Shown: piece after piece, positions 1-64,000 of the stretch
Numbering within the stretch: position 1 is the first letter of the stretch
How the letters are laid out: the number at the start of each line of letters is the position of its first letter
Source: Alphaproteobacteria bacterium
GTDB taxonomy: Bacteria > Pseudomonadota > Alphaproteobacteria > Rs-D84
Assembly: GCA_009783855.1 (NCBI GenBank)
Contig: WRCO01000002.1
Location: 25,038-89,037, forward strand
Direction of reading: 5' to 3'
Length of the DNA stretch: 64,000 bases
Notes under the pieces: generated by a model
Told to the model about the DNA's origin: nothing
The model's database searches: none
What the model saw: only the letters and a program-made list of their open reading frames with translations
Position numbers and translations under genes: made by a program

Positions 1-4
1 TGAA

Positions 5-955
5 ATGCGTCGCATTTCATCAGAGCAGGGCATAGGTTTTGGGGTGGTTGCAGAGTTGGAAGATGAGACGAAGCTGTCCGTATCATGGACAGAGGGCGAC
101 ACATACAGACGCGCAACGGTCGACGGTGATGCGGCGCCGCTTTCCGATTTGGCGCGTTATTTGCGCCTTGTCTGGCTTACGCCGAAAGAAGACCGGCTGT
201 TTTACGATTCCGCGTCCGACCGCCGCGCGTTTTTCGACCGGTTGGCGGCAAGTTTTGATTCGGCGCACGCCGGCCGCGTAGCGCGCATGGCAAAGCTTTT
301 ATCCGAACGGGCGTTCGCGCTTAAATCCGGCGCCGCGAGTGAATGGCTTCGCGCAATCGAAAAACAGCTTGCCGAAACTGCCGTTGCTGTCGCCGCCGCG
401 CGGGTGAAATATGTCGGAGAGGTGAACTATTTTCTGGGGCATAAGGCATATGGCACAGGGAATAACGAAGATGAGAATGCCTTATGCCCTATGACCTATG
501 CCCTTGCCATTGCCGGGGTCTTGGAGCAAAAATTATCAGCCGGGCAGAATGCCATGGATACGGAAAAAGAGTATGCCGAATATTTGTCGGGCGAACGCGC
601 GCTTGTTCATGAAAAGATGACAATCGACGGCGCGCACAAATCCGACATGACAATGTTTAACCAACCGCTTTCCATGAATGTCGCGATGACGTCTACCGGG
701 CAACAGAAATCGGCGCTGCTCTCGCTTATCATCGCCCATGCGAAATTATTGCATGCGAAAACGAATGCGCGGCCTGTCGTACTGCTTGACGAAGCGGCGG
801 CGCATTTGGACGCCGATGCGCGCGCGAACCTGTTCGCGGAACTCTCCGAAACGGATTCCCAGGTATGGGCGACCGGCGTCTGCCCCTTGCTTTTCCAAGG
901 GGTCGGGGGCGCGATATTTATTGGTTGCGAAAACGGCCGGATTATAGAACAATAG
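5..955 (+). CDS. recF: DNA replication/repair protein RecF, C-terminal part (5' end lies outside the window)
   Basis: The ORF runs to the window edge. It carries the C-terminal SMC/ABC-type signature LLDEAAAHLD and the RecF-like tail LLFQGVGGAIFIGCENGRI. Confidence 0.75.
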   Translation: MRRISSEQGIGFGVVAELEDETKLSVSWTEGDTYRRATVDGDAAPLSDLARYLRLVWLTPKEDRLFYDSASDRRAFFDRLAASFDSAHAGRVARMAKLLSERAFALKSGAASEWLRAIEKQLAETAVAVAAARVKYVGEVNYFLGHKAYGTGNNEDENALCPMTYALAIAGVLEQKLSAGQNAMDTEKEYAEYLSGERALVHEKMTIDGAHKSDMTMFNQPLSMNVAMTSTGQQKSALLSLIIAHAKLLHAKTNARPVVLLDEAAAHLDADARANLFAELSETDSQVWATGVCPLLFQGVGGAIFIGCENGRIIEQ

Positions 956-959
956 AATC

Positions 960-1418
960 ATGAAGAAAAATATCGACTATCAGCATCTTCTTGAACGCGC
1001 GTTGCGGGCGGTTGTTAAGGACGCGCTTACGCATGCACAATTCAACGGTCTTGGCGATAATACGCATTTCTATATCACTTTCAGAACGCGCGAGCCGGGC
1101 GTGAATATCCCCGATTTTCTTCGCCTTCGATATCCGGAGATGATGACTATTGTGCTTCAATATTCTTTTTCCAACCTTAACGTGTCGGACAAAGAATTCG
1201 GCGTGACGCTTACCTTTGACGGCCGGCCTTTTTATATTCGGATTCCTTATAACGCGCTTGTCGAATTCAAGGACCCGTCTGTGGACTTTATGCTTCAATT
1301 TCAAAACCGCGGGCATAATGATTCAAGCAATGATTTGGAATTGCCATTAAATGAAAAAACAACGGAAGATGAAGCGCGCGTCGTATCGCTTGATGAATTC
1401 AGAAAAAAGAAAAAATAA
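960..1418 (+). CDS. sspB: SspB-like ClpXP adaptor (stringent starvation protein B family, alpha-type)
   Basis: 152 aa. N-terminal LLERALRAVVKDAL followed by HFYITFRTREPGVNIPDFLRLRYPEMMTIVLQ is typical of the alphaproteobacterial SspB fold. The C-terminal tail is acidic and Lys-rich. Confidence 0.5.
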   Translation: MKKNIDYQHLLERALRAVVKDALTHAQFNGLGDNTHFYITFRTREPGVNIPDFLRLRYPEMMTIVLQYSFSNLNVSDKEFGVTLTFDGRPFYIRIPYNALVEFKDPSVDFMLQFQNRGHNDSSNDLELPLNEKTTEDEARVVSLDEFRKKKK

Positions 1419-1435
1419 AACAAAAGGAGAAAAAG

Positions 1436-1621
1436 ATGAACAAACTTATCGGTTACATCATAATTCTTGGCGTGATTGCGCTTACCCTTATCGCGGGCTG
1501 GCTTGCAAGCGGGCTTGTGGCGCAGCATGTGCGGGGTATAGACGACATGTTCGTACAGATGGTCGGCATTGCCGTCGGAATCATCGGCGGATACTTCGTA
1601 TTGCCAAAAGTTGTGAAATAA
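1436..1621 (+). CDS. small hypothetical membrane protein (61 aa, two TM segments)
   Basis: RBS aaaaggagaaaaagATG. Two hydrophobic helices. A terminator follows. Confidence 0.4.
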   Translation: MNKLIGYIIILGVIALTLIAGWLASGLVAQHVRGIDDMFVQMVGIAVGIIGGYFVLPKVVK

Positions 1622-1650
1622 AAAATCCGCCGAAAGGCGGATTTTATTTT
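1622..1650. terminator. bidirectional rho-independent terminator (aaatccgcc-gaaa-ggcggattt plus T-run)
   Basis: Perfect 7-bp stem, GAAA loop, T-rich on both sides. It overlaps the accC stop. The same hairpin recurs at 22510, 24472 and 31905. Confidence 0.7.
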
Positions 1651-3005
1651 GGTTCTTCTTTCTTTGGTATCAGAACCCGCTCCATCCATTGATTGTCAAT
1701 GGTAAGGTTTTTAACGTCTTCGGATTCCAGCAGTCTTTTATGCAAAGGAATCGTCGTCTTTACGCCTTCGATTGAAAATTCGTCCAACGCGCGTTCCGAA
1801 CGAAGCATGCATGTCGAACGGTCCGGCGCCCAGACGATAAGCTTTGCAATCATGGAATCATACGTCGGCGGGATGCGCCATCCGTCGTACGCCGCGGAAT
1901 CAATCCGGATGCCAAGTCCGCCCGGGGGCGAATACGCGGTTATCTGGCCGGCGTTCGGGATGAATGTCTCCGGGTCTTCGGCGTTGATTCTGAATTCAAT
2001 CGCGTGGCCGTCCGATTTCAAATCCGATTGGTCGTATCCCAATTTTTCGCCCATTGCGATGCGTATCTGTTCGCGGACCAAATCGACGCGGTATACCATT
2101 TCCGTCACAGGGTGTTCAACCTGCAGCCTTGTATTCATTTCAAGGAAATAGAATTTCCCGTCTTCAAACATGAATTCAAGGGTTCCGGCGTTCGTGTATC
2201 CCATCTTCTTTGCCGCAACGGCGCAGGTTTTTATCATGTCGTCCCGCTGTTTCTTGGTAAGACAGGTCGCGGGGCATTCTTCCATGACTTTTTGGTGCTT
2301 TCTTTGCAGGGTGCAGTCGCGCTCGCCAAATATGACGACATTGCCGTGTGTGTCGCCCAGAACCTGAAACTCTATATGACGCGGATGGACAAGCAGTTTT
2401 TCCATATAAAGCGTGTCGTCACCGAATCCGTTAAGTGCTTCCGCTTTGGTCATCTGGAACGCGGCCGGCATTTCTTCGGCGGAATATACTTTGCGCATTC
2501 CTTTGCCGCCGCCGCCCGCCGCCGCTTTAAGCATTACCGGGTATCCTATTTTCTCCGCCCACGAATGCGCGTCCGTCAAAGTATCCACCGCGCCGTCCGA
2601 TCCGGGTATAAGGGGAAGGCCGCATTTCGCCGCGGTATGTTTTGCGACGACCTTGTCACCCATCTCGGCCACAATCTTGGCGCCGGGCCCAATCCAAATC
2701 AGTTTATGCTGTTCCACCTTTTCGATAAAGCCGGACCGTTCGGACAGGAATCCGTATCCGGGGTGAATCGCGTCCGCGTTGGTAAGAAGCGCGGCGGTAA
2801 GGATGGCGGATTCGTTAAGGTATGATTCTTTTGCCGGAGCGGGACCGATACATACGGATTCGTCCGCAAGTTTCGCGTGCAACGAATCCTTGTCCGCGGT
2901 CGAATAAACGGCGACCGAACGGATTCCCATGTCGCGGCATGCACGTATAATGCGCAGGGCGATTTCCCCGCGGTTCGCAATAAGTATTTTGTTTATGGCT
3001 GGCAT
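1644..3005 (-). CDS. accC: acetyl-CoA carboxylase, biotin carboxylase subunit
   Basis: 453 aa. N-terminus MPAINKILIANRGEIALRIIRACRDMGIRSVAVYS. ATP-grasp motifs present (GGGGKGMR). Confidence 0.95.
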   Translation of the reverse strand: MPAINKILIANRGEIALRIIRACRDMGIRSVAVYSTADKDSLHAKLADESVCIGPAPAKESYLNESAILTAALLTNADAIHPGYGFLSERSGFIEKVEQHKLIWIGPGAKIVAEMGDKVVAKHTAAKCGLPLIPGSDGAVDTLTDAHSWAEKIGYPVMLKAAAGGGGKGMRKVYSAEEMPAAFQMTKAEALNGFGDDTLYMEKLLVHPRHIEFQVLGDTHGNVVIFGERDCTLQRKHQKVMEECPATCLTKKQRDDMIKTCAVAAKKMGYTNAGTLEFMFEDGKFYFLEMNTRLQVEHPVTEMVYRVDLVREQIRIAMGEKLGYDQSDLKSDGHAIEFRINAEDPETFIPNAGQITAYSPPGGLGIRIDSAAYDGWRIPPTYDSMIAKLIVWAPDRSTCMLRSERALDEFSIEGVKTTIPLHKRLLESEDVKNLTIDNQWMERVLIPKKEEPK

Positions 3006-3015
3006 TTTATTTCGT

Positions 3016-3087
3016 AAAGCGCAAGGCGTGAGACGTAAGACGGTATTGTCATATTACGCTTTACGCTTCACGCCTTACGCCTCGCGG
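3016..3087. repeat. palindromic repeat element (family C, ggcgtaaggcgtgaagcgt-type) in the accB-accC spacer
   Basis: aagcgcaaggcgtgagacgtaagacgg ... cgctttacgcttcacgccttacgcctcgcg forms an imperfect inverted repeat. Related copies sit at 28141-28170, 41498-41524 and 41711-41740. Confidence 0.6.
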
Positions 3088-3088
3088 G

Positions 3089-3559
3089 TTATTCAATTAC
3101 CATCAACGGCTGGTCGAATTCCACCGCCTGGCCGTCGGTTATATATATTTCTTTGACCGTTCCGTCCTTGTCGGCTTTCACGGGGTTGAACGTCTTCATC
3201 GCTTCGATAAGCGCGATGGTGTCGCCCGCCTTGACCTGTGTTCCGACGACTATGAACGCCTTGGCGCCCGGTTCCGGCGAAAGATAGGCGACGCCCACCA
3301 TCGGCGATTTAATCGCATTCGCCGCGGATGCGGCGGGGGCCGCCTCTGTGGCGGCTGTCGCGGAATTATTTTGCGGCGGGGGCGAAAATACAGTCGGCGC
3401 CGCGGCAACGATGTTCTTTTGTTTCGACAGTTCGATTTCCCGACGGAATATTCCAAAAAGGAACGATGTTTCGACTTTGAATTCGGTCAGTCCCATTTTA
3501 TCCATCATTTGGGACATGTGTTCGACTTTGTTAAAGTACGATGAGAAATAAGACGGCAT
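3089..3559 (-). CDS. accB: acetyl-CoA carboxylase biotin carboxyl carrier protein
   Basis: C-terminal biotinyl domain with an EAMK motif (IEAMKTFNPVKADKDGTVKEIYITDGQAVEFDQPLMVIE). A Pro/Ala-rich linker is present. Confidence 0.85.
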   Translation of the reverse strand: MPSYFSSYFNKVEHMSQMMDKMGLTEFKVETSFLFGIFRREIELSKQKNIVAAAPTVFSPPPQNNSATAATEAAPAASAANAIKSPMVGVAYLSPEPGAKAFIVVGTQVKAGDTIALIEAMKTFNPVKADKDGTVKEIYITDGQAVEFDQPLMVIE

Positions 3560-3677
3560 ATAAATTTCCTTATTGTTCGATTATCAGTGGGCCCATGCCA
3601 GGCCGGTATGCGGGAATTGTACCACGTGGAACCGGCTTGTCAAATAGTTAATGGCTGTCGCCACCGCCGCGAACAAT

Positions 3678-4388
3678 TCAGGGATTCGTAAAGGTGTTGA
3701 GCGCCACGGAACGGAAAGTGGCGTCCATGTTCGCGTCCGCGCAACCGCTTGGGCAAATAAAGGCGCAATCGGCGGCGGTCGAGTCGGTCCTGCGGAACAC
3801 CCACACGCCATTAGCGCCGTCGGAACGCCGTTTCAAACGGCACCAGCATTGACGAGTTGTGCCGCTGAAAGGAATTGCGGGGAGGGCGGGATCGCCCTGG
3901 ACCGCCCAAGTGCCCGTGGTGGGGCTGCACGTCGATTGAACCCAATATGTCGGATAGACGCCGACATTTGTCAGGCCGGCATTCCTGGCTGTAGAGTTGA
4001 AATCCCTTACAGATTGTCCGCCGAAATTATTGGGCAGGCCATGTTGCCCGCCATTCCATGTATAAATTTGCGGATAGTCCGCCGAGATTGTGGTGAATGT
4101 ATGGTTGGGGGGCGGAGTCAGACTGAAAATATCGCCGCCAGGCATCCGGAGGGACAGGCGGCCGGGCGCCGTGTCGCTGGTCAGGAAGCCGTACCATATG
4201 TCGCCTTCGGGCATCCGGACGGCAAGCGCGGGCGAGCTTCTCTTGTCGGATGTCAATATAACCGCCTGGGGGCCGATGTGCATAGTTCGGATTGTTGCCG
4301 CATGCGCGGATATCGCAATCAGCAATCCGATAAGAACTGGAACGAGTGATTTCAATTCAAAACCCCTGTTGCACAATAAAACCGCCAA
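3678..4388 (-). CDS. hypothetical secreted protein (signal peptide, 8 Cys)
   Basis: N-terminal signal LVPVLIGLLIAISAHAATI. No recognisable domain. Sits between the accBC and rnpA-yidD blocks. Confidence 0.4.
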   Translation of the reverse strand: MAVLLCNRGFELKSLVPVLIGLLIAISAHAATIRTMHIGPQAVILTSDKRSSPALAVRMPEGDIWYGFLTSDTAPGRLSLRMPGGDIFSLTPPPNHTFTTISADYPQIYTWNGGQHGLPNNFGGQSVRDFNSTARNAGLTNVGVYPTYWVQSTCSPTTGTWAVQGDPALPAIPFSGTTRQCWCRLKRRSDGANGVWVFRRTDSTAADCAFICPSGCADANMDATFRSVALNTFTNP

Positions 4389-4674
4389 GGGAATTGACGG
4401 TCGGGGAGTTTGTAAATCAGTCTATGATTGATTCCGTGGTTTTTGTCCGCCGCGCTTGCACGCATCGGGACTATTGTATAGCCACCGGCCCCCCGACCAA
4501 AGTCGGGGACATAACGGTGCGTTTGCACCATTACATCATAGATAACGATGCAATCGCACCGCATAGACTGGGCTTACAATAGCCCCGAACCCAAATCCCT
4601 TTGGATTCATCAGTATTATAAGGAATTAATCATAAAAAACAAAGGATAAAAAACAGCCGACACCGGCGCAACTG

Positions 4675-4890
4675 TCAACCGACCGGGTCGTACCCGAACC
4701 CGCCGCCGGGGCGGCATCTTGATATTCTGCGCACCGCAAGCCATGCGCCGCGAAGGCATCCGTGCTTTTCTATCGCCTGCTTTGCGTATTCGCTGCACGT
4801 TGGGACAAACCGGCACGCGGCCCGCCCGCCAATAAATGGGGAAATCGCCATTTGGTAGAGTTTGATAAAAAATAGAAAAAGAGACTTCAT
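4675..4890 (-). CDS. yidD: membrane protein insertion efficiency factor YidD
   Basis: 71 aa. [55 protein letters not shown] is the conserved YidD signature. Confidence 0.85.
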
Positions 4891-4894
4891 GTTA

Positions 4895-5015
4895 ATTTTT
4901 AGTTTTGAGTATTGAGTTTTGAGTTAATGCGTTCGTGCTTCGCACTCACAGTTGATTAATTTGTAACTGTCGGCGCTGGCCGACACCATAATTCAACACT
5001 CAACACTCAAAACTT
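4895..5015. repeat. inverted-repeat-flanked ~100-bp insert between rnpA and yidD
   Basis: agttttgagtattgagttttgag (4898-4920) pairs with ctcaacactcaacactcaaaact (4992-5014). An inner hairpin tgtcggcgctggccgaca is present. Confidence 0.5.
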
Positions 5016-5376
5016 TTAACTTTTTCAACGCCGTTCTCATCAGGCTTTGCGCAAGTTCGAAATCGGCGTCAAGGACCCCGGCGCGGATGATGAATATATA
5101 ATCCATGTCGGGCGACATATGTTTTTCATTTGCGCGAATCCATACGCGAAGCATCCTTTTTCCATGGTTGCGGTCCACGCTGCGCTTAAGGGTTTTCTTG
5201 GTCACCTTTATCCCGTATTTCGCATCGCCCGGCCATTTTGTTTTTCTTGCGCGCGCGACGAAAAACTCCGTCCGATAAGTCGGGTCGTCTTCGGACAGTT
5301 CAAAATCTTTATGCTTTTTTATAATCGGTCGCATGGGGCCAGTATAAAACGCGGAATCCCAAATAGCAAATAACAA
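4993..5376 (-). CDS. rnpA: ribonuclease P protein component
   Basis: 127 aa basic protein with RnpA-like KRSVDRNHGKRMLRVWIRANE. It is immediately upstream of yidD (conserved rnpA-yidD order). No rpmH was found upstream in the window. Confidence 0.7.
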   Translation of the reverse strand: MLFAIWDSAFYTGPMRPIIKKHKDFELSEDDPTYRTEFFVARARKTKWPGDAKYGIKVTKKTLKRSVDRNHGKRMLRVWIRANEKHMSPDMDYIFIIRAGVLDADFELAQSLMRTALKKLKVLSVEC

Positions 5377-5380
5377 AAAC

Positions 5381-5409
5381 TTGCATGCTTGGAAATATGT
5401 GTCTATAAT
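5381..5409 (+). promoter_or_regulatory. sigma70-type promoter for pnp (TTGCAT-17 nt-TATAAT)
   Basis: TTGCAT at 5381-5386, TATAAT at 5404-5409, spacer exactly 17 nt. About 105 nt upstream of the pnp ATG. Confidence 0.6.
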
Positions 5410-5514
5410 CCGCCCTGCAGGAGAGATGATTGTTCTATTGTGCGCCCGAGCCGGCGCAGAATTGAATAATTATCTCCTGTAAAAATAACAACTTAAAAAC
5501 AGGAGATACTTATT

Positions 5515-7683
5515 ATGGTATTTGGTAAACTATTCAAAAAAGATGAAAAAGCACAGTTAAACCACCCGGTCTCGGTTTCGATGGAAATCGGCGGCAAGGT
5601 GCTTACCCTTGAAACCGGACGCTTTGCAAAACAAGCGACCGCATCCGTTATGGCCACGATGGGACAGACCATGGTGCTTGCGTCCGTGGTTGCGGAAAAG
5701 ACCGCCGTCGAAGGACAGGACTTTTTCCCATTAACCGTGGATTATCAAGAAAAATTCGCATCCGCCGGAAGAATCCCGGGTTCGCGCGACCGCCGCGAAG
5801 GCCGCACCACGACAGCGGAAACATTGACAGCGCGCCTTATCGACCGGCCCATACGCCCGCTTTTCCCCGATACTTTCAAAAACAAGGTTCAGATTACGGC
5901 GACATGCTTTTCGTATGACAAGAAAAACAGCCCGGATATTTTGGCGATGATTGCGTCAAGCGCGGCTTTGGCGATATCCGGCGTTCCGTTCGGCGGTCCC
6001 GTCGGCGCGGTGCGCGTGGGATACGACGACAAGGGATATGTTTTGAATCCGGATGTCAAAACACTTGATGACTTGGAAATGGACCTTGTCGTCGCGGGCA
6101 CCAAAGACGGCGTTTTGATGGTCGAATCCGAAATCGGCGAATTGGATGAAAAGACAACGCTTGGCGCGGTTAAATTCGGTTTTGACGCGTTCCAGCTGGT
6201 CATCAAGCTTGTCGAAGAATTGAAAGAAAAAGCGGGCAAAGAAGCGTGGGCGGCCGAAGAGCTTGCCCCCGAATACAAAGCCATGCAGAAAGACTTTGAA
6301 CAGTTCGCGGGCGAAATCGAAGCGGCGCTTGGCATTTCCGACAAACTGCCGCGCCGGGATACCTTGGCATCCATACGGGACAAGGCTTTGGCGCGCATAC
6401 CGGAATTGTTTCCGGAAAGCAAGATTGCCGCCGGCACCTTGAAATCATGGGGGGCGGAAATTGTCGACGTCCTGGGTGGGCGCATTATGCGCGAAAGCAT
6501 TCTGGCGGGAAATCCCCGCGTCGATGGCCGCGACAATAAAACCGTGCGCCCCATCGAGTGCGAGGTCGGCATCCTTCCGCGCGCGCATGGTTCGGCATTG
6601 TTCACACGCGGCGAAACGCAAGGCCTGGTCACTTTGACGCTTGGCGGCACATCGGACGCTTTGCCGATTGAAAACATGGGCGGCAAGTCCGAAGAAGGTT
6701 TTATAATGAACTATAACTTTCCGGGATTTTCGGTGGGTGAGGCGAAAATGCTTCGCGGACCCGGGCGCCGTGAAATCGGGCATGGAAATTTGGCGCTTCG
6801 CGCTTTGCGCCCGATGCTTCCGACAAAGGACAAGTTTGATTACACCGTCCGCATAGTATCGGACATTTTGGAATCCGACGGGTCGTCGTCAATGGCGACG
6901 GTATGCGGCGGAACGCTTGCCATGATGGACGGCGGTGTGCCGATGACCAAACCGGTCGCGGGAATCGCCATGGGCCTTATCAAAGAAGGCGACAAGTATG
7001 CCGTGCTTTCCGACATTCTGGCGGACGAAGACCATCTTGGCGACATGGATTTCAAGGTCGCGGGAACCAAAGACGGAATCACTTCGTTGCAGATGGACCT
7101 TAAAATCACATCCGTGAATTTCGACATTATGGAAAAAGCATTGGCCCAGGCGCGCGAAGGCCGCATGCACATACTTGACGTCATGTCCGACGCGATTAAA
7201 TCGCCGCGCAAGGAACTTTCCGAATTCGCGCCCCAGGCGTTTGTCATGAAAATCCATCCGGATAAAATCCGCGAAGTGATTGGAAAGGGCGGAAGCGTCA
7301 TCAAATCCATCACCGCGGAAACGAACACCGGTATTGACCTGTCGGACGACGGCACCGTGAAAATCATGTACACGGACATTGCGGACCGCGACGCGGCGGT
7401 GGAAAGAATAAAATCCATTGTCGCAGAACCCGAAGTCGGCATGATTTACGAAGGCGTCGTGTCCGGTAAAAAGGATTTCGGACTGTTCGTGAAAGTCATG
7501 AACGGCACATTCGAATCCATGGTCCATATTTCCGAAATCACGGGCGAACGCTTGAACACCATCGAAGATGCGAAACTTTCCGAAGGCGACAAAGTGTTTG
7601 TGAAGTACCTTGGGCTTGACAAGCGTGGCAAAACCCGCATGAGCATGGTCGGAATCAATCAAAAAACGGGAGCGGAGAAATAA
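5515..7683 (+). CDS. pnp: polyribonucleotide nucleotidyltransferase (PNPase)
   Basis: 722 aa. Two RNase PH domains, a KH domain (IREVIGKGGSVIKSITAETNTGIDL) and an S1 domain. FFPLTVDYQEKFASAGRIPGSRDRREGR matches the PNPase N-terminal motif. Confidence 0.95.
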   Translation: MVFGKLFKKDEKAQLNHPVSVSMEIGGKVLTLETGRFAKQATASVMATMGQTMVLASVVAEKTAVEGQDFFPLTVDYQEKFASAGRIPGSRDRREGRTTTAETLTARLIDRPIRPLFPDTFKNKVQITATCFSYDKKNSPDILAMIASSAALAISGVPFGGPVGAVRVGYDDKGYVLNPDVKTLDDLEMDLVVAGTKDGVLMVESEIGELDEKTTLGAVKFGFDAFQLVIKLVEELKEKAGKEAWAAEELAPEYKAMQKDFEQFAGEIEAALGISDKLPRRDTLASIRDKALARIPELFPESKIAAGTLKSWGAEIVDVLGGRIMRESILAGNPRVDGRDNKTVRPIECEVGILPRAHGSALFTRGETQGLVTLTLGGTSDALPIENMGGKSEEGFIMNYNFPGFSVGEAKMLRGPGRREIGHGNLALRALRPMLPTKDKFDYTVRIVSDILESDGSSSMATVCGGTLAMMDGGVPMTKPVAGIAMGLIKEGDKYAVLSDILADEDHLGDMDFKVAGTKDGITSLQMDLKITSVNFDIMEKALAQAREGRMHILDVMSDAIKSPRKELSEFAPQAFVMKIHPDKIREVIGKGGSVIKSITAETNTGIDLSDDGTVKIMYTDIADRDAAVERIKSIVAEPEVGMIYEGVVSGKKDFGLFVKVMNGTFESMVHISEITGERLNTIEDAKLSEGDKVFVKYLGLDKRGKTRMSMVGINQKTGAEK

Positions 7684-7767
7684 AGGTGGCTGGTGCTGGT
7701 GATTCGTGGGTTTGGAAATTATTACAACTTCACGTCACCAGCCGCCACTGAACGAAGTGAGCGAAAG
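7684..7767. repeat. family A palindromic repeat (GGTGGYTGGTG / CACCAGCC arms); its 3' end gaacgaagtgagcgaaagATG abuts a start codon
   Basis: aggtggctggtgctggtgattcgtgg ... cacgtcaccagccgccact. The same tail (aacgaagtgagtagaaATG) precedes infB at 19745-19757. Confidence 0.65.
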
Positions 7768-7947
7768 ATGTACGAAAAGAATAAACAGGATATCACAAGG
7801 TATGTCGGGTGCGCTTTGATTCCGTTTGCCATTCCTTTGTTTTTGATAATGTGGGGCGTGATTGGAATTATTGATAAAGCGGAACAAAAAGCCGAATACA
7901 ATCGCACATGCCGCGAAATCAGAAAAGCCCGTGAAAAACAAAAATAA
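7768..7947 (+). CDS. small membrane protein, paralog 1 of a 4-gene tandem family
   Basis: ITRYVGCALIPFAIPLFLIMWG TM segment plus a basic tail. Paralogous to the next three ORFs, which share RDYC/RDYF and an A(P)V(L)(I/L)P TM motif. Confidence 0.4.
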   Translation: MYEKNKQDITRYVGCALIPFAIPLFLIMWGVIGIIDKAEQKAEYNRTCREIRKAREKQK

Positions 7948-7959
7948 GGTTGGCAGACG

Positions 7960-8190
7960 ATGAAATTCGAACTGTTGCATGAAGTGCGGGATTATTGCAA
8001 AGAAACTTATAATTTTCAGCGCGCGATATTTAATGAATCGCCGCGTTTTATGAAAACCATAGGACAGTCCACCGCCTTTTTGGCGCCTGTGTTGATTCCG
8101 GCGTTCTTCGGCGCCGTCTTTTTGATGTACTGCGCTTACAGCCCGGTAAAAGAAATAATAGACCATTATTCCAATAAAAAGCAGAGATAA
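7960..8190 (+). CDS. small membrane protein, paralog 2 (MKFELLHEVRDYCKETY...APVLIPAFFGAVFLMY)
   Basis: Tandem paralog. Single TM. Basic C-terminus. Confidence 0.45.
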   Translation: MKFELLHEVRDYCKETYNFQRAIFNESPRFMKTIGQSTAFLAPVLIPAFFGAVFLMYCAYSPVKEIIDHYSNKKQR

Positions 8191-8200
8191 GGAACAGACA

Positions 8201-8443
8201 ATGTGGGATTATTGCAAGAATGTCTATCATTGGAAACGTGAAGAGCTTGTCGGCCCAAAAACACCGCCCGCTAAGAAAGTCATTGGGCATGCCTGTGCGG
8301 TTGCGGCCCCTGTAATAGGCACGGCGATATTATCCATGTGGTTTATAATATGGTGCGCATTGAAATCAGGCGATATAATCAAAGACAATATTGGAGATTA
8401 TAAGCATAAGAAAAACTGGCGAAAAGTCACGAAACAAAGATAA
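8201..8443 (+). CDS. small membrane protein, paralog 3 (MWDYCKNVYHW...AAPVIGTAILSMWFIIW)
   Basis: Tandem paralog. Confidence 0.45.
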   Translation: MWDYCKNVYHWKREELVGPKTPPAKKVIGHACAVAAPVIGTAILSMWFIIWCALKSGDIIKDNIGDYKHKKNWRKVTKQR

Positions 8444-8454
8444 GAAGTATAAAT

Positions 8455-8817
8455 ATGGACCAGGCAAAACAAAAGGGACGGGTGATGAATTTCAAGCCGC
8501 TGCACAACATACGGGATTATTTTGTCGGGTCTTATGACTTTGTAATCGGCGATTTGGACACCCTTCGGTATTGGCACCTGAGGAAATTTGACAAGGATTT
8601 CGTGTTTTATAACTCGGAAAAACCCAATATTTTTACTGTGCTTAAAAATTGCGGGGAAAAATCCATGATGTATGTTGCCGCGGTTTTGGCCCCCGTGCTG
8701 TTGCCAATGGGTTATTGTGGATGGAGAATCGAGAATAGGGTTTCAAAAAAGAAAAGAGAGTTGCCGACATTCAAAGAATTTCTGCAGCGCATTATTGAAG
8801 AATCCAGATTCAGATAA
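8455..8817 (+). CDS. small membrane protein, paralog 4 (FKPLHNIRDYFVGSYDF...AAVLAPVLLPMGY)
   Basis: Tandem paralog, longest copy. The start could be the internal M at 8485. Confidence 0.4.
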   Translation: MDQAKQKGRVMNFKPLHNIRDYFVGSYDFVIGDLDTLRYWHLRKFDKDFVFYNSEKPNIFTVLKNCGEKSMMYVAAVLAPVLLPMGYCGWRIENRVSKKKRELPTFKEFLQRIIEESRFR

Positions 8818-8833
8818 AAACAAGGAGCAGACA

Positions 8834-9133
8834 ATGGACATGAAAGCATTGATGGAACAGGCAAAGGGGCTGCAGGCAAAGGTCAGCGCGGCACAGGATT
8901 CGCTGTCCCGCACCGTTGTAAAGGGCATTGCCGCGGGCGGAATGGCGATTGTAGAAATGACTGGAAAATATGAATTGGTTAAGCTAACATTATCGCCGGA
9001 TATAGAGCAGGAAGACCTTGAAAGCATGACGGCAATCATATCCGCCGCGTTTAATGACGCGAAAGCGAAAGCCGACGCGACAATTGACAAGGTTATGTCG
9101 GAAGCCACGGCCGGTATGCCGCTTCCGCAGTAA
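8834..9133 (+). CDS. ybaB: nucleoid-associated protein YbaB/EbfC family
   Basis: RBS caaggagcagacaATG. MDMKALMEQAKGLQAKVSAAQDSL...SPDIEQEDLESMTAIISAAFNDA matches the YbaB pattern (MKQAQQMQ...LLEDLVAAAFNDA). Confidence 0.8.
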   Translation: MDMKALMEQAKGLQAKVSAAQDSLSRTVVKGIAAGGMAIVEMTGKYELVKLTLSPDIEQEDLESMTAIISAAFNDAKAKADATIDKVMSEATAGMPLPQ

Positions 9134-9137
9134 GGTT

Positions 9138-9213
9138 TGGACGATTAGCTCAGTTGGTAGAGCGTCTCGCTTACACCGAGTAGGTCGGCGGTTCGAGCCC
9201 GTCATCGTCCACC
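9138..9213 (+). tRNA. tRNA-Val (anticodon TAC)
   Basis: Cloverleaf GGACGAT / ATCGTCC acceptor stem, anticodon loop cttacac, T-arm GGTTCGAGCCC, 3' CCA encoded. Confidence 0.85.
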
Positions 9214-9441
9214 ATAAAATTCGGAGAGAGAATGACTGGATGGACACATTCTTGACAGTTGGGCGTTTTTAATCCGCGCCTTTTATTATCTGAAAAAGAT
9301 TTGCGGAAAAATTCACGATTTAGAGAAATATCGCTTTAATCCCTTGACTTTTCCTGGGGGGGGTAGAATTGCATTGAAAGATACGTCTGGTGACGTGTAT
9401 TTTCGGCCTATATAAACAAAAGGAAAAAATATGAAAAAATA

Positions 9442-10059
9442 ATGCTTACATCATTGGGTGCATTGCTGATTGCTAATTCAGCCAGTGCAGTGGATATACG
9501 TCCTTATACATCGCTGAAACTTGGATATAACAGTCTTAACAGCGAATATAACGTGACAAAGCCGGTAGTCATAACAGAGGATTTAGAACGCATCGGCGGT
9601 TTTGTCGGCGCGATTGCTGGCGGTGTATCATTCGGCGTGCATGATATGGTCGGTGTGCGCGCGGAACTTGAATATTCCTATACCCGGAACAGCGGAAAAG
9701 TATACAAGGGTTACGACGATAAACGCACAATTACCGATAATAGAATTCTGGCGAATGCGTATGTGGATTTCGGTGGAAACAATTGGGTCGGGTTCAACCC
9801 GTATATAGGGCTTAGCCTGGGATATGGTTTTGCCAGTGGTAAAGAATTTATTGAAGGCGGGGTGGATCTTAAAGCCAACGGATTGGTATACGGCGGGTCT
9901 GTCGGTGTGGCATATTCCGTAACCAACAATATCGCCGCTGATTTGGGCGTTCGTTATCTGATGGCTAACCGCAATTGGAGCGTTACTGCCGTGGACGCTG
10001 AAGGCAAATTCAAAAGCAATGACCTTTCCGTATTGTTCGGAGCGCGTTATACTTTCTAG
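9442..10059 (+). CDS. outer-membrane beta-barrel protein (OmpW/opacity-porin-like, 8-strand type)
   Basis: Signal peptide MLTSLGALLIANSASA. Alternating hydrophobic beta-strands. C-terminal aromatic signature ...GARYTF. Confidence 0.6.
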   Translation: MLTSLGALLIANSASAVDIRPYTSLKLGYNSLNSEYNVTKPVVITEDLERIGGFVGAIAGGVSFGVHDMVGVRAELEYSYTRNSGKVYKGYDDKRTITDNRILANAYVDFGGNNWVGFNPYIGLSLGYGFASGKEFIEGGVDLKANGLVYGGSVGVAYSVTNNIAADLGVRYLMANRNWSVTAVDAEGKFKSNDLSVLFGARYTF

Positions 10060-10083
10060 GAATACATAGAAAGAACGAAAATA

Positions 10084-10112
10084 ATACCACTCTTTCATGG
10101 GTGGTATTTTTT
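10084..10112 (+). terminator. rho-independent terminator after the omp gene
   Basis: ataccac-tctttcatgg-gtggtat followed by TTTTTT. Confidence 0.6.
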
Positions 10113-10516
10113 GCGCACCCTTGCGGGGGCGGCAAAAAGCGCATTGGAATTCGAATTCCGGAAAGGTTTTAAGAAAAACCACAGAGTTTGGAAAAACAAT
10201 TTTATAAGTTTACTTTTCAATATCCATTTTATATAATGAAACCTGAACCTGTGGAGACATTGGTTCAGGACTGTGATTAGTCCTTATTGAATGCGGTGCA
10301 GTTATTTGCATTGTTATCTGATGTAATGGTGTTTTTACTGCACCGTTATATCCTGGCCTTGTGGTCGGGAAGTCGTTTGCTATAAAACAGGGGAAACCCG
10401 AAGGCAACGAAGTCATTTCATTCAATATGATTAATCAACTTCCTGACCGCCATTCCTTGGCGGCTTTTTTGTCTCCCAAAAACAGAAATAAAAACCTAAA
10501 AGGGAAGAAAATAACA

Positions 10517-11041
10517 ATGAAAGTCGCAATCATATTAGGCACAGTTTTAACTGTGCCCACACAATTATTGGCAGGCCCATTCAGAAATAGAGCGGCAATA
10601 GGCGATATGTGGATGTCTGCTTCCATATTTTATGCTTATGGTATGTCCGCGATGGAAAAAGATTGGGCGGGAACTTTGCAATTTACCGGGTCTTTGGTAT
10701 CTGCGCAACTGGCAACGCAGGGCTTGAAAGAAACCGTTCAGGCACGAAGACCGGACTATGGCGACAATATGTCGTTCCCAAGCGGGCACGCCGCCGCCGC
10801 GTGGTCCAGCGCGATGTTTGTTCATAAGAGATACGGATGGAAACAGGCGTTGTTTCCCTATGCAATGGCGGGCGCTGTGGCTTGGTCCCGTGTTGACCAA
10901 AGGGCGCATTATTGGCACGATGTAATCGCAGCCGCGGGAGTGAGCGCGTTATTCACCTGGATTCTTGTCGACCGTTACGAGAATATCAGGATAGAGGCGG
11001 CGCCGGGGCATGCAAAGTTAAATTATAATATCGCGTTTTGA
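10517..11041 (+). CDS. PAP2-family phosphatase (acid phosphatase / lipid phosphatase type)
   Basis: PAP2 motifs KETVQARRP, PSGHAAAAWSSA and SRVDQRAHYWHDVIAAAG. Signal/TM at the N-terminus. The start was chosen at the ATG with RBS gggaag. Confidence 0.7.
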   Translation: MKVAIILGTVLTVPTQLLAGPFRNRAAIGDMWMSASIFYAYGMSAMEKDWAGTLQFTGSLVSAQLATQGLKETVQARRPDYGDNMSFPSGHAAAAWSSAMFVHKRYGWKQALFPYAMAGAVAWSRVDQRAHYWHDVIAAAGVSALFTWILVDRYENIRIEAAPGHAKLNYNIAF

Positions 11042-11517
11042 CGGCGGCGGCCGCGCTATCCAACTTTTCCTTGAAAACCCGGATGGGCGCTGCTATGCTT
11101 TTCGGCATGAAACGATATGTAATAATGTTTGCCTTTTTACTGCCTGTTGTCGCGGCGCTTGGCTGGTACGGGATGATGACTTCGGCCCAGCTTGAGACAG
11201 CGGCGGGCGCGCAGAAAATCCCGCCGACAATGGCGCGGAAAATGATGAACGGGCCGAAGGAATTCGTGCTTCTTGACGTGCGCACCGAAGAAGAATTCAA
11301 GGAACGGCGCATTAACGGCGCGCTTTTAATCCCTCATGACGAAATACACGCGCGCGCAAAGGATTTGCCGGCGGACAAAAGCAAACCTATTTTCGTATAT
11401 TGCCGCCTTGGCCGCAGAAGTCAGGTTGCGGGCGAAAAACTTGCCGGGCTTGGGTATAAAAACGTATACGACATGGGCGGCGTGGTAGATTGGCCGTATG
11501 AAACGATTGGGGGCTGA
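11038..11517 (+). CDS. rhodanese-domain protein with N-terminal TM anchor
   Basis: Rhodanese active-site loop IFVYCRLGRRSQVAGEKL. The start is ambiguous (11038, 11083 or 11107). Confidence 0.6.
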   Translation: MTAAAALSNFSLKTRMGAAMLFGMKRYVIMFAFLLPVVAALGWYGMMTSAQLETAAGAQKIPPTMARKMMNGPKEFVLLDVRTEEEFKERRINGALLIPHDEIHARAKDLPADKSKPIFVYCRLGRRSQVAGEKLAGLGYKNVYDMGGVVDWPYETIGG

Positions 11518-11519
11518 AA

Positions 11520-12056
11520 ATGACGGTAAAAATCATATTCGAAGCGCATTCGACGACTTGGGACAACGAAGCGGAAAAATCATCGGGATGGAACGATGTC
11601 CGGCTGTCGTTGCCGCTTGGGTACAAACAATCCGAAGAACTTGGCGAACGTTTCGTCGGCAAGCATCTTGACGCCATATTTTGTTCGGACCTGCAGCGCG
11701 CGTATCTGTCCGCCGAAATCGGTTTTGCCGGACGGGATATTCCGATTTTCCGCGACGCGCGTTTGCGCGAATGCAATTACGGCGATTTGACGCAAGGTCC
11801 CGCGGACGCGGTCAACGGTCAAAAGGCGGAAAGGATAGACGTCCCGTTTCCAAACGGCGAAAGCTATACCGACACCAACAAGCGTATGAAAGAATTTCTG
11901 GACGAATTAAAGACCAATTATGACGGCAAGACGGTTTTGGTTGTCGGGCATCGCGCCACTCAATACGCGCTTGACCATTTTATCCTTGGCCAGCCTATGA
12001 AAGAAATTGTCGCAAAGAAATTCAAATGGCAACCGGGTTGGGAATACGAACTGTAA
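11520..12056 (+). CDS. histidine phosphatase superfamily (PGAM-like) protein, non-canonical N-terminal motif
   Basis: The fold is PGAM-like: IIFEAHSTTWDNEAEKSSGW in place of RHGxT, plus VLVVGHRATQYAL carrying the conserved His. It lacks the canonical RHG Arg. Confidence 0.5.
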   Translation: MTVKIIFEAHSTTWDNEAEKSSGWNDVRLSLPLGYKQSEELGERFVGKHLDAIFCSDLQRAYLSAEIGFAGRDIPIFRDARLRECNYGDLTQGPADAVNGQKAERIDVPFPNGESYTDTNKRMKEFLDELKTNYDGKTVLVVGHRATQYALDHFILGQPMKEIVAKKFKWQPGWEYEL

Positions 12057-12065
12057 GGCGACGCT

Positions 12066-12434
12066 ATGACCAATTACTCAAAAGTCTGCGAATTTCATAA
12101 AAAATACGACCGTTTTCTTGACCTTGGCAAATTGCCGGAAAATCAGGCGGCGTTCAGAGTCGGGTTTATTGAAGAAGAACTTGGCGAATTAAAGAAAGCC
12201 GTGGCGAATGATGACTGTGTCGGGATTCTGGACGCGCTTGCCGATATTTTATACGTAACCTATGGAATGGCGGCGGAATACGGTTTTGACATGGACGAAG
12301 CGTTCGGCAGGGTTCACGAAAGCAATATGTCAAAAACCATGACCCGGGATAAGGGAAAGCTTGCCAAAGGACCGGGGTACAAGCCGGTGGATTTAACCGA
12401 TTTGGCGCGTATCCCTTCGAATCAAAGGGGTTGA
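12066..12434 (+). CDS. MazG-like nucleotide pyrophosphohydrolase (NTP-PPase, all-alpha)
   Basis: FIEEELGELKKAVANDDCVGILDALADILYVTYGMAAEYGFD is the EExxE...D metal-binding helix pair of MazG/HisE-like NTP-PPases. Confidence 0.55.
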   Translation: MTNYSKVCEFHKKYDRFLDLGKLPENQAAFRVGFIEEELGELKKAVANDDCVGILDALADILYVTYGMAAEYGFDMDEAFGRVHESNMSKTMTRDKGKLAKGPGYKPVDLTDLARIPSNQRG

Positions 12435-13561
12435 GGATTCAGGCGCAGCTGTCCGCAAGCGCTTCCGATGTCCGCGCCGCGTTCGCGCCGGATGCGCGTA
12501 TGGATGCCGTTTTCTTTCAATATATCTTGGAACCGATGCACCGCGTTGTTCGATGGCGCAGACAAGTCGCCGCGTTCCGCGACCGCGTTCCAGGGGATTA
12601 AATTCACCATTACGCTTTTGTCTTTTAACAGCGCGGACAATTGTTCGGCGTGTTCGGGGGCATAATTTCCCCCACCCGTCCCCCGATTTGGGGTGGGAAA
12701 ATCCAAAAGTATATATTCAATCATCAATTGGCGGCCGGTTCTTTCGCTGTGCGCGAAAGCGGCGTCAAGGACGTCCGCAATCGGATAACGTTTGTTTATG
12801 GGCATTAATTCGCCGCGCAATTCGTCGTTCGGCGCGTGCAGGGAAATCGCAAGGTTCACCGGTCTGGCCCATTCGGTCAATTCGTTGATACCCGGAACAA
12901 TGCCGCATGTCGATACAGTCATCCGCCGCCATGAAATGCCAAGTTTGGCATTCGCGGTTCCAAGAAATCCGCGAAGGTTTTCAGTGTTCTGCAACGGCTC
13001 GCCCGTGCCCATCACAACGATATGCGACACGTCGTTATTATTTGGGTCGCCGTTCGCGCGGACTTTGTGTGCGTCGTGGGGCGCAAGGCGTGTGCGAAGC
13101 TCCCATTGCGCCGCCAAAACCTGTGCCAGCATTTCATTGGCGGTTAAATTTCTTTTTAATCCAAGAAGCGTCGATGCGCAGAATTTACAGCCCATGGCAC
13201 AACCGGCCTGTGACGATACGCATACGCTGTTCCCGTAACTTGTGCGCATAAGGACGGTTTCTATAATATCGTGCTGTTGATTTGTGTCGGTGGTTCGCAA
13301 TAAGAATTTTGTTGTCTGCCTGTCCAGGGATTCTAATTTCTGCTCTATCGTGCAGGGCAGGGTTTGCGCCGCGCGGCCAAGGTCGCGGCGAAGGCTCTCC
13401 GGCAGATTCTTCATGACCGAAAAATCGGGCGCGCCGCGGTACAGCCATTCTTGTACTTGCTTCGCCCTGAATCTCGGCTGTCCAAGACCGACGACGAATT
13501 GTTCCAATTCGGAAGGGGGCATATTGAAGAGGATGGGTTTATTGCTCATAAAAACTGACAA
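12422..13561 (-). CDS. rlmN: 23S rRNA (adenine2503-C2)-methyltransferase RlmN (radical SAM)
   Basis: CVSSQAGCAMGCKFCAS radical-SAM cluster motif. GTGEPLQN. A C-terminal Cys is present. Confidence 0.9.
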   Translation of the reverse strand: MSVFMSNKPILFNMPPSELEQFVVGLGQPRFRAKQVQEWLYRGAPDFSVMKNLPESLRRDLGRAAQTLPCTIEQKLESLDRQTTKFLLRTTDTNQQHDIIETVLMRTSYGNSVCVSSQAGCAMGCKFCASTLLGLKRNLTANEMLAQVLAAQWELRTRLAPHDAHKVRANGDPNNNDVSHIVVMGTGEPLQNTENLRGFLGTANAKLGISWRRMTVSTCGIVPGINELTEWARPVNLAISLHAPNDELRGELMPINKRYPIADVLDAAFAHSERTGRQLMIEYILLDFPTPNRGTGGGNYAPEHAEQLSALLKDKSVMVNLIPWNAVAERGDLSAPSNNAVHRFQDILKENGIHTRIRRERGADIGSACGQLRLNPQPL

Positions 13562-13580
13562 CTGACAGCTAACAACCGGG
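13553..13580. repeat. family B repeat (ctgacaactgacagctaacaac type)
   Basis: One of at least 7 copies of a gttgtcagttgttagctgttag-like element. Others are at 16570-16600, 16643-16677, 31931-31966, 32709-32744, 34998-35030 and 35188-35222. Confidence 0.65.
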
Positions 13581-13631
13581 GTTACGGAAATGGATAACGG
13601 TTCGCCTGGCGAACACCGCGGTTGTCGGTTG

Positions 13632-14531
13632 CTAGTCCAACGCTCCCCTGTAACTTGGGTTATTTATCACTATGACCGCGCGGCGGCGCAATTGTTTAAG
13701 CTGTTGGTCGGCAAGGAACAGCGACCGCTTGAACGTCACATTCTGGCGCACGACTTCGTCAAGGTTTTCGAATTCCGCCATCTGCGTCCGCGAACAGACA
13801 ATCAAAACGGACCGGTCTTCTCCGCGCGGGGACCAAGTAAGTTCGGCAAGCCCCGCAATCCGCGCCCTTATATCTTCGGCAAGTTCGAATTCCGGAACCG
13901 TTATCCGGACCGGCACGCCGCCAAGGTTTCGCGCCTGACTCATCGCGTCGTCGCAATCCTTCGGCGTTGTCAATTTCGCCGCAATATCTTCCGGAATATC
14001 CACAAGGCGGATAAGCGTCGTATCAACGGGCAGGCCGCGCGTGCGGGAAAGAAGGGCAAGTTCGTCCCGCACGTCCGCGTCCGTTATGCTTACCGTCGGC
14101 ATTATCGTGCGGCCGATTACCATCTGCCACGCGATATGCGCGCGGGTTGATGCGCGAAGCATTTCCGCGCCGACAGGGTCAAGCGTGTCAATGGGCAGGC
14201 CCCGTGCGCGCAATGAATCCAATTCGCGCCGGACGTCCGCATCCGAAGGGTTTATTTGTATCTGCGCCGCGTGGTGAAGTTTTATATGGTCGTCTATGAT
14301 TTCTGAAAGCGCGCGGATGCGGTTGTCCGTCGATACCTGTCCCTTCATATTCATGATGCGCGCGCGCGCTGTAATGTCGCGGTCCGTTATCGGGTTGCCG
14401 TTAATGCTTGCGGCGATGGTGGCGGCGTTTGCGGTAAAGCCGCAAATAGAGCACAGAGCACAGACCAAAGAGCAAAAATGTATGCGTTTGGAAATTTTAT
14501 TCTTTAATATCGGCATTTGTTGGGTCTCCAT
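13632..14531 (-). CDS. surA: SurA-like periplasmic chaperone (N-terminal SurA domain; short form without a clear PPIase domain)
   Basis: Signal peptide. SurA_N-like helical region. Sits between lptD and rlmN, as in many alphaproteobacteria. Only 299 aa. Confidence 0.45.
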   Translation of the reverse strand: METQQMPILKNKISKRIHFCSLVCALCSICGFTANAATIAASINGNPITDRDITARARIMNMKGQVSTDNRIRALSEIIDDHIKLHHAAQIQINPSDADVRRELDSLRARGLPIDTLDPVGAEMLRASTRAHIAWQMVIGRTIMPTVSITDADVRDELALLSRTRGLPVDTTLIRLVDIPEDIAAKLTTPKDCDDAMSQARNLGGVPVRITVPEFELAEDIRARIAGLAELTWSPRGEDRSVLIVCSRTQMAEFENLDEVVRQNVTFKRSLFLADQQLKQLRRRAVIVINNPSYRGALD

Positions 14532-14570
14532 TGTTGTTATCTGTTATCTGTGCTCTGCGCGCAAAGCGCG

Positions 14571-16640
14571 CTATCTTCTTCCTTCCACCAATCTCAAGCT
14601 GAAGACAAGTTTGATGGTCGTGGTTCCGACATAGTTTTCGTCCACGCCAAAGCCGCGCCGGATTGCGCCGTCGCGCGCGTATTCAAGCCCAAGCATATAA
14701 CACGGATGTTCGTAATAAAGCCCGGCCTGTTGCCTTTGTATGCGTTCGTCCGTGATATTGTACGTCGTGCGCGCGCGAAGCCTCCACCGTTCGGTAAGTC
14801 CCGTGCCAAACCCGCCCGCGATTTCATTCTGGCGGCTTTCTTCCGTGAACGGGTCGCTTAACTGTACCGCCATTATATACCCGGCTTCGATAAAATCGGT
14901 TTTGCCGAACCGCGCCATGGATTCTATGTGGCGCAATGCGAAACTGTCGCGGTAAAACCGCGCGCGGTTGTTTATGGCGAACCAGTTTTTGTATTCAAGC
15001 GAAAGACGTCCAACAAAATCGGACCGGCCCGCGTGAAACCCGGAATTCGGGTCCAGACCGGCTGTTTCGGAAAAGTCATAGGTCTGTCCCGCAAAACCGG
15101 ATACGGATATTCCGTTCGCAGAAAAAGCCGACCAGTCAATACCGTAATCCGCATAATTGCTGTTGACCCAAAGGTCGTATCCGGCAAAGCGGTTGTTGGA
15201 AAACAAAGTCGCGTCCGACAAGACCGAACCGGCCGAATCTATGTCCGTAAACGCGGGCGAATCAAGCACGCGCATCATTGTAAACCGGGCGCGCGGCTTT
15301 AACACATGCGTCCAGTTTTCAGAACTGTTGTTTATAAGCGGAAGCGCCCATTCGATATATCCCGATGGTAAAAACCGTGTTTTGGTTCCGGTAAAGTTGG
15401 GGTCGCCTTCGAACCTTGTCATATCGGCGTTATCAAAATAATAAATATCATACCGGGCCTGGGCCGACAGGGTAATACGCTGTCCCCCCCGTATTATCCA
15501 CGGAGAGGCAACGCCGACAGAGCCAAGTATGCGCTGCATCCTGTCGGCGTTTTGGGAATTGTAAATCCCAATCATATCGCCCGTGAAAAAGGCGTAAGTG
15601 TCGGCATACAGCGGCGCCGTTTGGAAAACGCCGTGAATGTTCGGAAGAATGTCGCCGGATTGGGAAATGGTGCGCCTGTTCGGATTAACGCGGAGTTCTT
15701 GGAACGTATGCGCGCTTGCGCGGACGTATCCCGAATCCGCAAAAACCTCCACGCGCCCGCCGGAATCAAGGAACGGCTGTGCGTCATAGAATCCGTATCG
15801 TTGCAAATATGTCTTGTCGGACGTGCGTTGCAGGAATATCGTCGCGCGCGCATGGTCGCCAAGTTCAATCACATCGTTGTTGAAGACGTGCCATCTGTTG
15901 TTCCCCGCCCTGTTGCGCGTGTACGACCCTGTTGTCCGGAACTGTGACCGTTCGGCGTTAAGGCGGTGCTCTATTTGCCAAAGCGGGTTTTCGCCCGTCA
16001 GGTGCGCGGGCGTAAAGGTGAAATCATGCATATCGGAAAGCGCGATGTAGACCGGGAAATTAATCTGGGTCCCCATGCCGGTCGTCGTGTTCATGTACGG
16101 TATAAGCAGACCGGACCGCCTTCGGACCGTAGGGTCCGGATAAGCCAGATAAGGCGACCAGAATATCGGAATATTATACGCCCAGAAGACCGCGTTGTAA
16201 AACTGCATGACGCGGGTGTCGGTATCATGCCGCATGCGTGACGCCGTGACCTCCCATGCATTTATGCCGTCGTCGCAATCTTCGCATGCCGTGTACGTGA
16301 CGCGGGCCGCGGTTGTTATATTGTCGGTCCGGTCGGCCCTTTCGGCGGAAAAGAATGTCCGCCTGCCAAGCCATACCTGTACATTGTCGCCGCCGGCAAG
16401 CGCGCCCCGTTGCTCCATATGCGCGTCGGACCATGTCATGCGCTGGCCGTCGGCGGTTTCCATCTCTGCTTGTCCGACGGTTCGTATCGCCTGGGACCGT
16501 CGGTCAAATTCTATTCTTTCCGCGGTAATCGTCCGCGCGGATTCAAGGTCGACGGAAAGGGCGTACGTTGAACTAACAACCAACAACGAACAACTAATAA
16601 CCAGTGCGGTGCGAAAAAAATGAAAGGAATAATTTTGCAT
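14571..16640 (-). CDS. lptD: LPS-assembly protein LptD (organic solvent tolerance protein)
   Basis: 689 aa. Signal peptide, N-terminal OstA-like domain (AERIEFDRRSQAIRTVGQAEME) and a large C-terminal barrel. Upstream neighbour is lptG. The signal peptide contains a family B repeat-derived segment (SCSLLVVSS). Confidence 0.85.
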   Translation of the reverse strand: MQNYSFHFFRTALVISCSLLVVSSTYALSVDLESARTITAERIEFDRRSQAIRTVGQAEMETADGQRMTWSDAHMEQRGALAGGDNVQVWLGRRTFFSAERADRTDNITTAARVTYTACEDCDDGINAWEVTASRMRHDTDTRVMQFYNAVFWAYNIPIFWSPYLAYPDPTVRRRSGLLIPYMNTTTGMGTQINFPVYIALSDMHDFTFTPAHLTGENPLWQIEHRLNAERSQFRTTGSYTRNRAGNNRWHVFNNDVIELGDHARATIFLQRTSDKTYLQRYGFYDAQPFLDSGGRVEVFADSGYVRASAHTFQELRVNPNRRTISQSGDILPNIHGVFQTAPLYADTYAFFTGDMIGIYNSQNADRMQRILGSVGVASPWIIRGGQRITLSAQARYDIYYFDNADMTRFEGDPNFTGTKTRFLPSGYIEWALPLINNSSENWTHVLKPRARFTMMRVLDSPAFTDIDSAGSVLSDATLFSNNRFAGYDLWVNSNYADYGIDWSAFSANGISVSGFAGQTYDFSETAGLDPNSGFHAGRSDFVGRLSLEYKNWFAINNRARFYRDSFALRHIESMARFGKTDFIEAGYIMAVQLSDPFTEESRQNEIAGGFGTGLTERWRLRARTTYNITDERIQRQQAGLYYEHPCYMLGLEYARDGAIRRGFGVDENYVGTTTIKLVFSLRLVEGRR

Positions 16641-16642
16641 AT

Positions 16643-16677
16643 TCAGTTGTTAGTCGTTAGCTGTTAATTGTTAATTC
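16643..16677. repeat. family B repeat between lptG and lptD
   Basis: attcagttgttagtcgttagctgttaattgttaattcg. Confidence 0.65.
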
Positions 16678-17749
16678 GCGGTCTTACGCCCGCAAGTATG
16701 AAAAACAAAACGGTTATGGCCAAGACCTGTCCCGCAAGGATTCCGAAAAAGCCCCAAAGCCCAATCGCCAAATCGCCAAGCACCATAAAAGCCGCCATCG
16801 CAAGAGACATCCCAAGCGTCGCCATCGGCGCCGCCATATTGAACCCGGCGCGGCGAAGGAGAGAGGATTTAAGCAGCGCGGCAAGGGCGATAAGGGCAAG
16901 CACAATACTCATAAGCGGGCCCAAAAACCTTGTCGACATTTCGGATAAAATGCGCCGCTGGTCCCTTGGGCGGAACGTGTCAAGCCTTTGCGCTTCGCGA
17001 ATCAGATCCAGCGAAGACAAACGCCGCACACGGAATATATTTCCGGGGTCCCTGTCCGCAAGGTTCAAATCCATATCCATTGAATCAAAGGTGCCGACGG
17101 CGAAGTTTTCATCCCTGAACTGTACGCTTCCCCTTTCCATCGCGATTGAAAGCCCGCGGTCGGTATGGATAAGTTTTCCGCTGTCGGCCGATATTATCAT
17201 CTGGTTTTTTGTGTCGCGGTTGTCGAAAAGCATCAATCGCGACAAATACGTTCCGGCGACCTTTTCAACAAAGACCACAAGCCCGCGCGACATCTGCGTG
17301 AATGTCGCCTCTTGCAATTTCAGGTGCGCAAGGCCGAACCGCATGTTCCATTGGGTGTCGTAAAACTTTGCCTGGGTCGCCGGCACGACAAACATATTCA
17401 TTGCGAAATGAAGCGCGACGATGAGCCCCGCAAACACAAGCGCGGGTCGCGCAACCTGCAGGGGGGAAAGACCCGCCGCCGCCGCAACCGTGATTTCGCG
17501 ACCCGATATAAGCCGCACATACACGAACATAATCGCGATAAATGTGGAAAACGGAATTATAATGGAAAGAATCAGGGGAAGCATCATGGCCGTAAGCCCA
17601 AGAAATCCGACAAGACTTATCCCGTATTGAATAAGAAAGCGCAGCATCGAAAGTATCTGCATCATCCAGGCAAGTCCGGCCAAGACAAGCAGCAGCATTA
17701 TAAAAAATGCAACAAGCTGTTTTGTGAAATAGTTCGATAGGGTTCTCAT
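16664..17749 (-). CDS. lptG: LPS export ABC permease LptF/LptG family (YjgP/YjgQ)
   Basis: 361 aa, 6 TM. YjgP/YjgQ-type architecture with a periplasmic beta-jellyroll insert. Immediately upstream of lptD. Confidence 0.75.
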   Translation of the reverse strand: MRTLSNYFTKQLVAFFIMLLLVLAGLAWMMQILSMLRFLIQYGISLVGFLGLTAMMLPLILSIIIPFSTFIAIMFVYVRLISGREITVAAAAGLSPLQVARPALVFAGLIVALHFAMNMFVVPATQAKFYDTQWNMRFGLAHLKLQEATFTQMSRGLVVFVEKVAGTYLSRLMLFDNRDTKNQMIISADSGKLIHTDRGLSIAMERGSVQFRDENFAVGTFDSMDMDLNLADRDPGNIFRVRRLSSLDLIREAQRLDTFRPRDQRRILSEMSTRFLGPLMSIVLALIALAALLKSSLLRRAGFNMAAPMATLGMSLAMAAFMVLGDLAIGLWGFFGILAGQVLAITVLFFILAGVRPRINN

Positions 17750-17872
17750 TCGTGGTTGGTGGCCCGTGCCGGTGGTTCGTGTCCGAGGTCGTATTCTAGT
17801 ACAATGGAGAATAATATCAAATTATTTTTATAAATCCGAACCACCGGCCGCCAACACGAACACGAATCACGA
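17750..17872. repeat. family A palindromic repeat (long copy) abutting the lptG start codon
   Basis: cgtggttggtggcccgtgccggtggttcgtg ... ccgaaccaccggccgccaacacgaacacgaatcacg. The arms are reverse complements with an AT-rich centre. Confidence 0.7.
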
Positions 17873-17982
17873 TTTTCCTTGCATTTCCCCGATTCGTAGT
17901 TAATAATCCCCGTGTTCTTTAATAAATTAATTAGAGAGCGGGTTCGTAAAAGAGCCCGCTCTTTTAAGTAAGATGGTGGTTG

Positions 17983-18083
17983 GTGTTGGCGGTTGGTGAT
18001 TCGTGTTTTGGATTTTTGGGCAATAACATCCATAAATTCACGTCACAAGCCATCGGCGCGAACCACCGACCACGAAACGACTA
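17983..18083. repeat. family A palindromic repeat upstream of nusA
   Basis: gatggtggttggtgttggcggttggtgattcgtg ... cgcgaaccaccgaccacgaaacg. It ends 15 nt before the nusA GTG start and supplies the aaggag RBS context. Confidence 0.7.
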
Positions 18084-18098
18084 ACAAGGAGTGCGAAC

Positions 18099-19670
18099 GT
18101 GTCATTCGAATCAATGCCAAGACAGGACCTGTTGCTTGCCGTCGAATCATTGGCGGCCGAAAAAATCATAGACCGTGAAATCGTCATGGAATCATTAGAG
18201 GCGGCAATCGCCAAAATCGCCGGACAAAAATACGGTACCGAATTCAATATCGCCGCGCATATCGACCGGCGGAACGGCGCCATTAACGTAAAGCGCCTGT
18301 TCGACGTCGTCGACCCGGACAACCTTGGCGAAGACGAACTTGGCGAACCAATCCCGTTCAACAGCGACACCATGATAACCGTCGCCAAGGCGAAAAAATA
18401 CGCAAAAGACCCGAAAATCGGCGATGTTGTCGAAGACCCGTTGCCCGAACCGGAATTCGGGCGCATGGCGTTCCAGACCGCGAAGCAAATCATGACCGCG
18501 CGCGTCCGCGATGCCGAAAAAGGCCGCCAGTTTGAAGAATTCAAAGACAATATCGGCGACATTGTAAACGGCGTCGTAAAGCGCATCGAATTCGGAAACG
18601 TGTTCGTCGACATCAACAACCGCACCGAAGGATACATCAAGTCAACCGAACTTATCCCGGGCGAAAAACTGCAACCGGGCGACCGCGTTCGCGCGCTTGT
18701 CATGGATGTCGCGCGTTCCAATTCGGGCCCCCAAATCTTTTTGACGCGCACTCATCCGATGTTCATGGAAAAACTGTTTATGCAGGAAGTGCCGGAAATA
18801 TACGAAGGCATCATCCGGATTAAATCCGTCGCGCGCGCGCCGGGAAGCCACGCCAAAATCGCCGTCACCACCGACGACCCGTCCATAGACGCCGTCGGAA
18901 TGACCGTCGGTATGAAGGGAACCCGCATCCAGCCGGTCATCAACGAATGCCACGGTGAAAAAATCGACGTCATCCTTTATTCCGAAGACCCGGCCGTATT
19001 CATCGTCAATGCCATCCAGCCGGCAAAGGTTCAAAAGATTATCGTCGACGAAGACACCCGCACCGCCGCGCTTGTCGTCGCGGAAGACCAGCAATCGCTT
19101 GCCATCGGCCGCCGCGGACAGAACGTGCGCCTTGCGTCCCAATTGACGGGATGGAATATCGACGTCATGAACGAAATGGAAGAAATGGAAAAACGCGCGA
19201 AGGAATTCAAAGAAAAAACCGAACTGTTCACCAAGGGATTGGACGTCGACGAAATGATTGCGCATCTTCTTATCACCGAAGGTTTCCGCACTATTGAAGA
19301 AATCGCTTATGTGGACCTTTCCGAACTCTCGACCATCGAAGGTTTTGACGCCGATCTTGCCACGGAATTACAGGGCCGCGCAAAAGCGCATATCGAAAAA
19401 CAGGAACAGGAATATCGCGACACCGGCAAACAGCTTGGCATGAACGAAGACCTTTTGCTGTTCGATTTTGTAAAGCGGCCGACAATCTTGGCGCTTGGCC
19501 GCGCAGGTATACGCAGTCTTGAAGACTTGGCGGATTTGGCGTCCGACGAACTTGTCGAAATCCTTGGCGAAGACAATATGTCCGAACGCCTTGCCGGCCG
19601 CATCGTCATGAAAGCCCGTGAACAGGCGTATGGAATAGGGGACGAGAAGGAAGAGGAAGAACAGGAATAA
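18099..19670 (+). CDS. nusA: transcription termination/antitermination factor NusA
   Basis: 523 aa. GTG start. S1 plus two KH domains (IGRRGQNVRLASQLTGWNIDV). Acidic C-terminus. Confidence 0.95.
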   Translation: MSFESMPRQDLLLAVESLAAEKIIDREIVMESLEAAIAKIAGQKYGTEFNIAAHIDRRNGAINVKRLFDVVDPDNLGEDELGEPIPFNSDTMITVAKAKKYAKDPKIGDVVEDPLPEPEFGRMAFQTAKQIMTARVRDAEKGRQFEEFKDNIGDIVNGVVKRIEFGNVFVDINNRTEGYIKSTELIPGEKLQPGDRVRALVMDVARSNSGPQIFLTRTHPMFMEKLFMQEVPEIYEGIIRIKSVARAPGSHAKIAVTTDDPSIDAVGMTVGMKGTRIQPVINECHGEKIDVILYSEDPAVFIVNAIQPAKVQKIIVDEDTRTAALVVAEDQQSLAIGRRGQNVRLASQLTGWNIDVMNEMEEMEKRAKEFKEKTELFTKGLDVDEMIAHLLITEGFRTIEEIAYVDLSELSTIEGFDADLATELQGRAKAHIEKQEQEYRDTGKQLGMNEDLLLFDFVKRPTILALGRAGIRSLEDLADLASDELVEILGEDNMSERLAGRIVMKAREQAYGIGDEKEEEEQE

Positions 19671-19757
19671 TTCGTGTTGGCGGCTTGTGCTGGTGGCTGG
19701 TATATGCCACGAATCACCAGCACAAGCCACCAGTCACAACGAACGAAGTGAGTAGAA
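19671..19757. repeat. family A palindromic repeat between nusA and infB
   Basis: ttcgtgttggcggcttgtgctggtggctgg ... ccacgaatcaccagcacaagccaccagtcac, followed by aacgaagtgagtagaaATG (infB start). Confidence 0.7.
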
Positions 19758-22133
19758 ATGGCAACACTGACACTTAAAAAATCTGTCGATACGGGCGCCG
19801 TGCAGTCTGCAAAGGGTGCGGTCATATCCGTGGAGCGGCGGCGCAAAATTGAAATTCCTGGTACGCGAACCCTGCGGGAAGAGCCGAAATCCCCGGTCGT
19901 GAAGAATGCCGCGGATGAAAAACTCCGCGCCGTGTTGTCGGCCGCGAAAGAACGCGAAGCCCAGCGGCAAAAACAGCAAGCCGAAGAGGAGGCCCTTCGC
20001 GCACGCCGCGATGCGGAAATACAACGCGAAGAAGAAGAATACGCCGCGGTAAAAGAAAAATTAAGCGCGAAAGTGTCCGTCGAAGAAGACGATAAGAATC
20101 AGGAGTCAGCGGCCAGAAGCCAGCCGGTCGGACGCCTTGCGTTCGCCAACCGCACAGCCGGCGGTGATGACGAAGAAGACCGCCGCAGACCCGGCAAGCA
20201 TAAAAAGGCCCCGGTTAAAAAAGATTTCTCCAAAGGCAAGATTTCCATCCGCGATATCGTTATGGCCGGCGGCGACGGCGAAGACGACGAAATCGGCGTC
20301 CGTGCCGCGCACAGACGGTCCGAAGCGTCCCTTAAAAGATTCCGCGACAAGGCAAGGCAGGCGTTCGCCGCGCCCGTAAAAGTATCGCGCGAAGTCGTGG
20401 TCGGCGATTCGATTACTGTGAAAGATTTATCCGCCGCCATGGCCGAAAAAGTCGGCGCGGTTATCAAAAAGCTTATGGAAATGGGAATGATGGCGTCGCA
20501 GAACCAATCGCTTGACGCCGATACCGCCGAACTTGTCGCGCATGAATTCGGCGCGACCGTAAAGCGCGTTGTGACCGTGCCCCATTCCGAATTGTTGGAA
20601 CGCGCGCCGGATGCCGCAAATTTGAAACCGCGCGCGCCGGTCGTCACCGTCGTGGGTCACGTCGACCATGGAAAGACTTCGCTTCTTGACGCGTTCCGCA
20701 ATGCGAACGTGGTATCGGGCGAAGCCGGCGGAATAACACAGCATATCGCGGCGTACGAAGAAAAATCCGCGTCCGGAAAAATTATCACTTTCCTTGACAC
20801 TCCCGGTCACGAAACATTTTCCGCGATGCGTTCGCGCGGCGCGAATATGGCGGACATAGTCGTCCTTGTCGTTGCGGCGAACGATTCCATAATGCCGCAG
20901 ACAGTCGAAGCGATAAGCCATATACGCGCGGCAAAGGTCCCGTTTATCGTTGCGATAAACAAAATCGACCTTGGCGAAGCGGACGCGCAGAAAGTCCGCA
21001 CCGACCTGTTGCGCCACGAGGTTCAGGTTGAACAAATGGGCGGCGATATTCAATCGGTCGAAATATCCGCGACGAAAAAAATCAACCTTGATAAACTTGA
21101 AGACGCGATTTTATTGCAAGCCGAATTAATGGATTTGAAGGCCGACCCGGATATGCCCGCAGTGGCGTCGGTGGTCGAAGCCAAAATGGAAAAGGGGTTG
21201 GGACCGACCGCGACCATCCTTATGCAACAGGGAACGCTCTCCGTCGGCGATGTGTTCGTTGTGGGCGAAACATGGGGGCGCGTGCGCGGCCTTATCAATT
21301 CCGAAGGCGTTCGGGTGAAATCCGTCGGGCCGTCGCAGCCTGTCATCATCCTTGGCCTTGAATCGGTGCCGCACGCGGGCGACGAATTGCGCGGCCTTGA
21401 AACCGAAGCGCAGGCGCGCGAAGTCGTGGAATACAGACAGCATAAAAGACAAGTCGCCGCAAATACCGCAAAGCGTTCCAGCCTTGAAGAAATGTTCGCA
21501 AAGCGCGACGAAACAAAAAAACTTGCATTGCCCGTCGTGCTTCGCGCGGATGTTCAGGGTTCCGCCGAAGCCATTCGCGACATGCTGTCGGGTGTGCATT
21601 CGGAAAAGGCCGAAATTGACCTTGTCGCCGCGGGCGTCGGACAAATTACCGAAGGCGACGTGCGCCTTGCCGCGGCGTCGAACGCAATCATCGTCGCGTT
21701 CAATGTGCGCGCGGATTCTGCCGTGCGCGAACTTGCCAAATCATTGGGCGTGGACATACGGTACCATTCCATCGTGTATCGCATTACGGATGAATTGAAA
21801 GAAATCCTTACCGGCAAACTTGCGCCGGAACGCCGCGAAAACTTTATCGGATACGCCGATGTCATCGCATTGTTCACAGTGGGCAAGGGTGTGCGCGTCG
21901 CCGGATGCCGCGTAAGCGAAGGCGTGATAAAACGCGACGCGAACGTACGCCTTCTTCGCGACAACGTTGTTATTTACGACGGCAAAATCGGACTTTTGAA
22001 ACGCGAAAAGAACGAAGTGAAAGAAGTCGGCGTCGGCAATGAATTCGGCATGTCGTTCGACAAGTACAACGACCTTAAAGAAGGCGACCGCGTGGAATGT
22101 TATGAAGTCGAAAACATCAAAGCGACATTATAA
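19758..22133 (+). CDS. infB: translation initiation factor IF-2
   Basis: 791 aa. G-domain [25 protein letters not shown] and NKID motifs. Confidence 0.95.
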
Positions 22134-22144
22134 AGGAGTCCAAA

Positions 22145-22510
22145 ATGGCAAAATTTGCAATAAAATTCGAAACACCATATCGGTTGGCCTATGAGCATAA
22201 GATAGCCAGCATAGCGGGCAGCGATGTTACATGGGAATTTGATTTTGCCGAAAAATGGGCCGCAAAAATATTGAAAGAAATGAACGCGGGTAAAAAGATG
22301 ACGAAGCAGCTTGTCAACAAAATGGCCAAACTGGTATATCCAACTTTTGGCGCCAATGCCCCCGCGTTACACCCAATGGCCGAACAAGTGCTGGTCAAAT
22401 ATTGGGTCCACGGTTCCCAGTTTGGCGAGATTGTCGGGATGCAAAAGCTCGACATAATGAAGAAACGCCATTACGCCGAAATGACAGAATTAAGGCTTGC
22501 AAGATACTGA
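22145..22510 (+). CDS. hypothetical protein (121 aa), not RbfA
   Basis: Occupies the position where rbfA usually follows infB, but shows no RbfA KH-fold motifs. A terminator follows. Confidence 0.35.
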   Translation: MAKFAIKFETPYRLAYEHKIASIAGSDVTWEFDFAEKWAAKILKEMNAGKKMTKQLVNKMAKLVYPTFGANAPALHPMAEQVLVKYWVHGSQFGEIVGMQKLDIMKKRHYAEMTELRLARY

Positions 22511-22535
22511 AAATCCGCCGAAAGGCGGATTTTAG
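22510..22535. terminator. rho-independent terminator (aaatccgccgaaaggcggattt), identical to the 1622 copy
   Basis: Perfect hairpin plus a T-run. Confidence 0.7.
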
Positions 22536-22571
22536 TATCCTGAAACATACTCTCTTTACACCTGAATCTTT

Positions 22572-23858
22572 TTGTTTTATAGTTCCGTTGTGAAAAAACT
22601 TATTCCGTTGTTATTAATCCCTTTGCTGTGCGCATGCGCCCAGTCGATGGAGCGGCGGCTTGACAGCGTTCGGGATGATTTCGAATCGCGAAACTTCGCA
22701 AAGCAAAGGGTCGGCGACCGGAATCTTGACCCGCTGCTTGCCGGGAATGCTTTGTTCCAACAGGGCAAATTTGCCGACGCGGACACGGAATTCGAATCAA
22801 TAAACCGGCGGATGGCGGACGCGCAATCGTCCGGCATAATCGGCAACGTCACGCGTATCGCGGCCGGCAACATGGCGGCGGATTACAAGCCTTATTTTAT
22901 GGACGACCTGTTCGTATCATATTACCAGGTTTGGGCGGCGCTTGCAGAACGCCGGTTTGACGACGCGCGCGTGATTATAAATCAATCTTATGCGAAACAG
23001 CAAAGACTGTCACAGGAATACGCGTCGCTGCTTCGTTCGCGCGAAAGGGATACGGACGGCCTTGGCGCGAATATGCGCCGCGAAAACGCACAATGGGAAT
23101 CGTTCGGCGATATCATGAATCCGGCGCTTACTTACCTTGCCGGAATTTATTTTTTGAATTTCGCGCAGAACCCGAACGACTTTGAAACCGCGCGCACGTA
23201 TCTTGCCCGCGCGGACGGAATGGCGCCGGGCAACACGTTTGTAAAGAATGACATCGCGGCCGCGCGCGGCGGCCGCGCGCCGGAAAATACTACATGGATA
23301 TTTATTGAATCGGGCTTTGCGCCCAGGCTTCGCGAACGGCGAATCGATTGGCCGATTATATTACCAAGCGGCCCGCGCGTGGTGTCGATTGCAACGTCCG
23401 AGGCAATCTTCTCTCCCGCCCCGGCGCGAATCGACGGTGCGGAATTAATCGCGAATACAGACGCGATGTTTCTGACAGAATACAAGGAGTATCAGGTTAA
23501 CGAAGCCCTGCGCGCGCTTGCGTCCATCATATCGAATCTTGCGCTGCAAAACGCGGCGAACCGGCATGCGGGGCCGCTTGGCGGTCTTGCCGCGGTGGCG
23601 GTAAGCATCGCGGCGACAAGCGCGGAAATACGGACATGGGCGACCCTTCCCAAACGGATTTACGTCATGCGCATTGATAAAGGCACAGGGCTCAGAGCGC
23701 ATGGCATAAATGATAACGAAGTCTTGATTGAAATCAAATCCGGTGGTAGAGTCTTGAAAGAAATACCGGTATCAAGAACTGGCAATGATTTGATTTACAT
23801 CAGATTAACGAGCAATGAAATTAAACCAAAGATAATAAAACTTAACCAAAAAGGATAA
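22572..23858 (+). CDS. hypothetical lipoprotein (428 aa; lipobox LLCAC)
   Basis: Signal plus lipobox LLIPLLCAC. No recognisable catalytic motif. Probably co-transcribed with the next lipoprotein gene. Confidence 0.4.
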   Translation: MFYSSVVKKLIPLLLIPLLCACAQSMERRLDSVRDDFESRNFAKQRVGDRNLDPLLAGNALFQQGKFADADTEFESINRRMADAQSSGIIGNVTRIAAGNMAADYKPYFMDDLFVSYYQVWAALAERRFDDARVIINQSYAKQQRLSQEYASLLRSRERDTDGLGANMRRENAQWESFGDIMNPALTYLAGIYFLNFAQNPNDFETARTYLARADGMAPGNTFVKNDIAAARGGRAPENTTWIFIESGFAPRLRERRIDWPIILPSGPRVVSIATSEAIFSPAPARIDGAELIANTDAMFLTEYKEYQVNEALRALASIISNLALQNAANRHAGPLGGLAAVAVSIAATSAEIRTWATLPKRIYVMRIDKGTGLRAHGINDNEVLIEIKSGGRVLKEIPVSRTGNDLIYIRLTSNEIKPKIIKLNQKG

Positions 23859-23861
23859 AAC

Positions 23862-24467
23862 ATGAACAAATCATTTCTTTTGCTTATCCCCGTGCTTCTT
23901 GCCGGTTGCGGCGGGACGCGCGTAATCGACACAACCGACCAGCGTGCGGTTGCGGGTATGGCGCATGTTATGGAATTAGAGCACCGCGACTGGACGGATA
24001 CGGCCGACATGATGGTCAAATCGATGTTGGATTCCGGCGCTTTCCGCCGGATTGAAAATCCGGTTATCGCAATGGGGCCGATGATTAACGACACCAAACA
24101 GCGGTTCGATACCGATATATTGGTGCGGAAAATCCGGTCCGACCTTGTGAACAGCGGCCGCGCCCAGATGGCGACAAACTTTACCGGCGAAGACACGACA
24201 TCCGACGCCATGCGCGCACAGCGCGGCAATGTCGAATTCGACGCCGCGACAATCGCCGCGCGCGGAACCCTTGTCGCGCCGAACATGTCGTTGTCCGGCA
24301 AGATGATACAGCGCAACCTGCACGTCCCCGGCACAACATTTACGCGCAGCCAGGAACGCGTGGAATACTATCTTCAACTGGTGCTGACCGACCTTCGCAC
24401 GGGGCTTTCGGTTTGGGAGGAAGAAAGACAGATTGTCAAACAAGGCCGAAATGCGCCCAGATGGTAA
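23862..24467 (+). CDS. lipoprotein, LpoB-like (penicillin-binding protein activator family) candidate
   Basis: Lipobox LLAGCGG. GPMINDTKQRFDTDILVRKIRSDLVNSG...YYLQLVLTDLRTGLSVWEEE resembles the LpoB/COG3417 fold. Confidence 0.35.
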   Translation: MNKSFLLLIPVLLAGCGGTRVIDTTDQRAVAGMAHVMELEHRDWTDTADMMVKSMLDSGAFRRIENPVIAMGPMINDTKQRFDTDILVRKIRSDLVNSGRAQMATNFTGEDTTSDAMRAQRGNVEFDAATIAARGTLVAPNMSLSGKMIQRNLHVPGTTFTRSQERVEYYLQLVLTDLRTGLSVWEEERQIVKQGRNAPRW

Positions 24468-24471
24468 TAGA

Positions 24472-24497
24472 AAATCCGCCAAACGGCGGATTTTTTA
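24472..24497. terminator. bidirectional terminator (aaaatccgccaaacggcggatttttt) shared by the LpoB-like gene and der
   Basis: Hairpin plus T-run. Overlaps the der stop. Confidence 0.65.
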
Positions 24498-25844
24498 ATC
24501 ATACGGATTCTCGGTTTTTGAATACTCCACAACAACGGGCAAGGATTCCCAATCAAGCGCTTTCGCAATACCCTTGCGCAAATAGCGCGTGTATGATTCC
24601 GGGATGTCGCTTGCCCCGCCTACATTTATTGTTATCCGCATCGGGCGCCGGCCAGTTAATGACGCGAATTTTATCTTCATGGGTCTTTTAAGGCGGCTCA
24701 TCGGCGGTTGCCGCGCGGCGATTAATTTTTCAAGCGTGCGGTTTATAAAGCTTGTCGCGGCGGGTTCGTTCGACGATTCCCATAATTCATAGGCGCGCTT
24801 CATCATATTGCGGACGCCTGTTCCCTTTTCGGCGCTGATTGGAAGTATCAGGGGCTTTATAATCTGATGAAATGAATTTGCGAATTGTTTTTTTAATTTC
24901 AATAATTTTTCATCGCGCGATTCTGCGGGCACCAAATCCCATTTGTTAAGCGCGACGGCAAGGATTTTACCCGCATCATAAACCCGTCCCGCGATTCCCA
25001 ACGCCTGGTTTTCTATGTTCTTTGTCGCGTCGACGATTAGAATCACAACATCGGATTTGAAAATCGCATCCAAAGATTTAAGCGCGGCAAGCGTTTCAAC
25101 ATCGTCCGTCACATTCGCCTTGCGCCGCAGGCCGGCCGTATCGACAAGCGTTATATCGCGGCCAAGGAATTTCGCGCGCGTCCGCACAGTGTCGCGCGTG
25201 ATACCCGGCTGGTCCTTTACAATCATCCGCTCTTCGCCAAGTATCTTGTTCACCAATGTGGATTTGCCGACGTTCGGTTGGCCCATAATCGCGACGCGAA
25301 GCGCTTCACGATTCGTGTCGCAAGAGTTTAGGGTTGAGGGTTTAGAACTGGGATTATCTTTATCTAAACTCTGGATAAAATCTATGATTCTATCCAACCC
25401 TTGCTTATGTTCCGCGCTGATTAGAACCGGTTCACCAAAGCCCAGTTTATAAAATTCAGAAATATCCGCGTTCCGTTTTCCTTCGGTTTTATTGGCAAGA
25501 AGCAGAACGGGCCGGTTCGCTTTCTTTACAATCCGCGCCCAATCGGAATCCGCCGGGTGAAGCCCCGCGCGCCCGTCGACCACAAACAATACCGCGTCGG
25601 CGTCTTTAATCGCCGCCAATGATTTGTCGGTGGATATTTTTCCAATTTCATCGGTTCTGGTCTCAAGGCCGGCCGTATCTATAAGTCCGATTGGAAAATC
25701 CAGGCTTTCGACCCTCAACTCTCCAGCGACGCAGTCGCGGGTCACCCCCGGCCGGTCATGCACAAGCGCGTCGCGGCTGTGCGTCAATTGATTGAACAGC
25801 GTCGATTTTCCAGTATTGGGGCGCCCGGCGATTGCAAGTTTCAT
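24495..25844 (-). CDS. der: ribosome-associated GTPase Der (EngA), two GTP-binding domains
   Basis: MKLAIAGRPNTGKSTLFNQL and a second G-domain IMGQPNVGKSTLVNKILGEER. KH-like C-terminus. Confidence 0.95.
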   Translation of the reverse strand: MKLAIAGRPNTGKSTLFNQLTHSRDALVHDRPGVTRDCVAGELRVESLDFPIGLIDTAGLETRTDEIGKISTDKSLAAIKDADAVLFVVDGRAGLHPADSDWARIVKKANRPVLLLANKTEGKRNADISEFYKLGFGEPVLISAEHKQGLDRIIDFIQSLDKDNPSSKPSTLNSCDTNREALRVAIMGQPNVGKSTLVNKILGEERMIVKDQPGITRDTVRTRAKFLGRDITLVDTAGLRRKANVTDDVETLAALKSLDAIFKSDVVILIVDATKNIENQALGIAGRVYDAGKILAVALNKWDLVPAESRDEKLLKLKKQFANSFHQIIKPLILPISAEKGTGVRNMMKRAYELWESSNEPAATSFINRTLEKLIAARQPPMSRLKRPMKIKFASLTGRRPMRITINVGGASDIPESYTRYLRKGIAKALDWESLPVVVEYSKTENPYD

Positions 25845-25847
25845 TGT

Positions 25848-25989
25848 CGTGACTTGTGTTGGTGGCCCGTGGTTCGGGGCCAGGGTAATTTTTCAATTGT
25901 GTTTTGTTATTTTCGCCACTATTATATAACAGAAAATAACAAAAGCAAAGTATTCCGTAATACGGTCTACAAGTCACCAGCACGGAGAA
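25848..25989. repeat. family A-related composite repeat (GGTGG arms flanking an AT-rich core)
   Basis: gtgttggtggcccgtggttcgggg ... caagtcaccagcacgg. Confidence 0.5.
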
Positions 25990-25993
25990 TAAA

Positions 25994-26608
25994 ATGGCAA
26001 AACGAAATTCATACAGACACCTTTTGACGGGGTGGTTCGCGCATATAGTACAGATAATCACAAACCCGAAACAATTCTTTTCAAAAATTGTCGCCGACGG
26101 CAATATGGACGAATCCATGATGAAGGCGTTCATGTACGGTTTGCTTGGCGGTGTTCTTGTCCTTGTCATACAATATATCGGTGGCGCGGATTTGACTATG
26201 CAGCTTGTCTTTTCCAAACTTGTCATCGTGCCGGTGCTTGCCGTGGCGCTTCTCTTCGTTCTTGGCGGGATGCTTATGCTTGTATCCGAAATCACCGGCG
26301 GCGAACGCGATTGGGAAATCGGTATCAAGGGGCTGGCATCCGTGTTCTTTATATACCCAATCATCCTTGTCATGAATTCTTTGGCGTTCAATTGCACATC
26401 GCTTTGGGTCATAAGCGCGATTGTCGACGGATATGTCCTGTTCCTTTTGTACAACATCGCCGTATATTGCATGAAGGGCAACAAGACGCGCGTCCTTGTC
26501 GTTATCGGCGCTTTTGCTTTCTTTATGCTTACCGTGTACGCGACGGATTACAGGTTCGGATGGCTGTCGCTTAAAAACTATGCGGCGGCGCTTGAATGTT
26601 ACAGATAA
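25994..26608 (+). CDS. Yip1-domain membrane protein
   Basis: 204 aa, 5 TM. N-terminal HIVQIITNPKQFFSKI followed by a Yip1-like TM bundle. Confidence 0.4.
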   Translation: MAKRNSYRHLLTGWFAHIVQIITNPKQFFSKIVADGNMDESMMKAFMYGLLGGVLVLVIQYIGGADLTMQLVFSKLVIVPVLAVALLFVLGGMLMLVSEITGGERDWEIGIKGLASVFFIYPIILVMNSLAFNCTSLWVISAIVDGYVLFLLYNIAVYCMKGNKTRVLVVIGAFAFFMLTVYATDYRFGWLSLKNYAAALECYR

Positions 26609-26636
26609 AAAATCCCGCATTCGCGGGGTTTTTTAA
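26607..26636 (+). terminator. rho-independent terminator (aaaatcccgcattcgcggggtttttt)
   Basis: Hairpin plus T-run after the yip1 stop. Confidence 0.65.
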
Positions 26637-26716
26637 TGGTGGCCGTTTCGTGCCTGTCCAATATATTAAGCATCCTGTAATTATCCATAAAAGAAATTAT
26701 TTGCTGTGGCAGGCAG

Positions 26717-27127
26717 TTAAATACTGCTGACTTTTATATTATTCTTTCTTAATAATTCTGCGGCCACCCCATCGCCTTGGATTTGTTTGCCGCTGAAAGT
26801 GCCATCATATTGCATGCCGACGCCACACGAAGGGCTTCCGTTCTTGCCTATAAATTCTGTTGCTCCGATATTTTTTGCAAGCTTTAATGTTTCATTTGCC
26901 CAATTGTTAAAATCTTCAGTGTAATCTTTTCCGGTTACGGATAAAATTTTATCGCCCACTCGCTCGCAAGCTTCTCTTGGTGTTGGAAGCCCAGCCATCA
27001 ACTCTGGACAAACTGGGACAGCCTCCCCACAAGCGACCATATTTCGGATTTCGTTATTTAATTTGTTTGCGCCGTCGTATCGGCAGTTAATTCCACATAA
27101 ACAAGCGGCAACCAGTTTCATTGTCAA
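26717..27127 (-). CDS. DUF523/TudS-family [4Fe-4S] protein (thiouracil desulfurase-like)
   Basis: KLVAACLCGINCRYDGANK. DUF523 N-terminal Cys pattern (ACLxGxxCRYDG) plus a downstream Cys. Confidence 0.5.
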   Translation of the reverse strand: MTMKLVAACLCGINCRYDGANKLNNEIRNMVACGEAVPVCPELMAGLPTPREACERVGDKILSVTGKDYTEDFNNWANETLKLAKNIGATEFIGKNGSPSCGVGMQYDGTFSGKQIQGDGVAAELLRKNNIKVSSI

Positions 27128-27149
27128 TCCTCTTTATATGTTCCACTTG

Positions 27150-28181
27150 TTAAAAACTTGCGCGGATGCCGGCCGTTATAAATGGCGAAAAGTCGCCGGC
27201 GTTTATAACCGCGCCGCCGGATGTGAAGACGCTGAAATACTGGTCTATTTTATACCGCAATGACGCAAGCCCCGTATGGGTAAGATAGGAATTCGGATGT
27301 TCGGGATTGTTGTCCCAGATGCCGACGGCGGAAAATATATAAGAAAGCGACCCGGACCAGTTAAGGAAATCGTAGGACGCGCCGATGCCCCCCTGCAGGC
27401 CGTCCGACGGAGCGGTTATCGGGTTGTTGTCGTAAATACCGCGCGCGGTTATGCCAAAGTTCCAACTTCTGTGCTGTATATTCGTGCCCAGCGCCAATTG
27501 ATACCGGGAATCGGCCGTGACGTTCGGCGCGTACGAATCCGCGGACAGGTTGTTCGGGCGGTCTATATACCCAGCGCCAATTGATACCGAATATTTCGTC
27601 CGGCCGTGCGGCATCCGGTATCTTATGCCGATGTCGGTTGCCGAATCGAAATTCGTATTGAACGGCGATACGGACATTCCGACCTGTACCGGTCTTGTCG
27701 GGACGGTCACGGTTGTCGCGCGGAACGCGTATCTTGTCCCGGTTGCGACCGGGTTGGCGATGACATTCCGGGCGCCGGTCATGTCATAGAAAAGCGGAGT
27801 GCTGTTCGCGCGAAGCGACCCGACATCGGGAAGTCCCACGCCAAGTTTCGCCGCTACGGATTCGGTCCATCCCAATTCCACGCGGCCGTACGGGCTTTCC
27901 GTAAAGATAAATATGTCGTTATAGAAATATTCGCGGTCGACTCCGGTCCGTTCAACAGAGTATACCGCGCCAAGCGTCCAGCCGTTCCATACCGCGTAAT
28001 TGGCCTGGGCCCTTATGCGATAATCGTACACCGTATATTCCGGCATACCCGCGCCGCCCGTCGCATGCCCCGAAAGGCGAAGCCCGACGCGGTTGCGGTT
28101 ATAAGTGAACGCATCGGCGCTTTGCACACAAAGCGCTGAAAGGCATAAGGCATAAGGCATAAGGCGTAAGAATTTTTTCAT
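27150..28181 (-). CDS. outer-membrane beta-barrel porin-like protein
   Basis: Signal MKKFLRLMPYALCLSALCVQSADA. C-terminal ...GIRASF. The signal peptide region contains a (ccttatg)x3 heptamer tract. Confidence 0.55.
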   Translation of the reverse strand: MKKFLRLMPYALCLSALCVQSADAFTYNRNRVGLRLSGHATGGAGMPEYTVYDYRIRAQANYAVWNGWTLGAVYSVERTGVDREYFYNDIFIFTESPYGRVELGWTESVAAKLGVGLPDVGSLRANSTPLFYDMTGARNVIANPVATGTRYAFRATTVTVPTRPVQVGMSVSPFNTNFDSATDIGIRYRMPHGRTKYSVSIGAGYIDRPNNLSADSYAPNVTADSRYQLALGTNIQHRSWNFGITARGIYDNNPITAPSDGLQGGIGASYDFLNWSGSLSYIFSAVGIWDNNPEHPNSYLTHTGLASLRYKIDQYFSVFTSGGAVINAGDFSPFITAGIRASF

Positions 28182-28245
28182 GGGCCAATTATAACACAAT
28201 AGCGTTGGCTGGCAAGAATTTTTGCAGGAACAAAATATATATGCC

Positions 28246-29196
28246 TTACGCCTTGTTGGCGTCGGCCAAGATTAACGATTGTAATTTTGTAAACGCGCGT
28301 TCTTCAATCTGTCTTACGCGTTCGCGCGAAATGCCCAATTTTTCCGACAATTGTTCAAGCGTCAGCGCCGGGTCGGACAGACGCCGCGCGACAAGAATCT
28401 CGCGGTCGCGTTCCGGCAGCGAGGCAAGGTGTTTGTGCAAAAGCTCGTGTCCGAATTTTCGAAACTGCAAATGCTCAATCCTGTCTTCGATGGATTCGGA
28501 ATCGTCCGCAAGATTGGACAGGATGTCCGTCCCTTCGCTTTCGTCGCTGTATGCGGGGCGGTTAAGCGAAAGGTCGCGCGCGCTTATGCGGCGGCTCATC
28601 CTTGTTACGTCTTGTTCCGGGACTTCCAGGTACTCCGCAATTTGTTTCGTCTGTTCGTCGGACAGGTTGTTGTCCATAATGCCAAGCGCGCGTTTCGCCC
28701 GCGCAAGGTTGAAGAACACGCGCTTTTGATTCGCGGATGTTCCGATTTTCACCATCGACCAGTTATTAAGGACGAAATCGTAAATCTCGGCCTTTATCCA
28801 AAACATCGCATAGGTCGAAAACCGAAACCCCCGGTCCGGGTCGAATTTTGATAAAGCCTGCATAAGGCCCAAATTTCCGGAAGCGATAAGTTCCGATATC
28901 GGAATGCCGTAATTCTTGAAATCATAGGCGACGGAAACCACCATGCGAAGATGGCTTGACACCAGTTTTTCCGCGGCGAACTTGTCGCGCGCATCGCGCC
29001 ATGCGACGGCGAATTCATGCTCTTCTTCGGCGGATAACAGGGGGAAAGCCTGGACCGACCTTATGTATCTTTCAAGGTTGGCGTCGTCGGACAGGGCGAC
29101 GGACGGCATGCCGTAAGCCGCCGGAAGCGCTGTCGCCGTTTTTTGGTTGTCTTTTTTCTTGTCTTTGTTTCCTTTCATGGTTAAATTATAGTGCAA
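28246..29196 (-). CDS. rpoH: RNA polymerase sigma-32 factor RpoH
   Basis: RpoH box QKRVFFNLARAKRAL. Regions 2 and 4 present (LSEKLGISRERVRQIEERAFTKL). Confidence 0.9.
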   Translation of the reverse strand: MHYNLTMKGNKDKKKDNQKTATALPAAYGMPSVALSDDANLERYIRSVQAFPLLSAEEEHEFAVAWRDARDKFAAEKLVSSHLRMVVSVAYDFKNYGIPISELIASGNLGLMQALSKFDPDRGFRFSTYAMFWIKAEIYDFVLNNWSMVKIGTSANQKRVFFNLARAKRALGIMDNNLSDEQTKQIAEYLEVPEQDVTRMSRRISARDLSLNRPAYSDESEGTDILSNLADDSESIEDRIEHLQFRKFGHELLHKHLASLPERDREILVARRLSDPALTLEQLSEKLGISRERVRQIEERAFTKLQSLILADANKA

Positions 29197-29261
29197 ATTA
29201 AAACGATTGCAAATATGATGGAAATAATAGTATATTTAGCGTCAGAAAAAAGGAGCAAGCA

Positions 29262-29966
29262 ATGAAATCCATGCTTGAAAAGTTCAAAAAGAACAAAACC
29301 GCCGTGCCGGCCCAGAAAAAAACACTTTCGGACCATGCGGAAGACGCGCTGTACCGCGAAGTTAATGAGGAAGTACAGGCACAGCAAATGTACGATTTCA
29401 TAAGAAAATACCTGCGCGTTCTTGTTGCGGTTGCGGCGCTTGCGGTCGTGGTTGTTGTCGCGCTTCAATTGTCAAAGGCTCAAAATGCCAAAACTTTGCG
29501 GCAATCCGCATCGGCATACGAATCGGCCATAATGATGCTTGACGCGGGCAACCCGGTTGCCGCCCGCGAAGCGCTTGTCCGCGCGGCAAGAAGCTCAAGC
29601 GGCGGTATGGCTGACCTTGCATTGTTTTCGGCCGCAAGGATAGATTTGCAAATGGGCGACAGCGACGCAGGAGTGGCAAAACTTGAACAGCTTGTCCGGA
29701 ATGGCCGGACGCGCGATTTTCGCGACCTTGCGCTTGTCAAGCTTGCCATGATGAGGGCGGAACACATGACGGGACGTCAGTTCGAGCAGTTCCTTGCCCC
29801 CGTACAGACCAAACGGTCGCCGTTCTATTACACCGGCATGCTTTTGGTTGCGAAAAAATATCTCTCTGTCGGCGAAGATGTCGCCGCCCGCAGATGGCTT
29901 GACAGAATTACGTCCGACCGCGGCGCCCCGCCAAGCGTTGTGGCAGAGGCGGAAATGTTGAGGTAG
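29262..29966 (+). CDS. YfgM-like membrane-anchored TPR protein (UPF0070)
   Basis: Cytoplasmic N-terminus, one TM (VLVAVAALAVVVVVAL) and a periplasmic TPR-like domain. Immediately upstream of the bamB-like gene, as in the yfgM-bamB arrangement. Confidence 0.55.
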   Translation: MKSMLEKFKKNKTAVPAQKKTLSDHAEDALYREVNEEVQAQQMYDFIRKYLRVLVAVAALAVVVVVALQLSKAQNAKTLRQSASAYESAIMMLDAGNPVAAREALVRAARSSSGGMADLALFSAARIDLQMGDSDAGVAKLEQLVRNGRTRDFRDLALVKLAMMRAEHMTGRQFEQFLAPVQTKRSPFYYTGMLLVAKKYLSVGEDVAARRWLDRITSDRGAPPSVVAEAEMLR

Positions 29967-29971
29967 AACAA

Positions 29972-30066
29972 AGAGCATAGGGCACAGATAAGTGTTGAAA
30001 TTAAAAAGATATTTTACGGATATTAAAAAAGCATCTATGCTCTATGCTCTATGCTCTATGCTCTTG
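29972..30066 (+). promoter_or_regulatory. conserved 5' cassette E1 plus (CTATGCT)x4 heptamer tract preceding the bamB-like gene
   Basis: cacagataagtgttgaaattaaaaagatattttacggatattaaaaaagcatct followed by atgctctatgctctatgctctatgctc. Near-identical copies are at 38930-39003 and 53440-53530; a diverged copy is at 40925-41040. Confidence 0.7.
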
Positions 30067-30765
30067 CTTTTGGCTGCCTGTTCCAAAACCGACCCTGTTT
30101 TGCCCGGAACGCGGCATCCCATATTCCATGCCGGCGGAATCAATCTTTTGGACCGGGCGGTGCCGGATTCCGCGCTTGCCGATATACGGGAGACCGGCAT
30201 ATATGACAATACGTATCGACAGGATTCGAACAATGTCGTCTGGCGGGATACAGAACGCGTATTTTCCGGACTTCCCACAAGCGCCCGCGTTGCGGGCGAA
30301 AGACGGCCGATGGTGGCGGGCGACCATATAATCGCAGGACTGTCGACCGGCGAAGTCGTAAAGGTAAACCGCAACACCAAAGAACCCGAATGGGTCGCGG
30401 ATGTATTCAGGACGTCCGCCATGACCGGCGGGTCAAGCATCCTTGACATAGTCGCGCCTGTTGTCATTGAAAACGACAGATTCATATATGCCGGCGGGCT
30501 TGGCAACGCTTTCTGCAAACTTGATTTTAACACGGGCGCTCGGATATGGTGCGCCGACATCGGCGTGGGCAAGCCGTTCATAGTCCGTGCGGGCGTATCA
30601 TACGTTGTCGGCACGAACGGATTCCTGTATGCGATTGACACCCGCTTGGGCGATGCGTTCTGGCGTGCGGAAATAAGAAGACAGGCAGAGCCGAAAATCT
30701 CCGGCAACGTTATTGCCGTTGGACGGGAAAAATTCGATGCAAGAACGGGGGATAAATTAAAGTGA
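29992..30765 (+). CDS. bamB: BamB-like PQQ beta-propeller lipoprotein (short form, 257 aa)
   Basis: Lipobox LLLAAC|S. PQQ-like repeats (DRFIYAGGLGNAFCKLDFNTGARIWCADIGVG, YVVGTNGFLYAIDTRLGDAFWRAEI). The start is ambiguous (GTG at 29992 or ATG at 30037). Confidence 0.55.
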   Translation: MLKLKRYFTDIKKASMLYALCSMLLLLAACSKTDPVLPGTRHPIFHAGGINLLDRAVPDSALADIRETGIYDNTYRQDSNNVVWRDTERVFSGLPTSARVAGERRPMVAGDHIIAGLSTGEVVKVNRNTKEPEWVADVFRTSAMTGGSSILDIVAPVVIENDRFIYAGGLGNAFCKLDFNTGARIWCADIGVGKPFIVRAGVSYVVGTNGFLYAIDTRLGDAFWRAEIRRQAEPKISGNVIAVGREKFDARTGDKLK

Positions 30766-30861
30766 CGCCGGCCACCAGCGCGAGCCGCCAACACCATTTT
30801 TTCCTTGCCCCCAGGCGATAAGTTTTCTAGAATCATCATCAAGAGAAAACGGGAGAGACAA

Positions 30862-31905
30862 ATGCCACAGAAAAAAACCAAAAAGCCGGTAAAAACGGCG
30901 GTCGAACGAGTCGCGGTCAAAAAGCCCGCACCCGGTTCTTTGCGTATCGCGCCCGCGCCGCGCATACCCGCCACGCGCGCAATGCCCGCGCCGTCTGGAA
31001 ACAAGCTTGTCCATTATGTATACTTGGGCATAATTCTGTTCTTTATTTCGTCGACGTTCTATATCATGGGGCGCAGTTATCACATATTCAACCCGGGCGC
31101 GGACGCCGTGCACGTCGCCATGATGGATATGTCCGGAATGACTGTGGAACAACGCGCCGCGCTTGCGCGCGAATATCTTGAATCGGGGCGGTACAAACTG
31201 TTCGCAGGCAATATTGCGGGCGCGGTCCTTGACCTTTCCGTATCAATTGAAGCGGACGCGACGGACCCGTTCGCGTTCATTTATCGCGGGGAAGCATTTT
31301 TACAGATAAGCGACCTTGACAGGGCCGAAGCCGATTTCACCCGCGCTTTGGAACTTGACGACGGGAATCCGGTCGCGCTTTACGACCGCGCGATGGTCAA
31401 CATAAGGCGCGAAGTCTTTGCGTCTGCGATAAAAGACCTTGACGTTGCGCTTGTATCAAACAGGACGCGCAGGACCGACATCCTGTCCGACCGCGACATC
31501 CTGTCCCGGCGCGCGCAATTGCACCTTTGGATGAAGAATTTCCAGGCGGCGGCGGCGGATTATACGGCGGCGATTGCGGCAAGCGGTCTTATAATTAACC
31601 CGGATGATTTGGCGGGCCGGGCCGAAGCATATACGGGGTTGCAGGCCTGGTCGCCCGCGGCGCGCGATTATCTTGCCGCGATAACGATTATATCCGAAAG
31701 GATACAGGATGCGACGACGGATGACGAACGCGAAAACATGTCGCGCATGGCGATGTCGTATTTTGAAAAATCCGCCGCGCTGCATGTCTTGCTGCATGAC
31801 TTTGTTGCGGCGCGCGCCGACCTTGAATCCGCGATTATGATTGGGACGGCGCTTGGCGACGATGATGCGGTCACCCGTATGCGAAGCCTGTTGGAAGGAA
31901 TGTAA
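30862..31905 (+). CDS. TPR-repeat membrane protein
   Basis: Basic N-terminus, one TM (LGIILFFISSTFYIM), then multiple TPR-like helices. Confidence 0.45.
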   Translation: MPQKKTKKPVKTAVERVAVKKPAPGSLRIAPAPRIPATRAMPAPSGNKLVHYVYLGIILFFISSTFYIMGRSYHIFNPGADAVHVAMMDMSGMTVEQRAALAREYLESGRYKLFAGNIAGAVLDLSVSIEADATDPFAFIYRGEAFLQISDLDRAEADFTRALELDDGNPVALYDRAMVNIRREVFASAIKDLDVALVSNRTRRTDILSDRDILSRRAQLHLWMKNFQAAAADYTAAIAASGLIINPDDLAGRAEAYTGLQAWSPAARDYLAAITIISERIQDATTDDERENMSRMAMSYFEKSAALHVLLHDFVAARADLESAIMIGTALGDDDAVTRMRSLLEGM

Positions 31906-31932
31906 AAAAATCCGCCGCAAGGCGGTTTTTTT
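31905..31932. terminator. bidirectional terminator (aaaaaatccgccgcaaggcggttttttt)
   Basis: Hairpin plus T-runs on both sides. Confidence 0.65.
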
Positions 31933-31934
31933 AA

Positions 31935-32708
31935 CTAACAACTTTTAGCTGTCAGTTGTGTTAACTCTTTCCCGGTCAATTCTCTGAACTTTCCAGATTC
32001 CAGATTCCCAAGTTCTATCGGGCCGTAAGATTCCCGATTCAGCTTGGATACAGGGAGTCCAATATAATCAAACGCGATGCGGATTTCGTTTTTCTTGCCC
32101 TCGGTCAATTTGATTTTTACAAGCAATGGATAACGCGACAGCAATTCAATCTCCATGGGTGCGTATTTCACGCCGTCTATTGTCGCGCCGCGGCGAAGCG
32201 AATCAAACACGGAATCGTCCGCCGAAAGGGGCGATAAGAATTCACGAAGACGGCGGACGCCGTTCGGAGATTTTGCCGCCCCCGGGTCGGGTCGAAGCTT
32301 TGCGGTGTATACGCGGACGATTTTGGATTCCGGCAATGTCAGGCGCCTTGCAATATCGCCGTCGTTGGTAAGCAGCAGCAGTCCCGTCGTTTTGTAATCC
32401 AGCCGCCCGACATATTTCAAACCGCGCATATTTTTTGGCAGACAGTCGTAAATTGTTTTACGTCCGTCGGGGTCGCGCAGCGTCGTCATTGTGTTTGCCG
32501 GCTTGTTGAATGCGATTATTTGTGTTCGGGTTCGTGTGCGGACGGGTTCGTTATTTATGGCGACGACGTCATTCGGTTCGACAAAAAAGACGGGTGTTGT
32601 AACCGGTTTGCCGTTTACGGAAACGGAACCGTTTTCGATAAGACGCTCGGCCTCGCGCCGCGATGCGCCGCCAGAGTCAGAAATAAATTTAGCAAGTCTT
32701 GTTTTCAT
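31935..32708 (-). CDS. pseudouridine synthase RsuA/RluB family (S4 domain + PSU catalytic domain)
   Basis: S4 motif RLAKFISDSGGASRREAERLIENGSVSVNG. Catalytic GRLDYKTTGLLLLTNDG. The C-terminal tail encodes a family D repeat (NLESGKFRELT). Confidence 0.8.
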   Translation of the reverse strand: MKTRLAKFISDSGGASRREAERLIENGSVSVNGKPVTTPVFFVEPNDVVAINNEPVRTRTRTQIIAFNKPANTMTTLRDPDGRKTIYDCLPKNMRGLKYVGRLDYKTTGLLLLTNDGDIARRLTLPESKIVRVYTAKLRPDPGAAKSPNGVRRLREFLSPLSADDSVFDSLRRGATIDGVKYAPMEIELLSRYPLLVKIKLTEGKKNEIRIAFDYIGLPVSKLNRESYGPIELGNLESGKFRELTGKELTQLTAKSC

Positions 32709-32744
32709 AATAACAGTTGTTAGCTGTTAGTTGTTAGTTTTTAA
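32709..32744. repeat. family B repeat at the 3' flank of the T4CP gene
   Basis: cagttgttagctgttagttgttagttttt. Confidence 0.65.
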
Positions 32745-34980
32745 CTTCCCTTGTCTCCCCCGTCCCGTAATCGTATACTTTCGGCACGCCGGGGTACCCC
32801 ATTGTCGCGTGGTGCGACGGGACAAGAAATTCGGGCAACGCCGCCGCGCGCGGAATATCGGTAAGTTTGAACAAATCTTTTTCTTTGCCCGGCCAGACCC
32901 ACGGGACGTCCGCCTCAATCGGGCGATGCGGATAGCCCTGTAAAATCACAAGAAGTTTATCCGAATCAAGTTTCATTATGTCCATCGGACTGTAAAGCAG
33001 CGCCGCTTCTTTTTTGTCGTCTTTTACTTCGCCGGTTTTGTCGTCCGTCTTTTCTTCAATCTTTTTCTGGTATCCTATCATCCTGCTGAACTTGTCCGCA
33101 GTGTCGTAACTGTTTTGACGGAACACAAGTTTCACCGCTGTTGTCGATATTATGGTTTCGGCGGCGTCCGCACCGTATTTGTCCCGGATTTGGGCAATAT
33201 CCTGACCGATTATAAGATACGAAACCTGTTGTCCGCGGCCAAGGTCGGGCCCCTGAATCACAGCCTGCATCTTTTGCATTTTCGGCATTTCGTCCAGCAC
33301 GAACAAGACCGGCGTCGGCCCCAGTTTTTGACCGGCATGCGTATCTTCCGGCTTGTTGGTAAGAAGAAACGCCGACATAAGTTCGATGAATATCGCGCTT
33401 ATCGGATTCAATGCCTCCGCATCGACCATGTTTATGGAAAGGTAAACGGTAACCGGCTCCCACTTTCCCGTCTTTTTGTTTTTGATTCCGCGCAAATCGG
33501 AAAAATGAAAATCGGAATGCGACGTGCGGTTGCGGACGGCCGCGTTTCGGAAAATGTTAAGCCCCGACAATGCCGTCGACATAATCGACCCGCGTTCCTT
33601 GTCCGGCGTGTTTGCAAGCTGTGTAAGTTCTTGGATGGACCGGTGCGCGTATCCGTATTGGCGCGCCTCTTCGACCGCGTCGTGGAACAAATCCTTCATC
33701 GGGTCGGCCATCATCACCATCTGGTCGCCTTGTTTGCGCCTGTCTTCCAATTCTTCGGCGATTCTTATCTGGTTCGTGGTAAGCCAGTCAAGAACCATGG
33801 AAAGCGACGCCTCTTTGCCAACCCATGCGGCCGGTATATTCGCCCAGGTTCCGACGGGAACATAATTCGCGGCCGACAAAGCGCCCGTGGAAAGCATATG
33901 CCGCGCCGCCGCCGCGTTCGGGTCCCGCATCATCGCATACCGTTCGTCAAGAAGGACTCTGTCGGTCTGGTCGAATGTTCCGGAATCAAGGCGCGATTTG
34001 AAATAATCGTTCCATTTTGCGCGCTCTACCTTTGACACAATAAATTGTAAGAATCCGGTAAGCGCCGCGCGGCCCGTAGTGACCCAGTGCGGGTCGGCGG
34101 ACGACGTCGCCTTGTCCGCGACAAGCGTCGCGCAAATAGAGTCTATATAAAGGTCGCGTTTTTCTTGAACAAACGGCACGTGTTCGGGCGACAACGGATT
34201 CCACGACGGATAATATATGCCGCGTTCCGGGTCGTCTTGACCCGCCCAGTTTATGATGAACACCGGACCGATGCCCGCGCGGTACCCGCTTGTCAAAGCG
34301 TCCAATTCAGGTTTGGGGTCGTTGACAATCATGGACACCTTATCGCATTTGAATATGGTCGGCATAACTATGCCGCGGGATTTACCGGACCCCGGCGGCG
34401 CGACGCAAAGCGCGGACAATGTTTCGTCCAGCATAAGGAATTTCTTTTTGAATTTGCCAAGGACGATTATAAAACCGCCGAACAGGCCTTCTTTGTTCTT
34501 TTTGTCGCGGCCCATGCCCTTTACATCATTTTCGTTCGCCTTGCGGGAAGAATCGTCCGCCCACCAGTTCGTGCCATGCGGATTAAATTCGCCAAGGAAC
34601 GTCGGAATCGTAAGCAAATGATACGCGATTATTGCAAACAAGGGCGTAATAACCGGTAAATCGGGGCGAAGGACCGCGCGGACAAGCCATGCCGGAATCT
34701 CTGCAAAAATGCGCAGACCGAACGTATGCAGAATCTGGTCGAAATAAACATGAAGCCACGTGATTGTCGCCGGGCTCCACCCGTACCGCCATATATGCTC
34801 GATTGCAAAGGAAAGTCCGAACGCGGCGATGGATGCAAACCAGGCAAGGAAAAGATAACGGTATTTCCAGAACACAAGGCGCATGTGCGTCCGTTTGTCG
34901 CCCTTGTACGCGTCGGACGAAAAGATGCCAAGGCCCTTGCCTTTACCGCTTACAGATAAGATGTTGAACTTTGCAACCAT
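32734..34980 (-). CDS. type IV secretion coupling protein (VirD4/TraG/TrwB family ATPase), orphan
   Basis: 748 aa. N-terminal TM pair. Walker A LCVAPPGSGKSRGIVMPT (compare VirD4/TraG xAPTRSGKGVGxVIPN). Walker B PVLFVLDEMPKM. No other T4SS genes are adjacent. Confidence 0.6.
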   Translation of the reverse strand: MVAKFNILSVSGKGKGLGIFSSDAYKGDKRTHMRLVFWKYRYLFLAWFASIAAFGLSFAIEHIWRYGWSPATITWLHVYFDQILHTFGLRIFAEIPAWLVRAVLRPDLPVITPLFAIIAYHLLTIPTFLGEFNPHGTNWWADDSSRKANENDVKGMGRDKKNKEGLFGGFIIVLGKFKKKFLMLDETLSALCVAPPGSGKSRGIVMPTIFKCDKVSMIVNDPKPELDALTSGYRAGIGPVFIINWAGQDDPERGIYYPSWNPLSPEHVPFVQEKRDLYIDSICATLVADKATSSADPHWVTTGRAALTGFLQFIVSKVERAKWNDYFKSRLDSGTFDQTDRVLLDERYAMMRDPNAAAARHMLSTGALSAANYVPVGTWANIPAAWVGKEASLSMVLDWLTTNQIRIAEELEDRRKQGDQMVMMADPMKDLFHDAVEEARQYGYAHRSIQELTQLANTPDKERGSIMSTALSGLNIFRNAAVRNRTSHSDFHFSDLRGIKNKKTGKWEPVTVYLSINMVDAEALNPISAIFIELMSAFLLTNKPEDTHAGQKLGPTPVLFVLDEMPKMQKMQAVIQGPDLGRGQQVSYLIIGQDIAQIRDKYGADAAETIISTTAVKLVFRQNSYDTADKFSRMIGYQKKIEEKTDDKTGEVKDDKKEAALLYSPMDIMKLDSDKLLVILQGYPHRPIEADVPWVWPGKEKDLFKLTDIPRAAALPEFLVPSHHATMGYPGVPKVYDYGTGETREVKN

Positions 34981-35033
34981 AGTGGTATTATAACATAATA
35001 ACTGACAACTGACAACTAACAGCTAACAACTAG
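34981..35033. repeat. family B repeat at the 5' flank of the T4CP gene
   Basis: aactgacaactgacaactaacagctaacaac. Confidence 0.65.
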
Positions 35034-35035
35034 AG

Positions 35036-35722
35036 ATGAAAAATATACCAAGGATTTATATAAATGAAAATTTGGAAGTTGGGCGAAGTTTCCCGGTGTC
35101 CAGGGACATCGCGCATTATTTGACCCGTGTTATGCGAACGGACAGATGTTTGGTGTTCAATTATGGAAAAGAGTTCAAGGCTGAGCTTTCAGTTGTCAGC
35201 TGTTCGTTGTTAGTTGTCAGTCCTACTGGGCGGCCCGACCCGTCGAACAATTTGACGCTTGCGTTCGCGCCGGTAAAACAGGCGCGGATGGAGGAAATGC
35301 TTTCCATGGCGACCCAGATGGGCGTAAAAAGGCTTCAGCCCGTAATCACTGCCTTTGTAAATGAACATCATCCGAAATGGGAAAGGATTAAAAAAATTGT
35401 CATAGAGGCGGCGGAGCAATCCGGAAGAAACAGCGTGCCGGAATTGGCAGAGCCGCAAAAATTTACAGAATTTCTGCAGGGGGTAAAAGACTTGGTTTTT
35501 GCGGACGAACGGGCCGCGAGCCCCCGGTCCTTTCCAGATTCCGGGCTTGCGTTGCACGCGCCCCGGAATGACACAATCGTTTTGATAGGGTCAGAGGGCG
35601 GATTTTCAGACGCGGAATTTGATGCGCTGGACAAAGCGGGCGCGACTGGCATAAACCTTGGGCCGACAATTCTTCGGGCGGAGGTCGCTGCGGTGGTGGC
35701 GATTGCGAAAGTTGTTGGTTAA
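35036..35722 (+). CDS. rsmE: 16S rRNA (uracil1498-N3)-methyltransferase RsmE, with an in-frame family B repeat insertion
   Basis: N-terminus MKNIPRIYINENLEVG. SPOUT C-terminal IVLIGSEGGFSDAEFDALDKAGATGINLGPTILRAE. Residues ELSVVSCSLLVVSPTG are encoded by repeat 35188-35222. Confidence 0.8.
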   Translation: MKNIPRIYINENLEVGRSFPVSRDIAHYLTRVMRTDRCLVFNYGKEFKAELSVVSCSLLVVSPTGRPDPSNNLTLAFAPVKQARMEEMLSMATQMGVKRLQPVITAFVNEHHPKWERIKKIVIEAAEQSGRNSVPELAEPQKFTEFLQGVKDLVFADERAASPRSFPDSGLALHAPRNDTIVLIGSEGGFSDAEFDALDKAGATGINLGPTILRAEVAAVVAIAKVVG

Positions 35723-35745
35723 AGATAAAGCCGGCAAAGCTGGAT

Positions 35746-36054
35746 TTATTTTTTATTAAGCTGTGTCAAAAAGTCCGGAAAGCTTTCGTCTTCGTCTTCG
35801 TCTTTTTCTTCCGTTGCCGGTTCCTGGCTTTTGGTGCCGTTTTCCTTTCCGTTGCCGTTTCCGCGGACGCCGTCGATTTTGGTCTGTTCTTCGGATACTA
35901 TGCGGCCGTAATGTTCCGCCATTTGCAACAGTCTTTCGCGTTCGATTTCATCCGAAGTCTTGCGCGCTTGGTCAAGATATTGCCGGCGTTTTTCGCGCCA
36001 GCGGTGGCACCGTTGAATCATAAGTCCGGTCGACATTTGATTTTTTTTATACAT
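35746..36054 (-). CDS. DUF4167-like small basic/acidic protein
   Basis: ERERLLQMAEHYGRIVSEE resembles the DUF4167 AEHYxQHAEHYFR core. Basic N-terminus, acidic C-terminus. Confidence 0.4.
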   Translation of the reverse strand: MYKKNQMSTGLMIQRCHRWREKRRQYLDQARKTSDEIERERLLQMAEHYGRIVSEEQTKIDGVRGNGNGKENGTKSQEPATEEKDEDEDESFPDFLTQLNKK

Positions 36055-36160
36055 ATGGAAAACTTTTGTTTAATGCGGGGGGCATACAGTTGGTCAGTTT
36101 TAAGTTTTATGGGGGTAAATCCGTTAAACGCACCGTGATTATAAACCGTCCTAAAACCGT

Positions 36161-36189
36161 TTGCAATAAATTTTTTAACCGACTAGAAT
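36161..36189 (+). promoter_or_regulatory. sigma70-type promoter TTGCAA-17 nt-TAGAAT directly upstream of Tad-like gene 1 (possibly a leaderless transcript)
   Basis: TTGCAA 36161-36166, TAGAAT 36184-36189. The ATG at 36196 is only 6 nt downstream. Confidence 0.45.
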
Positions 36190-36195
36190 TCGGGC

Positions 36196-37644
36196 ATGGA
36201 GAGAACGACAAACCAAAGCAGCGGAAATTTCATGTTACAGGCCTTGCTTGCGCTTGCGCTTGTCATCGCGTTTATGCCCATGCTTGTGCGGAAAATGGCG
36301 CGCTCGGGGTTCGATGCGGAAATGAACGCGGCCATGCAACAGGTTAATTCCGCGGTGCCGGCCGTGCGCGCGTTCGGGCGGGATAATTACGATTCGCTTC
36401 AATTCGGCGTCCAGATATACGAAGGACGGGATTTCCAAGACGCTTTGGAACCGTACGGGCTTCCCATCGGGTTTGTGCCGCGGACGCCCTTGGGACAGAA
36501 CATCGTCATGATTACAACGCGGAACGACAGCGAGACCATCGCATGGCTTCGTATTATGGGCGGGCGCGCGACCGGGATAGAAAAGGCCGAACTTGCTTTG
36601 CGCATCGGATTCTGGGCGGCGGATGTGGACGGCAACAGGCTTTCCGGCGCGACCGGCGGATGGGACAAGGATATGACGGAATTCGGATACAGGCCGGCAA
36701 GCGGCGCCATATACGTCCGCGTGCCGCTTTCGCATGAATTTTCGGACCTTCTTTCCACCACCGCGCGAAATATCGAAGCCAACCGGATGCACGTAAACCT
36801 TAACATGGGCGGCCGCGATGTGCGCGCCGCGCGCGACATAACCGCACGCGAAGGGAATTTCCGTTCGGTGCTTTCCGGCGATTTCATCCTTTCCGGGGCG
36901 GAAGACGGCCGGCGCCAAAGAAACAGATTTTCCGAACTTAACATACGCCGCGCTCATTTTCAATCAAGGGACGGTTCGAACGCGCTTAACATATCGCGCG
37001 GCACGATGAATGCCCGCTCCGTGGTTGCGCCGACCGTATCCAGATATGGCGACCCGGGTAATCTTACAAGCGAATCCGTATCCGTGCACAATTTTGCGAT
37101 GGCGGCCGGACGCACGGGGTTTATGGGCCCCACCGTATGGGAAGTGCGCGGCGATGCGATATTAAGCAATGTGACGCTTAACACCGAACGCGTGGAGGTC
37201 GGCGGATATATAAACGCCACGCGCGGCCAGGACGTGTTCGTGGATGAAGACGAGCTTACCTTTAATCAAAAATCCGGAATAGAAACCAATATCGTATCGG
37301 CGACCGCGCTTACCCTGCGCGACCAGACTTCGAACGTTCTGCTTGAAGGAGGGTCGGGACCGGTAATCATCGACATCCGGCCGGCGGGGGTTTCCGTGTT
37401 GCCCGACGTGCTTTTGGCCGGGATAAACAACGACGGCATCGCGGCGCTTGCAAGCCCGTCGGACGAATCAGACATAATGACCGCATGCAGAGGCATAATC
37501 GGCGGCCTTCCCGGAGTGAACGCAAGGTACGAGCAGAATTCGCTGGCGCAGAATATAATATGCCGGTTTGTGTTTTGGCAAAGGCTTGAACAAAGAATAG
37601 ACAAGATGCAATGCATACTTGATAGAGGGGAGGAGAATTGTTAA
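36196..37644 (+). CDS. TadG-like large pseudopilin-family protein (prepilin-type N-terminus G|NFMLQALLALALV; beta-helix-like C-terminal repeats)
   Basis: N-terminus QSSGNFMLQALLALALVIAFMPML resembles the TadE/G-like (RGNxAxxFAL) class III signal. Shares the paralog motif MHVNLNMGGRDVRAARDITA with the next two genes. Confidence 0.45.
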   Translation: MERTTNQSSGNFMLQALLALALVIAFMPMLVRKMARSGFDAEMNAAMQQVNSAVPAVRAFGRDNYDSLQFGVQIYEGRDFQDALEPYGLPIGFVPRTPLGQNIVMITTRNDSETIAWLRIMGGRATGIEKAELALRIGFWAADVDGNRLSGATGGWDKDMTEFGYRPASGAIYVRVPLSHEFSDLLSTTARNIEANRMHVNLNMGGRDVRAARDITAREGNFRSVLSGDFILSGAEDGRRQRNRFSELNIRRAHFQSRDGSNALNISRGTMNARSVVAPTVSRYGDPGNLTSESVSVHNFAMAAGRTGFMGPTVWEVRGDAILSNVTLNTERVEVGGYINATRGQDVFVDEDELTFNQKSGIETNIVSATALTLRDQTSNVLLEGGSGPVIIDIRPAGVSVLPDVLLAGINNDGIAALASPSDESDIMTACRGIIGGLPGVNARYEQNSLAQNIICRFVFWQRLEQRIDKMQCILDRGEENC

Positions 37645-38923
37645 GGCGTATATGAACCTGATAAAAATGATTTTCACCGGAACAGACAGCGCGCCCCGCC
37701 TTACGTCTTGCGGCGACGAACGCGGCGCAAGTCTTCTTGAAACGCTTCTTGCCATCGGGCTTGTCGCGGCGATGGCGCCTTTTGCGTACAACCGCGTGCT
37801 TGACGTAAGCCGCGATATAGCCGACGTCGCCGCCGCGCGGCGCATTCATAATTGGAAGGAAGCCGCCAAGGGATTTATCCGCGCAAACCAGATGGATTGG
37901 GAGGACGATGCGATTTTTGAGCTTTCCGAACGCGACCTTGTCGCGATACGGGCGCCGGACGAAGGAAAACAGGCCATCTTTCCATACGCCGCGTTTATTG
38001 AAAAATTCAGTCATGCGGGCGGCACGACCATAGAGGCGTATATTCTGTTCCCCGGCGAATTCGACGGAATCCGTATGCACCGCATCGCGCACCATCTTGG
38101 CGCGGACGCCGCCGTCGCGGGCGACGCGCAAATCGCATTTTCCGCAAGCGGCGGCTGGAGCATAGAATCGGACATATTGGAAGAAAATGATATTGTGTTC
38201 CGCGTGTCCGTAAATATGCCGATAGACGATTCATACGCGTTCATGCACCGGGTGGATACCGGCGACGAAAGGCTTAATACCATGGAGCGTGACCTGTCCA
38301 TGTCGCGCAACGACATAGTCCATGCGGGCGCGGTTAACGCAGGTCTTCTTGATTCCAAAATGGTCGGTGCATGGTTTGCGGGCGGCGGTGCATTTTCCGC
38401 GGACGAAGCCGTATTCCCCCAAGGCGCCAATGTCGACGGCGGCGGAGTATCGTTCGCGGCGGTCCGCGTTGTGGGGGATATTATCGGTTTTCGTAATATA
38501 CATGCGGGCATATTCGCGGGCGGCGGCGGGGCCTTGAACTGGTCCGCTCAGGGGAATATAATCGCCGACCGGGTGAATATAGCCGAAGCGGTTCACGTTG
38601 GAAGAAACATGACCGTAAGGTCTCCAAACGTCCGAACGGTTTCCGGATTCCTTGGCATAAGCGTGCATTCTCTGGCGACCCCGTTTGTATCCACCGAAGA
38701 ATTGCGGTTTGCGGACGGCTTTGGGCTTTCAATTTCCAACGAACTTTCGGCAAGCTTTACCGACGGGCCGTTAAGGCTTGGCAACTGGGCGTTTCCGCGG
38801 ACACCTGCGCCAAGATTTGCGGACCTTGTCCTTACACAAGGAGGCGCAGTCAAAGGCGGCGTGCCAACAGGATTTGAAAACATAATGAGCAGGAATTGGA
38901 AGGCTTTAAGGCCAAGGGAATAA
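37619..38923 (+). CDS. TadE/G-like pseudopilin-family protein 2 (G|ASLLETLLAIGLVAAMAPF, Glu at +5)
   Basis: Prepilin peptidase-type site ERG|ASLLE. Gly-rich beta-helix-like C-terminal half (GANVDGGGVSFAAVRVVGDIIGFRNIHAGIFAGGGGALNW). Start alternatives at 37652 or 37667. Confidence 0.45.
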   Translation: MIEGRRIVKAYMNLIKMIFTGTDSAPRLTSCGDERGASLLETLLAIGLVAAMAPFAYNRVLDVSRDIADVAAARRIHNWKEAAKGFIRANQMDWEDDAIFELSERDLVAIRAPDEGKQAIFPYAAFIEKFSHAGGTTIEAYILFPGEFDGIRMHRIAHHLGADAAVAGDAQIAFSASGGWSIESDILEENDIVFRVSVNMPIDDSYAFMHRVDTGDERLNTMERDLSMSRNDIVHAGAVNAGLLDSKMVGAWFAGGGAFSADEAVFPQGANVDGGGVSFAAVRVVGDIIGFRNIHAGIFAGGGGALNWSAQGNIIADRVNIAEAVHVGRNMTVRSPNVRTVSGFLGISVHSLATPFVSTEELRFADGFGLSISNELSASFTDGPLRLGNWAFPRTPAPRFADLVLTQGGAVKGGVPTGFENIMSRNWKALRPRE

Positions 38924-38929
38924 AAATAG

Positions 38930-39003
38930 AGCAAAGACAATAGAGCGCAGATAAATGTTGAGATTAAAAAGATATTTTACGGATATTAAAAAAGCATCTA
39001 TGC
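38930..39003 (+). promoter_or_regulatory. conserved 5' cassette E2 (no heptamer expansion)
   Basis: cgcagataaatgttgagattaaaaagatattttacggatattaaaaaagcatctatgct. Confidence 0.7.
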
Positions 39004-40307
39004 TTTTGCCTGTGCGAACGCGTTCTCGCAGCGAGCGCGGCGCGACGCTTGTCGAACTTCTTCTTGCGCTGGCGGTGGCGGCGGCCATGCTTCCATTTAT
39101 AATAAGACAGGCCGACGTGCGGACCCGCCGCGCGGAAAATATAAAAGCCGCCGCCGACCTTGGCAAAGTCAAATCCGCGCTTGAAAGATATATGGAAGCG
39201 AACAGGCACGAGCTTTTCTCGACCATAAGCCGGAACGTCGTGCGCGTATCGATTTCCGATTTGGAAGAACACGGGCTTGATACCGCCAATCTTGACAAGT
39301 CGGAACAGTTCCAGATGCGCGTCGTTAAAAGCGCGGACCGGGGCGGGCGGTCGTTTCTTCAGGGCGTCGTCATCATGGACACGGAAGGCATCGCGCCGAT
39401 AAGGACGCGCGAAATCGCGGCAATCGCCGGCGGCGGCGCGGGATTCGCCGACGATAACATAACATACGGCGCATTCGGAACATGGCGCGTAAGCGCGAAC
39501 GTATGGAACGCGCGGTTTACCGACAGGTCGCTTCTTGAAGTCACGGATGCCATACGGTCGGGCGAAGAATTCCTGCGCCGCATAGTGTACGAAGACGGCG
39601 GCGCGATGATGCATTCGCCGCTTGCCCTTGGCGGGCACGACATAGTCAACGCGCGGTCGGTGTTCGCGGAATCCGCGCGCTTTGCCGAATTCGTGAATTT
39701 TACGAACGCATCGGCAAGCCGCCTTGTCATGGAAGGCAAACCGACACTTGACGGCAATGTGACCATATCCGGAGAATCAACGGTTTCGGGCGTGCTGAGT
39801 TCCGATTCACGAAGCATGGAAGTCGGCCGCATGACGGTATCCGGCACTTCGCGGTTCGGCACGGTTAATGCAAACGAATTATGGGCGGGCGATTTGGAGC
39901 TTGCCGGATTTTCGGTCCAAATTGACGAGCGTCGCCCCGCCACGCTGTCGGTCGGCCGGTCGATTGACATGACCGGCGGACGCGTTGTCTCCATGCTTGT
40001 CGCGGTGGGACACGGGGGAAGCACTACGCCGCGGCTTTTCGTAAAAGACCGGGTTGAAGACGCAAGAAATCCCGAATATTTTTGGGATGTCGCGACGGGT
40101 GAAGCCATGCTTTCCGACATATTTATCCCCGCGCTTTCCAATATGGCGCGGACCGCCATAGGCCGCGAACAGCCGGGAACGGAATCTCATCGCATCCTGT
40201 CCCAGGTTGCGAACAACGCCAACGCGACGGTCGCGGATTATATGCGCGCGCTTGCCGAAATAGAACGCCGCGTCACGGCAAGGTTTGATGCGTTGAATTT
40301 GGAATAA
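38955..40307 (+). CDS. TadE/G-like pseudopilin-family protein 3 (SERG|ATLVELLLALAVAAAMLPF)
   Basis: Class III signal with Glu at +5. Beta-helix-like repeats (GNVTISGESTVSGVLSS...MTVSGTSRFGTV). The probable true start is the ATG at 39000 (MLLPVRTRSRSERG leader). Confidence 0.45.
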   Translation: MLRLKRYFTDIKKASMLLPVRTRSRSERGATLVELLLALAVAAAMLPFIIRQADVRTRRAENIKAAADLGKVKSALERYMEANRHELFSTISRNVVRVSISDLEEHGLDTANLDKSEQFQMRVVKSADRGGRSFLQGVVIMDTEGIAPIRTREIAAIAGGGAGFADDNITYGAFGTWRVSANVWNARFTDRSLLEVTDAIRSGEEFLRRIVYEDGGAMMHSPLALGGHDIVNARSVFAESARFAEFVNFTNASASRLVMEGKPTLDGNVTISGESTVSGVLSSDSRSMEVGRMTVSGTSRFGTVNANELWAGDLELAGFSVQIDERRPATLSVGRSIDMTGGRVVSMLVAVGHGGSTTPRLFVKDRVEDARNPEYFWDVATGEAMLSDIFIPALSNMARTAIGREQPGTESHRILSQVANNANATVADYMRALAEIERRVTARFDALNLE

Positions 40308-40310
40308 TTT

Positions 40311-40426
40311 GGCGGTTGGTGGCCCGTGCCGGTGGTTCGTGGTAAAATAAAAATTTGATATTATCGCTTATTGTAATAAAATGCGAATCACGAAGGCGAG
40401 TCACCAGCCGCCAACACGGACCACCA
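40311..40426. repeat. family A palindromic repeat ending at the start codon of the zinc-ribbon protein
   Basis: ggcggttggtggcccgtgccggtggttcgtgg ... cgagtcaccagccgccaacacggaccaccaATG. Confidence 0.7.
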
Positions 40427-40924
40427 ATGAAAATAACATGCCCATTTTGCAAAATCGAATACGCGGCGAAAATCCCAAAGGGACGGCGCGCGGAATGCAT
40501 CGTGTGCGGCCATGTATGGGCGCCGGACGGCGCGCGCGGAAGGAACAGGATTCTTATGTGGCTTTTGATGGCGGCTTTCGCGCTTTTGGTGGCGGTGATT
40601 GCGATTACCATGACGACAAGGTATGCCCCGGCAAATAAGACAGAAGAAACAATCGTCGTCGAAATGACCGGCTTTCGGCGGACTGCCGCCGCGGACGGCG
40701 CGCGCATTGTCATATCCGGAAGGGTCAAGAATATGTCCGGAAGGGTTTACGGAATTCCCGACATCATGCTTGTCCTGCGGGACGATGCGGGTGAAATTGT
40801 ATTTACCCAAAGAATCATGCCGCCCGCGCCGGTTCTGGATATTGGAGAGGTTGCGAAATTTTCCCACACCCTTTCCGGCGTTCCGGAAAATGCCAGAGCG
40901 GCCCGGGCAGAGTTTGTAAGATAG
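40427..40924 (+). CDS. zinc-ribbon (MJ0042-type CxxC) + TM + DUF3426-like domain protein
   Basis: MKITCPFCKIEYAAKIPKGRRAECIVCGHVW zinc ribbon, a single TM, then a ~100 aa beta-rich domain. This architecture matches DUF3426 proteins. Confidence 0.5.
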   Translation: MKITCPFCKIEYAAKIPKGRRAECIVCGHVWAPDGARGRNRILMWLLMAAFALLVAVIAITMTTRYAPANKTEETIVVEMTGFRRTAAADGARIVISGRVKNMSGRVYGIPDIMLVLRDDAGEIVFTQRIMPPAPVLDIGEVAKFSHTLSGVPENARAARAEFVR

Positions 40925-41040
40925 CACATAGAACACAGATAATAGAACATAGATAGGAGAACGAACAAATGTTGAGATTCAAAAACAATTTTACAGGTCT
41001 TTGGAAAGCATCTGTGCTCTATGTTCTGTGCTCGATGCTC
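40925..41040 (+). promoter_or_regulatory. diverged conserved 5' cassette E3 with degenerate heptamer tract
   Basis: acagataatagaacatagataggagaacgaacaaatgttgagattcaaaaacaattttacaggtctttggaaagcatctgtgctctatgttctgtgctcgatgctc. Confidence 0.55.
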
Positions 41041-41493
41041 TTGGTCTCGGCGCGAGCCGCGCCGACATGTCCGCCGTGCGTATGCCCGTCCATACCGCCG
41101 TCGATTTTTTCGACAAGCACGGATTGGGAAGCGGTGACGGGGATGCGCCTTTCCGAATTTATGGTTTCGTTCGGTCGCGATGGAAGCATCGGCAATATCG
41201 GGTGGGAGATATATTTCCTTGACGGATTTCCATGCTATGGCCAATCGGAGACCGCGCGCATGTGGGTAAGTCCGTCGCGCCATTACGCAATCGACGGCGG
41301 CGCCGACGCGCGCGGCCGCATCACGTGCCTTTATGCGCCGAAAACCGTAAAGCTTGCATGGCGCGAGGCAAGGCGCGACGCGGCGCAGGCGCGCACACGC
41401 GGGATGGCCGTTTGCGAAGTGGAGCACAGCGGACGGAACATCACAATCCGATTGGACAAATGCGAAAGGACGGATTGGGGTGATTTGCGATAA
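40969..41493 (+). CDS. hypothetical secreted Cys-rich protein (174 aa)
   Basis: Signal peptide after the cassette leader. APTCPPCVCPSIPP motif. 8 Cys. Confidence 0.4.
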   Translation: MLRFKNNFTGLWKASVLYVLCSMLLVSARAAPTCPPCVCPSIPPSIFSTSTDWEAVTGMRLSEFMVSFGRDGSIGNIGWEIYFLDGFPCYGQSETARMWVSPSRHYAIDGGADARGRITCLYAPKTVKLAWREARRDAAQARTRGMAVCEVEHSGRNITIRLDKCERTDWGDLR

Positions 41494-41512
41494 CAACCGT
41501 AAGGCGTAAGGC

Positions 41513-42478
41513 GTGAAGCGTGAGGAATTTGTTTTCATCGTTGAAGAACAGGACGCGGGTTTGCGTGTCGATAAATTTATCGCGTCCAGATTGACCGAAT
41601 ATTCTCGTTCTGAAATCCAAAAATTTCAAATAACGAAATCTGGCGCTGCAACAAAGCTTTCCGAAAAGGTAAAGCTTGGTGAAAAATATGAAGTTGCCGT
41701 TTTAATAAATATGCCTTGTGCCTTGTGTCCTATGCCTTCTTCGAAAAAAATATCCTTGGATATTTTATTCGAAGACGACGACATCATCGTTGTCAACAAG
41801 CCGCGCGGAATCGCAATGTATCCGGGCGCGGGACGCGACAGCGGAACATTGGTGCAAAGCGTTCTGGCGCATACGAATCTGTCGTCCATCGGCGCGGACG
41901 GCATGCGGCCCGGCGTTGTTCACCGCATCGACAAAGACACGTCCGGCGTTGTGATTTTTGCAAAAACGGATTCGGCGCACCGTGCGCTTGTCACGGTTTT
42001 TTCCGAACACAATCTGGTGCGGAAATATATCGCGTTTATTTGGGGCGTGCCGAACTGGCTTTCCGCGGATATTTCCGGAAACATAGGGCGGTCGACGCGC
42101 AACCGCCAAAAAATGACTATGGTCAAAACCGGCGGAAAGCCCGCGCACACAAGCGCCGAGGCTATAAACGTCTGGCCGCGCGCGAATATTTCGGAATTGC
42201 GGTGCACTTTGGACACCGGCCGCACGCATCAGATTCGCGTCCATCTTGCCGCGCATGGTTTTCCCGTTTTGTGCGACCCGCTTTACGGGCGGGGCGGGGC
42301 GCGGCTGGGCAGTGTCAAGGACCCGGAATTATTGGAATTTCTGCGTGAAAACCGCGGTCAGATGCTTCATGCCGAAGTATTGGAATTAACGCATCCGATA
42401 ACCGGCGCGCCATGCAAATTCCGCGCTAAATTGCCGGGGGACATGAGTGCGTTGAAAGAGATTCTTAACGAAAAGTGA
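41513..42478 (+). CDS. rluD: pseudouridine synthase RluD/RluC family, with an in-frame family C heptamer repeat insertion
   Basis: S4-like N-terminus. Catalytic HRIDKDTSGVVIFAKT. GTG start. Residues NMPCALCPMPSS are encoded by atgccttgtgccttgtgtcctatgcctt (41711-41740). Confidence 0.85.
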   Translation: MKREEFVFIVEEQDAGLRVDKFIASRLTEYSRSEIQKFQITKSGAATKLSEKVKLGEKYEVAVLINMPCALCPMPSSKKISLDILFEDDDIIVVNKPRGIAMYPGAGRDSGTLVQSVLAHTNLSSIGADGMRPGVVHRIDKDTSGVVIFAKTDSAHRALVTVFSEHNLVRKYIAFIWGVPNWLSADISGNIGRSTRNRQKMTMVKTGGKPAHTSAEAINVWPRANISELRCTLDTGRTHQIRVHLAAHGFPVLCDPLYGRGGARLGSVKDPELLEFLRENRGQMLHAEVLELTHPITGAPCKFRAKLPGDMSALKEILNEK

Positions 42479-42605
42479 AAAATGAAGAGTGAAAAGTTGT
42501 TGTGTCGCGACAAAGCCGCGAACGCAACCACTTTTCACCCGTCATTATTCATTTGATTGATTTCCCCCAATATGATAAAATAAGTTGAAATAAAGAGAGG
42601 ATAAT

Positions 42606-45488
42606 ATGCGCTCATATTCCAAACCATTTTTTGTCTTTGCATTTTTTGCAATCGGGCTTGTCATATCCGCCGATGCCGCGCCAAGGGTGTCAAGCGTAAG
42701 GCCGGGCGTCACTGTCCAGTCTGCAAGGTCGCGCATATCCACCGCCGGTCTGCAGATTCAGGCGCCTATACCGGTGGTGCCGGCGCTTCCCGTATTCGAC
42801 GGAACGTGCGCGAATCCCGCGCCGGAACAATTGGACGCGCTTCGCTGCACCCAACGGTATTTCGCATGTCTTCGCCGCGATATGGTATGCGGGGAGCATT
42901 TCGAACTCTGCGACACTATCGCCCGGTTTAATCAACGGCGCATGTTTTGCCAGGATGAGCTTGCGCGTTGTCCCGCGACCGTCATCGCCGAACTTTTCGG
43001 CAATCCGATAACACAGACGGTCGACGCGGAAAACATGGCGATGTGCGACGGCCAATGGACGGTGGTCCGCCGCGATTTCACGCCCGGCCTTCACGATATT
43101 CAATTGGCGTTTAACGCAAGCCTTGGGCCCAATCAGCTTTCCGGAATCGGCCGCGAAATATGGGCCGGCGCCGAATGGGCGGCCGCCAATACTTTGAGGG
43201 TTTGCGAATCCGTCGCGAACGCATGCCTTACCCGCGCGTGCCGGAATGAACCGCACAAGTGTTTGGGACGGCAATTCCTGTTGCCACAGGTCGCGGATAT
43301 CGCGGGCCTGGCCAGCGATGAAACGGAAAGAACCCACGCCGGAATCGCGACCGAGCGCGCCCGGTTTGTGGTGCCGCCGACATTGGTGCGGAATTATGCC
43401 GAAAACATGCTTTGGGAAGATGCGAACGTGATGCAGTATCTTCGCGCGGAATGCGGGTCTGAAATCGGAACGAACGAACATTGTTTCCGCCTTGCCAATC
43501 CTAATTCAAGATTTGGGTCATCGGACCAGTTTGAGGCAAACCTTGCATTTGATACGGTAATGACGGGTGAAATAAACCGCCGCGCATGGGTACAGGCGCG
43601 AAGCATAGAATGGCTTGCCGCCGCGGTCGCCGAAGTGGTGACGTCGTGCGAATTGGCGATTGAAGATTGCGTAAAGAATACATGCGGGTTCGGTTCGATG
43701 GCTTCGTGTTACGGCCGCGCGCGCAACCGGGACGGGTTGGTCAACCTTGCCGCAGGCACGGTAAACGATGAAATCGCAAGAATATGCAGACCGCAGATTG
43801 CCGAGAATCAGCATTGCCGCGACCTTCGCCCCGCGGGCGAAAGCGCGACCGCGGTATGGACGCATTTCTGGGGCGCGGGGGCGGAATCGACGCGCCTTTC
43901 CGCACGCCTTTCGTCGCAATTGCAGAACGCGTTTTCTGAAACGGGCAAGGCGAATATGCGCCGCGCGTGCCAGACCGCCGCAACCGCGTGCGTGCGTCAG
44001 GAATGCGGAAACGATTTCACAAGATGCCTTGTCCGCGGCGCGGACGACGACACGGGCCGCCGGGAATTCAACAACGACGGCCGGCCGATAATTGCCGGAG
44101 CCCAGGCGGGCGGATTTTCGCAAGACATGGCGCGCGGGCTTTGCATGCTTACCGTAAAGGAAATACGGGCGTGCAACGATTGGTTCGATATACAGTTTGC
44201 GGAAAGCGCGATGACCGAAAGCGGTCAATGGGGCGCGCTTGATTCATGGACCGCGGGCCGCGATGCGCGGAACGCATGGGGGGGCGATAACAGAACCCAT
44301 GTATGCGTGCTTGAACGCATGCCGATGATAGAAGCGGAAGTGCAAGCAATCGGCGATATGAGGATGTTCAGAAACCTTGGCGTTGCAGCGCGGCGGGCCG
44401 ATGTTTCCGAAAACGACTTTGGATGCGCGATGCAGGGGCGCCGGATATTCGACGAACTTATCGCGGACATCGCGGCCGAGGCACAGCAAAGACTGATAGT
44501 CGCCGCGAACGAAGCAAAGAACCAATGCCTTGACAGAAACCGCGTGCGCGGGTTACAGGATAATTTCGTATGGGCGAATGTAAGCGACCTTCGCGACAGA
44601 TTCAACCCGGTACAGGGAATCCTTGTCCAGGATATAAGGCCGACGGCGGATATTTGGGATGGATTCTGTGCGGTGCGGATTACGATGAATTCGGACGATA
44701 CGATATTGAACAATCATTTGAGCGGCGTCATGGCGTCAAGGAATGTAAGATACTTTTCGGTGGGCGATGCCGCAGTCTGCGGAAGCTGGATGTCGCAAAG
44801 CGACCTTGAAAGTCTTGAAGACGCGGTGCGTGCCGCAAACCCGCAAAGCAGGGTGCAAAAGGGTACGTCCGGTCGATGGATGGGCGCGATTACGGGCATA
44901 CTTGGCGGCGGTGCCGGCGGTATAGCGGTTGGCAATATGATAGGTAATGCGGGGGCTAGAGACAACTGTACCACCAGAGGAGGCACATCTGCTTGTAATA
45001 TGTGTGGTCATCAAATAAGAGGTACTGATGCGGGTGACGTGGATGACAGAGTTTGGTATACATGCGATATTTCCATAATTGGAAACGAAGTTGTGGTGAG
45101 TAATCGCGAAACTTCACGGGAACCACCAGTGTCCGAAGGGGGCGGCGGACGTATTGGCGATACCTTTATAGCCAGCACCTTACGCGGTTGCAATGACGCG
45201 GTAGATAATCTTTTGAATCAGTGCAACGCAGGCAACCGCAACAGGACGATGCAGCTTGGGCGACATGGAATAACGGGTGGCCTTGTTGGCGCGGCGGGTC
45301 TTGGCGCCGTCGGACTTATCGCCGGAAACCAGATAGACGTGGCAAGACAAAGAACGGCCCAAGAAGAAGAACGCCTTAAACAAGATGCCGCCGTTGCCGA
45401 ATGGTTCAATACAATCGGTTCAAGAATCAATTGCTTCATCGACGGCAGACAGGTCGGAAGATTCGGAGATCCGATAGAGATAAGGTAA
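42606..45488 (+). CDS. large secreted Cys-repeat protein (960 aa) with C-terminal glycine-zipper segment
   Basis: Signal peptide FVFAFFAIGLVISADA. About 45 Cys in recurring AxxCxxxxCxxxxxxC units. C-terminal GITGGLVGAAGLGAVGLIAG. A terminator follows. Confidence 0.45.
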   Translation: MRSYSKPFFVFAFFAIGLVISADAAPRVSSVRPGVTVQSARSRISTAGLQIQAPIPVVPALPVFDGTCANPAPEQLDALRCTQRYFACLRRDMVCGEHFELCDTIARFNQRRMFCQDELARCPATVIAELFGNPITQTVDAENMAMCDGQWTVVRRDFTPGLHDIQLAFNASLGPNQLSGIGREIWAGAEWAAANTLRVCESVANACLTRACRNEPHKCLGRQFLLPQVADIAGLASDETERTHAGIATERARFVVPPTLVRNYAENMLWEDANVMQYLRAECGSEIGTNEHCFRLANPNSRFGSSDQFEANLAFDTVMTGEINRRAWVQARSIEWLAAAVAEVVTSCELAIEDCVKNTCGFGSMASCYGRARNRDGLVNLAAGTVNDEIARICRPQIAENQHCRDLRPAGESATAVWTHFWGAGAESTRLSARLSSQLQNAFSETGKANMRRACQTAATACVRQECGNDFTRCLVRGADDDTGRREFNNDGRPIIAGAQAGGFSQDMARGLCMLTVKEIRACNDWFDIQFAESAMTESGQWGALDSWTAGRDARNAWGGDNRTHVCVLERMPMIEAEVQAIGDMRMFRNLGVAARRADVSENDFGCAMQGRRIFDELIADIAAEAQQRLIVAANEAKNQCLDRNRVRGLQDNFVWANVSDLRDRFNPVQGILVQDIRPTADIWDGFCAVRITMNSDDTILNNHLSGVMASRNVRYFSVGDAAVCGSWMSQSDLESLEDAVRAANPQSRVQKGTSGRWMGAITGILGGGAGGIAVGNMIGNAGARDNCTTRGGTSACNMCGHQIRGTDAGDVDDRVWYTCDISIIGNEVVVSNRETSREPPVSEGGGGRIGDTFIASTLRGCNDAVDNLLNQCNAGNRNRTMQLGRHGITGGLVGAAGLGAVGLIAGNQIDVARQRTAQEEERLKQDAAVAEWFNTIGSRINCFIDGRQVGRFGDPIEIR

Positions 45489-45491
45489 ACA

Positions 45492-45521
45492 AAAACACCC
45501 GGCGAAAACCGGGTGTTTTTT
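45492..45521 (+). terminator. rho-independent terminator (aaacacccggcgaaaaccgggtgtttttt)
   Basis: 9-bp stem plus a T-run. Confidence 0.7.
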
Positions 45522-45541
45522 GTTTGCCTGTTCCGTGCTCT

Positions 45542-45570
45542 CCCCGTCATCCCGGCGAAGGCCGGGACCC
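45542..45570. repeat. family D inverted repeat, left arm (ccccgtcatcccggcgaaggccgggaccc), flanking the GIY-YIG gene
   Basis: Reverse-complementary to 45968-45993. Related copies at 60341-60368. Confidence 0.7.
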
Positions 45571-45577
45571 ACTGCCT

Positions 45578-45946
45578 TCAGGCTGTCTGTATATTTATCT
45601 CATCCGGCTTATATTCCGGCACAGGTTCAGCATAGGCATGTATGCCCGCGCCGCGAATTTCATCCCAAAGGTCTATCCAATACGGATTCTTGCTTATTAT
45701 CAAACGCAATTTCCAATTGCGTTTCCATTCTTTTAACTGTCTTTCCCGCCGAACCATTAATTCCATATCTTCAAAAAATTCATAATATACGATTTTATCA
45801 ACACCGTATTTCGTGGTAAACCCGCCGTAGAATTTTTCCTTGTGCTGTGCGACGCGGGCAATCAAATCGGAACTTGACCCGATGTACAGCGTTCCCATTT
45901 TATCGCTTGCTATAATATATACAAATCCGGCTTTCTTATTCAGCAT
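45578..45946 (-). CDS. GIY-YIG nuclease superfamily protein (small stand-alone type)
   Basis: FVYIIASDKMGTLYIGSSSDLIARVAQHKEK...YGVDKIVYYEFFEDMELMVRRERQLKEW gives the GIY...YIG motif plus conserved R and E. Confidence 0.7.
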   Translation of the reverse strand: MLNKKAGFVYIIASDKMGTLYIGSSSDLIARVAQHKEKFYGGFTTKYGVDKIVYYEFFEDMELMVRRERQLKEWKRNWKLRLIISKNPYWIDLWDEIRGAGIHAYAEPVPEYKPDEINIQTA

Positions 45947-45967
45947 CAGAGAATGTCGTTCCGCAAT

Positions 45968-45993
45968 GGTTCCCGGCCTTCGCCGGGATGACG
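45968..45993. repeat. family D inverted repeat, right arm (ggttcccggccttcgccgggatgacg)
   Basis: Pairs with 45542-45570 across the GIY-YIG gene. Confidence 0.7.
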
Positions 45994-46034
45994 TTAAGAA
46001 GTTGTTGAAAGTTTATAAAGTCGCGTCCGTATTT

Positions 46035-46706
46035 TTACAACTTCACAATTCCATTCGTTGCGAACAGCTGTCCGTTTTCTTCGTATATTTTTCCGCCGGA
46101 TTCAAGCACCATCAATTCTCCGGCGCAAAGCTCCGCGTAATTCAAAGGGTCGCTTATAAACGCGTCAAACTTTCCCGTTGCAACAAACGCCAAATCAAGC
46201 GCCGCACAGCCGGTCGCACGCTTCGCGCCGGTATTCGGTATCCGGTATTCGGTATTCGAATAACCGATGGTAAGGTCCGCCGGATCGGACAGTTTCGACA
46301 CGCGGTGGCGGTTGGAATGGAACGCACTGAAAATAAAACATCCCGCGTCTTTTTCCGCGTAATACAATTTATCCGCAATCGGCGCGTATGTAAGGCCTGC
46401 GCGCGCCTCGCCGTTCACGCGAAGCGCAAGCGTTATCGCAAAATGTGAATTGCCGCGCACGAAATTCTCGGCGCCCGAAAACGCCAAAACAAATTCGGAA
46501 ATCCCGTCGCCGTCCGTCGACATGTTCGGAGTCAATACGCCCGCAGTCGGCCGCACAAGCGTCAAATCCGACAGAATCATTTGTTCGATTCTTTGTTCGG
46601 CCCTGCGCACAAAATCGCGCGCGCCGGGCAATGATTGCTGAAGCTGTTCCACCTCTCCGAAATCGCGGCGGATACCCGTCGCCGTCCGCGACAATGCCGC
46701 AAACAT
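46035..46706 (-). pseudogene. inositol monophosphatase (SuhB) family, degenerate and N-terminally truncated
   Basis: C-terminal AALDLAFVATGKFDAFI motif is present. The catalytic DPxDGT is replaced by FSGAENF. A family D 52-bp repeat lies upstream (46756-46808). Confidence 0.4.
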
Positions 46707-46807
46707 CTGATTTAATTCCGAAGAGCCTTTTAAGAGGTTTTCTGTTCTTTCCAATTCCGGGTCCTTTCCAGATTCCGGACAATTGCTTCGCAATTTCCGG
46801 AATGACA

Positions 46808-47017
46808 CTAAAACTTGAAGCCGTCGAATTTCTTTTTGAACTTGTCCGCCTGCTGGCCTTTGTCCACGGACTGTTTCTGGCCGGTCCATGCGGTGTGGTT
46901 AAGGTTGTCGACGGACAAAACCTGGTCCTTTTTAACGCTTGAATACATTTTCACGGTCTTGCCGTCGGTCATCGTCACGTTGATTTCGTGATACGCCGGA
47001 TGAATGTTTTTTTTCAT
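46808..47017 (-). CDS. rpmE: 50S ribosomal protein L31 (type B, non-zinc)
   Basis: MKKNIHPAYHEINVTMTDGKTV... Confidence 0.8.
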   Translation of the reverse strand: MKKNIHPAYHEINVTMTDGKTVKMYSSVKKDQVLSVDNLNHTAWTGQKQSVDKGQQADKFKKKFDGFKF

Positions 47018-47118
47018 AATATTTGCCTTTTTATTTTGCAATGGCCCGCCTTCACTTCGTTATGGCGCGGCACTCAAATTTCTTAAGATTTTGCGCGGCA
47101 AAATTTAACGAAATTCGG

Positions 47119-47192
47119 TGGTTGGGGCGCAGGGACTCGAACCCCGATAAACAGAACCAAAATCTGTTGTCCTACCATTAGACGACACCCCA
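47119..47192 (-). tRNA. tRNA-Gln (anticodon TTG)
   Basis: Reverse complement: tggggtgtcgtctaatggtaggacaacagattttggttctgtttatcggggttcgagtccctgcgccccaacca. Anticodon loop ttTTGgt, T-arm GGTTCGAGTCC, CCA encoded. Confidence 0.8.
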
Positions 47193-47254
47193 GTGTCTGC
47201 AATGCCGGAAGATTATACACGCGAATTGATGAAAATCAAGGGGATAGTTGCGGA

Positions 47255-47797
47255 TTAATACCCGCCGATACAGCCAAGATATGAATTGCCCGTGCCCTCG
47301 ACAAGTGATATGAATTTCTTTTTATTCCGACCGGAAAAAAGTCCCAAAATAGTCCCCGCATCCGTCGCAAGCATATCAAGCGACAACGCAACGCCCGTAT
47401 TCATCTTTTTGAAAAACGAACTTGACGGATGGATTTCGGCCGTAAATAAACGTGAGCCGTCGCGCTTGTGCGCGCCGAGGCTTTGGGCGCGGGATGATTT
47501 TCCTATGACCATTAAATGACAATCCGCGGAAAGGATGATTTTGCCCGTGACTTTTACGTCTTCGTTGCCAAGAAGGCCGCCCCACCAGCCGACGGAATCC
47601 ACAAACACTGGGATATAAAGTTCCGCATCGGGGTTTGTTGCGAAAAAATCCGAAATATCCGGCTCTGTATGAATGACGCGCGGCATCTGGCCGGTCGCTG
47701 CGAAAATCTCTTTGCGCGCGGCGGCATAGAGCGAATCGCCCCGTGTACGCTTCGTGCCGTAAAAAAGTACCGGGTATGCAGTCGATTCGGGCTTCAT
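47255..47797 (-). CDS. hypothetical protein (180 aa)
   Basis: Intact ORF. No motif recognised. Confidence 0.3.
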   Translation of the reverse strand: MKPESTAYPVLFYGTKRTRGDSLYAAARKEIFAATGQMPRVIHTEPDISDFFATNPDAELYIPVFVDSVGWWGGLLGNEDVKVTGKIILSADCHLMVIGKSSRAQSLGAHKRDGSRLFTAEIHPSSSFFKKMNTGVALSLDMLATDAGTILGLFSGRNKKKFISLVEGTGNSYLGCIGGY

Positions 47798-47816
47798 TTC
47801 AAGGGATTATATCATA

Positions 47817-48036
47817 ATTAGTGGCTGGTGGCTAGTGATTAGTGGTTGGTGGTTTGTGGCTTGTGCCGGTGACTGGTACGGTTGTCTGATATATTAGACA
47901 ATCATTAATTAACGCATAAATTAAAGGCTGTCCACTATAGTGGACAGCCTTTAATTACAGGCCATTAATACGAACCACCGGCACGAGTCACGAGCACGAA
48001 TCGCCAGCACAAGCCACAAGCACAAGTCACCGGCCA
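47817..48036. repeat. largest family A composite palindromic repeat (~220 bp) with central perfect palindrome ggctgtccactatagtggacagcc
   Basis: Left arm tggtggctagtgattagtggttggtggtttgtggcttgtgccggtgactgg. Right arm cgaaccaccggcacgagtcacgagcacgaatcgccagcacaagccacaagcacaagtcaccgg. Confidence 0.7.
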
Positions 48037-48040
48037 TCAA

Positions 48041-49366
48041 TCACTTCTGAAGGCCCGCGTATGTTTTTTTGACGCCGCTCCAAAGGCCTTTGCCCTGCTC
48101 CTTTGCCTTGTTATAATATTCTTCGGGCACCTTTATACCCTTGAACAGGTTGTTTATTATCGCCGGAATCGACGTCATGAAAAATCCGATAAACAAACCC
48201 GCCATGATTATTGTAACCAGGCTTGTATTCTGAAGCGTAAGACCGTCCATAAGATACCGCGAATCATTGTTCTCCAACGCCGTTTGCAGCAAATCCGAAC
48301 CCTGGAACTCTCCGAACATCGCATTCAAAAACATCACCGCAAACACGACAAGGACGGCGACCGCAACAATGCCAACCGTATTCTTGACAAGGTCGTCTAT
48401 CATACCCTTAATCTTTTCGCCTTTGGCGCCCGGCATGACTTTCCAATCGCTGAACACCCAGCCCAAAAGAAACAGCGGAAGCATTATCAAATCCAACGAA
48501 ATCCGCATAATCGTTTCAAGAAAATACATCGGAATCGGAAGCAGCGCCATAAAAAACAAAAATATGATTATCGCACCCGCCGCAATAAGACCCATGTTCG
48601 GAAATATCGGTATATCCCACAAAAATGTGTGCATATAACGCACATCGAACGCAGAATTAAGCAGTGTCCAGCCGACAGTCATGCCAAGCCCCGTCATCTT
48701 GTGAATCCCGCCCAATTGACAGGTCAGATTATGCCGAAGCCTTGGCGAAAATATCCCGTCCGGCGAACCTGTGCTGCCTTCGGCGATTGCGGTTGCGATG
48801 ATGCAGGCTTCGAACGCATGCCTGTTTCCTTCGTCGGCAAACCTGTCCGCCGCGCCGCGGCCAAGCGACAGGCCGGTGTTGAATACAGGCTCTATCAGCG
48901 CGCCGCCGATAATCTTTGGAAGCGGCGCCAAAAGCAGCGCGCTGACAAATATAAGCTTTACAAGCAGAATACCGAATTTCTCGGCAAGCGTCCACGCGCC
49001 GCCTTCTTTTTTCATATCAACCTCGGCGCCTTTTGCGCCTATCCAGCTTGAAATGACGGTCCATGCGACCCAAACCGCCGCAAGCCCAAGCGATATCGGA
49101 ATCACGGCAAGCCCGACAGCCCTGTATATCCTTGGCACAAAGTCGGAAAGCGACGCGACAACGCCGCCGAACATGCCGCATGTCCAACAGCTTGAAAAGA
49201 ATGTAAGCGCGCCCGACATATCAACCGGCGCAAAAGACCTGTATATCGAAAATCCGATGATGCCGCCCCCAGCGGCGATGCCGCCGATGGCAAGCATCGA
49301 AATCGCCGACGCCGATAACGGAAACAGCGCAAGAAATGCGGGAAAAAGTTTTTTTAATTTATCCAC
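48041..49366 (-). CDS. polytopic membrane protein, paralog P1 of a 5-gene family (signal peptide; CWTCGMF motif)
   Basis: 441 aa, at least 8 TM. SSCWTCGMFGG. C-terminal tail KKTYAGLQK is shared with P2 and P5. Divergent from P2. Confidence 0.4.
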   Translation of the reverse strand: MDKLKKLFPAFLALFPLSASAISMLAIGGIAAGGGIIGFSIYRSFAPVDMSGALTFFSSCWTCGMFGGVVASLSDFVPRIYRAVGLAVIPISLGLAAVWVAWTVISSWIGAKGAEVDMKKEGGAWTLAEKFGILLVKLIFVSALLLAPLPKIIGGALIEPVFNTGLSLGRGAADRFADEGNRHAFEACIIATAIAEGSTGSPDGIFSPRLRHNLTCQLGGIHKMTGLGMTVGWTLLNSAFDVRYMHTFLWDIPIFPNMGLIAAGAIIIFLFFMALLPIPMYFLETIMRISLDLIMLPLFLLGWVFSDWKVMPGAKGEKIKGMIDDLVKNTVGIVAVAVLVVFAVMFLNAMFGEFQGSDLLQTALENNDSRYLMDGLTLQNTSLVTIIMAGLFIGFFMTSIPAIINNLFKGIKVPEEYYNKAKEQGKGLWSGVKKTYAGLQK

Positions 49367-49413
49367 AAATCCCCCGGAATTTGCTTTGCATTATACCATA
49401 AATCTTTCCTATA

Positions 49414-50718
49414 ATGGCGAAGATTATGAGAGGGTTCTTTCTTTTTGCCGGCTTGCTTTTGCTGCCGCTGCCTCTGGCGGCCGCAGGAATCGTCGACGCG
49501 CTTTCGCTTGCGGGGTTTGTCCCGCTTGTCCTTGACGCGATGATGACCGTCGCCATGACCGGATACGAATTTTTTGTCGGCGACGGATTCGGCATCATAT
49601 ATATTCTTGTCTGGGGCTGGCTTGGCATTACTGTCGGTCTTTATCTTGTCCGGATGTATCTTCCTTCGAAATGGCTTGGCATGTTCGGCGTTCAGGGCGA
49701 CGACAGGCTTGCCAAAGGCGAGCTTTCCGGAATGCAAATCGGCGAAGATTTGTTAAAGCCCGGCATACGCGCAATCTTCGCGGTCTTGGTTCTTTTGCAA
49801 GTCCGGCCGCAGTATATAACAACCTTTATCGTGGACCCGTTCCTTCGTTTCGGCGCGATATACACCGACAGCATTTATCGCGAAGTTTCCCAAGGAAACA
49901 CAATGTTCGGCGCGCCCCCGGTCGTAAAGTGTCCGGAAGGGTTGCTTATGAACATAGAAAGGACAAGAGGATATATTTCCGAAGCCGGGTGCAACTTTCT
50001 TATCCAGCCGGTCGCGCAGATAACGCACGCCAACAACTTTATCATAAAGCGCGGATTCCGGATGTTGACCAGCGGCATCGGGGGGCTTATGACGCTTATC
50101 CCGCGCGGCGGGGAAAATTTCATGAATATCATAACGGGATTCCTGTTGATTACCACGTTCGTATCAAGCAACTTTTTCATGGCGCTTCTTGTCATCCAGG
50201 GGATATTCACGTTCGGAATGACGCTTGTGCTTTATCCTTTCAAAGTGCTTAAATACGTCGCAAAGCCGGCGGACGGCAAGGCGTGGTTCGACCCGTGGGA
50301 CGCTTTTTCCGATATTATCCCCGCGCTTCGCAATCTTGTCATCACCATGATTGCGTCCATGTTCATTATGCTTATCAATATCGCCATAGTGCGCGCGCTG
50401 TTCAATTGGAACGAAAGCATGTTCGTCGAAGTGGCGGGCGGAACCGCGACCGCCAACGTGCCGACGGCGGCGGCACAGGGCGCCATGGGATTCGGTCATC
50501 ATTCCGTGACGTGGCTTTCCGCGATATTGACGTTCTATCTTATGCTTCGCATTTTTCAGATGACGCGCGAAAAGCTTGCCGAATATACGTCCGGAACGCC
50601 GTCGACGCTGTATGACAAAGCGAAATCCGACGCGCAATCGTTCGTGGGCGGAACAAAAAAATATTCGGCCGGAACGTGGGATGCGTTCAAATGGGTGAAA
50701 AACAAGGTTGGTAAATAA
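49414..50718 (+). CDS. polytopic membrane protein, paralog P2
   Basis: 434 aa. Signal-like N-terminus. C-terminus GGTKKYSAGTWDAFKW. First gene of a translationally coupled P2-P5 operon. Confidence 0.4.
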   Translation: MAKIMRGFFLFAGLLLLPLPLAAAGIVDALSLAGFVPLVLDAMMTVAMTGYEFFVGDGFGIIYILVWGWLGITVGLYLVRMYLPSKWLGMFGVQGDDRLAKGELSGMQIGEDLLKPGIRAIFAVLVLLQVRPQYITTFIVDPFLRFGAIYTDSIYREVSQGNTMFGAPPVVKCPEGLLMNIERTRGYISEAGCNFLIQPVAQITHANNFIIKRGFRMLTSGIGGLMTLIPRGGENFMNIITGFLLITTFVSSNFFMALLVIQGIFTFGMTLVLYPFKVLKYVAKPADGKAWFDPWDAFSDIIPALRNLVITMIASMFIMLINIAIVRALFNWNESMFVEVAGGTATANVPTAAAQGAMGFGHHSVTWLSAILTFYLMLRIFQMTREKLAEYTSGTPSTLYDKAKSDAQSFVGGTKKYSAGTWDAFKWVKNKVGK

Positions 50719-50720
50719 TA

Positions 50721-51920
50721 ATGATGTGGCTTGAACCTCTTGTCGACCGTACGGCGCAGTGTTGGGGATGCGGCGTGTTTGACATGCTGTTTTCGGTCGT
50801 GTCGGTCGCCGCCGCCGGCATGTACGGCGCCATGACGACGATTGCCGTCGCGTTGCTTGCCGTGTTTATCGCGTTCTATGTCCTTTGGTCGGTGTGGCAG
50901 AACCTGTACGGCGATGCGAAAGAGCCCATATATAAAAAATATTTTCACCCGGTGCTTGTAAATTCATTAATCGTGCTTGCGCTGTTGTCTTTGGGCGTGG
51001 TGTTCCCGCGCATGATAACAACGATGACCATAGAGCCCATAGCGCGGGTGACGCTTGTCTATTCCGAAAGCATGCTTAACAAAACAACACAACAGGTCGA
51101 TTTACAGGTCCCATATACGCCAAAGGAAATGCCGGAAGACGGGTTTTACCGGCCGGAGCTTCGCGATACCATAATCAGCCTTGTCAAAACTTCCACCACA
51201 CAATTCCAGGCGATGATGACCATGGGGCTTCTTGTCGTCGACCGGTCGTTTTCATGGTCGGCCCTTAACGGAATCGGCGCGATGGTGAAACATTTCGTCA
51301 TGCTTATCATGGGGCTTACGATTGTTTGGAATTTTTTCAAGCTGTTCGTAAAATTCTGTCTGTATTTTGTCGACGTCATCATCAACCTTTCTTTGTTCGC
51401 GTTCTTCTTTCCCCTGGGCCTTGTGTTCTTTGTGCTCAAGAATTCCGAAAGCGAAGGCTGGGTGAAAAAAATCGGGGAAAACATCGCGCCCGGAATGCTT
51501 AACAAGCTTATCGGGTCCATTGTCACGCTTGCGACGGTTGTCATCACGTACACCGTCATCCTTGTGCTTATGGCGCGGTTCTTTTCGGGTGATTCCGAAG
51601 GCGGCGCGGAGCTTGCGCGCGCGATAATGTCCAACGACCCGACCAACGATTTGTTTTCGGGTGCGATTGCCGAAGACAACCTTGCCGCGATGACTCTTGG
51701 GGGCATCGTCGTGCTTGTGTTCGTCATCCGGTTCCTTGCCGGTCAGATAGACGAAGTTGCAAAGATGATTACGCAATCGTTCAACATAGAGGTTCAAAAA
51801 CCCGAAGTCGGGGAAAAGTTGGGCGAAAGCGTGCTTGCGGTCGGCGAAAAAACCAAAGGGTTCGCGTGGGAGGAAGCAAAGCTTGGGCTTGGCATAGGAG
51901 AGGATAAAAACAAAACATAA
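50721..51920 (+). CDS. polytopic membrane protein, paralog P3 (QCWGCGVFD motif)
   Basis: 399 aa. Start 3 nt after the P2 stop. Confidence 0.4.
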   Translation: MMWLEPLVDRTAQCWGCGVFDMLFSVVSVAAAGMYGAMTTIAVALLAVFIAFYVLWSVWQNLYGDAKEPIYKKYFHPVLVNSLIVLALLSLGVVFPRMITTMTIEPIARVTLVYSESMLNKTTQQVDLQVPYTPKEMPEDGFYRPELRDTIISLVKTSTTQFQAMMTMGLLVVDRSFSWSALNGIGAMVKHFVMLIMGLTIVWNFFKLFVKFCLYFVDVIINLSLFAFFFPLGLVFFVLKNSESEGWVKKIGENIAPGMLNKLIGSIVTLATVVITYTVILVLMARFFSGDSEGGAELARAIMSNDPTNDLFSGAIAEDNLAAMTLGGIVVLVFVIRFLAGQIDEVAKMITQSFNIEVQKPEVGEKLGESVLAVGEKTKGFAWEEAKLGLGIGEDKNKT

Positions 51921-53434
51921 TGTGGAAAGCGGCGCTTATCTTTACCGCCATAAGGCTGATTATCGGAATCGCGGTTATCGGCGTCGCTGTTTCGTATATG
52001 TCGCGGTCCATAGACGGCGTGGTTGTGTCGTACGTAAGCCTTGATTCGTTTCTTCGCGCCATCGGTGCGTGCGACGCGTATGGCAATTGCGACATCGCGT
52101 ATACAAGCGGGTGTTTCCTTTGCAAATATGTCGAACAATTGTTCTTTATAATCGGTGACGCGGCGTATGCCTTTTGGGATGCGTTAATCGGGAATATATG
52201 GATTCTGATGTCGGTTGGGTTTGTGATATTCCTGTTCCATCACAGTTATAAACACATAAGGGATGCGAACGCCGCGGCCGCGACACAGCATGCCCAGGAA
52301 AAGAAATTTGATTTCAAGGCGTGGTTCGACCCGGTTTGGAAATTGGGCGTGCGGGTGTTTGTTGTCGGCGCGCTTCTTGGCGTTGTGGGATACGGCGGCG
52401 CGCCGGTGGTAAAAACGGTCGCCGATGTAACAATAACGCCCGTGATGTTTATAGGGTCAAGCCTTGCCACCGTGGCAACGGGGATAAGCGATACCGCGGC
52501 GTGCGGAAGCGGCCGCGGCATAGAACGGGAAGGCACCGACATACTTGGGCCGGCGCTTCAACCGTTTATGTGCGTGATTGGGAATCTGAATGCGGTCGTG
52601 CTTGCCGGGGCGGCGGGCGGGTTTGCGCTTATGAATTACACCGCGCTTGGGATTGGAGGCGGGCTTTGGACATGGGTCGCGGGGCTTGGCATTGTCATTA
52701 TGTTCATGTTCATCGGGTTCAATATATTCTTCAAGATATTAAGCGTCGTGTTCCAATTGGTGTTTTTAATCATATTCCTTCCCCTGTTTATGGCGGCGTG
52801 GGCGTATGAAAAGGAATGGACGCTTATGGCGGGCTCTGTGTCCAACGCAATCGGAATGCTTGCCAAATGCGCGGTCCGGATTATTGCGATAACGCTTCAG
52901 ATTTTAATCTTTTACGGCATGGTGCAGTTTGTCGCAATCGAATTCTTTCCGGGGACGGATGAATCGCGGGCGGCGGGATATACCGTGCTGTTGCCGGCTG
53001 GAATACTTGATAACCAAGGCATGGGAGCCCAGGGACCGACAGACAGGCAAACGGCGTCGGTTATGGAAGTATTTTCAAGATGCGAAGCGGTCGGCACCGC
53101 GGACGGAGTAATGAATAAAAACGCGTTCCGCGATTGTTTCAGGGCGGAAAGGGCCAAAGTGGAGGCAATATATCCCGGAGCGTTCGATTTCATGAGGCAA
53201 GGCTGGTCGTTCCTTTGGATGATGATAGGATTGATATTCGTTTATTTCTTTGCCGTGATGAAAAAGGTTGAAGATATGCTGCTTGGCGGGAAAGACAATA
53301 CCGGCGATGATTTATTCGGGTCCGGCGGCGGAACTCCGTTTGAATACGGAAGCCATGTCCGGCAATTCGGTATGAGCATATGGGGCGTGCAAAAGGGAAT
53401 AGTTAACAAGATAGAGGGAATATTCAAACCTTGA
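51920..53434 (+). CDS. polytopic membrane protein, paralog P4 (GCFLCKYV motif)
   Basis: 504 aa. TAATG overlap with P3. Confidence 0.4.
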   Translation: MWKAALIFTAIRLIIGIAVIGVAVSYMSRSIDGVVVSYVSLDSFLRAIGACDAYGNCDIAYTSGCFLCKYVEQLFFIIGDAAYAFWDALIGNIWILMSVGFVIFLFHHSYKHIRDANAAAATQHAQEKKFDFKAWFDPVWKLGVRVFVVGALLGVVGYGGAPVVKTVADVTITPVMFIGSSLATVATGISDTAACGSGRGIEREGTDILGPALQPFMCVIGNLNAVVLAGAAGGFALMNYTALGIGGGLWTWVAGLGIVIMFMFIGFNIFFKILSVVFQLVFLIIFLPLFMAAWAYEKEWTLMAGSVSNAIGMLAKCAVRIIAITLQILIFYGMVQFVAIEFFPGTDESRAAGYTVLLPAGILDNQGMGAQGPTDRQTASVMEVFSRCEAVGTADGVMNKNAFRDCFRAERAKVEAIYPGAFDFMRQGWSFLWMMIGLIFVYFFAVMKKVEDMLLGGKDNTGDDLFGSGGGTPFEYGSHVRQFGMSIWGVQKGIVNKIEGIFKP

Positions 53435-53439
53435 TAGAA

Positions 53440-53530
53440 CATGGATGGAGCACAGATAAGTGTCGAGATTAAAAAGATATTTTACGGATATTAAAAAAGC
53501 ATCTATGCTCTGTGCTCTGTGCTCTGTGCT
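53440..53530 (+). promoter_or_regulatory. conserved 5' cassette E4 plus (CTGTGCT)x4 heptamer tract
   Basis: cacagataagtgtcgagattaaaaagatattttacggatattaaaaaagcatctatgctctgtgctctgtgctctgtgctc. Confidence 0.7.
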
Positions 53531-54932
53531 CTTTTGCGGCTTTGCCGCAGATGCCGCGCCGGTAAGCAATATTCCGGGCGCCATTGCCGAATACGGCCAT
53601 TGGAATACAGATGAAACCCTTCGCCCCATGGTCGACGGAATCCGCAGTGATATAGCCGCGTTCGAAGCCGGGTTCGCAGAACAAGTATTTACCCAAGGTG
53701 ACCAGTTCGTGCCGCCCGAGGCGAAAATCGGACTTGCCATGATTAACGCGTTCACGATGGTCGCGCAATCAATCGACCGGACGCTTGGAAGTTTTGTCAT
53801 CGCGCTTCTTGTCGTTCTGTTCGCGTTCTGGGTGATGATGGAAACGTACCAGGTTATGAAGACCGGCGGCAATATAAGAGAACTTGCAATGAAAATCGTG
53901 CGCAAGGGTTTGTGGATTGCCGTATGGATTATCATACTGGCGTTCGGGCCCGCGCGATTATTCATGATGGTCGCAAGCCCGGTTATACAGGCGGGTATAA
54001 TCATGTCCGACCTTATACTTGATACCATGACCGAAGTCGCGGGCCTGCATCTTCTTGACACATGCGGCGCGATAAGGGGGTATGTCGCGGAAAGGCATAC
54101 GGGCGCCGGGCTTTTCAATGCGGAAGCCACGGCAGATATGCTTTGCATCCCGACAAGGCTTTCCGGATTCTTTTACACGTGCGTCGCGGCGGGATGGAAA
54201 TGGGTGGCGGCGGGCGCCGGAAATGTCTGGGCGGCGGGAACAACCGCGGTGGCGGGCGGGGTCGGCGGCGCCCTTCTTGGCGGCGGAGTGGCCGGGACGC
54301 TTGCCGGAGCCGGCGTCGGCGCCCTGACCGGCGGCGCGATAAGCGGCGGCAACATGCTTACATTCATCATGGGCCTTATATTTATCGCCATATTCGCGCG
54401 CAATATCTGGCTTTTCGCAATCGAAGCGCTTGGTGTTGTGGCAAGTCTTTTCCTTGCCGTCATGTTCTTGCCGTTCACCGCCGTCGCGGAATGTTTCGGG
54501 GGCGGCGAGACAAGCCTTAAAGACCGGGGGATATTCACGGAATTCTTCAAAATGCTTGCCAATATGGTCGGCGGCGGAAAATTGAAATTCCGCGGCCAGC
54601 TTCAGACATTCATAAACGCCGCGATTTATTTTGTGGCCTTGTCCGTTGTGTCTGCCATCGGGCTTGCCCTTCTTGCACAGGTCATCGGACCAAGTCCCGC
54701 GGATTTTGCGGACTCCGTCCCGACGGCGGAAAACAGCACAAGTTTCATGATGGTGCTTGTCGTCGGAATGCTTGTGTCGCATCTTGCCAAAAAGGCGGGC
54801 GATATTGCAAAAGACCTTGGCGGGTCCATAGATGCCGAATTTGGGAAACGGCTTGACGCACAGGCGCAATCTTTACGCGGCTGGGCGGTAGGCAGCGCAA
54901 AGAAATGGTACGGGGTGTTTAAGGGGAAATGA
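53460..54932 (+). CDS. polytopic membrane protein, paralog P5 (cassette-type leader; Gly-rich GxxxG segment)
   Basis: 490 aa. Signal MLCALCSVLFCGFAADA. AGTTAVAGGVGGALLGGGVAGTLAGAGVGALTGG. C-terminus AKKWYGVFKGK. Confidence 0.4.
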   Translation: MSRLKRYFTDIKKASMLCALCSVLFCGFAADAAPVSNIPGAIAEYGHWNTDETLRPMVDGIRSDIAAFEAGFAEQVFTQGDQFVPPEAKIGLAMINAFTMVAQSIDRTLGSFVIALLVVLFAFWVMMETYQVMKTGGNIRELAMKIVRKGLWIAVWIIILAFGPARLFMMVASPVIQAGIIMSDLILDTMTEVAGLHLLDTCGAIRGYVAERHTGAGLFNAEATADMLCIPTRLSGFFYTCVAAGWKWVAAGAGNVWAAGTTAVAGGVGGALLGGGVAGTLAGAGVGALTGGAISGGNMLTFIMGLIFIAIFARNIWLFAIEALGVVASLFLAVMFLPFTAVAECFGGGETSLKDRGIFTEFFKMLANMVGGGKLKFRGQLQTFINAAIYFVALSVVSAIGLALLAQVIGPSPADFADSVPTAENSTSFMMVLVVGMLVSHLAKKAGDIAKDLGGSIDAEFGKRLDAQAQSLRGWAVGSAKKWYGVFKGK

Positions 54933-55103
54933 TAAGAATGTGGGGGCAGATATCATTTGCCCCGAATAATTCCAACAAATTCATAATTTATTATGTGTCG
55001 ACACCTTGTGGGGCAAATGATATTTGCCCCTATATTTAAGCGTTAACAGTTCGCTATTCGCCAAATTTATGATATAATAAATTGATACAAAAAAGGACTT
55101 ACC

Positions 55104-56198
55104 ATGCTTTCAACTTTGCTTGTCGATTTGGGTTTTCGTTCCGCCGCATCCGGATGGTTCGGATTTTCCGGCGCCACCGCCGTGGCCTTCGTCTTCATGA
55201 TTCTTTTTGGACCCGCGTTCATAAATGCGATGCGCGCATGGCAGAAGAAGGGGCAGCCGATACGGTCCGACGGTCCGAAGACGCATCTTGCCAAGGCCGG
55301 CACGCCGACCATGGGCGGGCTTCTTATCCTTTTGGCGATATTTGTGTCCGCCGCGCTGTTCATAGATTTCAGAAACCCGATTCCGTTTGTCGCGCTGCTT
55401 TCGCTTGTCTTCTTCGGCGCAATCGGCTTCGTCGACGATTACGGCAAAATCAAAAGACAGGCGTCCAACCGCGCCGCCGAAATTCTTTCCGCGCGCGCGC
55501 GTCTTGCGCTTGGGGGGATTGGTGCGATTATCCTTGCATTTCTTGCCGACCGGTTTATGCCGTCGAATCCCGACATGCTTCTTTCCATATACATCCCGTT
55601 TTTCCATATCTTAATCCCCGCCGGAATATTCTATTTCGTTTTCGCGTACTTTGTAATCGTCGGATCCGCCAACGCCGCGAACATCACCGACGGGCTTGAC
55701 GGGATGCTTTCCAAAATCATGCTTCCGGTTCTTGTAGTGATAACGGTCGCGCTTTACGGCGCGACGCATTACGGATTCCTTGCGGGCGGAGTATCCCTGC
55801 CGGACGCCGCGGGATTATATCCGATCGTCGGCGCGGTGCTTGGCGCGGTATTGGGCTTTCTCTGGTTCAATGCGAAACCGGCGCAGATATTTATGGGCGA
55901 TGTCGGGTCGCTTGCGCTTGGCGGATTTATCGGAACGGTCGCGATGCAGTTAAAGGCGGAATTTGTCGTCGGGCTTGCCGCCGCAATGATGGTCATCATA
56001 CTTCTTTCAAGTTTTCTGCAGACAATGGTTTTCAAGCTTACCAAAGATTCGTCCGGGCGCGGCCGCCGCATATTCAAGATGGCGCCGCTTCACCATCATT
56101 TCGAACTCTCCGGCCTTGCGGAAACAAAAATAGTTGAACGGTTCTTCATAGCGTCGATTATTTTCAGCGCGGTCGCTTTGGTGTTGCTTAAGGTATGA
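55104..56198 (+). CDS. mraY: phospho-N-acetylmuramoyl-pentapeptide transferase
   Basis: 364 aa. NAANITDGLDGM and MGDVGSLALGG motifs. Confidence 0.95.
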   Translation: MLSTLLVDLGFRSAASGWFGFSGATAVAFVFMILFGPAFINAMRAWQKKGQPIRSDGPKTHLAKAGTPTMGGLLILLAIFVSAALFIDFRNPIPFVALLSLVFFGAIGFVDDYGKIKRQASNRAAEILSARARLALGGIGAIILAFLADRFMPSNPDMLLSIYIPFFHILIPAGIFYFVFAYFVIVGSANAANITDGLDGMLSKIMLPVLVVITVALYGATHYGFLAGGVSLPDAAGLYPIVGAVLGAVLGFLWFNAKPAQIFMGDVGSLALGGFIGTVAMQLKAEFVVGLAAAMMVIILLSSFLQTMVFKLTKDSSGRGRRIFKMAPLHHHFELSGLAETKIVERFFIASIIFSAVALVLLKV

Positions 56199-56201
56199 CG
56201 A

Positions 56202-57350
56202 ATGTTAAAACGCGCAGAGGAAAGTCATCTTACAAGTTGGTTTTTCGAAATTGACCGCAAGCTGTTGATTGCGGTGTTCGCGCTTGTCGCCGTTGGGATA
56301 TGGGCGACCGTCACCGCCGGGTCCGTCGCCGCGGAACGCATGAGCCCGCCGCAGCCGTGGCATTATTTTTTTATCAAGATGATTCCGTTTTATGTTCTTG
56401 GGCTTGGCGCCATGCTTGTGACAAGCGCGTTTAACAAAAAGCTTGCGCTTGCCATCGCGTGGCTTAATATCGCCGTGTGCTTTGTCCTTCTTGCCATGAC
56501 TTTTATCAATCCGGTGATAATAAACGGGTCTGCGCGGTGGGTGCCGCTGTTCGGATTTCGCGTTATGCCGGCCGAAATAATGAAGCCGGGGTTCATAATA
56601 ATCACCGCGTGGTTTCTTGACAGAATGTACCGGATAATGCCCGGCCAGGACATATTCATATCAAAACGCGCGTGGCAATGGGACGGCTGGCCCGCGTATC
56701 TTGTCCCGTTTTTCGCGGCGGTGTATATTATCTTCAATCATCCGGATGTCGGAACGGCCGCGCTGTATTTTATCGTATTCGCCGGGATGCTTTTCCTTGC
56801 CGGGTTGCCGTGGATGCTTGTTTTGGGGATGGGCGGCATCGCGGCGCTTGGCGGCATCGCGGCCTTTCTTACCGTCGGGCATTTCCAGCGGCGCGTTCTT
56901 TTATGGCTTGGGATGGAAGGCGGCGCGGATAATTTCCAGATAAGACAGTCGGTCGCGGCGATAAGGCACGGCGGCCTTCTTGGTTCCGGCGAAGATTCGT
57001 TTATAAAGCAATCGCTTCCCGACGCGCACACGGATTTCATATATTCGGCGATTGCCGAAGATTCGGGCGCGCTTCTTGCCGCGGCGCTTATCCTTGGCCT
57101 TTTGTTTGTTCTTGGGCGTCTTGCGACGAATGCGCGCACCGCGCGCGACCGGTTTGTATTCTATGCCGCGGGCGGAGTGTTCGTGCTGTTCGGGGTTCAG
57201 ACGTTCATCAATATAGCGTCCGCGCTTGGCATGATACCGACAAAGGGAATCACATTGCCGTTCATATCGTACGGCGGGTCGTCGTTTGTGGCGCTTTGTC
57301 TTTTGTTCGGGCTGCTTCTTGCGCTTGTCCGGGAAGACAGATGGAAATAA
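56202..57350 (+). CDS. ftsW: peptidoglycan glycosyltransferase FtsW (SEDS family)
   Basis: SEDS TM core. MPAEIMKPGFIIITAWFL. Sits between mraY and murG, with no murD in between. Confidence 0.85.
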   Translation: MLKRAEESHLTSWFFEIDRKLLIAVFALVAVGIWATVTAGSVAAERMSPPQPWHYFFIKMIPFYVLGLGAMLVTSAFNKKLALAIAWLNIAVCFVLLAMTFINPVIINGSARWVPLFGFRVMPAEIMKPGFIIITAWFLDRMYRIMPGQDIFISKRAWQWDGWPAYLVPFFAAVYIIFNHPDVGTAALYFIVFAGMLFLAGLPWMLVLGMGGIAALGGIAAFLTVGHFQRRVLLWLGMEGGADNFQIRQSVAAIRHGGLLGSGEDSFIKQSLPDAHTDFIYSAIAEDSGALLAAALILGLLFVLGRLATNARTARDRFVFYAAGGVFVLFGVQTFINIASALGMIPTKGITLPFISYGGSSFVALCLLFGLLLALVREDRWK

Positions 57351-57428
57351 TTCGTGGTTCGTGATGGTGGTTTGTAAGTTTGGTTGCCGGTGGAAAAATC
57401 CCCGCAAACTTATACCATGAACCACGAT
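57351..57428. repeat. family A repeat in the ftsW-murG spacer
   Basis: ttcgtggttcgtgatggtggtttg ... ccatgaaccacgataaaaaacc. Confidence 0.6.
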
Positions 57429-57446
57429 AAAAAACCGGAGGTTTTT

Positions 57447-58526
57447 ATGAAAATATGGATAGCCACAGGCGGAACGGGCGGGCATGTGTTCCCGGCGCTT
57501 GCCGTTGCGGCGGAACTTGTAAAGCGAGGCGACCGGGTCATAATATCCGCCGACGGGCGCGTTCAAGAAATGATTCGCAAAAACAAACCGGCGGGCGCGG
57601 GCACCGCGTTCGTATGGGCGTCCGGCGTCGGCGCAAAATCGTCCGTCCGGCAATTAATCGCGTTGTTCAAAATCGGATGTTCGGCGTCGGCGCTTGCCCT
57701 TCGCTTTATGGTTTTGCGCCCGGACAAGGTTGTCGCGTTCGGCGGATACGCGTCCGTTCCCGCAATACTTGCCGCGCGCGCGTTTCGCATTCCGACATAC
57801 CTTCACGAACAGAACGCGCATATCGGCCGCGCGAATCTGTTTGCGTTGCGCTGGGTCGACGTGCTTATGACATCGTTTCCGAAAGTGTCCGGTATTCGGC
57901 ATTCGGATACGGTATCCGGCAAACTACGCGTTGTTTATACCGGTCTTCCGGTTCGGAAAGATTTTATAGATGCCGCGTCCGAATACCGAATACCGAATGC
58001 CGAATACCGGCTGTTGATAACCGGAGGAAGTTTGGGCTCGCAGATTCTGGACGATGTTGTGCCGAACGCTGTGGCGGCGCTGTCCGCGTCCGTCAAGAAA
58101 AAGCTTTTCGTCGTTCATCAAACGCGGCCGGATGCCGTTGCCCGTCTGCAAAGGTTTTACGCCCACAACGGAATCCGCGCGAACGTTCTGTCGTTCATAC
58201 ACGACATGGCGGCGCAGATGGCGGCGGCCGACCTTGTCATTTCGCGCGCGGGCGCAAGCACCGTCGTCGAATTGCAAACCGTGGGCCGGGCGGCGATTCT
58301 GGTGCCTCTTGCCATCAATCCGGACCAGCCGGCGAATGCGGACGCATTCGCGAAAACCGGCGCCGGATTCAATGTGGCGCAAAGCAAATTTACGGTCAAA
58401 TGGCTGTCGGCAACGCTTGCCGAATTGTTTTCCAATCCCGCGCGGCTTCTGAAAATGAGCTCAAGGGCCCGACAGGAAAACAACGCCGTTGAAAATATAA
58501 TAAAGACGCTGGGCATTGATAGTTAA
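57447..58526 (+). CDS. murG: UDP-N-acetylglucosamine--N-acetylmuramyl-(pentapeptide) pyrophosphoryl-undecaprenol GlcNAc transferase
   Basis: RBS ggagg. MKIWIATGGTGGHVFPALAVA. GT28 C-terminal ITGGSLGSQ. Confidence 0.9.
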   Translation: MKIWIATGGTGGHVFPALAVAAELVKRGDRVIISADGRVQEMIRKNKPAGAGTAFVWASGVGAKSSVRQLIALFKIGCSASALALRFMVLRPDKVVAFGGYASVPAILAARAFRIPTYLHEQNAHIGRANLFALRWVDVLMTSFPKVSGIRHSDTVSGKLRVVYTGLPVRKDFIDAASEYRIPNAEYRLLITGGSLGSQILDDVVPNAVAALSASVKKKLFVVHQTRPDAVARLQRFYAHNGIRANVLSFIHDMAAQMAAADLVISRAGASTVVELQTVGRAAILVPLAINPDQPANADAFAKTGAGFNVAQSKFTVKWLSATLAELFSNPARLLKMSSRARQENNAVENIIKTLGIDS

Positions 58527-58536
58527 AGGTTGCAAA

Positions 58537-59181
58537 ATGAAAATAAAAACAAAACGAATCACCAGCACAAGCCACCGGCCACGAATCGTCCTGTTCGATT
58601 TCGACGGGACTTTGTCGTCGCACGATACGAATGTAGAGTTTGGGAAATATTGCTTCAGACATTCGTCAAGACCTTGGCTTTTTCTGCCCGTTGTTGCGGC
58701 GGGGGCGGTCCTTAAATGGGCTGTCGGACATGACCGCGGATTCCGGGTTCGCAAAATCGACATCGTATGGCGACAGATGGTACGGTGTTTTATTACGTCC
58801 AAGATGGCGAAAAAACTCGCGCCGGGATTTGTCCGGGAACATAAAATGCGTCGGTTCGGATGGGCCGCCGAACAGGTCGCTAAAGAACGAAAAGCTGGGA
58901 ATTTCGTGATACTTTCAAGCGCGACGCCTTCGTATCTGATTCTGCCTCTTGTATCCGATATGGATTTCGATTTGATAATCGCGTCACAGGTTGATTCAAA
59001 GCGCCCGTGGAAAATAAAATTCCTTAACTGGGGCCATAACAAGGTTATGGCGCTTGAAAAGGTCATAGCGGGGCGCAAAGTCGTCCGCGCTTATTCGGAC
59101 AGCGCTTTCGACACGCCAATGATGGATTTGGCAAAGGAACAGGTTTGGATTAATCCAAAAACCGGATGTCGGGAAAATTAA
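58537..59181 (+). CDS. HAD-superfamily hydrolase (HAD-IB/phosphoserine phosphatase-like); N-terminus encoded by a family A repeat
   Basis: IVLFDFDGTL motif I. Residues ITSTSHRPRI derive from repeat 58558-58587. Confidence 0.5.
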   Translation: MKIKTKRITSTSHRPRIVLFDFDGTLSSHDTNVEFGKYCFRHSSRPWLFLPVVAAGAVLKWAVGHDRGFRVRKIDIVWRQMVRCFITSKMAKKLAPGFVREHKMRRFGWAAEQVAKERKAGNFVILSSATPSYLILPLVSDMDFDLIIASQVDSKRPWKIKFLNWGHNKVMALEKVIAGRKVVRAYSDSAFDTPMMDLAKEQVWINPKTGCREN

Positions 59182-59184
59182 TTT

Positions 59185-59379
59185 TTACCGAATTTTTTGC
59201 CGTATGTTGTAAAAATTAATCCCGGCCGTTAAAGCGGCGGCAAGGGCGCCGGCGAGAAGCAAAACGGCGATGCCTTCGTGCCGCTGGATTATAAAGCCGA
59301 TTGTGAAAAGAAGAGCGCCGACAGCCGATATAATCCCGGCGGCAAGTTTGCGATTATTCATGTTATTCTCCGAATTCAA
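59185..59379 (-). CDS. small membrane protein (64 aa, 2 TM)
   Basis: Intact ORF upstream of rmuC on the same strand. Confidence 0.3.
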   Translation of the reverse strand: MNSENNMNNRKLAAGIISAVGALLFTIGFIIQRHEGIAVLLLAGALAAALTAGINFYNIRQKIR

Positions 59380-60244
59380 GTTCGCGCAGTTTCTCGGCGC
59401 GCGGTGTGATTTTATTTATCGATGTTTGCAGTTGCTCCAAATCGTCGGTCGTTTGACGGAAGTGGGTCGCCATCTTTGCCGCCCGGTCCGAAAGACGCGA
59501 CAGGTCCGTAAGCAACAATTCCAATTCTTTTTTTATCTGACCCGCGACCCGCTTGATTTTTATATCGGACAGCACGCTGCGCACTGTATTTAACGTCGCC
59601 CACAGCGTTGCCGGTGATACTATGAAAACGCGGCGGCGGGCGGCATAATCGACCAGTCCCGGAAATTCCCGATGCAAAGCCTCGAATATGCTTTCGGCGC
59701 CGATAAACATCATCGCGCTTTCGGCCGTCTTGCCGGAAATTATATATTTGGACGCGATTGCATCGATATGCGTGCGGACCGCGATTTCGAACTGTTTCCG
59801 CGACATCTCGCGGTCGGTTTCCGTTTCCGCCGATTGCATCTTTGCGTAATTTTCAAACGGGAATTTTGAATCAATCGCCATATCGCCCGGCGGATAGGGT
59901 AATTTTATCACGCAATCCGGGCGCGTGCCGTTATCGAAACTGCATTGGAATTCATACGTTTCCGGCGGCATGACATCGGTGACAAGGTCTTCCAATTGCC
60001 GTTCGCCGAATTGTCCGCGCGCCTGTTTGTTGCCCATCAGTATGTTTTTGAAATTCGCAATATCGCCCGATATGGCTTTCAAATCGTTCGCATTTTGCGC
60101 AAGCGCGCCAAGCCGTTCGCTTATCACATCGCGAAGTCTGTTTATCTGGGGCGACAGGTCCGCCGCCGCGGGCGGCTTGCGGAAAAGCAGGACAAGCAAC
60201 AGGCCGATAATTATTCCAAGTGCGATTAAAATATAGGTTGTCAT
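59363..60244 (-). CDS. rmuC: DNA recombination protein RmuC (short form, 293 aa)
   Basis: N-terminal TM. RmuC C-terminal domain (KQARGQFGERQLEDLV...PDCVIKLP...RRVFIVSPATLWATLNTV). Confidence 0.8.
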   Translation of the reverse strand: MTTYILIALGIIIGLLLVLLFRKPPAAADLSPQINRLRDVISERLGALAQNANDLKAISGDIANFKNILMGNKQARGQFGERQLEDLVTDVMPPETYEFQCSFDNGTRPDCVIKLPYPPGDMAIDSKFPFENYAKMQSAETETDREMSRKQFEIAVRTHIDAIASKYIISGKTAESAMMFIGAESIFEALHREFPGLVDYAARRRVFIVSPATLWATLNTVRSVLSDIKIKRVAGQIKKELELLLTDLSRLSDRAAKMATHFRQTTDDLEQLQTSINKITPRAEKLRELEFGE

Positions 60245-60340
60245 TCGGATTTCCTTTGTTATGATTATAAAGTGAAAAGTGATAGGTGAAAAGTGAAAAA
60301 TGGCTGTGTCGCGCTTTGCGCGGCGATTCTATAAACAATG

Positions 60341-60368
60341 GATCCCCGTCTTCGCGGGGATGACGGTA
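60341..60368. repeat. family D repeat (ggatccccgtcttcgcggggatgacggtaaacgc) upstream of the def start
   Basis: Would encode IPVFAGMTVNA if translated. Confidence 0.6.
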
Positions 60369-60374
60369 AACGCA

Positions 60375-60902
60375 ATGCTTGAAATGAAACTGTGCGGCGA
60401 CCCGGTCTTGCGGGAAATTGCCGTGCCGGTAAACGAAATTACAAACGAAATTAAGGACGCAATGCGCCAAATGGTCGGCATGATGGATACTCATCACGGC
60501 GTCGGGCTTGCCGCGCCTCAGGTCGGCATATTGTCGCGCTTTCTTGTCATGAAGGCGGGCGACGAAATCATCCGGATGGTCAATCCGAAAATCACGGAAA
60601 AATCCCCGGAAATTGCGGTTTTGGAAGAGGGATGCCTGTCGATTTTGGGCCCCGACGGCATTCCGATTTTCGCGGATGTCGCGCGGCCGGAATCCGTTGT
60701 CGTTGAATGGATGGATGAACGGGGCCGGCCGCACAACCGAAAGTTTTCCAACACATGCGCGCGGATTGTCCAACATGAAATCGACCATCTTGACGGGATT
60801 TTATTCATAGATTATCTGTCATCCGCCAAACGCGAAATGGTGATGAACAAAGTAAGGAAACGCAAGGCGCCTGTCATGGCGAAGCGGAGCGAAGACGGAT
60901 GA
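60375..60902 (+). CDS. def: peptide deformylase
   Basis: GVGLAAPQVG, EGCLS and QHEIDHLDG motifs. ATGA overlap with fmt. Confidence 0.9.
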   Translation: MLEMKLCGDPVLREIAVPVNEITNEIKDAMRQMVGMMDTHHGVGLAAPQVGILSRFLVMKAGDEIIRMVNPKITEKSPEIAVLEEGCLSILGPDGIPIFADVARPESVVVEWMDERGRPHNRKFSNTCARIVQHEIDHLDGILFIDYLSSAKREMVMNKVRKRKAPVMAKRSEDG

Positions 60903-61756
60903 AGCGTAAGGCGATTATTTTGATGGGCACGAATGATTGGGTGATTCCGGTGTTCGAACGCGCGGCGAATGAACATGATATTGTCGCCGTATTTACCCGC
61001 GGGCCGAAACCCGCGGGCCGTAAAAGAATCGTCACAAAATCGCCGGTACACGTTTGGGCGGAATCACGCGGAATTCCGGTTTATAACAGGGTTAAAGAAT
61101 TTTCAAGTCTCAAACCTCAAATTTCAAATCTCGATTATATTGTCGTTGCGTCGTATGGCGTTATCTTAAAAGACGATGTTTTGAATTTCGCGCCGTGCGT
61201 AAATATTCACCCAAGCGATTTGCCGAAATATCGCGGACCGGCGCCTATGTCGACGGCCGTGTACAACGGAGATACGGAATCGGCGGTTTGTTTGATGCGG
61301 GTCGCGGCGGAAGTCGACGCGGGCGGCGTATATATGCGCGCGCCCTTTGCGATTGGTGAAAATGATACAACAGCGGACGTTGAATCGCGCGTTGGCGCAA
61401 TATCGGCGGAGATGTTAAGCGGATTTTTGGCATCGCCTTCAAACTATCCGTCCGCGGCGCAAGTTGGCACGCCTACGTTTACCCGCAAATGGACACCCGA
61501 TGACGAGATTATAAATTGGAACCGTGGTGCCGAGGCGATTCATAATCAGGTAAGAAGCATCGGCGGACGGACAAAGATAAACGGGTTGGATGTGAAGATT
61601 CTTGAAACGCGGGTTAATAATGACGAATTCCCCTTTGCCAAGGCTTCGGGGGGCAGGCTGGAAATCCTGCGCGTACAGCCGGCCGGAAAAAATCCGATGG
61701 ATTGGAAATCATTCGTTAACGGTTTTCGCGGGGCGCGAATAGAATTTGGGAAATGA
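60899..61756 (+). CDS. fmt: methionyl-tRNA formyltransferase
   Basis: VAVFTRGPKPAGRKR. NIHPSDLPKYRGPAPMSTAVYNGDTESAVCLMRV. Confidence 0.85.
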   Translation: MKRKAIILMGTNDWVIPVFERAANEHDIVAVFTRGPKPAGRKRIVTKSPVHVWAESRGIPVYNRVKEFSSLKPQISNLDYIVVASYGVILKDDVLNFAPCVNIHPSDLPKYRGPAPMSTAVYNGDTESAVCLMRVAAEVDAGGVYMRAPFAIGENDTTADVESRVGAISAEMLSGFLASPSNYPSAAQVGTPTFTRKWTPDDEIINWNRGAEAIHNQVRSIGGRTKINGLDVKILETRVNNDEFPFAKASGGRLEILRVQPAGKNPMDWKSFVNGFRGARIEFGK

Positions 61757-61781
61757 GAAAGCAGGCATAAGGAAAAGGAAA

Positions 61782-62027
61782 ATGAGAAACACGGAAAACA
61801 AACAGTTCAATCTGGACAATACTTATCACATAGCGAAAGTTTGCTGGAATTGTGCGCATTCTTACGAATTTGATTGGAGCAGAAACAGGAAATTCTTTGT
61901 CTGCGTGCATCCGGAAAGAAAAACCCCGGATGCAGAAAAAATAAGATTAATTATCGGAAACAGGCCGCCGTCCGATTTTGATTTTGTCATCCATCATTTT
62001 GGCTGTTGTGAAAAACATACAAGATGA
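61782..62027 (+). CDS. small Cys-rich hypothetical protein (81 aa; CWNC...C...CC pattern)
   Basis: RBS aaggaaaaggaaaATG. VCWNCAHS...FFVCVH...HHFGCCEKH suggests a zinc-ribbon-like fold. Confidence 0.35.
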   Translation: MRNTENKQFNLDNTYHIAKVCWNCAHSYEFDWSRNRKFFVCVHPERKTPDAEKIRLIIGNRPPSDFDFVIHHFGCCEKHTR

Positions 62028-62827
62028 CGCGATACAAACTGATTCTTGAATATGACGGAACGGATACCGTCGGATGGCAGACACAGGCGGACGGCGTGTC
62101 TGTCCAGTCGTTGTTGCAAGACGCAATTTTTCAATTCTGCAAAGAGCGCGTCGAAGTGGTCGCGGCGGGCCGCACCGATGCGGGTGTGCACGCGCTTGCG
62201 ATGACGGCGCATTTTGATTTGGAAAAAGAGGCCGAACCGGAAACGGTTATGGCGGCGGTGAATTTCCACCTGAATAGCGCGCCACCCTTCGCCGAGGCTT
62301 CGGGTGGCAGGCCGGTTTCGGTGTTGGCATGCAAGCGTGTCGACGAAAATTTTCACGCGCGGTTTGGGTGCAGAATGCGGCGCTATAAATACGTCATCCT
62401 TAATCGGCGGGCGCCCGTGGTTCTTGATAAAAACCGGGTATGGTGGGTGCCGCGACCTTTGGATATTGACGCGATGCGGGCGGCGGCGGTGCGATTGGTG
62501 GGCGAACATGATTGGACATCGTTCCGCGCAGCGGAGTGTCAGGGGAAATCCCCAATTAAAACGTTGGATGAGATAAAAATAATTTCCGGGGCTTTCCAGA
62601 GCCCGGACAATTGCGCTTTGCGCGATTTCCGGGATGACACAATAATTTTTGAATTTTCCGCGCGGTCGTTTTTACATCACCAGGTTCGGAATATGGTCGG
62701 AACCCTTGTCGAAATCGGACTTGGCAAACCGTACGACATAGATGAAATCTTCACGGCGAAAAACCGCGCCGCCGCCGGTCCGACCGCGCCGGCATCGGGC
62801 CTTTATTTTGTCGGTGCGGAATATTAA
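62024..62827 (+). CDS. truA: tRNA pseudouridine(38-40) synthase TruA, with a probable in-frame family D repeat insertion
   Basis: MTRYKLILEYDGTDTVGWQTQ, RTDAGVHA and FLHHQVRNMVG. Residues GAFQSPDNCALRDFRDD are encoded by 62590-62641. Confidence 0.9.
   Translation: MTRYKLILEYDGTDTVGWQTQADGVSVQSLLQDAIFQFCKERVEVVAAGRTDAGVHALAMTAHFDLEKEAEPETVMAAVNFHLNSAPPFAEASGGRPVSVLACKRVDENFHARFGCRMRRYKYVILNRRAPVVLDKNRVWWVPRPLDIDAMRAAAVRLVGEHDWTSFRAAECQGKSPIKTLDEIKIISGAFQSPDNCALRDFRDDTIIFEFSARSFLHHQVRNMVGTLVEIGLGKPYDIDEIFTAKNRAAAGPTAPASGLYFVGAEY
62590..62641. repeat. family D long (52-bp) element inside truA
   Basis: gctttccagagcccggacaattgcgctttgcgcgatttccgggatgacac is about 85% identical to 46756-46808 (tcctttccagattccggacaattgcttcgcaatttccggaatgacac). 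Confidence 0.65.
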
Positions 62828-62925
62828 TTATAGATATCAGATAGTAGATAGTAGATAAAAAAGTGTCTACTATAGTAGACAACTTAAAATTCATTGGAAT
62901 AATTCCGGAATACTATGTCTATTAT

Positions 62926-63993
62926 CTATCTATGCCAGATTCTGTTTGTTGGAATTTGGTGAACCCTTCCGTCTTTATAAATCACAAGTCCGCCGGATAG
63001 GACTTGTTCGTCGCAATTCGGCGCGCGGATGCGCCAGGGCGTGACGATGAAATCCACATCGCTGTTGCAGAGTTTTTCTATGTTAAGCGCAAGCGGCACG
63101 AATTGATGGATATACGCAAGTTTCCAATACGGCGTTTCATATATGCAGACTCTGTTTTCGCAGGTCGCGCGAAACTTTTCGCCGTCGAATCCGCGGCGTA
63201 TCGGGCGACGTGTTTCCGGCGGACGGGTCCAGTTTAATTTCTCCCAAGAATCAAAAATCATCCGATGACTGCTGCTGCTTCCGCGGTTGAATTGCAGCGT
63301 GCCGTCGTCCCGCATAAATGCGACAAGTCTGTTATCATGCGACGAATAAAATATCGGCCGGGGGCGCGCCGCAACAACGACCAATGCGACGACTGCAAGA
63401 AATACTGCGGCGAAACGGCTGATTTTTACTTTATTATCAATTATAAATATCCAGCACATCAAAGATAACGTAAAAAGAGAAAGCGCGATTCCGGGCATGG
63501 CCGGCATCTGCGCCGAGGCGTACGGCAGTGCTTGAATCCAGTCTGTAATCGACAGTACGATTGCGTAAACATATGCCGCCCATTCAAGCGGAAAGAGCAA
63601 TCCAAATTGCGACGTTATCGTTCCAATCAGGACAAGCGGCATAATCGCGAACGAAAACAACGGCAGGCAAAGCAGATTGCCGATAAGCGTATAAATCGGA
63701 ACATAGTGAAAATGATATGCTATGTACGGCGTCGTGAAAATAGTCGCGACGACCGATGTCATAAAAAGGATTTTTAACGCGTCGTATACTTTCTGCAATC
63801 GCGTTTTGCGGCTGTATTTCCGCGTTTGGAAATACCAGACGATGCCGAAGACCGCGCTGAACGATAATTGAAAGCCCGCCTGTACGATATAATGCGGATT
63901 TGTAAGAAGCAGCGCGCCGAACACAATCGCCGCGGTGCGAAGCGAAAATATATTCCGCGCGAATATCATCGCAAGAAAGGCAACAAGCGCCAT
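62926..63993 (-). CDS. comEC: ComEC/Rec2-family competence membrane protein (C-terminal part; the N-terminus lies beyond the window)
   Basis: Polytopic competence-domain-like TM region. The ORF is open to the window edge. No MBL HxHxDH motif is seen in the visible part. Confidence 0.5.
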   Translation of the reverse strand: MALVAFLAMIFARNIFSLRTAAIVFGALLLTNPHYIVQAGFQLSFSAVFGIVWYFQTRKYSRKTRLQKVYDALKILFMTSVVATIFTTPYIAYHFHYVPIYTLIGNLLCLPLFSFAIMPLVLIGTITSQFGLLFPLEWAAYVYAIVLSITDWIQALPYASAQMPAMPGIALSLFTLSLMCWIFIIDNKVKISRFAAVFLAVVALVVVAARPRPIFYSSHDNRLVAFMRDDGTLQFNRGSSSSHRMIFDSWEKLNWTRPPETRRPIRRGFDGEKFRATCENRVCIYETPYWKLAYIHQFVPLALNIEKLCNSDVDFIVTPWRIRAPNCDEQVLSGGLVIYKDGRVHQIPTNRIWHR

Positions 63994-64000
63994 AAGAAGC

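Follow-up and report, generated by a model that had tools for sequence, protein, structure and literature searches.

Heptamer-periodic inverted repeats at gene boundaries of an uncultured alphaproteobacterium, with one arm translated in rsmE

The rsmE locus and its two repeat arms

The gene rsmE (35036..35722, + strand) lies in the analysed window, a 64-kb stretch (64,000 nt) of an uncultured alphaproteobacterial MAG with 52% GC. It encodes the 16S rRNA m3U1498 methyltransferase, a protein of 228 residues identified by PF04452, by structure and by the NCBI record MCL2757868.1, which is annotated RsmE and to which it is 100% identical. The start call of RsmE in the public record differs by 32 residues.

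The initial annotation had drawn attention to a repeat, termed Family B, that is translated within rsmE without breaking the frame. The exact 29-mer is found at 35192-35220 on the + strand, where 0 matches are expected by chance, and is read in frame within the 228-residue ORF as ...AELSVVSCSLLVVSPTG.... It belongs to an array (35189..35221, + strand) of about 4.4 heptamers, in the order CAGTTGT, CAGCTGT, TCGTTGT, TAGTTGT and CAGT, so that the 7-bp unit CAGTTGT is present in about four tandem copies. The array encodes residues 52-62 of RsmE (SVVSCSLLVVS).

The same annotation took the repeat to be a palindromic element inserted into the protein in the manner of the Rickettsia palindromic elements (RPEs), and neither part of this is borne out for rsmE. 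The element is a tandem heptamer array; single arrays have no self-complementarity, and six Family B copies fold as single-stranded DNA with only 0 to -4.5 kcal/mol, most of them no better than shuffles. The residues encoded by the repeat fill columns common to all orthologs, and an alignment of 28 RsmE sequences has no gap opposite residues 52-62, the outcome that the initial annotation had itself named as refuting an insertion. The closest solved RsmE structure, PDB 4j3c, is two residues longer than the present protein at this segment. In an AlphaFold model the segment forms a strand-turn-strand of the N-terminal domain with pLDDT >90, a core beta-hairpin. The repeat is therefore a replacement of residues and not an insertion: it overwrites the codons of a variable beta-hairpin and leaves the length of the protein unchanged.

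A second array precedes the gene. This leader arm (34993..35034, + strand) consists of about five heptamers, TAACTGA, CAACTGA, CAACTAA, CAGCTAA and CAACTAG, and occupies the space from a conserved -10-like box to the rsmE start codon, its last base lying 1 nt before the ATG. Array-free relatives have no leader arm, and their -10-like box is located about 8 nt from the rsmE ATG. The 5' arm is extra DNA that makes up the whole leader. It is the inverted partner of the coding arm, the two being 90% complementary over 31 nt (35001-35031 on the leader side) with the flagged element as the 3' arm, and the RNA fold has a z of -5.8. The arms are separated by 159 nt of conserved native sequence, and the pair was therefore not inserted as one unit. 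Part of the leader arm (35007-35031) is also complementary, over 25 nt and to 96%, to positions 32715-32739 of a further array at 32711..32748.

Heptamer arrays elsewhere in the window and in relatives

A search of the 64-kb window with the Family B pattern AGTTGTYAGYTGTYAGTTGT, allowing up to three mismatches, gave 16 overlapping matches at seven sites (13549-13577, 16569-16605, 16645-16677, 31940-31959, 32711-32748, 34993-35034 and 35184-35224) against 0.01 expected. The arrays are 29-42 bp long and the coding copies span 11-13 residues.

The copy described in the LptD signal peptide is present at 16569..16605, on the coding (-) strand of the gene. It encodes ALVISCSLLVVSS, which sits within MQNYSFHFFRTALVISCSLLVVSSTYALS upstream of the conserved mature LptD N-terminus and forms the h-region of the signal peptide. 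A TAG-to-TCG change avoids a stop codon here just as in the rsmE arm. The lptD leader arm (16643..16677, - strand), which is separated by 2 nt from the ATG at 16640, overlaps the stop codon of an LptF/LptG-family permease gene lying upstream. It is complementary to 16571-16595, the predicted stem having an MFE of -35.4 and a z of -5.0 in the RNA fold. The lptD ORF (14571..16640, - strand) has 689 residues; the start call in the public NCBI record differs by 18 residues and, at 671, cuts into the signal peptide. In LptD some net addition of residues is possible, as its N-terminus exceeds that of array-free relatives by about 7-9 residues.

The copies reported around the T4CP gene and rluB, both on the - strand, were also found, together with the leader arm of rsmE, which lies between T4CP and rsmE. 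The array at 32711..32748 (+ strand) overlaps the stop codon of the T4CP (VirD4/TraG-like) gene and ends 2 nt before the rluB ATG, and a degenerate copy with three mismatches lies at the rluB stop codon (31940..31959, + strand). The remaining array (13549..13577, - strand) adjoins rlmN as had been noted but does not follow it: rlmN is on the - strand and the copy lies directly upstream of its ATG. No inverted partner of this array was found nearby. Thus a dispersed family with inverted symmetry, placed in frame at tolerant sites of conserved proteins, is upheld, and palindromic insertion of the RPE type is not.

Family B is one of many families. At 16/21 matches the window contains 24 period-7 arrays, compared with 0-2 for periods 4-12; at the stricter 18/21 matches there are 12, and none in 50 shuffles. 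Period 7 also accounts for 27 of the 68 rows of the TRF output. At least eight unrelated heptamer units are represented among the 24 arrays. The units are imperfect (75-95% matches) and the copy number, by TRF, is narrowly 4-5. Fifteen of the 24 arrays have an inverted partner within 350 nt (at least 18/24 matches; 95th percentile of the null, 17), while partners in direct orientation are at the null level. Over seven loci 36 pairs were collected: in 18 of them a start codon lies between the arms and in 11 only a stop codon; four are intergenic and three intragenic. The class thus comprises many unit families and is found overwhelmingly at gene boundaries. Stems of 24-38 bp are predicted for the paired arms, which are 8-279 nt apart, and one arm is translated in each of the start-enclosing pairs examined (15 of the 18).

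Several of these pairs surround the starts of genes for exported proteins, gene starts in the window having been taken from a simple ORF scan. A GAGCACA / TGTGCTC pair (14444..14563, - strand) brackets the start of the SurA-position periplasmic protein, with a coding arm, CSLVCALCS, in the signal peptide. An AAGGCAT / ATGCCTT pair (28134..28256, - strand) does the same at the porin-position outer-membrane protein and has the coding arm LRLMPYALCL. At the start of bamB lies a hairpin cassette (29964..30071, + strand) made up of a GAGCATA-type arm, the start codon, the conserved n-region LKLKRYFTDIKKAS and a TCTATGC arm that codes for the h-region. A second copy of this cassette (53458..53538, + strand) is found at an unrelated secreted ORF (53460-54932), and a third, with a decayed 3' arm (38926..39010, + strand), at a prepilin-like ORF (38955-40307).

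Other pairs lie between or at the ends of genes. A GGCGTAA / TTACGCC pair (3019..3086) is located between two ORFs which we take, from their N-terminal sequence, to be accB and accC. A TTTTGAG / CTCAAAA pair with a 62-nt loop (4889..5025) lies at the rnpA stop codon and an AAGTGAA / TTCACTT pair (42473..42554) at the stop codon of a pseudouridine synthase gene. Long arrays of the GTGGCTG type and its complement (47819..48045) separate two - strand genes. The intergenic region between a divergent LptF/LptG-family permease gene and nusA contains two hairpin-forming pairs of the TTCGTGG / CCACGAA type (17749..18076), and the same unit family is present at the orthologous LptF/LptG–nusA site of a related genome, L085 (14962/15061). 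Two pairs are intragenic: GGCATAA / ATGCCYT with a 19-nt loop (437..506, + strand) inside a recF-like ORF, and CGGTATT / CCGAATA (57884..58013, + strand) in the interdomain region of murG; at the first arm of the latter the protein has an insertion of 8 residues with respect to PDB 7d1i.

Dispersed copies have their variant units in the same order, an order that the partner arm mirrors. Duplicates of entire arm-loop-arm units, about 60-105 nt in size, are present at unrelated genes and at one intergenic site. All six in-frame stop codons that exact complementarity would place in coding arms are removed by a mismatch (TAG to TCG), and in two pairs this is the sole mismatch.

Arrays were also found in related genomes, 15 in 17.7 kb of L001 and 27 in 20.7 kb of L085, with four to six each in L003, L005, L086, L087 and L088; they include units beyond the window's set. 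None occurs in the Ca. Enterousia loci L006-L015, and only two were found in 1.18 Mb of other Alphaproteobacteria. The arrays are a lineage-specific class, belonging to one group of uncultured gut-type Alphaproteobacteria. Pairs keep their positions at rsmE and its 3' end, at lptD and upstream of the LptF/LptG-family gene across diverged genomes, whose RsmE proteins are only 57-70% identical. The units are not kept: the rsmE pair is built of CAACTGA in the window, GAACTAA in L003, TAACAAT in L086 and AAGGCAT in L085. In a cross-genome complementarity matrix, which served as the control, the arms of one genome match each other at 22-23/24 positions and those of different genomes at 11-18/24. 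A search of the literature yielded no account of such paired heptamer arrays for Alphaproteobacteria, which is weak evidence given the thin coverage of subscription journals.

Origin and maintenance of the paired arrays

The explanation we favour, with about an even chance of being correct, is that these are hairpin-forming repeats evolving concertedly at the level of the DNA and tolerated at permissive coding sites. The flagged sequence itself is one arm of an inverted pair of heptamer-periodic repeats of about 4-5 x 7 bp each. The arms would be copies of dispersed family members, and their periodicity and complementarity would be kept at the DNA level by slippage within arrays, ectopic gene conversion and template switching over short distances from one inverted arm to the other. 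Only those changes that break a protein, for example an in-frame TAG or TGA, would be vetoed by purifying selection, and arrays would persist only at permissive sites, namely leaders, spacers between genes, the h-regions of signal peptides and variable loops. That template switching can homogenise the arms of inverted repeats is well established (PMC8604942, PMC7202029). Near-identical arms, length-neutral patches and strand-symmetric mismatches are what quasipalindromes homogenised in this way have in common with the present pairs (PMC7202029, PMC8604942, PMC5941160); template switching is, however, a mutational mechanism and not an element family, and the 7-nt periodicity and the dispersal of families are outside its reach.

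Several observations count against concerted evolution at the DNA level. The complement of the stop codon avoided by the coding arm is still present in the leader arm, a difference which simple arm-to-arm conversion should erase. The conservation of pair positions at 57-70% RsmE identity, and the 150-280 nt of conserved coding sequence straddled by the pairs, would be easier to understand if pairing itself were selected. L001 and L125 have arrays at both rsmE sites, and these are not complementary. Finally, the unit length of 7 is unaccounted for, and the process that would copy and homogenise the arrays is inferred.

Selection on pairing is the substance of the next explanation, which we regard as possible but less probable: the arrays would be cis-regulatory RNA hairpins, selected as such, in which the leader arm sequesters the ribosome-binding region by pairing with the first part of the coding sequence. 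Such a hairpin might gate translation until helicases, S1 or an upstream ribosome open it; or its stems might provide sites for RNase III or protect 5' and 3' ends, and so punctuate polycistronic mRNAs. In its favour are the strong stems predicted to enclose the start codons of rsmE and lptD, the 29 of 36 pairs that enclose a start or stop codon (with four more intergenic), and the conserved positions at which units differ yet remain complementary. The straddling of conserved coding sequence, impossible from a single insertion, points in the same direction, as do the rsmE leader arms, which in five of six loci stop 0-6 nt short of the ATG, as reported for TAACTGA repeats (PMC4679880). Against it, stems of 24-38 bp at the starts of such essential genes as lptD, bamB and the SurA-position gene would be strongly inhibitory, and L001 and L125 lack complementarity at rsmE. 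Wobble pairs, a sign of selection on RNA, are not enriched, the mismatches of the pairs in the sense RNA comprising 30 G.U and 34 A.C. At the gathering thresholds Rfam finds only two tRNAs in the whole window and no match for the hairpins.

A wider form of the same idea is put forward tentatively, as possible but likewise less probable. It sees in this gut lineage of Alphaproteobacteria a hitherto undescribed gene-boundary system of interchangeable heptamer-periodic arms whose long stems around translation starts would constitute a genome-wide post-transcriptional control or mRNA punctuation. Leader, start codon and signal peptide would in part be combined in portable cassettes, and concerted co-evolution of both arms would maintain the system. 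The arms in this reading cover the leader and the first 20-65 codons (signal peptides, variable loops).

It is improbable that the arrays are binding sites for a nucleic-acid-binding protein, one heptamer per site, with the leader arrays recruiting or blocking ribosomes and the inverted partners incidental. This function was proposed for the TAACTGA direct repeats of marine Beggiatoaceae, some Cyanobacteria and Bacteroidetes (MacGregor 2015, PMC4679880), to which Family B bears a close likeness. Its unit, (C/T)AACTGA, is identical to TAACTGA or one base off; the rsmE leader array has one exact unit and others one or two bases off, in 4-5 copies where the TAACTGA repeats have 2-6 in tandem. Both are placed forward, with stops in all frames, just upstream of start codons in the place of the Shine-Dalgarno sequence: the arrays here end 1 nt before the ATG of rsmE and 2 nt before those of lptD and rluB. 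Reverse copies are tolerated in ORFs in both (LSVISYQ-like peptides there; SVVSCSL here in rsmE, a reverse copy being translated in lptD as well), and both are patchy and lineage-specific. Judged by these sequence features, the heptamer arrays appear to extend repeats of the TAACTGA type to the Alphaproteobacteria. The two differ in that one unit dominates among the TAACTGA repeats, related heptamers being rarely repeated, whereas at least eight unrelated units coexist in the present 64 kb, more than one sequence-specific binder could serve; different units moreover occupy the same site in different genomes. They differ also in orientation, with one indirect repeat among 170 sets (PMC4679880) as against mostly inverted pairs here, far above chance, and in that here one arm is often coding, the arm sequences co-vary between genomes and the host is alphaproteobacterial.

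Still less credence is given to the view closest to the initial annotation, that rsmE and lptD received, by transposition and in frame, a selfish palindromic element resembling an RPE or a MITE. Dispersed copies with the same order of variant units, the copying of whole arm-loop-arm units onto unrelated genes, the 8-residue insertion at one murG arm and the longer LptD N-terminus would fit such an element. RPEs resemble the present arrays in placing repeat-derived sequence in frame at tolerant positions of conserved housekeeping proteins of an alphaproteobacterial host. They are, however, single palindromic units of about 100-150 bp (PMC10969869) which add a family-specific peptide of about 30-50 residues; here an array of about 30 bp, not a palindrome as a single copy, replaces about 11 residues of RsmE at the same length. 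The partner arm lies outside the gene, across native sequence, which sets the rsmE array apart from RPEs as published. REP, BIME and REPIN sequences are also short (20-40 nt) dispersed repeats that form inverted hairpin doublets at gene boundaries (PMC3116915, PMC3337134, PMC3733652); like the heptamer arrays, REPs and REPINs persist and are homogenised within a lineage, and whole doublets are sometimes copied as a unit. A single REP is nevertheless an imperfect palindrome, which the heptamer arrays with their internal 7-nt periodicity are not, and REPs are extragenic with short regular spacers, in contrast to the spacers of 8-279 nt found here, which often contain a start codon and conserved codons. 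Neither a transposase nor a RAYT was found in a Pfam scan of 20 ORFs of the 64-kb window, and visual inspection of the sequence next to a few pairs revealed no target-site duplications.

The cyanobacterial STRR heptanucleotide repeats, reportedly described by Mazel in 1990, are said to comprise several families, to be abundant in particular lineages and to be mostly non-coding. With these and with long simple-sequence repeats the present arrays have in common tandem heptanucleotides in several lineage-abundant families. To our knowledge neither has been described as short inverted pairs of fixed length at gene starts or in essential coding sequence. In PMC4679880 heptanucleotides are given as the commonest class of long simple-sequence repeat in many bacteria (citing Mrazek 2007), with slippage proposed as their origin. 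That the arrays are slippage-made contingency loci for phase variation is nonetheless very improbable, since the units are imperfect and narrowly 4-5 in number, the order of variants is mirrored in the partner arm and common to several loci, and essential genes host arrays in which a change of 7 nt would shift the frame; separately assembled contigs from the same organisms (L001/L002, L003/L004, L085/L090) are 100% identical across the arrays and show no difference in copy number, although the samples may not be independent.

Two further candidates were rejected: an invertible, inverton-like switch, as the loops at essential genes contain their conserved N-terminal codons, whose orientation was the same in all the relatives examined, and a MITE with terminal inverted repeats, as the rsmE loop is native coding sequence and no target-site duplications were seen by eye in the few flanks inspected.

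Significance of the paired arrays

If the arrays arise by concerted evolution of the DNA, an effect on expression could follow as a consequence. Once transcribed, the stem would cover the leader together with the ribosome-binding region and give a base-paired 5' end. A modulation of translation initiation or of mRNA stability and processing is therefore plausible but unproven, being likely as a consequence of the stem and conjectural as its selected function.

Heptamer arrays mislead the calling of start codons, the public calls for LptD and RsmE differing by 18 and 32 residues, respectively. Partner arms in coding regions are worth seeking in the lineages with described TAACTGA repeats. Should the pairing be functional, essential genes of the envelope and of ribosome biogenesis (lptD, bamB, rsmE and the SurA-position gene) would share a structural switch over their start codons, and the lineage would possess a novel global layer of translational control or mRNA processing. 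Should only a drive at the DNA level be at work, the arrays would present a clean natural case in which short inverted repeats evolve in concert across the limits of coding sequence, a repeat overwrites segments of core proteins while their length is kept and purifying selection becomes visible at single nucleotides (TAG to TCG).

The rsmE repeat and the heptamer arrays of the window

The 29-mer gttgtcagctgttcgttgttagttgtcag at 35192-35220 on the + strand lies within an ORF of 228 aa (35036-35722), identified as RsmE: its homologs carry the precomputed domain PF04452, and 11 RsmE-family homologs have been solved. The protein is identical to NCBI MCL2757868.1, encoded on a 96.6-kb contig of an "Alphaproteobacteria bacterium" MAG. 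The element is comprised of about four tandem copies of a 7-nt unit and is translated in frame as SVVSCSLLVVS. A reverse-complement copy with three mismatches is found at 35002-35030, where none is expected by chance. A search with the pattern of this family (Family B; unit CAGTTGT, complement (C/T)AACTGA) gave seven sites and 16 overlapping matches, against 0.01 expected. Further sites lie at the stop of the T4CP gene and in the rluB leader (32711-32748), at the rluB stop (31940-31959) and directly upstream of the rlmN ATG (13549-13577). In lptD (14571-16640, - strand), the ORF opens with MQNYSFHFFRTALVISCSLLVVSSTYALS, after which comes the conserved N-terminus of the mature protein, and the repeat (16569-16605) encodes the hydrophobic core of the signal peptide. 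The copies that the initial annotation placed in frame in rsmE and the LptD signal peptide, and at T4CP, rluB and rlmN, were confirmed by coordinates. Contrary to what had been proposed, the element is not palindromic; single copies have essentially no self-structure, and it is a tandem heptamer array.

Period 7 occurs in 27 of the 68 TRF rows, and an array scan of the window found 24 arrays of period 7 and between 0 and 2 of each other period from 4 to 12. With a stricter cut, 12 remained, compared with none in 50 shuffles. The copy number is constant (about 4-5) despite diverse units: CAACTGA, GAGCACA, AAGGCAT, TTTTGAG, AAAGTGA, CGGTATT, GTGGCTG, TAGATAG and others. An inverted partner of at least 18/24 (null 95th percentile, 17) is present within 350 nt of 15 of the 24 arrays; partners in direct orientation do not exceed the null. 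An unpaired CGGTATT array at 46226-46261, within an inositol monophosphatase-family gene, is 11.6 kb from the murG pair, which belongs to the same family in reverse complement.

The rsmE arm is complementary to 35001-35031 (31 nt, 90%, arms 159 nt apart). The partner arm takes up the leader of rsmE, stopping 1 nt short of the ATG. The RNA fold of 34993-35228 (MFE -77.9 kcal/mol, z -5.8) is a long-range stem with the start codon in its loop, and the lptD pair gives the same kind of stem around its start codon (z -5.0). In the window and six related loci 36 pairs were found: 18 around a start codon, 11 around a stop only, four intergenic and three intragenic. The coding arms of the window are mostly signal-peptide h-regions (SurA-position protein, LptD, porin-position protein, BamB and ORF 53460). 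Public start-codon calls conflict around the arrays: for LptD, NCBI gives 671 aa with a start inside the signal peptide vs the ortholog-supported 689-aa ORF, and for RsmE, JGI gives 196 aa vs 228 aa.

Replacement, insertion and stop avoidance

The repeat had been read as an in-frame insertion in RsmE, possibly in a surface loop. In a 28-sequence alignment, the columns of residues 52-62, between invariant A49 and D68/P69, are filled in all orthologs; array-free relatives have equal length across this region and PDB 4j3c is two residues longer. In the AlphaFold model (pLDDT 88.9), strands 45-52 and 57-63 are joined by a 4-residue turn (pLDDT >90). The repeat therefore adds no loop but takes the place of a core beta-hairpin in the N-terminal domain. 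The leader arm, however, is extra DNA, absent from array-free relatives. The conserved -10-like box of rsmE is about 8 nt from the ATG in these relatives, implying from its position a leaderless or very short-leader mRNA, whereas an array of ~33-40 nt separates the two in array-bearing genomes. In the array-free loci L089, L121 and L124 this box is TGnTATTAT-like and overlaps the start codon of the divergent T4CP gene; the corresponding window region is 34966-35035.

Outside rsmE the results vary, and arrays may add residues there: the N-terminus of LptD exceeds that of array-free relatives by ~7-9 residues, and one murG arm coincides with eight residues inserted in comparison with PDB 7d1i. 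rsmE itself contains a second hot spot of arrays (L087, 7990-8098; L114, 1304-1437; L121, 490-590), with complementary arrays on either side of the conserved LVFADER strand, in a variable, low-pLDDT region (RsmE residues ~146-180). The L087 arrays add KGLGIS to RsmE.

When the coding arm was swapped for the exact complement of the leader arm in 15 pairs, six in-frame stops resulted, and a mismatch removes all six in the real arms. TAG is changed to TCG in rsmE of the window and L003 and in lptD of the window and L085, and TGA becomes TGC in the porin of L085 and in the L086 gene whose start is at 14227; two pairs have no other mismatch. The "TTCG" common to rsmE and lptD (peptide SCSLL) is thus due to stop avoidance in one family and one frame, and does not mark the two genes as specially related.

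Relatives and the proposed mode of copying

The rluB-T4CP / rsmE synteny is kept in relatives. The closest of them are rich in period-7 arrays, with 15 in 17.7 kb of L001 and 27 in 20.7 kb of L085, where TRF agrees; L003, L005, L086, L087 and L088 have 4-6 each. None was found in ten Ca. Enterousia-type loci, and other Alphaproteobacteria have two in 1.18 Mb. Six genomes carry arrays at the same rsmE codons (~50-70) and upstream of the start, the upstream array ending at most 6 nt from the ATG in five of them and 108 nt upstream in L003. In four of the six the arrays are mutually complementary (22-23 of 24) despite differing units (window CAACTGA, L003 GAACTAA, L086 TAACAAT, L085 AAGGCAT), whereas arms from different genomes match at 11-18 of 24; L001 and L125 have non-pairing arrays at both sites. 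Between the window and L003, one base is changed in each unit of the coding arm (GTTGT vs GTTCT) and the complementary difference is present in the leader arm, a sequence pattern that marks concerted evolution of the units inside each arm and of the two arms with each other. A pair is present at lptD in both the window and L085, and both carry the same CCACGAA-type arrays between an LptF/LptG-family gene and nusA.

Two explanations of the paired arrays were weighed. In the first, DNA-level processes would copy and homogenise the arrays: ectopic conversion, together with switches of template across the inverted arms, a known homogenising mechanism (PMC8604942, PMC7202029) that would keep the arms alike. 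Mismatched stem positions in the sense RNA show no G.U excess (G.U 30 vs A.C 34), and the order of variant units is exactly mirrored in the partner arm and recurs at other loci. A near-identical stretch of ~60 nt is present on three unrelated genes, bamB (29982-30045), a prepilin-like ORF (38945-39008) and a secreted ORF (53477-53540). It runs from the last part of a heptamer arm through a start codon (GTG or ATG, identical position) and n-region codons (MLKLKRYFTDIKKAS; conserved (M/V)L(K/R)LKRYFTDIKKAS) into the beginning of the second arm, and looks like a portable leader and signal-peptide cassette. The convergent rsmE and infB genes of L085 have between them a non-coding duplicate, arm-loop-arm, of the porin 5' hairpin (10685-10812 vs 2995-3120; 85.7% over 105 nt), indicating that whole hairpins are duplicated as units. 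The lack of G.U excess, the mirrored order and the whole-unit copying favour DNA-level copying and homogenisation; these features do not resemble compensatory changes that accumulate slowly through selection on the RNA. A purely neutral view is tempered by pair positions that persist across genomes at 57-70% RsmE identity and by pairs that span conserved coding sequence, impossible by single insertion. The DNA-level explanation is accordingly given about an even chance, and a selected RNA hairpin is considered rather unlikely.

A small GIY-YIG nuclease ORF (45578-45946, - strand; within 45545-45993) is bracketed by 31-nt inverted repeats, 94% complementary, each holding a GC-rich hairpin (CCCGGCGAAGGCCGGG), and may be a separate mobile unit; L086 also has a GIY-YIG ORF. 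Two runs of large ORFs (36196-40307 and 48041-54932) have no Pfam match, and among these are ORFs with a signal peptide or a prepilin-like N-terminus (RGATLVELLLAL). Rfam matched the window at just two tRNA genes, 9139-9211 (+) and 47122-47192 (-).

Position among known repeat systems

The closest system is the TAACTGA heptamer repeats of Beggiatoaceae, cyanobacteria and Bacteroidetes (PMC4679880), with nearly the same unit in 2-6 copies. Like Family B, they abut start codons in forward orientation and are translated in reverse, as LSVISYQ-like peptides; unlike in the window arrays, a single unit dominates among them and inverted pairs are essentially lacking (PMC4679880). REP/REPIN doublets have the inverted-pair hairpin logic in common with the arrays, but each REP is a palindrome by itself, and the doublets are extragenic and associated with RAYTs (PMC3116915). 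Rickettsia palindromic elements, to which the rsmE repeat had been likened, resemble the arrays only in in-frame tolerance (PMC10969869); that interpretation is right only in part, and the palindrome and the added residues in RsmE did not hold. The literature searched, in which journal coverage is incomplete, gave no account of heptamer arrays paired in this way from Alphaproteobacteria. The repeats behind the rsmE element form a lineage-specific class of several families, placed as inverted heptamer arrays at gene boundaries and with a putative function, and this class is best grouped as a variant beside heptamer leader repeats and REPIN-like doublets.

Follow-up and report, generated by a model that had tools for sequence, protein, structure and literature searches.

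Gene content and conservation of the locus

The 64,000-nucleotide stretch of DNA analysed in this study (the window) contains three large open reading frames, here called A, B and C, which lie adjacent to each other on the same strand. All three are real and conserved genes. The features of the surrounding region are as follows:

32734–34980, minus strand: VirD4-like gene, 1.2 kb upstream of A
35746–36054, minus strand: small DUF4167-like gene (E 1.3e-4, below threshold), divergent from A; upstream neighbour in 79/81 loci
36161–36189, plus strand: TTGCAA-17-TAGAAT, a weak match to the sigma-70 consensus (9/12), 6 nt upstream of the start codon of A
36196–37644, plus strand: gene A, PilV-like large pilin of 482 aa; leader MERTTNQSSG followed by NFMLQALLAL, position +5 is Gln, and the C-terminal domain contains four invariant Cys
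37652–38923, plus strand: gene B, PilV-like large pilin of 423 aa from ATG 37652; ERG followed by ASLLETLLAIGLV, invariant Glu at +5
38923–39026, plus strand: copy of a genome-specific 5' cassette, spanning the B–C spacer, the ribosome-binding region and the first ~25 codons of C (MLRLKRYFTDIKKASML...)
38955–40307, plus strand: gene C, PilV-like large pilin of 450 aa from ATG 38955; ERG followed by ATLVELLL, conserved Glu at +5
40309–40428, no strand assigned: REP-like palindromic repeat separating C from the gene that follows; present three times in the window
40427–40924, plus strand: ZitP-like gene directly 3' of C; encodes a zinc ribbon (CPFC-x15-CIVCGHVW), a single transmembrane segment and a periplasmic domain resembling DUF3426
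40969–41493, plus strand: p174, a predicted secreted protein of the conserved block; carries the 5' cassette
41513–42478, plus strand: RluD-type pseudouridine synthase, end marker of the conserved block

The first-pass annotation had described three tandem large frames of 482, 434 and 450 aa, and these were recovered at 36196–37644, 37619/37652–38923 and 38955/39000–40307. The paired coordinates reflect alternative starts: a TTG at 37619 opens a longer frame for B (434 aa) that overlaps A, and an ATG at 39000 would give a C of 435 aa (39000–40307). A sigma-70 promoter had been placed 6 nt before the ATG of A; the match is present, but it agrees at 9/12 positions only and is one of 12 such matches in the region versus 4.9 expected. 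The conserved cassette noted at the third gene turned out to be a ~105-nt repeat that recurs at 29959, 40937 and 53429 and, in weak form, at 14532 on the minus strand. The REP-like element folds into a hairpin of −47.2 kcal/mol (z −3.9), making it a possible transcript end or processing site.

Across the order Rs-D84, whose genomes are mostly smaller than 1 Mb (PMC12306168), the block order A-B-C-ZitP-like-p174-RluD is fixed, and relatives of A are encoded in 282 species genomes. The ZitP-like gene follows C in 76/81 loci, and 73 of the 82 ZitP-like sequences scanned carry the zinc-ribbon-plus-Trp motif (CxxC-x15-CxxC-GHxW). The trio has housekeeping genes as neighbours and occupies a chromosomal core position, and the block does not stand out in GC content from the remainder of the window. 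A second lineage shows the same layout of three paralogues. The gene contexts of two more long relatives (L087, L088) were uninformative.

N-terminal signals and pilin fold

Each of the three proteins has exactly one hydrophobic segment, located at the N-terminus (residues 13–31 in A, 37–55 in B, 32–50 in C) and preceded by a charged leader ending in Gly (SSG before NFMLQALLAL in A, ERG before ASLLETLL in B, ERG before ATLVELLL in C). The regions comprising Gly-1 and the hydrophobic alpha1-N segment are:

36223–36288, plus strand: A, GNFMLQALLALALVIAFMPMLV
37724–37789, plus strand: B, GASLLETLLAIGLVAAMAPFAY
39039–39104, plus strand: C, GATLVELLLALAVAAAMLPFII

This leader-plus-helix arrangement, with a helix of ~20 aa in all three and Glu at +5 in two of them (B and C), had been read from the sequence beforehand, and the orthologues extend it: Glu+5 is invariant in B and, for C, invariant in an alignment of 24 sequences and at least 90% conserved in one of 34, whereas A orthologues have a nearly invariant Gln and no Glu at this position, resembling capping minor pilins. 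With Gly-1 and a single N-terminal hydrophobic segment, the proteins show the class III signal of the type IV pilin superfamily, although the Pfam N_methyl match of C is sub-threshold (E 0.007). The pilin fold, a long alpha1 helix packed on an antiparallel sheet, is likewise present; for C, AlphaFold2 modelled the pilin domain (residues 12–185) with confidence. Foldseek comparison of the C model with the PDB returned noise only, and a PDB sequence search with the A profile gave no match at E ≤ 10. A, B and C are composed of a type IVb-like pilin domain, a beta-rich middle region rich in Gly, Ser and Val, and a small C-terminal domain.

Membership in the PilV / Shufflon_N family

At the level of pairwise BLASTP, the similarity between A, B and C is near noise (E 0.01–0.1), so that the paralogy proposed in the first-pass annotation is marginal by this measure; it stands by profile comparison, where hhalign gave 98.5% over 342 columns for A–B, 99.1% for A–C and 99.1% for B–C. 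Judged from sequence profiles, the three are distant, ancient paralogues. The same method linked them to true PilV, with 97.5% for A, 91.4% for C and 87.2% for B. Pfam Shufflon_N (PF04917), the constant region of PilV, remained sub-threshold for A from the window (E 0.009; 15.9 bits against a threshold of 27.5 bits), but was matched at family level by 4/26 members (best 1.8e-7), and a search with the B profile led to a protein whose Shufflon_N score, 57.6 bits, lies above the threshold. Tblastn matches to plasmid pilV numbered 1520. NCBIfam holds no PilV model, and even genuine PilV goes unrecognised there. The internal motif common to all three proteins, already seen at first reading, is the PilV-family motif:

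36787–36831, plus strand: A, MHVNLNMGGRDVRAA, residues 198–212; aligns with MHTAIDMGANDLNNA of genuine PilV
38282–38326, plus strand: B, MERDLSMSRNDIVHA, residues 222–236
39609–39653, plus strand: C, MHSPLALGGHDIVNA, residues 219–233

Based on these results, A, B and C are members of PilV / Shufflon_N, a family of type IVb minor pilins. Like PilV of the IncI/I2 thin pilus (R64, TP114; PF04917), they have a size of 430–480 aa, a class III-type N-terminus and, after the pilin domain, an LYR...N.M.T.L.MGG..I motif and a beta region rich in Gly. The alignment with PilV extends over ~215–290 residues. PilV of Serratia, like A, also lacks Glu+5. In contrast to PilV, which is a plasmid-borne single gene, they are three divergent paralogues in the chromosomal core, with ~25% identity at best. 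PilV is moreover accompanied by a shufflon with Rci and by adjacent pilS, pilU, pilQ, pilR and pilN, none of which is found at the block, and the block shows no type IVb pil operon (pilL–V) of an I-complex conjugative plasmid.

The family similarity, together with the VirD4-like gene 1.2 kb upstream, could be taken to indicate a classical PilV, with an integrated IncI-like element that would encode both the VirD4-like coupling protein and a conjugative thin pilus whose tip adhesin is switched by a shufflon. This is very improbable and was rejected: between 36000 and 41600 there are no sfx-like inverted repeats, only short imperfect ones; no integrase-type recombinase (Rci) was found among the window frames scanned and no pil genes nearby; the GC content is not distinct, the C-termini are conserved instead of variable, and VirD4 lies within 10 kb of the block in 14 loci only, whereas the block itself is fixed in its core position in 76–81 loci. 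In the lineage, we also observed five tandem polytopic membrane proteins besides the VirD4-like protein (type IV secretion components); a tblastn search of one of them against plasmids, looking for a VirB6/TrbL link, gave no match.

Middle and C-terminal regions

The first-pass annotation had each protein end in Gly/Val/Ser-rich repeats resembling a bactofilin-like beta-helix. The enrichment is real (0.30–0.40 at residues ~240–420 in A, B and C), but it lies before the C-terminus, which is a four-Cys helical domain in A and a helical domain in C, and no repeat unit could be demonstrated. Neither could a beta-helix: AlphaFold2 confidence is below 50 in the beta-rich regions of A and C, so that no tip structure is demonstrable either. 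Membrane-tethered, polymer-forming cytoskeletal proteins of the bactofilin type, for which these beta-rich middle regions would speak, are extremely improbable: PF04519 had no Pfam match at E ≤ 1 in A, B or C, Foldseek gave a single bactofilin match (6rib) that does not rise above noise (E 3.4, prob 0.07), and the pilin domains, like the four invariant Cys of A, favour a location outside the cytoplasm. The C-terminal parts match the N-terminal ones in conservation, which sets the three proteins apart from fast-evolving adhesins.

Search for a pilus machinery

In line with the first reading, which had seen no tad, secretin, ATPase or prepilin peptidase gene in the window, Pfam analysis of selected genes (most plausible frames of at least 150 aa plus four small ones) and tblastn with IncI-type machinery identified no pilus ATPase, platform, secretin or prepilin peptidase there. 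The same holds for the window plus 20 kb of flanks (L085, L089; together ~84 kb of this genome) and for 1.6 Mb from 80 related loci. Window, flanks and loci were searched with Pfam, by scanning for a GxGDxK motif and by tblastn with Serratia PilN–PilU, and in tblastn PilN, O, P, Q, R, S, T and U gave no match. Many relatives encode nearby a canonical small pilin of 152 aa with a Cys pair and the same N-terminal signal. In this genome it was not found in the ~74 kb of the window plus L085, and its family showed no hhalign match to Serratia PilS.

The missing machinery, the housekeeping neighbourhood and a published genome survey of Rs-D84, which mentions type IV pilus genes for another lineage alone and does not report type IV pili for the order (PMC12306168), are consistent with envelope proteins that derive from pilins but have ceased to form a pilus. 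Held in the inner membrane by the N-terminal helix, whether cleaved or not, they would give rise to a structure that is periplasmic or resembles a short pseudopilus, or to a surface fibre by another route, the classical machinery having been lost in the lineage. We consider this unlikely, though still the first alternative to weigh: the invariant or near-invariant Gly-1 and Glu+5 of B and C are hard to explain unless a peptidase cleaves the proteins and they pack into filaments, the lineage has kept a canonical small pilin bearing the same signal, and the DNA covered amounts to roughly one tenth of a single genome.

In Alphaproteobacteria, pili are usually of the Tad type. The first-pass annotation had assigned the three proteins to TadE/TadG-type prepilins, and as oversized TadE/TadF/TadG-type pseudopilins they could serve a Tad/Cpa (type IVc) pilus whose genes lie in another part of the genome. 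The class III-type N-termini fit, as do the alphaproteobacterial setting and the ZitP-like neighbour: the 40427–40924 product shares with ZitP of Caulobacter, whose DUF3426 domain is needed for Cpa/Tad pilus biogenesis (PMC5182063; on ZitP function see also PMC5182065), an N-terminal zinc ribbon (CxxC...CxxC) that ends in Trp, a single transmembrane segment and a DUF3426-like periplasmic domain. It has 165 aa compared to 311 aa, however, no CpaM-like partner was seen, and its Pfam matches are sub-threshold (Zn_ribbon_4 E 0.0023, DUF3426 E 0.0037). The Tad assignment itself appears distinctly doubtful, because none of A, B and C matched PF07811 or PF13400 at E ≤ 1, their sequence profiles and folds indicate PilV and type IVb pilins, they carry the PilV-family motif, they are two to three times larger than TadE/TadF, and the associated small pilin has 152 aa with a Cys pair versus 50–80 aa for Flp. 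A Tad-like assembly machine is conceivable even though A, B and C are no TadE/TadG proteins.

A putative tip complex and its significance

Going beyond the demonstrated family membership, paralogy, pilin fold, conservation and synteny, we lean, with slightly better than even confidence, towards A-B-C being a heterotrimeric tip or initiator complex of a type IV filament, probably with an adhesive function. The proteins would be inserted into the inner membrane by the N-terminal helix and presumably cleaved by a prepilin peptidase after the conserved Gly. Purely by inference, they would then assemble, most likely as a 1:1:1 heterotrimer, into a complex priming and capping the filament. A, without Glu+5, may sit at the very tip, like GspK in type II secretion, and the beta-rich parts could provide a tip structure for binding to a partner cell or substrate, possibly tied to DNA uptake via ComEC, which is present in this genome. 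Against this reading stand the negative machinery searches in the window, its flanks and the related loci, the Rs-D84 survey (PMC12306168), the small pilin not being found in the DNA covered from this genome, the low-confidence models of the beta-rich regions and the even conservation of the C-terminal parts.

Known type IVb minor pilins of the CofB/TcpB/LngB group trimerise into a tip initiator complex, although they show no sequence similarity to the A profile. CofB and TcpB are single genes inside a pilus operon and form homotrimers, whereas the three paralogues, for which no operon was found, and their recurrence in a second lineage suggest a heterotrimeric version of this initiator. The minor-pilin tip complexes GspK-GspI-GspJ (type II secretion) and FimU/PilV-W-X (type IVa) differ in that their subunits are mostly ~100–330 aa, are not mutually PilV-like, and are encoded within or beside machinery genes.

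It is also conceivable, though improbable, that Rs-D84 has no classical type IV pilus machinery and that the trio, the small pilin, the ZitP-like protein and the adjacent conserved secreted proteins build a polar attachment or feeding organelle by an undescribed route. The route might rely on a minimal assembly system that has diverged beyond recognition, or on a coupling to the type IV secretion components (VirD4-like plus the five tandem polytopic membrane proteins). If this were true, partner-dependent bacteria would dock onto other cells with such an organelle.

The preferred reading, a tip complex, would concern a gut lineage (Candidatus Enterousia and termite-gut relatives) that lacks most biosynthesis and is thought to live off other cells (PMC12306168). 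That ~4 kb of three large pilin-like genes are kept in one fixed block in every Rs-D84 species sampled makes them a strong candidate for a contact apparatus. The block extends the PilV family from its only known form, a plasmid-borne, shufflon-switched conjugation adhesin, to a chromosomal, triplicated and non-switching form, and it bears on the question of how Rs-D84 bacteria attach to and exchange with their partners (PMC12306168).

Genes and N-termini

A second, independent assembly of this genome has identical calls for the three tandem genes:

36196-37644 (+), gene A, ORF of 482 aa
37619-38923 (+), gene B, ORF of 434 aa (423 aa from the ATG at 37652)
38955-40307 (+), gene C, ORF of 450 aa (435 aa from the ATG at 39000)

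As the first-pass annotation had described, each of these same-strand ORFs starts with a charged leader ending in Gly and followed by a hydrophobic helix, which is always the only hydrophobic segment of the protein (A, MERTTNQSSG/NFMLQALLAL; B, ...CGDERG/ASLLETLLAIGLV; C, ...RSRSERG/ATLVELLLALAV; the slash follows the leader Gly). This Gly is kept among the orthologues of all three. The reported Glu at +5 in B and C and the junction SSG/NFMLQALLAL in A were confirmed, and position +5 is conserved across orthologues: Glu is strictly kept in B and strictly or almost strictly in C, and A has an almost invariant Gln. Because a conserved (Q/R)GNF lies upstream of the Met chosen by the gene caller (ATG 36232), we place the start of A at ATG 36196. 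The sigma-70-like promoter site proposed for this gene does exist 6 nt before the ATG, but it is a weak match (9/12), and such matches are commoner in the region than expected (12 vs 4.9).

Relationship to PilV

The TadE/TadG-type assignment and the bactofilin-like repeats suggested earlier could not be upheld. None of the three proteins matched TadE, TadG-like or bactofilin in Pfam at E<=1, and the bactofilin reading was rejected. The sole Pfam signals, both below threshold, were Shufflon_N (PF04917, the model of the PilV constant region) on A (E 0.009) and N_methyl on C (E 0.007).

The lead to the PilV family was confirmed along several independent lines. Shufflon_N was matched by 4/26 A-family members (best E 1.8e-7), a precomputed PF04917 match exists for one orthologue, and a 1203-aa protein found with the B profile passed the gathering score of the model (57.6 bits). 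Automated annotation has already given the PilV label to some members, which NCBI names 'shufflon system ... pilus tip adhesin PilV'. Residues 16-258 of the relative P0094 match pilV of 1520 plasmids at ~25% identity. As reference we took a bona fide PilV encoded on a conjugative Serratia plasmid; its gene adjoins those for a prepilin peptidase, major pilin, ATPase, platform protein and secretin. Compared with the profiles, it reached 97.5% for A, 91.4% for C and 87.2% for B; its segment MHTAIDMGANDLNNA aligned beneath the motif common to the trio, and tblastn with this protein directly found the positions of A and C.

The earlier claim that the three are paralogues with a shared motif stood at the level of profiles but found little echo in pairwise BLASTP, where matches were near noise (E 0.01-0.1). 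Orthologue profiles matched at 98.5% for A vs B (E 1.6e-15, 342 columns), 99.1% for A vs C (E 8.6e-19) and 99.1% for B vs C (E 1.8e-18), and the B profile also found a C-family member among 1.8 billion representative proteins (E 2.6e-9). Judged by these profile matches, A, B and C are old, strongly diverged paralogues. Their common region covers the N-terminal ~240-340 residues, including the motif MHxxLxMGGxDVxAA, which is present in all three (A 198-212, B 222-236, C 219-233).

Distribution and genomic neighbourhood

Scanning one genome per species, we found a relative of A encoded in 282 genomes. By record title, the carriers are Candidatus Enterousia together with uncultured Alphaproteobacteria or 'Rickettsiales' from the guts of termites, ruminants, rodents and humans; they represent the order Rs-D84, whose genomes are mostly <1 Mb and for which dependence on other cells was proposed (PMC12306168). 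Six records carrying the block (L010, L012, L014, L016, L035, L062) have 'uncultured Muribaculaceae' or 'Bacteroides fragilis' as their title, among them the 716-kb 'chromosome' OZ246409.1; these titles look like mislabelled bins.

The gene order DUF4167 (-), A, B, C, zinc-ribbon/DUF3426 gene, p174 (a conserved secreted protein) and RluD is the same in 76-81 of 81 loci, and the flanks vary from species to species. Often, a ~1000-aa Cys-rich secreted protein comes next after RluD. In the window, the product of 42606-45488 (+), Cys-rich and 960 aa long, has a signal peptide, a C-terminal hydrophobic segment and no Pfam match; it may belong with the block, since it follows RluD in 51/81 related loci. 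At 32734-34980 (-), 1.2 kb upstream of A, housekeeping genes surround an isolated gene for a VirD4/TraG-type type IV coupling protein (PF02534, E 2e-52), beside which no further transfer genes lie; because only 14 loci have it within 10 kb, we place it outside the block.

An unrelated contig from another organism, with 47.5% GC, also encodes a tandem trio of PilV-like paralogues (L084:10001-20383), which measure 1203, 1150 and 1092 aa. The first is the Shufflon_N protein that the B profile had reached, and each combines a class III-type N-terminus, KG/G(L/V/M)L(V/L)E, with the PilV motif; the representative library holds many relatives of 900-1400 aa. Since a tandem trio recurs in this unrelated setting, the three PilV-like paralogues look like a unit.

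A shufflon or plasmid-type PilV was rejected as an explanation. In contrast to plasmid PilV, the trio has no shufflon (36000-41600 contains only short imperfect inverted repeats) and no recombinase or pil genes nearby, its GC content is unremarkable, and its C-terminal parts are conserved to the same degree as the N-terminal ones. The surroundings consist of housekeeping genes (SspB, AccBC, PNPase, LptD/F, NusA, IF2, Der, RsmE, RluD, MraY, FtsW, MurG, Def, Fmt, TruA). Our literature search turned up no account of PilV-like genes that are chromosomal, triplicated and free of a shufflon, nor any of A, B and C in Rs-D84.

Repeats and other loci in the window

The conserved cassette reported on the third gene was recovered as a ~105-nt repeat spanning the ribosome-binding region and the first ~25 codons:

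29959-30065 (+), strong copy
38923-39026 (+), strong copy, on gene C
40937-41042 (+), strong copy
53429-53533 (+), strong copy
14532-14448 (-), weak copy

The copies share 73-92% identity, encode xLKRYFTDIKKASMLYALCSMLF, and each sits at the 5' end of a gene whose product is secreted or membrane-bound, the five genes being otherwise unrelated. With nhmmer the cassette was detected essentially in this genome alone, apart from one marginal match (E 1e-4) in another species' locus (L011). The five genes may thereby share a module for signal peptide and translation start, or the cassette may be a regulatory element. A palindromic REP/MITE-like intergenic repeat with two ~33-nt GC-rich arms and an AT-rich loop lies at 17749-17868, 40309-40428 and 47846-48002; for the copy that follows gene C, the folding energy is -47.2 kcal/mol (z -3.9).

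Directly upstream of mraY-ftsW-murG, five genes encoding polytopic membrane proteins lie side by side:

48041-49366 (-), polytopic membrane protein
49414-50718 (+), polytopic membrane protein
50721-51920 (+), polytopic membrane protein
51920-53434 (+), polytopic membrane protein
53460-54932 (+), polytopic membrane protein

These proteins (399-504 aa, 6-9 hydrophobic segments) have no Pfam match, mutual kinship is detectable for only two, and tblastn with one of them against plasmids found no match. By analogy, the tandem layout recalls the VirB6-like paralogues of rickettsial type IV secretion. Between pnp and ybaB, 7699-8817 (+) holds four tandem small genes (76-120 aa) with no family match, each product having one hydrophobic segment near its C-terminus. 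In the 10-kb flank to the left of the window, a 540-aa secreted protein (L085:7194-8816) with many leucine-rich-like repeats of 'FxxTxITSIPExLF' type and no Pfam match is encoded beside a TolC/MFP/MacB-type exporter.

Pilus context and proposed function

Consistent with the first-pass annotation, Pfam searches of selected candidate genes (covering the majority of plausible window ORFs of 150 aa or more) and tblastn with PilN-PilU found no ATPase, platform protein, secretin or prepilin peptidase in the window, and none was found in the 10 kb beyond either end or in 1.6 Mb of related loci. A survey of Rs-D84 mentions type IV pili solely for another lineage (PMC12306168). The main rival reading, to which we give a rather low probability, takes A, B and C as pilin-derived envelope components of a lineage without a classical pilus.

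A canonical small pilin of 152 aa was found by a motif scan of related loci, for example:

L002:3224-3682 (-), small pilin
L019:7459-7917, small pilin

Its leader M(K/R)xES is followed by G/RSLIE(V/I)IGV, and two Cys are invariant. Its gene sits between dnaX and an OmpA-like gene in 56 loci, at a distance of ~2 kb from A, and most Enterousia genomes show this arrangement; a search for it across ~74 kb of the genome to which the window belongs was negative. Among solved pilins, its profile matched geopilin (E 0.002) and TcpA (E 0.004). The gene directly after C encodes a protein with the motif MKITCPFC-x15-CIVCGHVW, a single transmembrane segment and a DUF3426-like domain. This is the architecture of Caulobacter ZitP, whose DUF3426 is needed for polar Cpa pilus biogenesis (PMC5182063, PMC5182065). 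The zinc-ribbon motif is kept in 73/82 sequences scanned; we treat the likeness as a lead and not an assignment, because both Pfam matches are below threshold. A Tad reading survives only for the assembly machinery, not for A, B and C themselves, and appears decidedly improbable.

Beyond the family, fold, paralogy, conservation and synteny demonstrated for the trio, we lean slightly towards A, B and C acting as cleaved pilins of a type IV filament. A prepilin peptidase would cut all three after the Gly, and the products would jointly prime and cap the filament, probably as a heterotrimer with A, the one without Glu+5, as top subunit. Such a complex would mirror the homotrimeric CofB/TcpB initiator (PMC6048534) and the GspK-I-J complex. 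The low confidence of the beta-rich parts in monomer models is compatible with an obligate oligomer, though no proof of one.

A ComEC-type DNA-uptake channel is encoded at the right end of the window:

62926-63993 (-), ComEC-type DNA-uptake/competence channel, truncated at the window end (complete gene L089:12028-14139 (-); DUF4131 and PF03772, E 6.6e-30)

In the flank, the full protein has 703 aa and no beta-lactamase domain. The genome that encodes it is said to be without nucleotide synthesis (PMC12306168). The tip formed by A, B and C would mediate attachment to partner cells and might perhaps capture DNA, upstream of ComEC.

Follow-up and report, generated by a model that had tools for sequence, protein, structure and literature searches.

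A large cysteine-rich exported protein of Rs-D84 gut Alphaproteobacteria, probably an envelope scaffold braced by disulfides and bearing a glycine-zipper stalk

What kind of protein is encoded by a 960-codon, cysteine-rich reading frame in an alphaproteobacterial genome of the Rs-D84 lineage, and where might it work? Members of Rs-D84/Enterousia occur widely in the guts of termites, ruminants, birds, and humans, have genomes of <1 Mb, are predicted to be partner-dependent, and are reported to lack respiratory chains as well as standard transporters and biosynthesis; a life at the expense of partner cells has been proposed for them (PMC12306168). We analyzed the frame within a window of 64,000 nucleotides, by which we mean the whole stretch of DNA under study, and our preferred reading, which we hold to be probable though well short of certain, is that it encodes an extracytoplasmic, disulfide-braced envelope scaffold in which a glycine-zipper stalk displays a variable tip, and which belongs to a lineage-restricted family. 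The protein offers a confidently modelled fold without PDB relatives and, together with giant pilin-like genes nearby, is a concrete candidate for envelope machinery that would serve a partner-dependent way of life.

The bounds that a sequence-only reading of this DNA had assigned to the frame are exact, and recognizable expression signals lie on either side of it:

42606..45488, (+) strand: whole reading frame, 960 amino acids plus stop, 38 Cys (sequence; full-length homologues)
42553..42581, (+) strand: promoter-like site TTGATT-17-TAAAAT with an extended TG, in a 127-nucleotide gap 3′ of rluD (consensus match only)
42595..42601, (+) strand: Shine-Dalgarno sequence GAGAGGA, 4 nucleotides 5′ of the ATG (sequence read)
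45491..45520, bidirectional: intrinsic-terminator hairpin, 13-bp stem with a T-run (convergent genes, ours and a GIY-YIG gene, on either side)

The hairpin, which starts 3 nucleotides past the stop codon, agrees with the strong terminator noted earlier. The GC content (56%) and GC3 (0.60) are similar to those of the adjoining genes, and full-length, colinear homologues occur in 232 species-level genomes; on these two grounds we rejected the suggestion that the frame might be a frameshifted or spurious product of high GC. It is a real, intact gene for an exported 960-residue protein.

An exhaustive profile search recovered 245 cluster representatives at E ≤ 1e-3. Every carrier is a MAG of a gut alphaproteobacterium; where a genus is named, it is Candidatus Enterousia (GTDB: order Rs-D84), and one carrier genome is a circular chromosome of 958,618 bp. 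Identity with the window protein ranges from 19 to 44% over 53 sequences, and all 20 family clusters that we looked up are unnamed or called “hypothetical protein”. We found no paralogue within the window; the genome LBH81 has two divergent family members. By sequence comparison, the protein appears to be the founding example of an undescribed, lineage-restricted family. At roughly 1000 residues it is an expensive product for a genome of roughly 900 genes, and since it is costly and retained in 232 species, it is probably important.

The sequence, the family alignment, and a structure model together divide the protein as follows:

42606..42677, (+) strand: Sec-type signal peptide, residues 1-24, ...VISADA/AP (hydropathy; family-wide hydrophobic leader)
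42678..42803, (+) strand: N-terminal motif and linker, residues 25-66, conserved yet disordered (alignment; pLDDT <50)
42804..43010, (+) strand: N-terminal Cys module, residues 67-135, with Cys 68, 81, 88, 95, 102, 115, and 122 (sequence, alignment, model)
43011..43139, (+) strand: small beta region with Cys147, residues 136-178 (model; C147 co-occurs with C607)
43140..43571, (+) strand: helical Cys repeat R1, residues 179-322, C200-x6-C207-x4-C212-x6-C219 ... C283-x9-C293 (sequence, self-comparison, model)
43572..43889, (+) strand: helical Cys repeat R2, residues 323-428, C348, C355, C360, C368 ... C394-x9-C404 (sequence, self-comparison, model)
43890..44225, (+) strand: helical Cys repeat R3, residues 429-540, C455, C462, C467, C474 ... 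C513-x9-C523 (sequence, self-comparison, model)
44226..44402, (+) strand: variable linker with Cys567, residues 541-599 (alignment, model)
44403..44846, (+) strand: alpha/beta domain, residues 600-747, with Cys607, 641, 688, and 725 (model pLDDT about 85-93; alignment)
44877..44948, (+) strand: glycine zipper 1, residues 758-781, GAITGILGGGAGGIAVGNMIG, five consecutive GxxxG (sequence; position conserved family-wide)
44949..45263, (+) strand: hypervariable insert between the zippers, residues 782-886 (alignment, composition)
45264..45326, (+) strand: glycine zipper 2, residues 887-907, HGITGGLVGAAGLGAVGLIAG (sequence, hydropathy, dGapp)
45327..45485, (+) strand: C-terminal clasp, helix 910-936 and three-strand beta unit 941-958 with invariant Cys943, INCFIDGRQVGRFGDPIEIR (pLDDT 80-93; alignment; parity)

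Hydropathy and the conserved leader predict a Sec-like N-terminus (MRSYSKPFFVFAFFAIGLVISADA/AP), in line with the signal peptide first proposed. The motif that follows has the consensus T-A-R-P-S-V ... S-R-M-P-T and then a Thr/Ser-rich stretch (VRPGV...SRIST is the window version); its two arginines are kept in 51/53 and 52/53 sequences and its proline in 49/53. Other window proteins gave only spurious-frame matches to a TARPSV-type motif, so the motif is family-specific, and we rejected the idea that it is a shared sorting signal. The N-terminal Cys module, a C-x6-C ladder of seven to eight cysteines on helices, has the highest mean pairwise identity of all regions (0.44) and contains the best-conserved motif, VCGEHFELC.

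The cysteines had been described as recurring in short units of the AxxCxxxxC type. The three motifs quoted in support do exist (residues 205-221, 460-476, and 353-370), but the true unit is larger, with some 105-145 residues in the pattern C-x6-C-x4-C-x6/7-C ... C-x9-C, and occurs three times. BLASTP self-comparison shows these helical units to be homologous (E values of 7e-6 and 1e-3), as does profile-profile comparison (probabilities of 84% for R1-R3 and 88% for R2-R3). Similarly, the one C-terminal glycine zipper recognized before is present (GITGGLVGAAGLGAVGLIAG, residues 888-907), but a second and better one, (GxxxG)x5, lies at residues 758-781, and what was labelled a charged tail is a conserved helix and beta-hairpin carrying the invariant Cys943. 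The insert between the zippers contains six cysteines, including a CxxC at 797-800, with no lysine and 10 arginines; in the family its length varies from 71 to 283 residues and its pairwise identity is 0.12, compared with values of 0.31-0.44 in the core domains that bear cysteines.

The AlphaFold model was built on a 53-sequence alignment, a 5-sequence alignment having given a pLDDT of only 54, and reached a mean pLDDT of 73.7 and a pTM of 0.60. It predicts a confident, mostly helical core, with most of residues 70-745 above 90 (about 90-95 in R1), and a zipper-insert region (748-914) below 50. That no known domain could be recognized remained true after deeper searches. With the whole protein as query, Pfam and NCBIfam gave no family at E ≤ 10; the best E was 0.086 for six sub-segments and 0.006, far below the cut-offs, for nine other family members. 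A PDB sequence-profile search gave at best an engineered binder (E = 0.007) that matched only the coiled and glycine-rich C-terminal part, which we judged to be noise, and Foldseek with the model found nothing among solved structures at E ≤ 1e-3. Pfam searches for particular candidates were likewise negative: Sel1/TPR (PF08238) in the whole protein and sub-segments, where the units of 105-145 residues also differ from Sel1 repeats of ~36; the glycine zipper 2TM, Gly-zipper_Omp, and YMGG families, even with isolated zipper segments; the PilC beta-propeller (PF05567) or a vWA domain; and TraN (PF06986) and Chlam_OMP6. The protein thus matches no characterized family in Pfam, NCBIfam, or PDB searches, and its fold, as modelled, appears to have no detectable structural relatives in the PDB.

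The most informative feature of the family is its cysteines. There are 38 in the window protein (about 45 had been estimated), which amounts to 4.0% of residues compared with 0-1.8% in those genes of the window that are recognized as housekeeping or envelope genes; the values for orf174 and a ZitP-like gene are 4.6% and 2.6%. Twenty-five cysteines are invariant over 53 homologues. The mature protein has an even number of cysteines, between 36 and 48, in 71/73 full-length homologues, counts that come from related sequences and hence are not independent trials. Moreover, C147 and C607 co-occur in 18/20 sequences, and an extra N-module of five cysteines co-occurs with one distant cysteine in 33/35. 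Because the family counts are even and cysteines are gained and lost in pairs, the cysteines are predicted to be paired as disulfides, which would give the window protein about 19 bonds. The protein thereby has the export signal and the conserved, apparently paired cysteines of disulfide-bonded exported proteins in general, and the original description of it as disulfide-rich is well supported by the signal peptide, the strictly pairwise gains and losses, and the even counts.

Parity can also be read segment by segment. In 52/53 sequences the ectodomain has an odd number of cysteines, the insert an even number, and the tail an odd number; for the insert alone the count is even in all 53 (2, 4, 6, or 8). 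Since the insert count is even, the odd-Cys tail (Cys943) must pair with the odd-Cys ectodomain. Parity therefore predicts that the tail returns to the ectodomain, with Cys943 bonded to an ectodomain cysteine, and that the insert is self-contained. To this extent, cysteine parity gives a clean demonstration of disulfide topology by sequence means only.

Could the long frame be spurious after all, or its Cys motifs be metal or Fe-S ligands instead of disulfides? The regular spacing of the cysteines and the lack of annotation, and nothing else, speak for this, and we give it hardly any credence. A spurious frame does not agree with 25 invariant cysteines, with full-length colinear homologues in the genomes of 232 species, with codon and GC statistics like those of neighboring genes, or with the expression signals around it (Shine-Dalgarno site, promoter-like site, terminator). 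Cofactor binding was rejected on the absence of CxxCH and ferredoxin-type CxxCxxC motifs and on the pairwise changes in cysteine number across counts of 36 to 48; in addition, the Sec-type leader lacks a twin-arginine motif, and the protein has only 11 histidines. On the disulfide reading, an anaerobe that reportedly has no respiratory chains would have to oxidize ~19 disulfides in one protein; the sampled loci contained no DsbA/DsbB/VKOR or thioredoxin-fold CxxC genes, a sample too small to be informative.

Composition bears on the location of the protein. In this genome the median K/(K+R) is 0.16 for exported or outer-membrane proteins and 0.48 for cytoplasmic ones, and the value for our protein is 0.07 (0/10 for the insert). 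By this measure every segment, the insert included, is predicted to be extracytoplasmic, which together with the signal peptide and paired cysteines favors the secreted or surface location initially suggested. A different topology, which we consider unlikely, would make the zippers ordinary transmembrane helices of an inner-membrane hairpin, with the Cys-rich part and C-terminal tail in the periplasm and the insert as a cytoplasmic zinc-binding loop (CxxC 797-800). Two hydrophobic segments of transmembrane-like length (Kyte-Doolittle means of 1.4-1.7), an arginine flank on the insert side of both, and the CxxC itself are all compatible with such a hairpin, and it, too, predicts the odd/even/odd parity. 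However, the apparent insertion energies (dGapp) of the zippers are +4.3 and +2.7 (family medians +4.5 and +3.9), whereas MraY, FtsW, LptF/G, and the transmembrane helix of the ZitP-like protein, the real inner-membrane helices of the window, score -1 to -4.8, and in 7/53 members no segment reaches a Kyte-Doolittle value of 1.3. The insert, moreover, is exported-type in composition, and its variable length and cysteine number fit poorly with a fixed zinc site. The zippers would thus not be canonical inner-membrane helices, on a scale that is not decisive, given that the N-terminal helix of the second pilin gene scores +3.3.

The same weak hydrophobicity, the lack of a match to the Pfam glycine-zipper family, and the low confidence of the model in this region are what one would expect of a wholly soluble periplasmic or secreted protein whose Gly-rich segments are flexible linkers or a packing interface, with no membrane contact. 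We nevertheless regard that reading as improbable: hydrophobicity is not normally maintained in simple linkers, which tend to be polar, and here two stretches of 20-24 residues, made only of Gly, Ala, Ile, Leu, and Val, are conserved in position at 19-44% identity, with five in-register GxxxG motifs in zipper 1.

According to the scaffold reading that we prefer, the protein would be exported by Sec and would fold outside the cytoplasm into a mostly helical core comprising the N-terminal Cys module, the three helical repeats, and the alpha/beta domain, with all 38 cysteines paired, some over long range. The chain would leave this core as a glycine-zipper segment, form the hypervariable, separately disulfide-bonded tip, and return through the second zipper to a helix and beta-hairpin clasp locked onto the core by the disulfide from Cys943. 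The two GxxxG segments would then run antiparallel to each other as a stalk and keep the variable tip at a distance from a conserved, covalently braced scaffold. Tandem GxxxG motifs reportedly drive helix-helix packing in membranes, and alpha-helical outer-membrane anchors are rare; the stalk may sit in or cross the outer membrane, or pack into an oligomer, and so expose the tip.

Alternatively, the protein might be released or shown on the cell surface and its hairpin enter the membrane of a partner cell, as the GxxxG region of VacA does, giving this transporter-poor symbiont a contact-dependent channel or anchor with which to exploit the partner. The tandem GxxxG motifs and the reported way of life of the lineage (PMC12306168) would suit such a factor, as would the matches that a PDB profile search gave between the C-terminal region and two alpha-pore-forming toxins, XaxA and YaxA, which at E values of 0.11-0.16 are non-significant and no more than a weak lead. 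We think it very unlikely, given that there is no toxin/immunity-like neighbor or known toxin domain, that the chromosomal context is conserved and housekeeping-like, that there is no paralogue in the window (though LBH81 has two members), and that the clasp disulfide would keep the ends of the hairpin on the scaffold.

Further clues to a role come from the genes upstream of the scaffold gene:

36196..40307, (+) strand: three large type-IV-pilin-like genes of 434-482 residues, at 36196-37644, 37619-38923, and 38955-40307 (class-III signal motifs)
40355..40924, (+) strand: ZitP-like gene, bitopic, zinc-ribbon plus transmembrane helix plus DUF3426 (Zn_ribbon_4 E 0.0023, DUF3426 E 0.0037, both below Pfam cut-offs)
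40969..41493, (+) strand: orf174, coding for a small exported protein; conserved position 3′ of the ZitP-like gene and 5′ of rluD (64 loci)
41513..42478, (+) strand: rluD-type pseudouridine synthase directly 5′ of the scaffold gene (Pfam)

Judged by sequence, the three frames fit the class-III signal of type IV pilin-like proteins, which has Gly at -1, Glu at +5, and then a hydrophobic helix of ~20 residues; their motifs are G/NFMLQ, with Gln at +5, in the first and G/ASLLE and G/ATLVE, with Glu at +5, in the others, and the motifs G/ASxLE and G/xMLVE are conserved in about 60 loci. Their N-termini match ComGE/GspG weakly, the Pfam N_methyl threshold is not reached, and one homologue is named PilV tip adhesin by PGAP. 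The ZitP-like protein has a single strong transmembrane helix; ZitP itself, described in PMC5182063, has an N-terminal zinc finger, one transmembrane helix, and a periplasmic DUF3426. The gene had been placed downstream of a Tad-like cluster and rluD. The latter is indeed directly upstream, but the cluster consists of the pilin-like and ZitP-like genes, and we rejected the Tad label: Pfam detected no CpaF/TadA, TadB/C, secretin, or prepilin peptidase in 30 window frames, no type IV pilus or type II secretion ATPase, platform, secretin, or peptidase was found within the window, and no T2SS/T4P/VirB11 Walker A motif of a pilus assembly ATPase was found in 1.56 Mb of window and loci.

The order of three pilin-like genes, ZitP-like gene, rluD, and scaffold gene is kept in 57/80 species loci despite 23-27% identity of the protein, with rluD directly upstream in 63/80; the downstream genes vary. 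In one clade the linkage to the pilin block is broken and the gene follows ftsQ-ftsA, and in the FWG80 genome the gene and the block are both present but apart. The link is not obligatory. The neighbors are chromosomal housekeeping genes rather than those of a tra operon; 8 kb upstream there is a gene for a VirD4 coupling protein.

The protein may be an envelope or contact scaffold for the partner-dependent lifestyle, possibly acting with the giant pilin-like proteins encoded upstream; the adhesin-like role first suggested for it would be conjectural. A bolder version, which we find unlikely, makes it the core of a hitherto unknown envelope device in which the scaffold pushes the zipper hairpin through the outer membrane or into the membrane of a partner, the fast-evolving tip recognizes that partner, and the pilin-like proteins and the ZitP-like polar factor complete an apparatus for contact or uptake. 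If true, this would be an apparatus of a new kind, in obligately partner-dependent organisms that reportedly have no standard transporters or biosynthesis.

How does such a protein compare with known systems? To our knowledge, the proposed stalk geometry has a single well-known precedent, the VirB10/TraF “antenna” of type IV secretion core complexes, an alpha-helical hairpin that spans the outer membrane from a periplasmic domain. VirB10 is anchored in the inner membrane by its N-terminus, contains a beta-barrel domain, and resembles our protein in neither sequence nor fold; the analogy would be mechanistic only. PilY1/PilC offers another parallel, as our protein also has ~1000 residues and a signal peptide and is encoded on the same strand as several pilin-like genes, just 3′ of them; it differs in lacking PF05567/vWA, in its helical fold, in the rluD and two other genes that intervene, in a linkage lost in some lineages, and in having no pilus machinery nearby. 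F-type TraN (22 conserved cysteines) and OmcB of the chlamydiae, which are obligate symbionts, are likewise large exported proteins with many conserved cysteines, which in their case form envelope-stabilizing disulfides, but they are beta-rich or unrelated in sequence and match our protein in neither Pfam nor fold. The zippers recall the “glycine zipper 2TM” lipoproteins (SlyB, Pcp, and the Rickettsia 17-kDa antigen) and the GxxxG region of VacA in their paired stretches of Gly, Ala, Ile, Leu, and Val only, with in-register GxxxG; compared with those lipoproteins, our protein has neither a lipobox nor a Pfam match, and the zippers of its family are 71-283 residues apart instead of being joined by a tight turn. 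The Helicobacter Hcp proteins are Sel1-like, secreted alpha-helical repeat proteins of host-associated bacteria with one disulfide staple per repeat. Despite the absence of a PF08238 match and its longer units (105-145 residues), our protein is, like them, an exported helical Cys-repeat protein of a host-associated bacterium, and with the twin-Cx9C CHCH domains (e.g., COA6) and the saposin-like proteins, both small disulfide-stapled helical folds, they are among the closest known systems.

The 960-aa Cys-rich product of the ORF studied here is a real, conserved and exported protein. The sequence-only reading had placed the ORF exactly, with rluD upstream and a strong terminator downstream, and we found all three to be right; the ORF has 960 codons and a TAA stop. 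The terminator is a 13-bp-stem hairpin with a T-run, which begins 3 nt past the stop and is shared with a convergent GIY-YIG gene. The gene and its 5′ signals are as follows:

42606-45488, + strand: gene of the 960-aa protein
4 nt 5′ of its ATG, + strand: Shine-Dalgarno sequence GAGAGGA, read from the sequence
127-nt gap between rluD and the gene: promoter-like TTGATT-17-TAAAAT, a consensus match only

A high-GC phantom ORF was ruled out, because the GC content (56%) and GC3 (0.60) are like those of the neighbouring genes. A partial protein from a termite-gut MAG (FWE17) is 100% identical to ours. We counted 38 cysteines (4.0%), rather than the roughly 45 claimed earlier, versus 0-1.8% in those genes of the window that were recognised as housekeeping or envelope genes; two small neighbours are also Cys-rich, namely orf174 (4.6%) and a ZitP-like gene (2.6%).

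A word-indexed search returned only five relatives; an exhaustive profile search returned 245 cluster representatives at E≤1e-3, 107 of them at E≤1e-30. Members usually have 930-1200 aa and 35-48 Cys, and have in common the leader, an N-terminal motif and a C-terminal signature (G-x-K-I-x-C-Y-x-G-x-x-x-V-G-x-Y-G-D); all 20 clusters that we looked up are unnamed or called "hypothetical protein". When one genome per GTDB species was scanned, 232 genomes encoded a relative, all of them gut Alphaproteobacteria MAGs (bins labelled Candidatus Enterousia, UBA, RUG, RGIG, UMGS or termite, and a few plainly mislabelled), including one circular chromosome of 958,618 bp. The GTDB order of Enterousia is Rs-D84, whose genomes are below 1 Mb, without respiration, most biosynthesis or standard transporters, and whose members probably depend on other cells as obligate symbionts or parasites (PMC12306168). 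Ours is a conserved and costly protein with a new structure, in a symbiotic lineage that is poorly understood.

The earlier statement that no known domain is present was borne out, as Pfam and NCBIfam searches were empty at E≤10. Nine other family members, and isolated segments including both glycine zippers, likewise gave no usable Pfam match. The family profile, run against all PDB sequences, produced noise only: the best hit (E 0.007) was an engineered binder, and XaxA/YaxA appeared at E 0.11-0.16. AlphaFold2 performed poorly with five sequences (pLDDT 54); with 53 sequences it reached a mean pLDDT of 73.7 and a pTM of 0.60, with values >90 over most of residues 70-745, 67-93 at 920-960 and <50 at 748-914. 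With the PDB as the structural reference, the modelled protein is new at both family and fold level. Its parts are:

aa 1-24: Sec-type leader (...VISADA/AP)
aa 25-66: disordered yet conserved motif, family consensus TARPSV...SRMPT, then a Thr/Ser-rich stretch
aa 67-135: N-terminal helical module, seven conserved Cys in a C-x6-C ladder
aa 136-178: small beta region
aa 179-322, 323-428 and 429-540: helical repeats R1, R2 and R3, each C-x6-C-x4-C-x6/7-C, then C-x9-C
aa 541-599: variable linker
aa 600-747: alpha/beta domain
aa 758-781: glycine zipper 1, five in-register GxxxG
aa 782-886: insert, six Cys
aa 887-907: glycine zipper 2
aa 910-936: helix
aa 941-958: three-strand beta unit with Cys943

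Zipper 2 is the one reported previously and is indeed present; zipper 1 had been missed. The repeating unit is larger than the short Cys units described from the sequence; R1, R2 and R3 are homologous, both by BLASTP of the protein against itself (R1/R3 E 7e-6, R2/R3 E 1e-3) and by hhalign of family sub-profiles (R1-R3 84%, R2-R3 88% probability).

Of the Cys, 25 never vary across 53 homologues (19-44% identity to our protein), and another six are kept in ≥90%. Counting only Cys past residue 35, the number is even in 71 of 73 full-length members, with values of 36, 38, 40 ... 48, so that cysteines are evidently gained and lost pairwise. C147 and C607 co-occur in 18/20 sequences, and in the Enterousia clade an additional five-Cys N-terminal module is accompanied by a single additional Cys in the distant linker in 33/35. 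Segment by segment, 52/53 sequences have an odd count before zipper 1 (31-39), an even count in the insert (2-8) and an odd count in the tail (1, rarely 3); these sequences are related and are not independent trials, and the pattern survives repeated changes in Cys number. The parity counts indicate that all cysteines are paired as disulfides. The odd/even/odd pattern requires a bond between Cys943 and the ectodomain, meaning everything ahead of zipper 1; the tail would therefore come back to the core without a change of compartment, and the insert would be a self-contained excursion. The high pLDDT of the tail agrees with such a return, and we regard this core-excursion-clasp topology as established at the level of sequence. 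Metal binding or an ORF artefact, the last of four rival explanations in order of confidence, is effectively excluded.

The compartment was addressed through the Lys/Arg balance. In this organism, proteins that are exported or sit in the outer membrane are strongly depleted in Lys and rich in Arg, with a median K/(K+R) of 0.16, against 0.48 for cytoplasmic proteins. Examples from the window are:

36196-40307, + strand: pilin-like ORFs, exported side
14571-16640, - strand: LptD, K/(K+R) 0.09
5515-7683, + strand: PNPase, cytoplasmic side
19758-22133, + strand: IF2, cytoplasmic side

Our protein has a ratio of 0.07, an extracytoplasmic composition. The organism of the closest homologue has the same Lys depletion; Enterousia homologues contain 5-8% Lys. 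Through this depletion, exposed proteins may be adapted to an alkaline compartment of the termite gut.

The rival ranked first is an inner-membrane hairpin, with the zippers spanning the membrane and the insert as a cytoplasmic loop. Every segment is Lys-poor, and the insert holds 0 K and 10 R, which argues against a cytoplasmic location for it. On a position-independent Hessa-type scale, the values are +4.3 kcal/mol for zipper 1 (family median +4.5) and +2.7 for zipper 2 (family median +3.9), versus -1 to -4.8 for helices of the same window that do lie in the inner membrane (MraY, FtsW, LptF/G and the ZitP-like protein); in 7/53 family members, no segment exceeds KD 1.3. The zippers are therefore not ordinary inner-membrane helices. 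They are nevertheless kept in the family as stretches of only Gly/Ala/Ile/Leu/Val at fixed positions. We rank a fully soluble protein second among the rivals and a membrane-inserting contact factor third. Conservation is lowest in the insert (pairwise identity 0.12, length 71-283 aa), compared with 0.31-0.44 for the Cys-bearing core domains.

Upstream of the gene lie, in order, three pilin-like ORFs, the ZitP-like gene, orf174 and rluD. Coordinates on this side of the gene include:

32734-34980, - strand: VirD4/TraG-type type IV coupling protein gene, adjoining rsmE
36196-40307, + strand: three consecutive giant pilin-like genes (434-482 aa), class-III signals, unannotated
40969-41493, + strand: orf174, small exported protein, Cys-rich start APTCPPCVC, no known domain

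The whole order is kept in 57/80 species loci, despite 23-27% identity to our protein and differing downstream genes; rluD directly precedes the homologue in 63/80, and orf174 separates the ZitP-like gene from rluD in 64 loci. The pilin-like N-termini (G/NFLLQALLAL, RG/ASxLEVLLA, RG/xMLVELLLS) carry Glu or Gln at +5. These ORFs gave weak ComGE/GspG matches, one homologue carries the PGAP name PilV tip adhesin, and the block is kept in ~60 of the 84 loci fetched from Alphaproteobacteria MAGs. The ZitP-like protein has the Zn-ribbon/TM/DUF3426 architecture of Caulobacter ZitP, a polar factor required for pilus biogenesis (PMC5182063). "Tad-like cluster", the name first given to this block, is too strong, because the window contains no recognisable Tad, T4P or T2SS machinery and the 1.56 Mb sampled lack any Walker A motif of a secretion ATPase. 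The pilin-like trio is an unexplained system in its own right. The VirD4/TraG-type gene lies 1.2 kb upstream of it, in a neighbourhood that recurs in another fetched locus (L004); it is the only T4SS gene recognised in the window. In one homologue-bearing genome (FWG80), the pilin block stops at rluD and the homologue is elsewhere, and in one clade the homologue follows ftsQ-ftsA, so the link to the block is not absolute. In the loci of that clade (L003/L008, L009, L012 and L014, about 7350-9900), the homologue comes directly after ftsQ and an unusually long ftsA (~590 aa), which in L003 has an extra Ribul_P_3_epim Pfam match.

Two further elements of the window were recorded:

29964-30041, 38927-39004, 40941-41018 and 53445-53522: four copies of a ~78-nt repeat
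48041-54932, one gene on the - strand and four on the +: five-gene cluster, 399-504-aa proteins with hydrophobic N-termini

Three copies of the repeat are 91% identical and one 77%, and each contains an inverted repeat (AGAGCATAG...CTATGCTCT). They lie at the 5′ ends of exported-protein genes (BamB-like, third pilin-like, orf174 and ORF 53460), giving all four one apparent N-terminal peptide, M(L/S)(R/K)LKRYFTDIKKASML. This element probably belongs to the small intergenic or regulatory repeats; the four genes may in fact start downstream of it. The five-gene cluster has no Pfam or NCBIfam match, and its gene order recurs at five or more other loci (L001, L016, L025, L054 and partly L068).

The initial observation is confirmed in part, with corrections to Cys count, repeat definition, zipper number and Tad label, and the interpretation as a disulfide-rich surface or adhesin-like protein is partly supported. 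As an informed hypothesis for function, we infer that the two zippers would pair as an antiparallel stalk presenting a variable tip, and that this stalk would anchor in or cross the outer membrane, or pack in an oligomer. The protein could serve a partner-dependent bacterium as a scaffold for its envelope or for contact, perhaps cooperating with the giant pilin-like proteins. Among known systems, it somewhat resembles the disulfide-stapled helical proteins Hcp/Sel1, CHCH and saposin, but fails the defining test of each. The same is true of the SlyB-type and VacA glycine-zipper membrane segments, which its zippers resemble to a degree, and of PilY1-type proteins, which its gene position recalls. 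TraN and OmcB are, like it, Cys-rich envelope proteins, from both of which it differs on the defining test.
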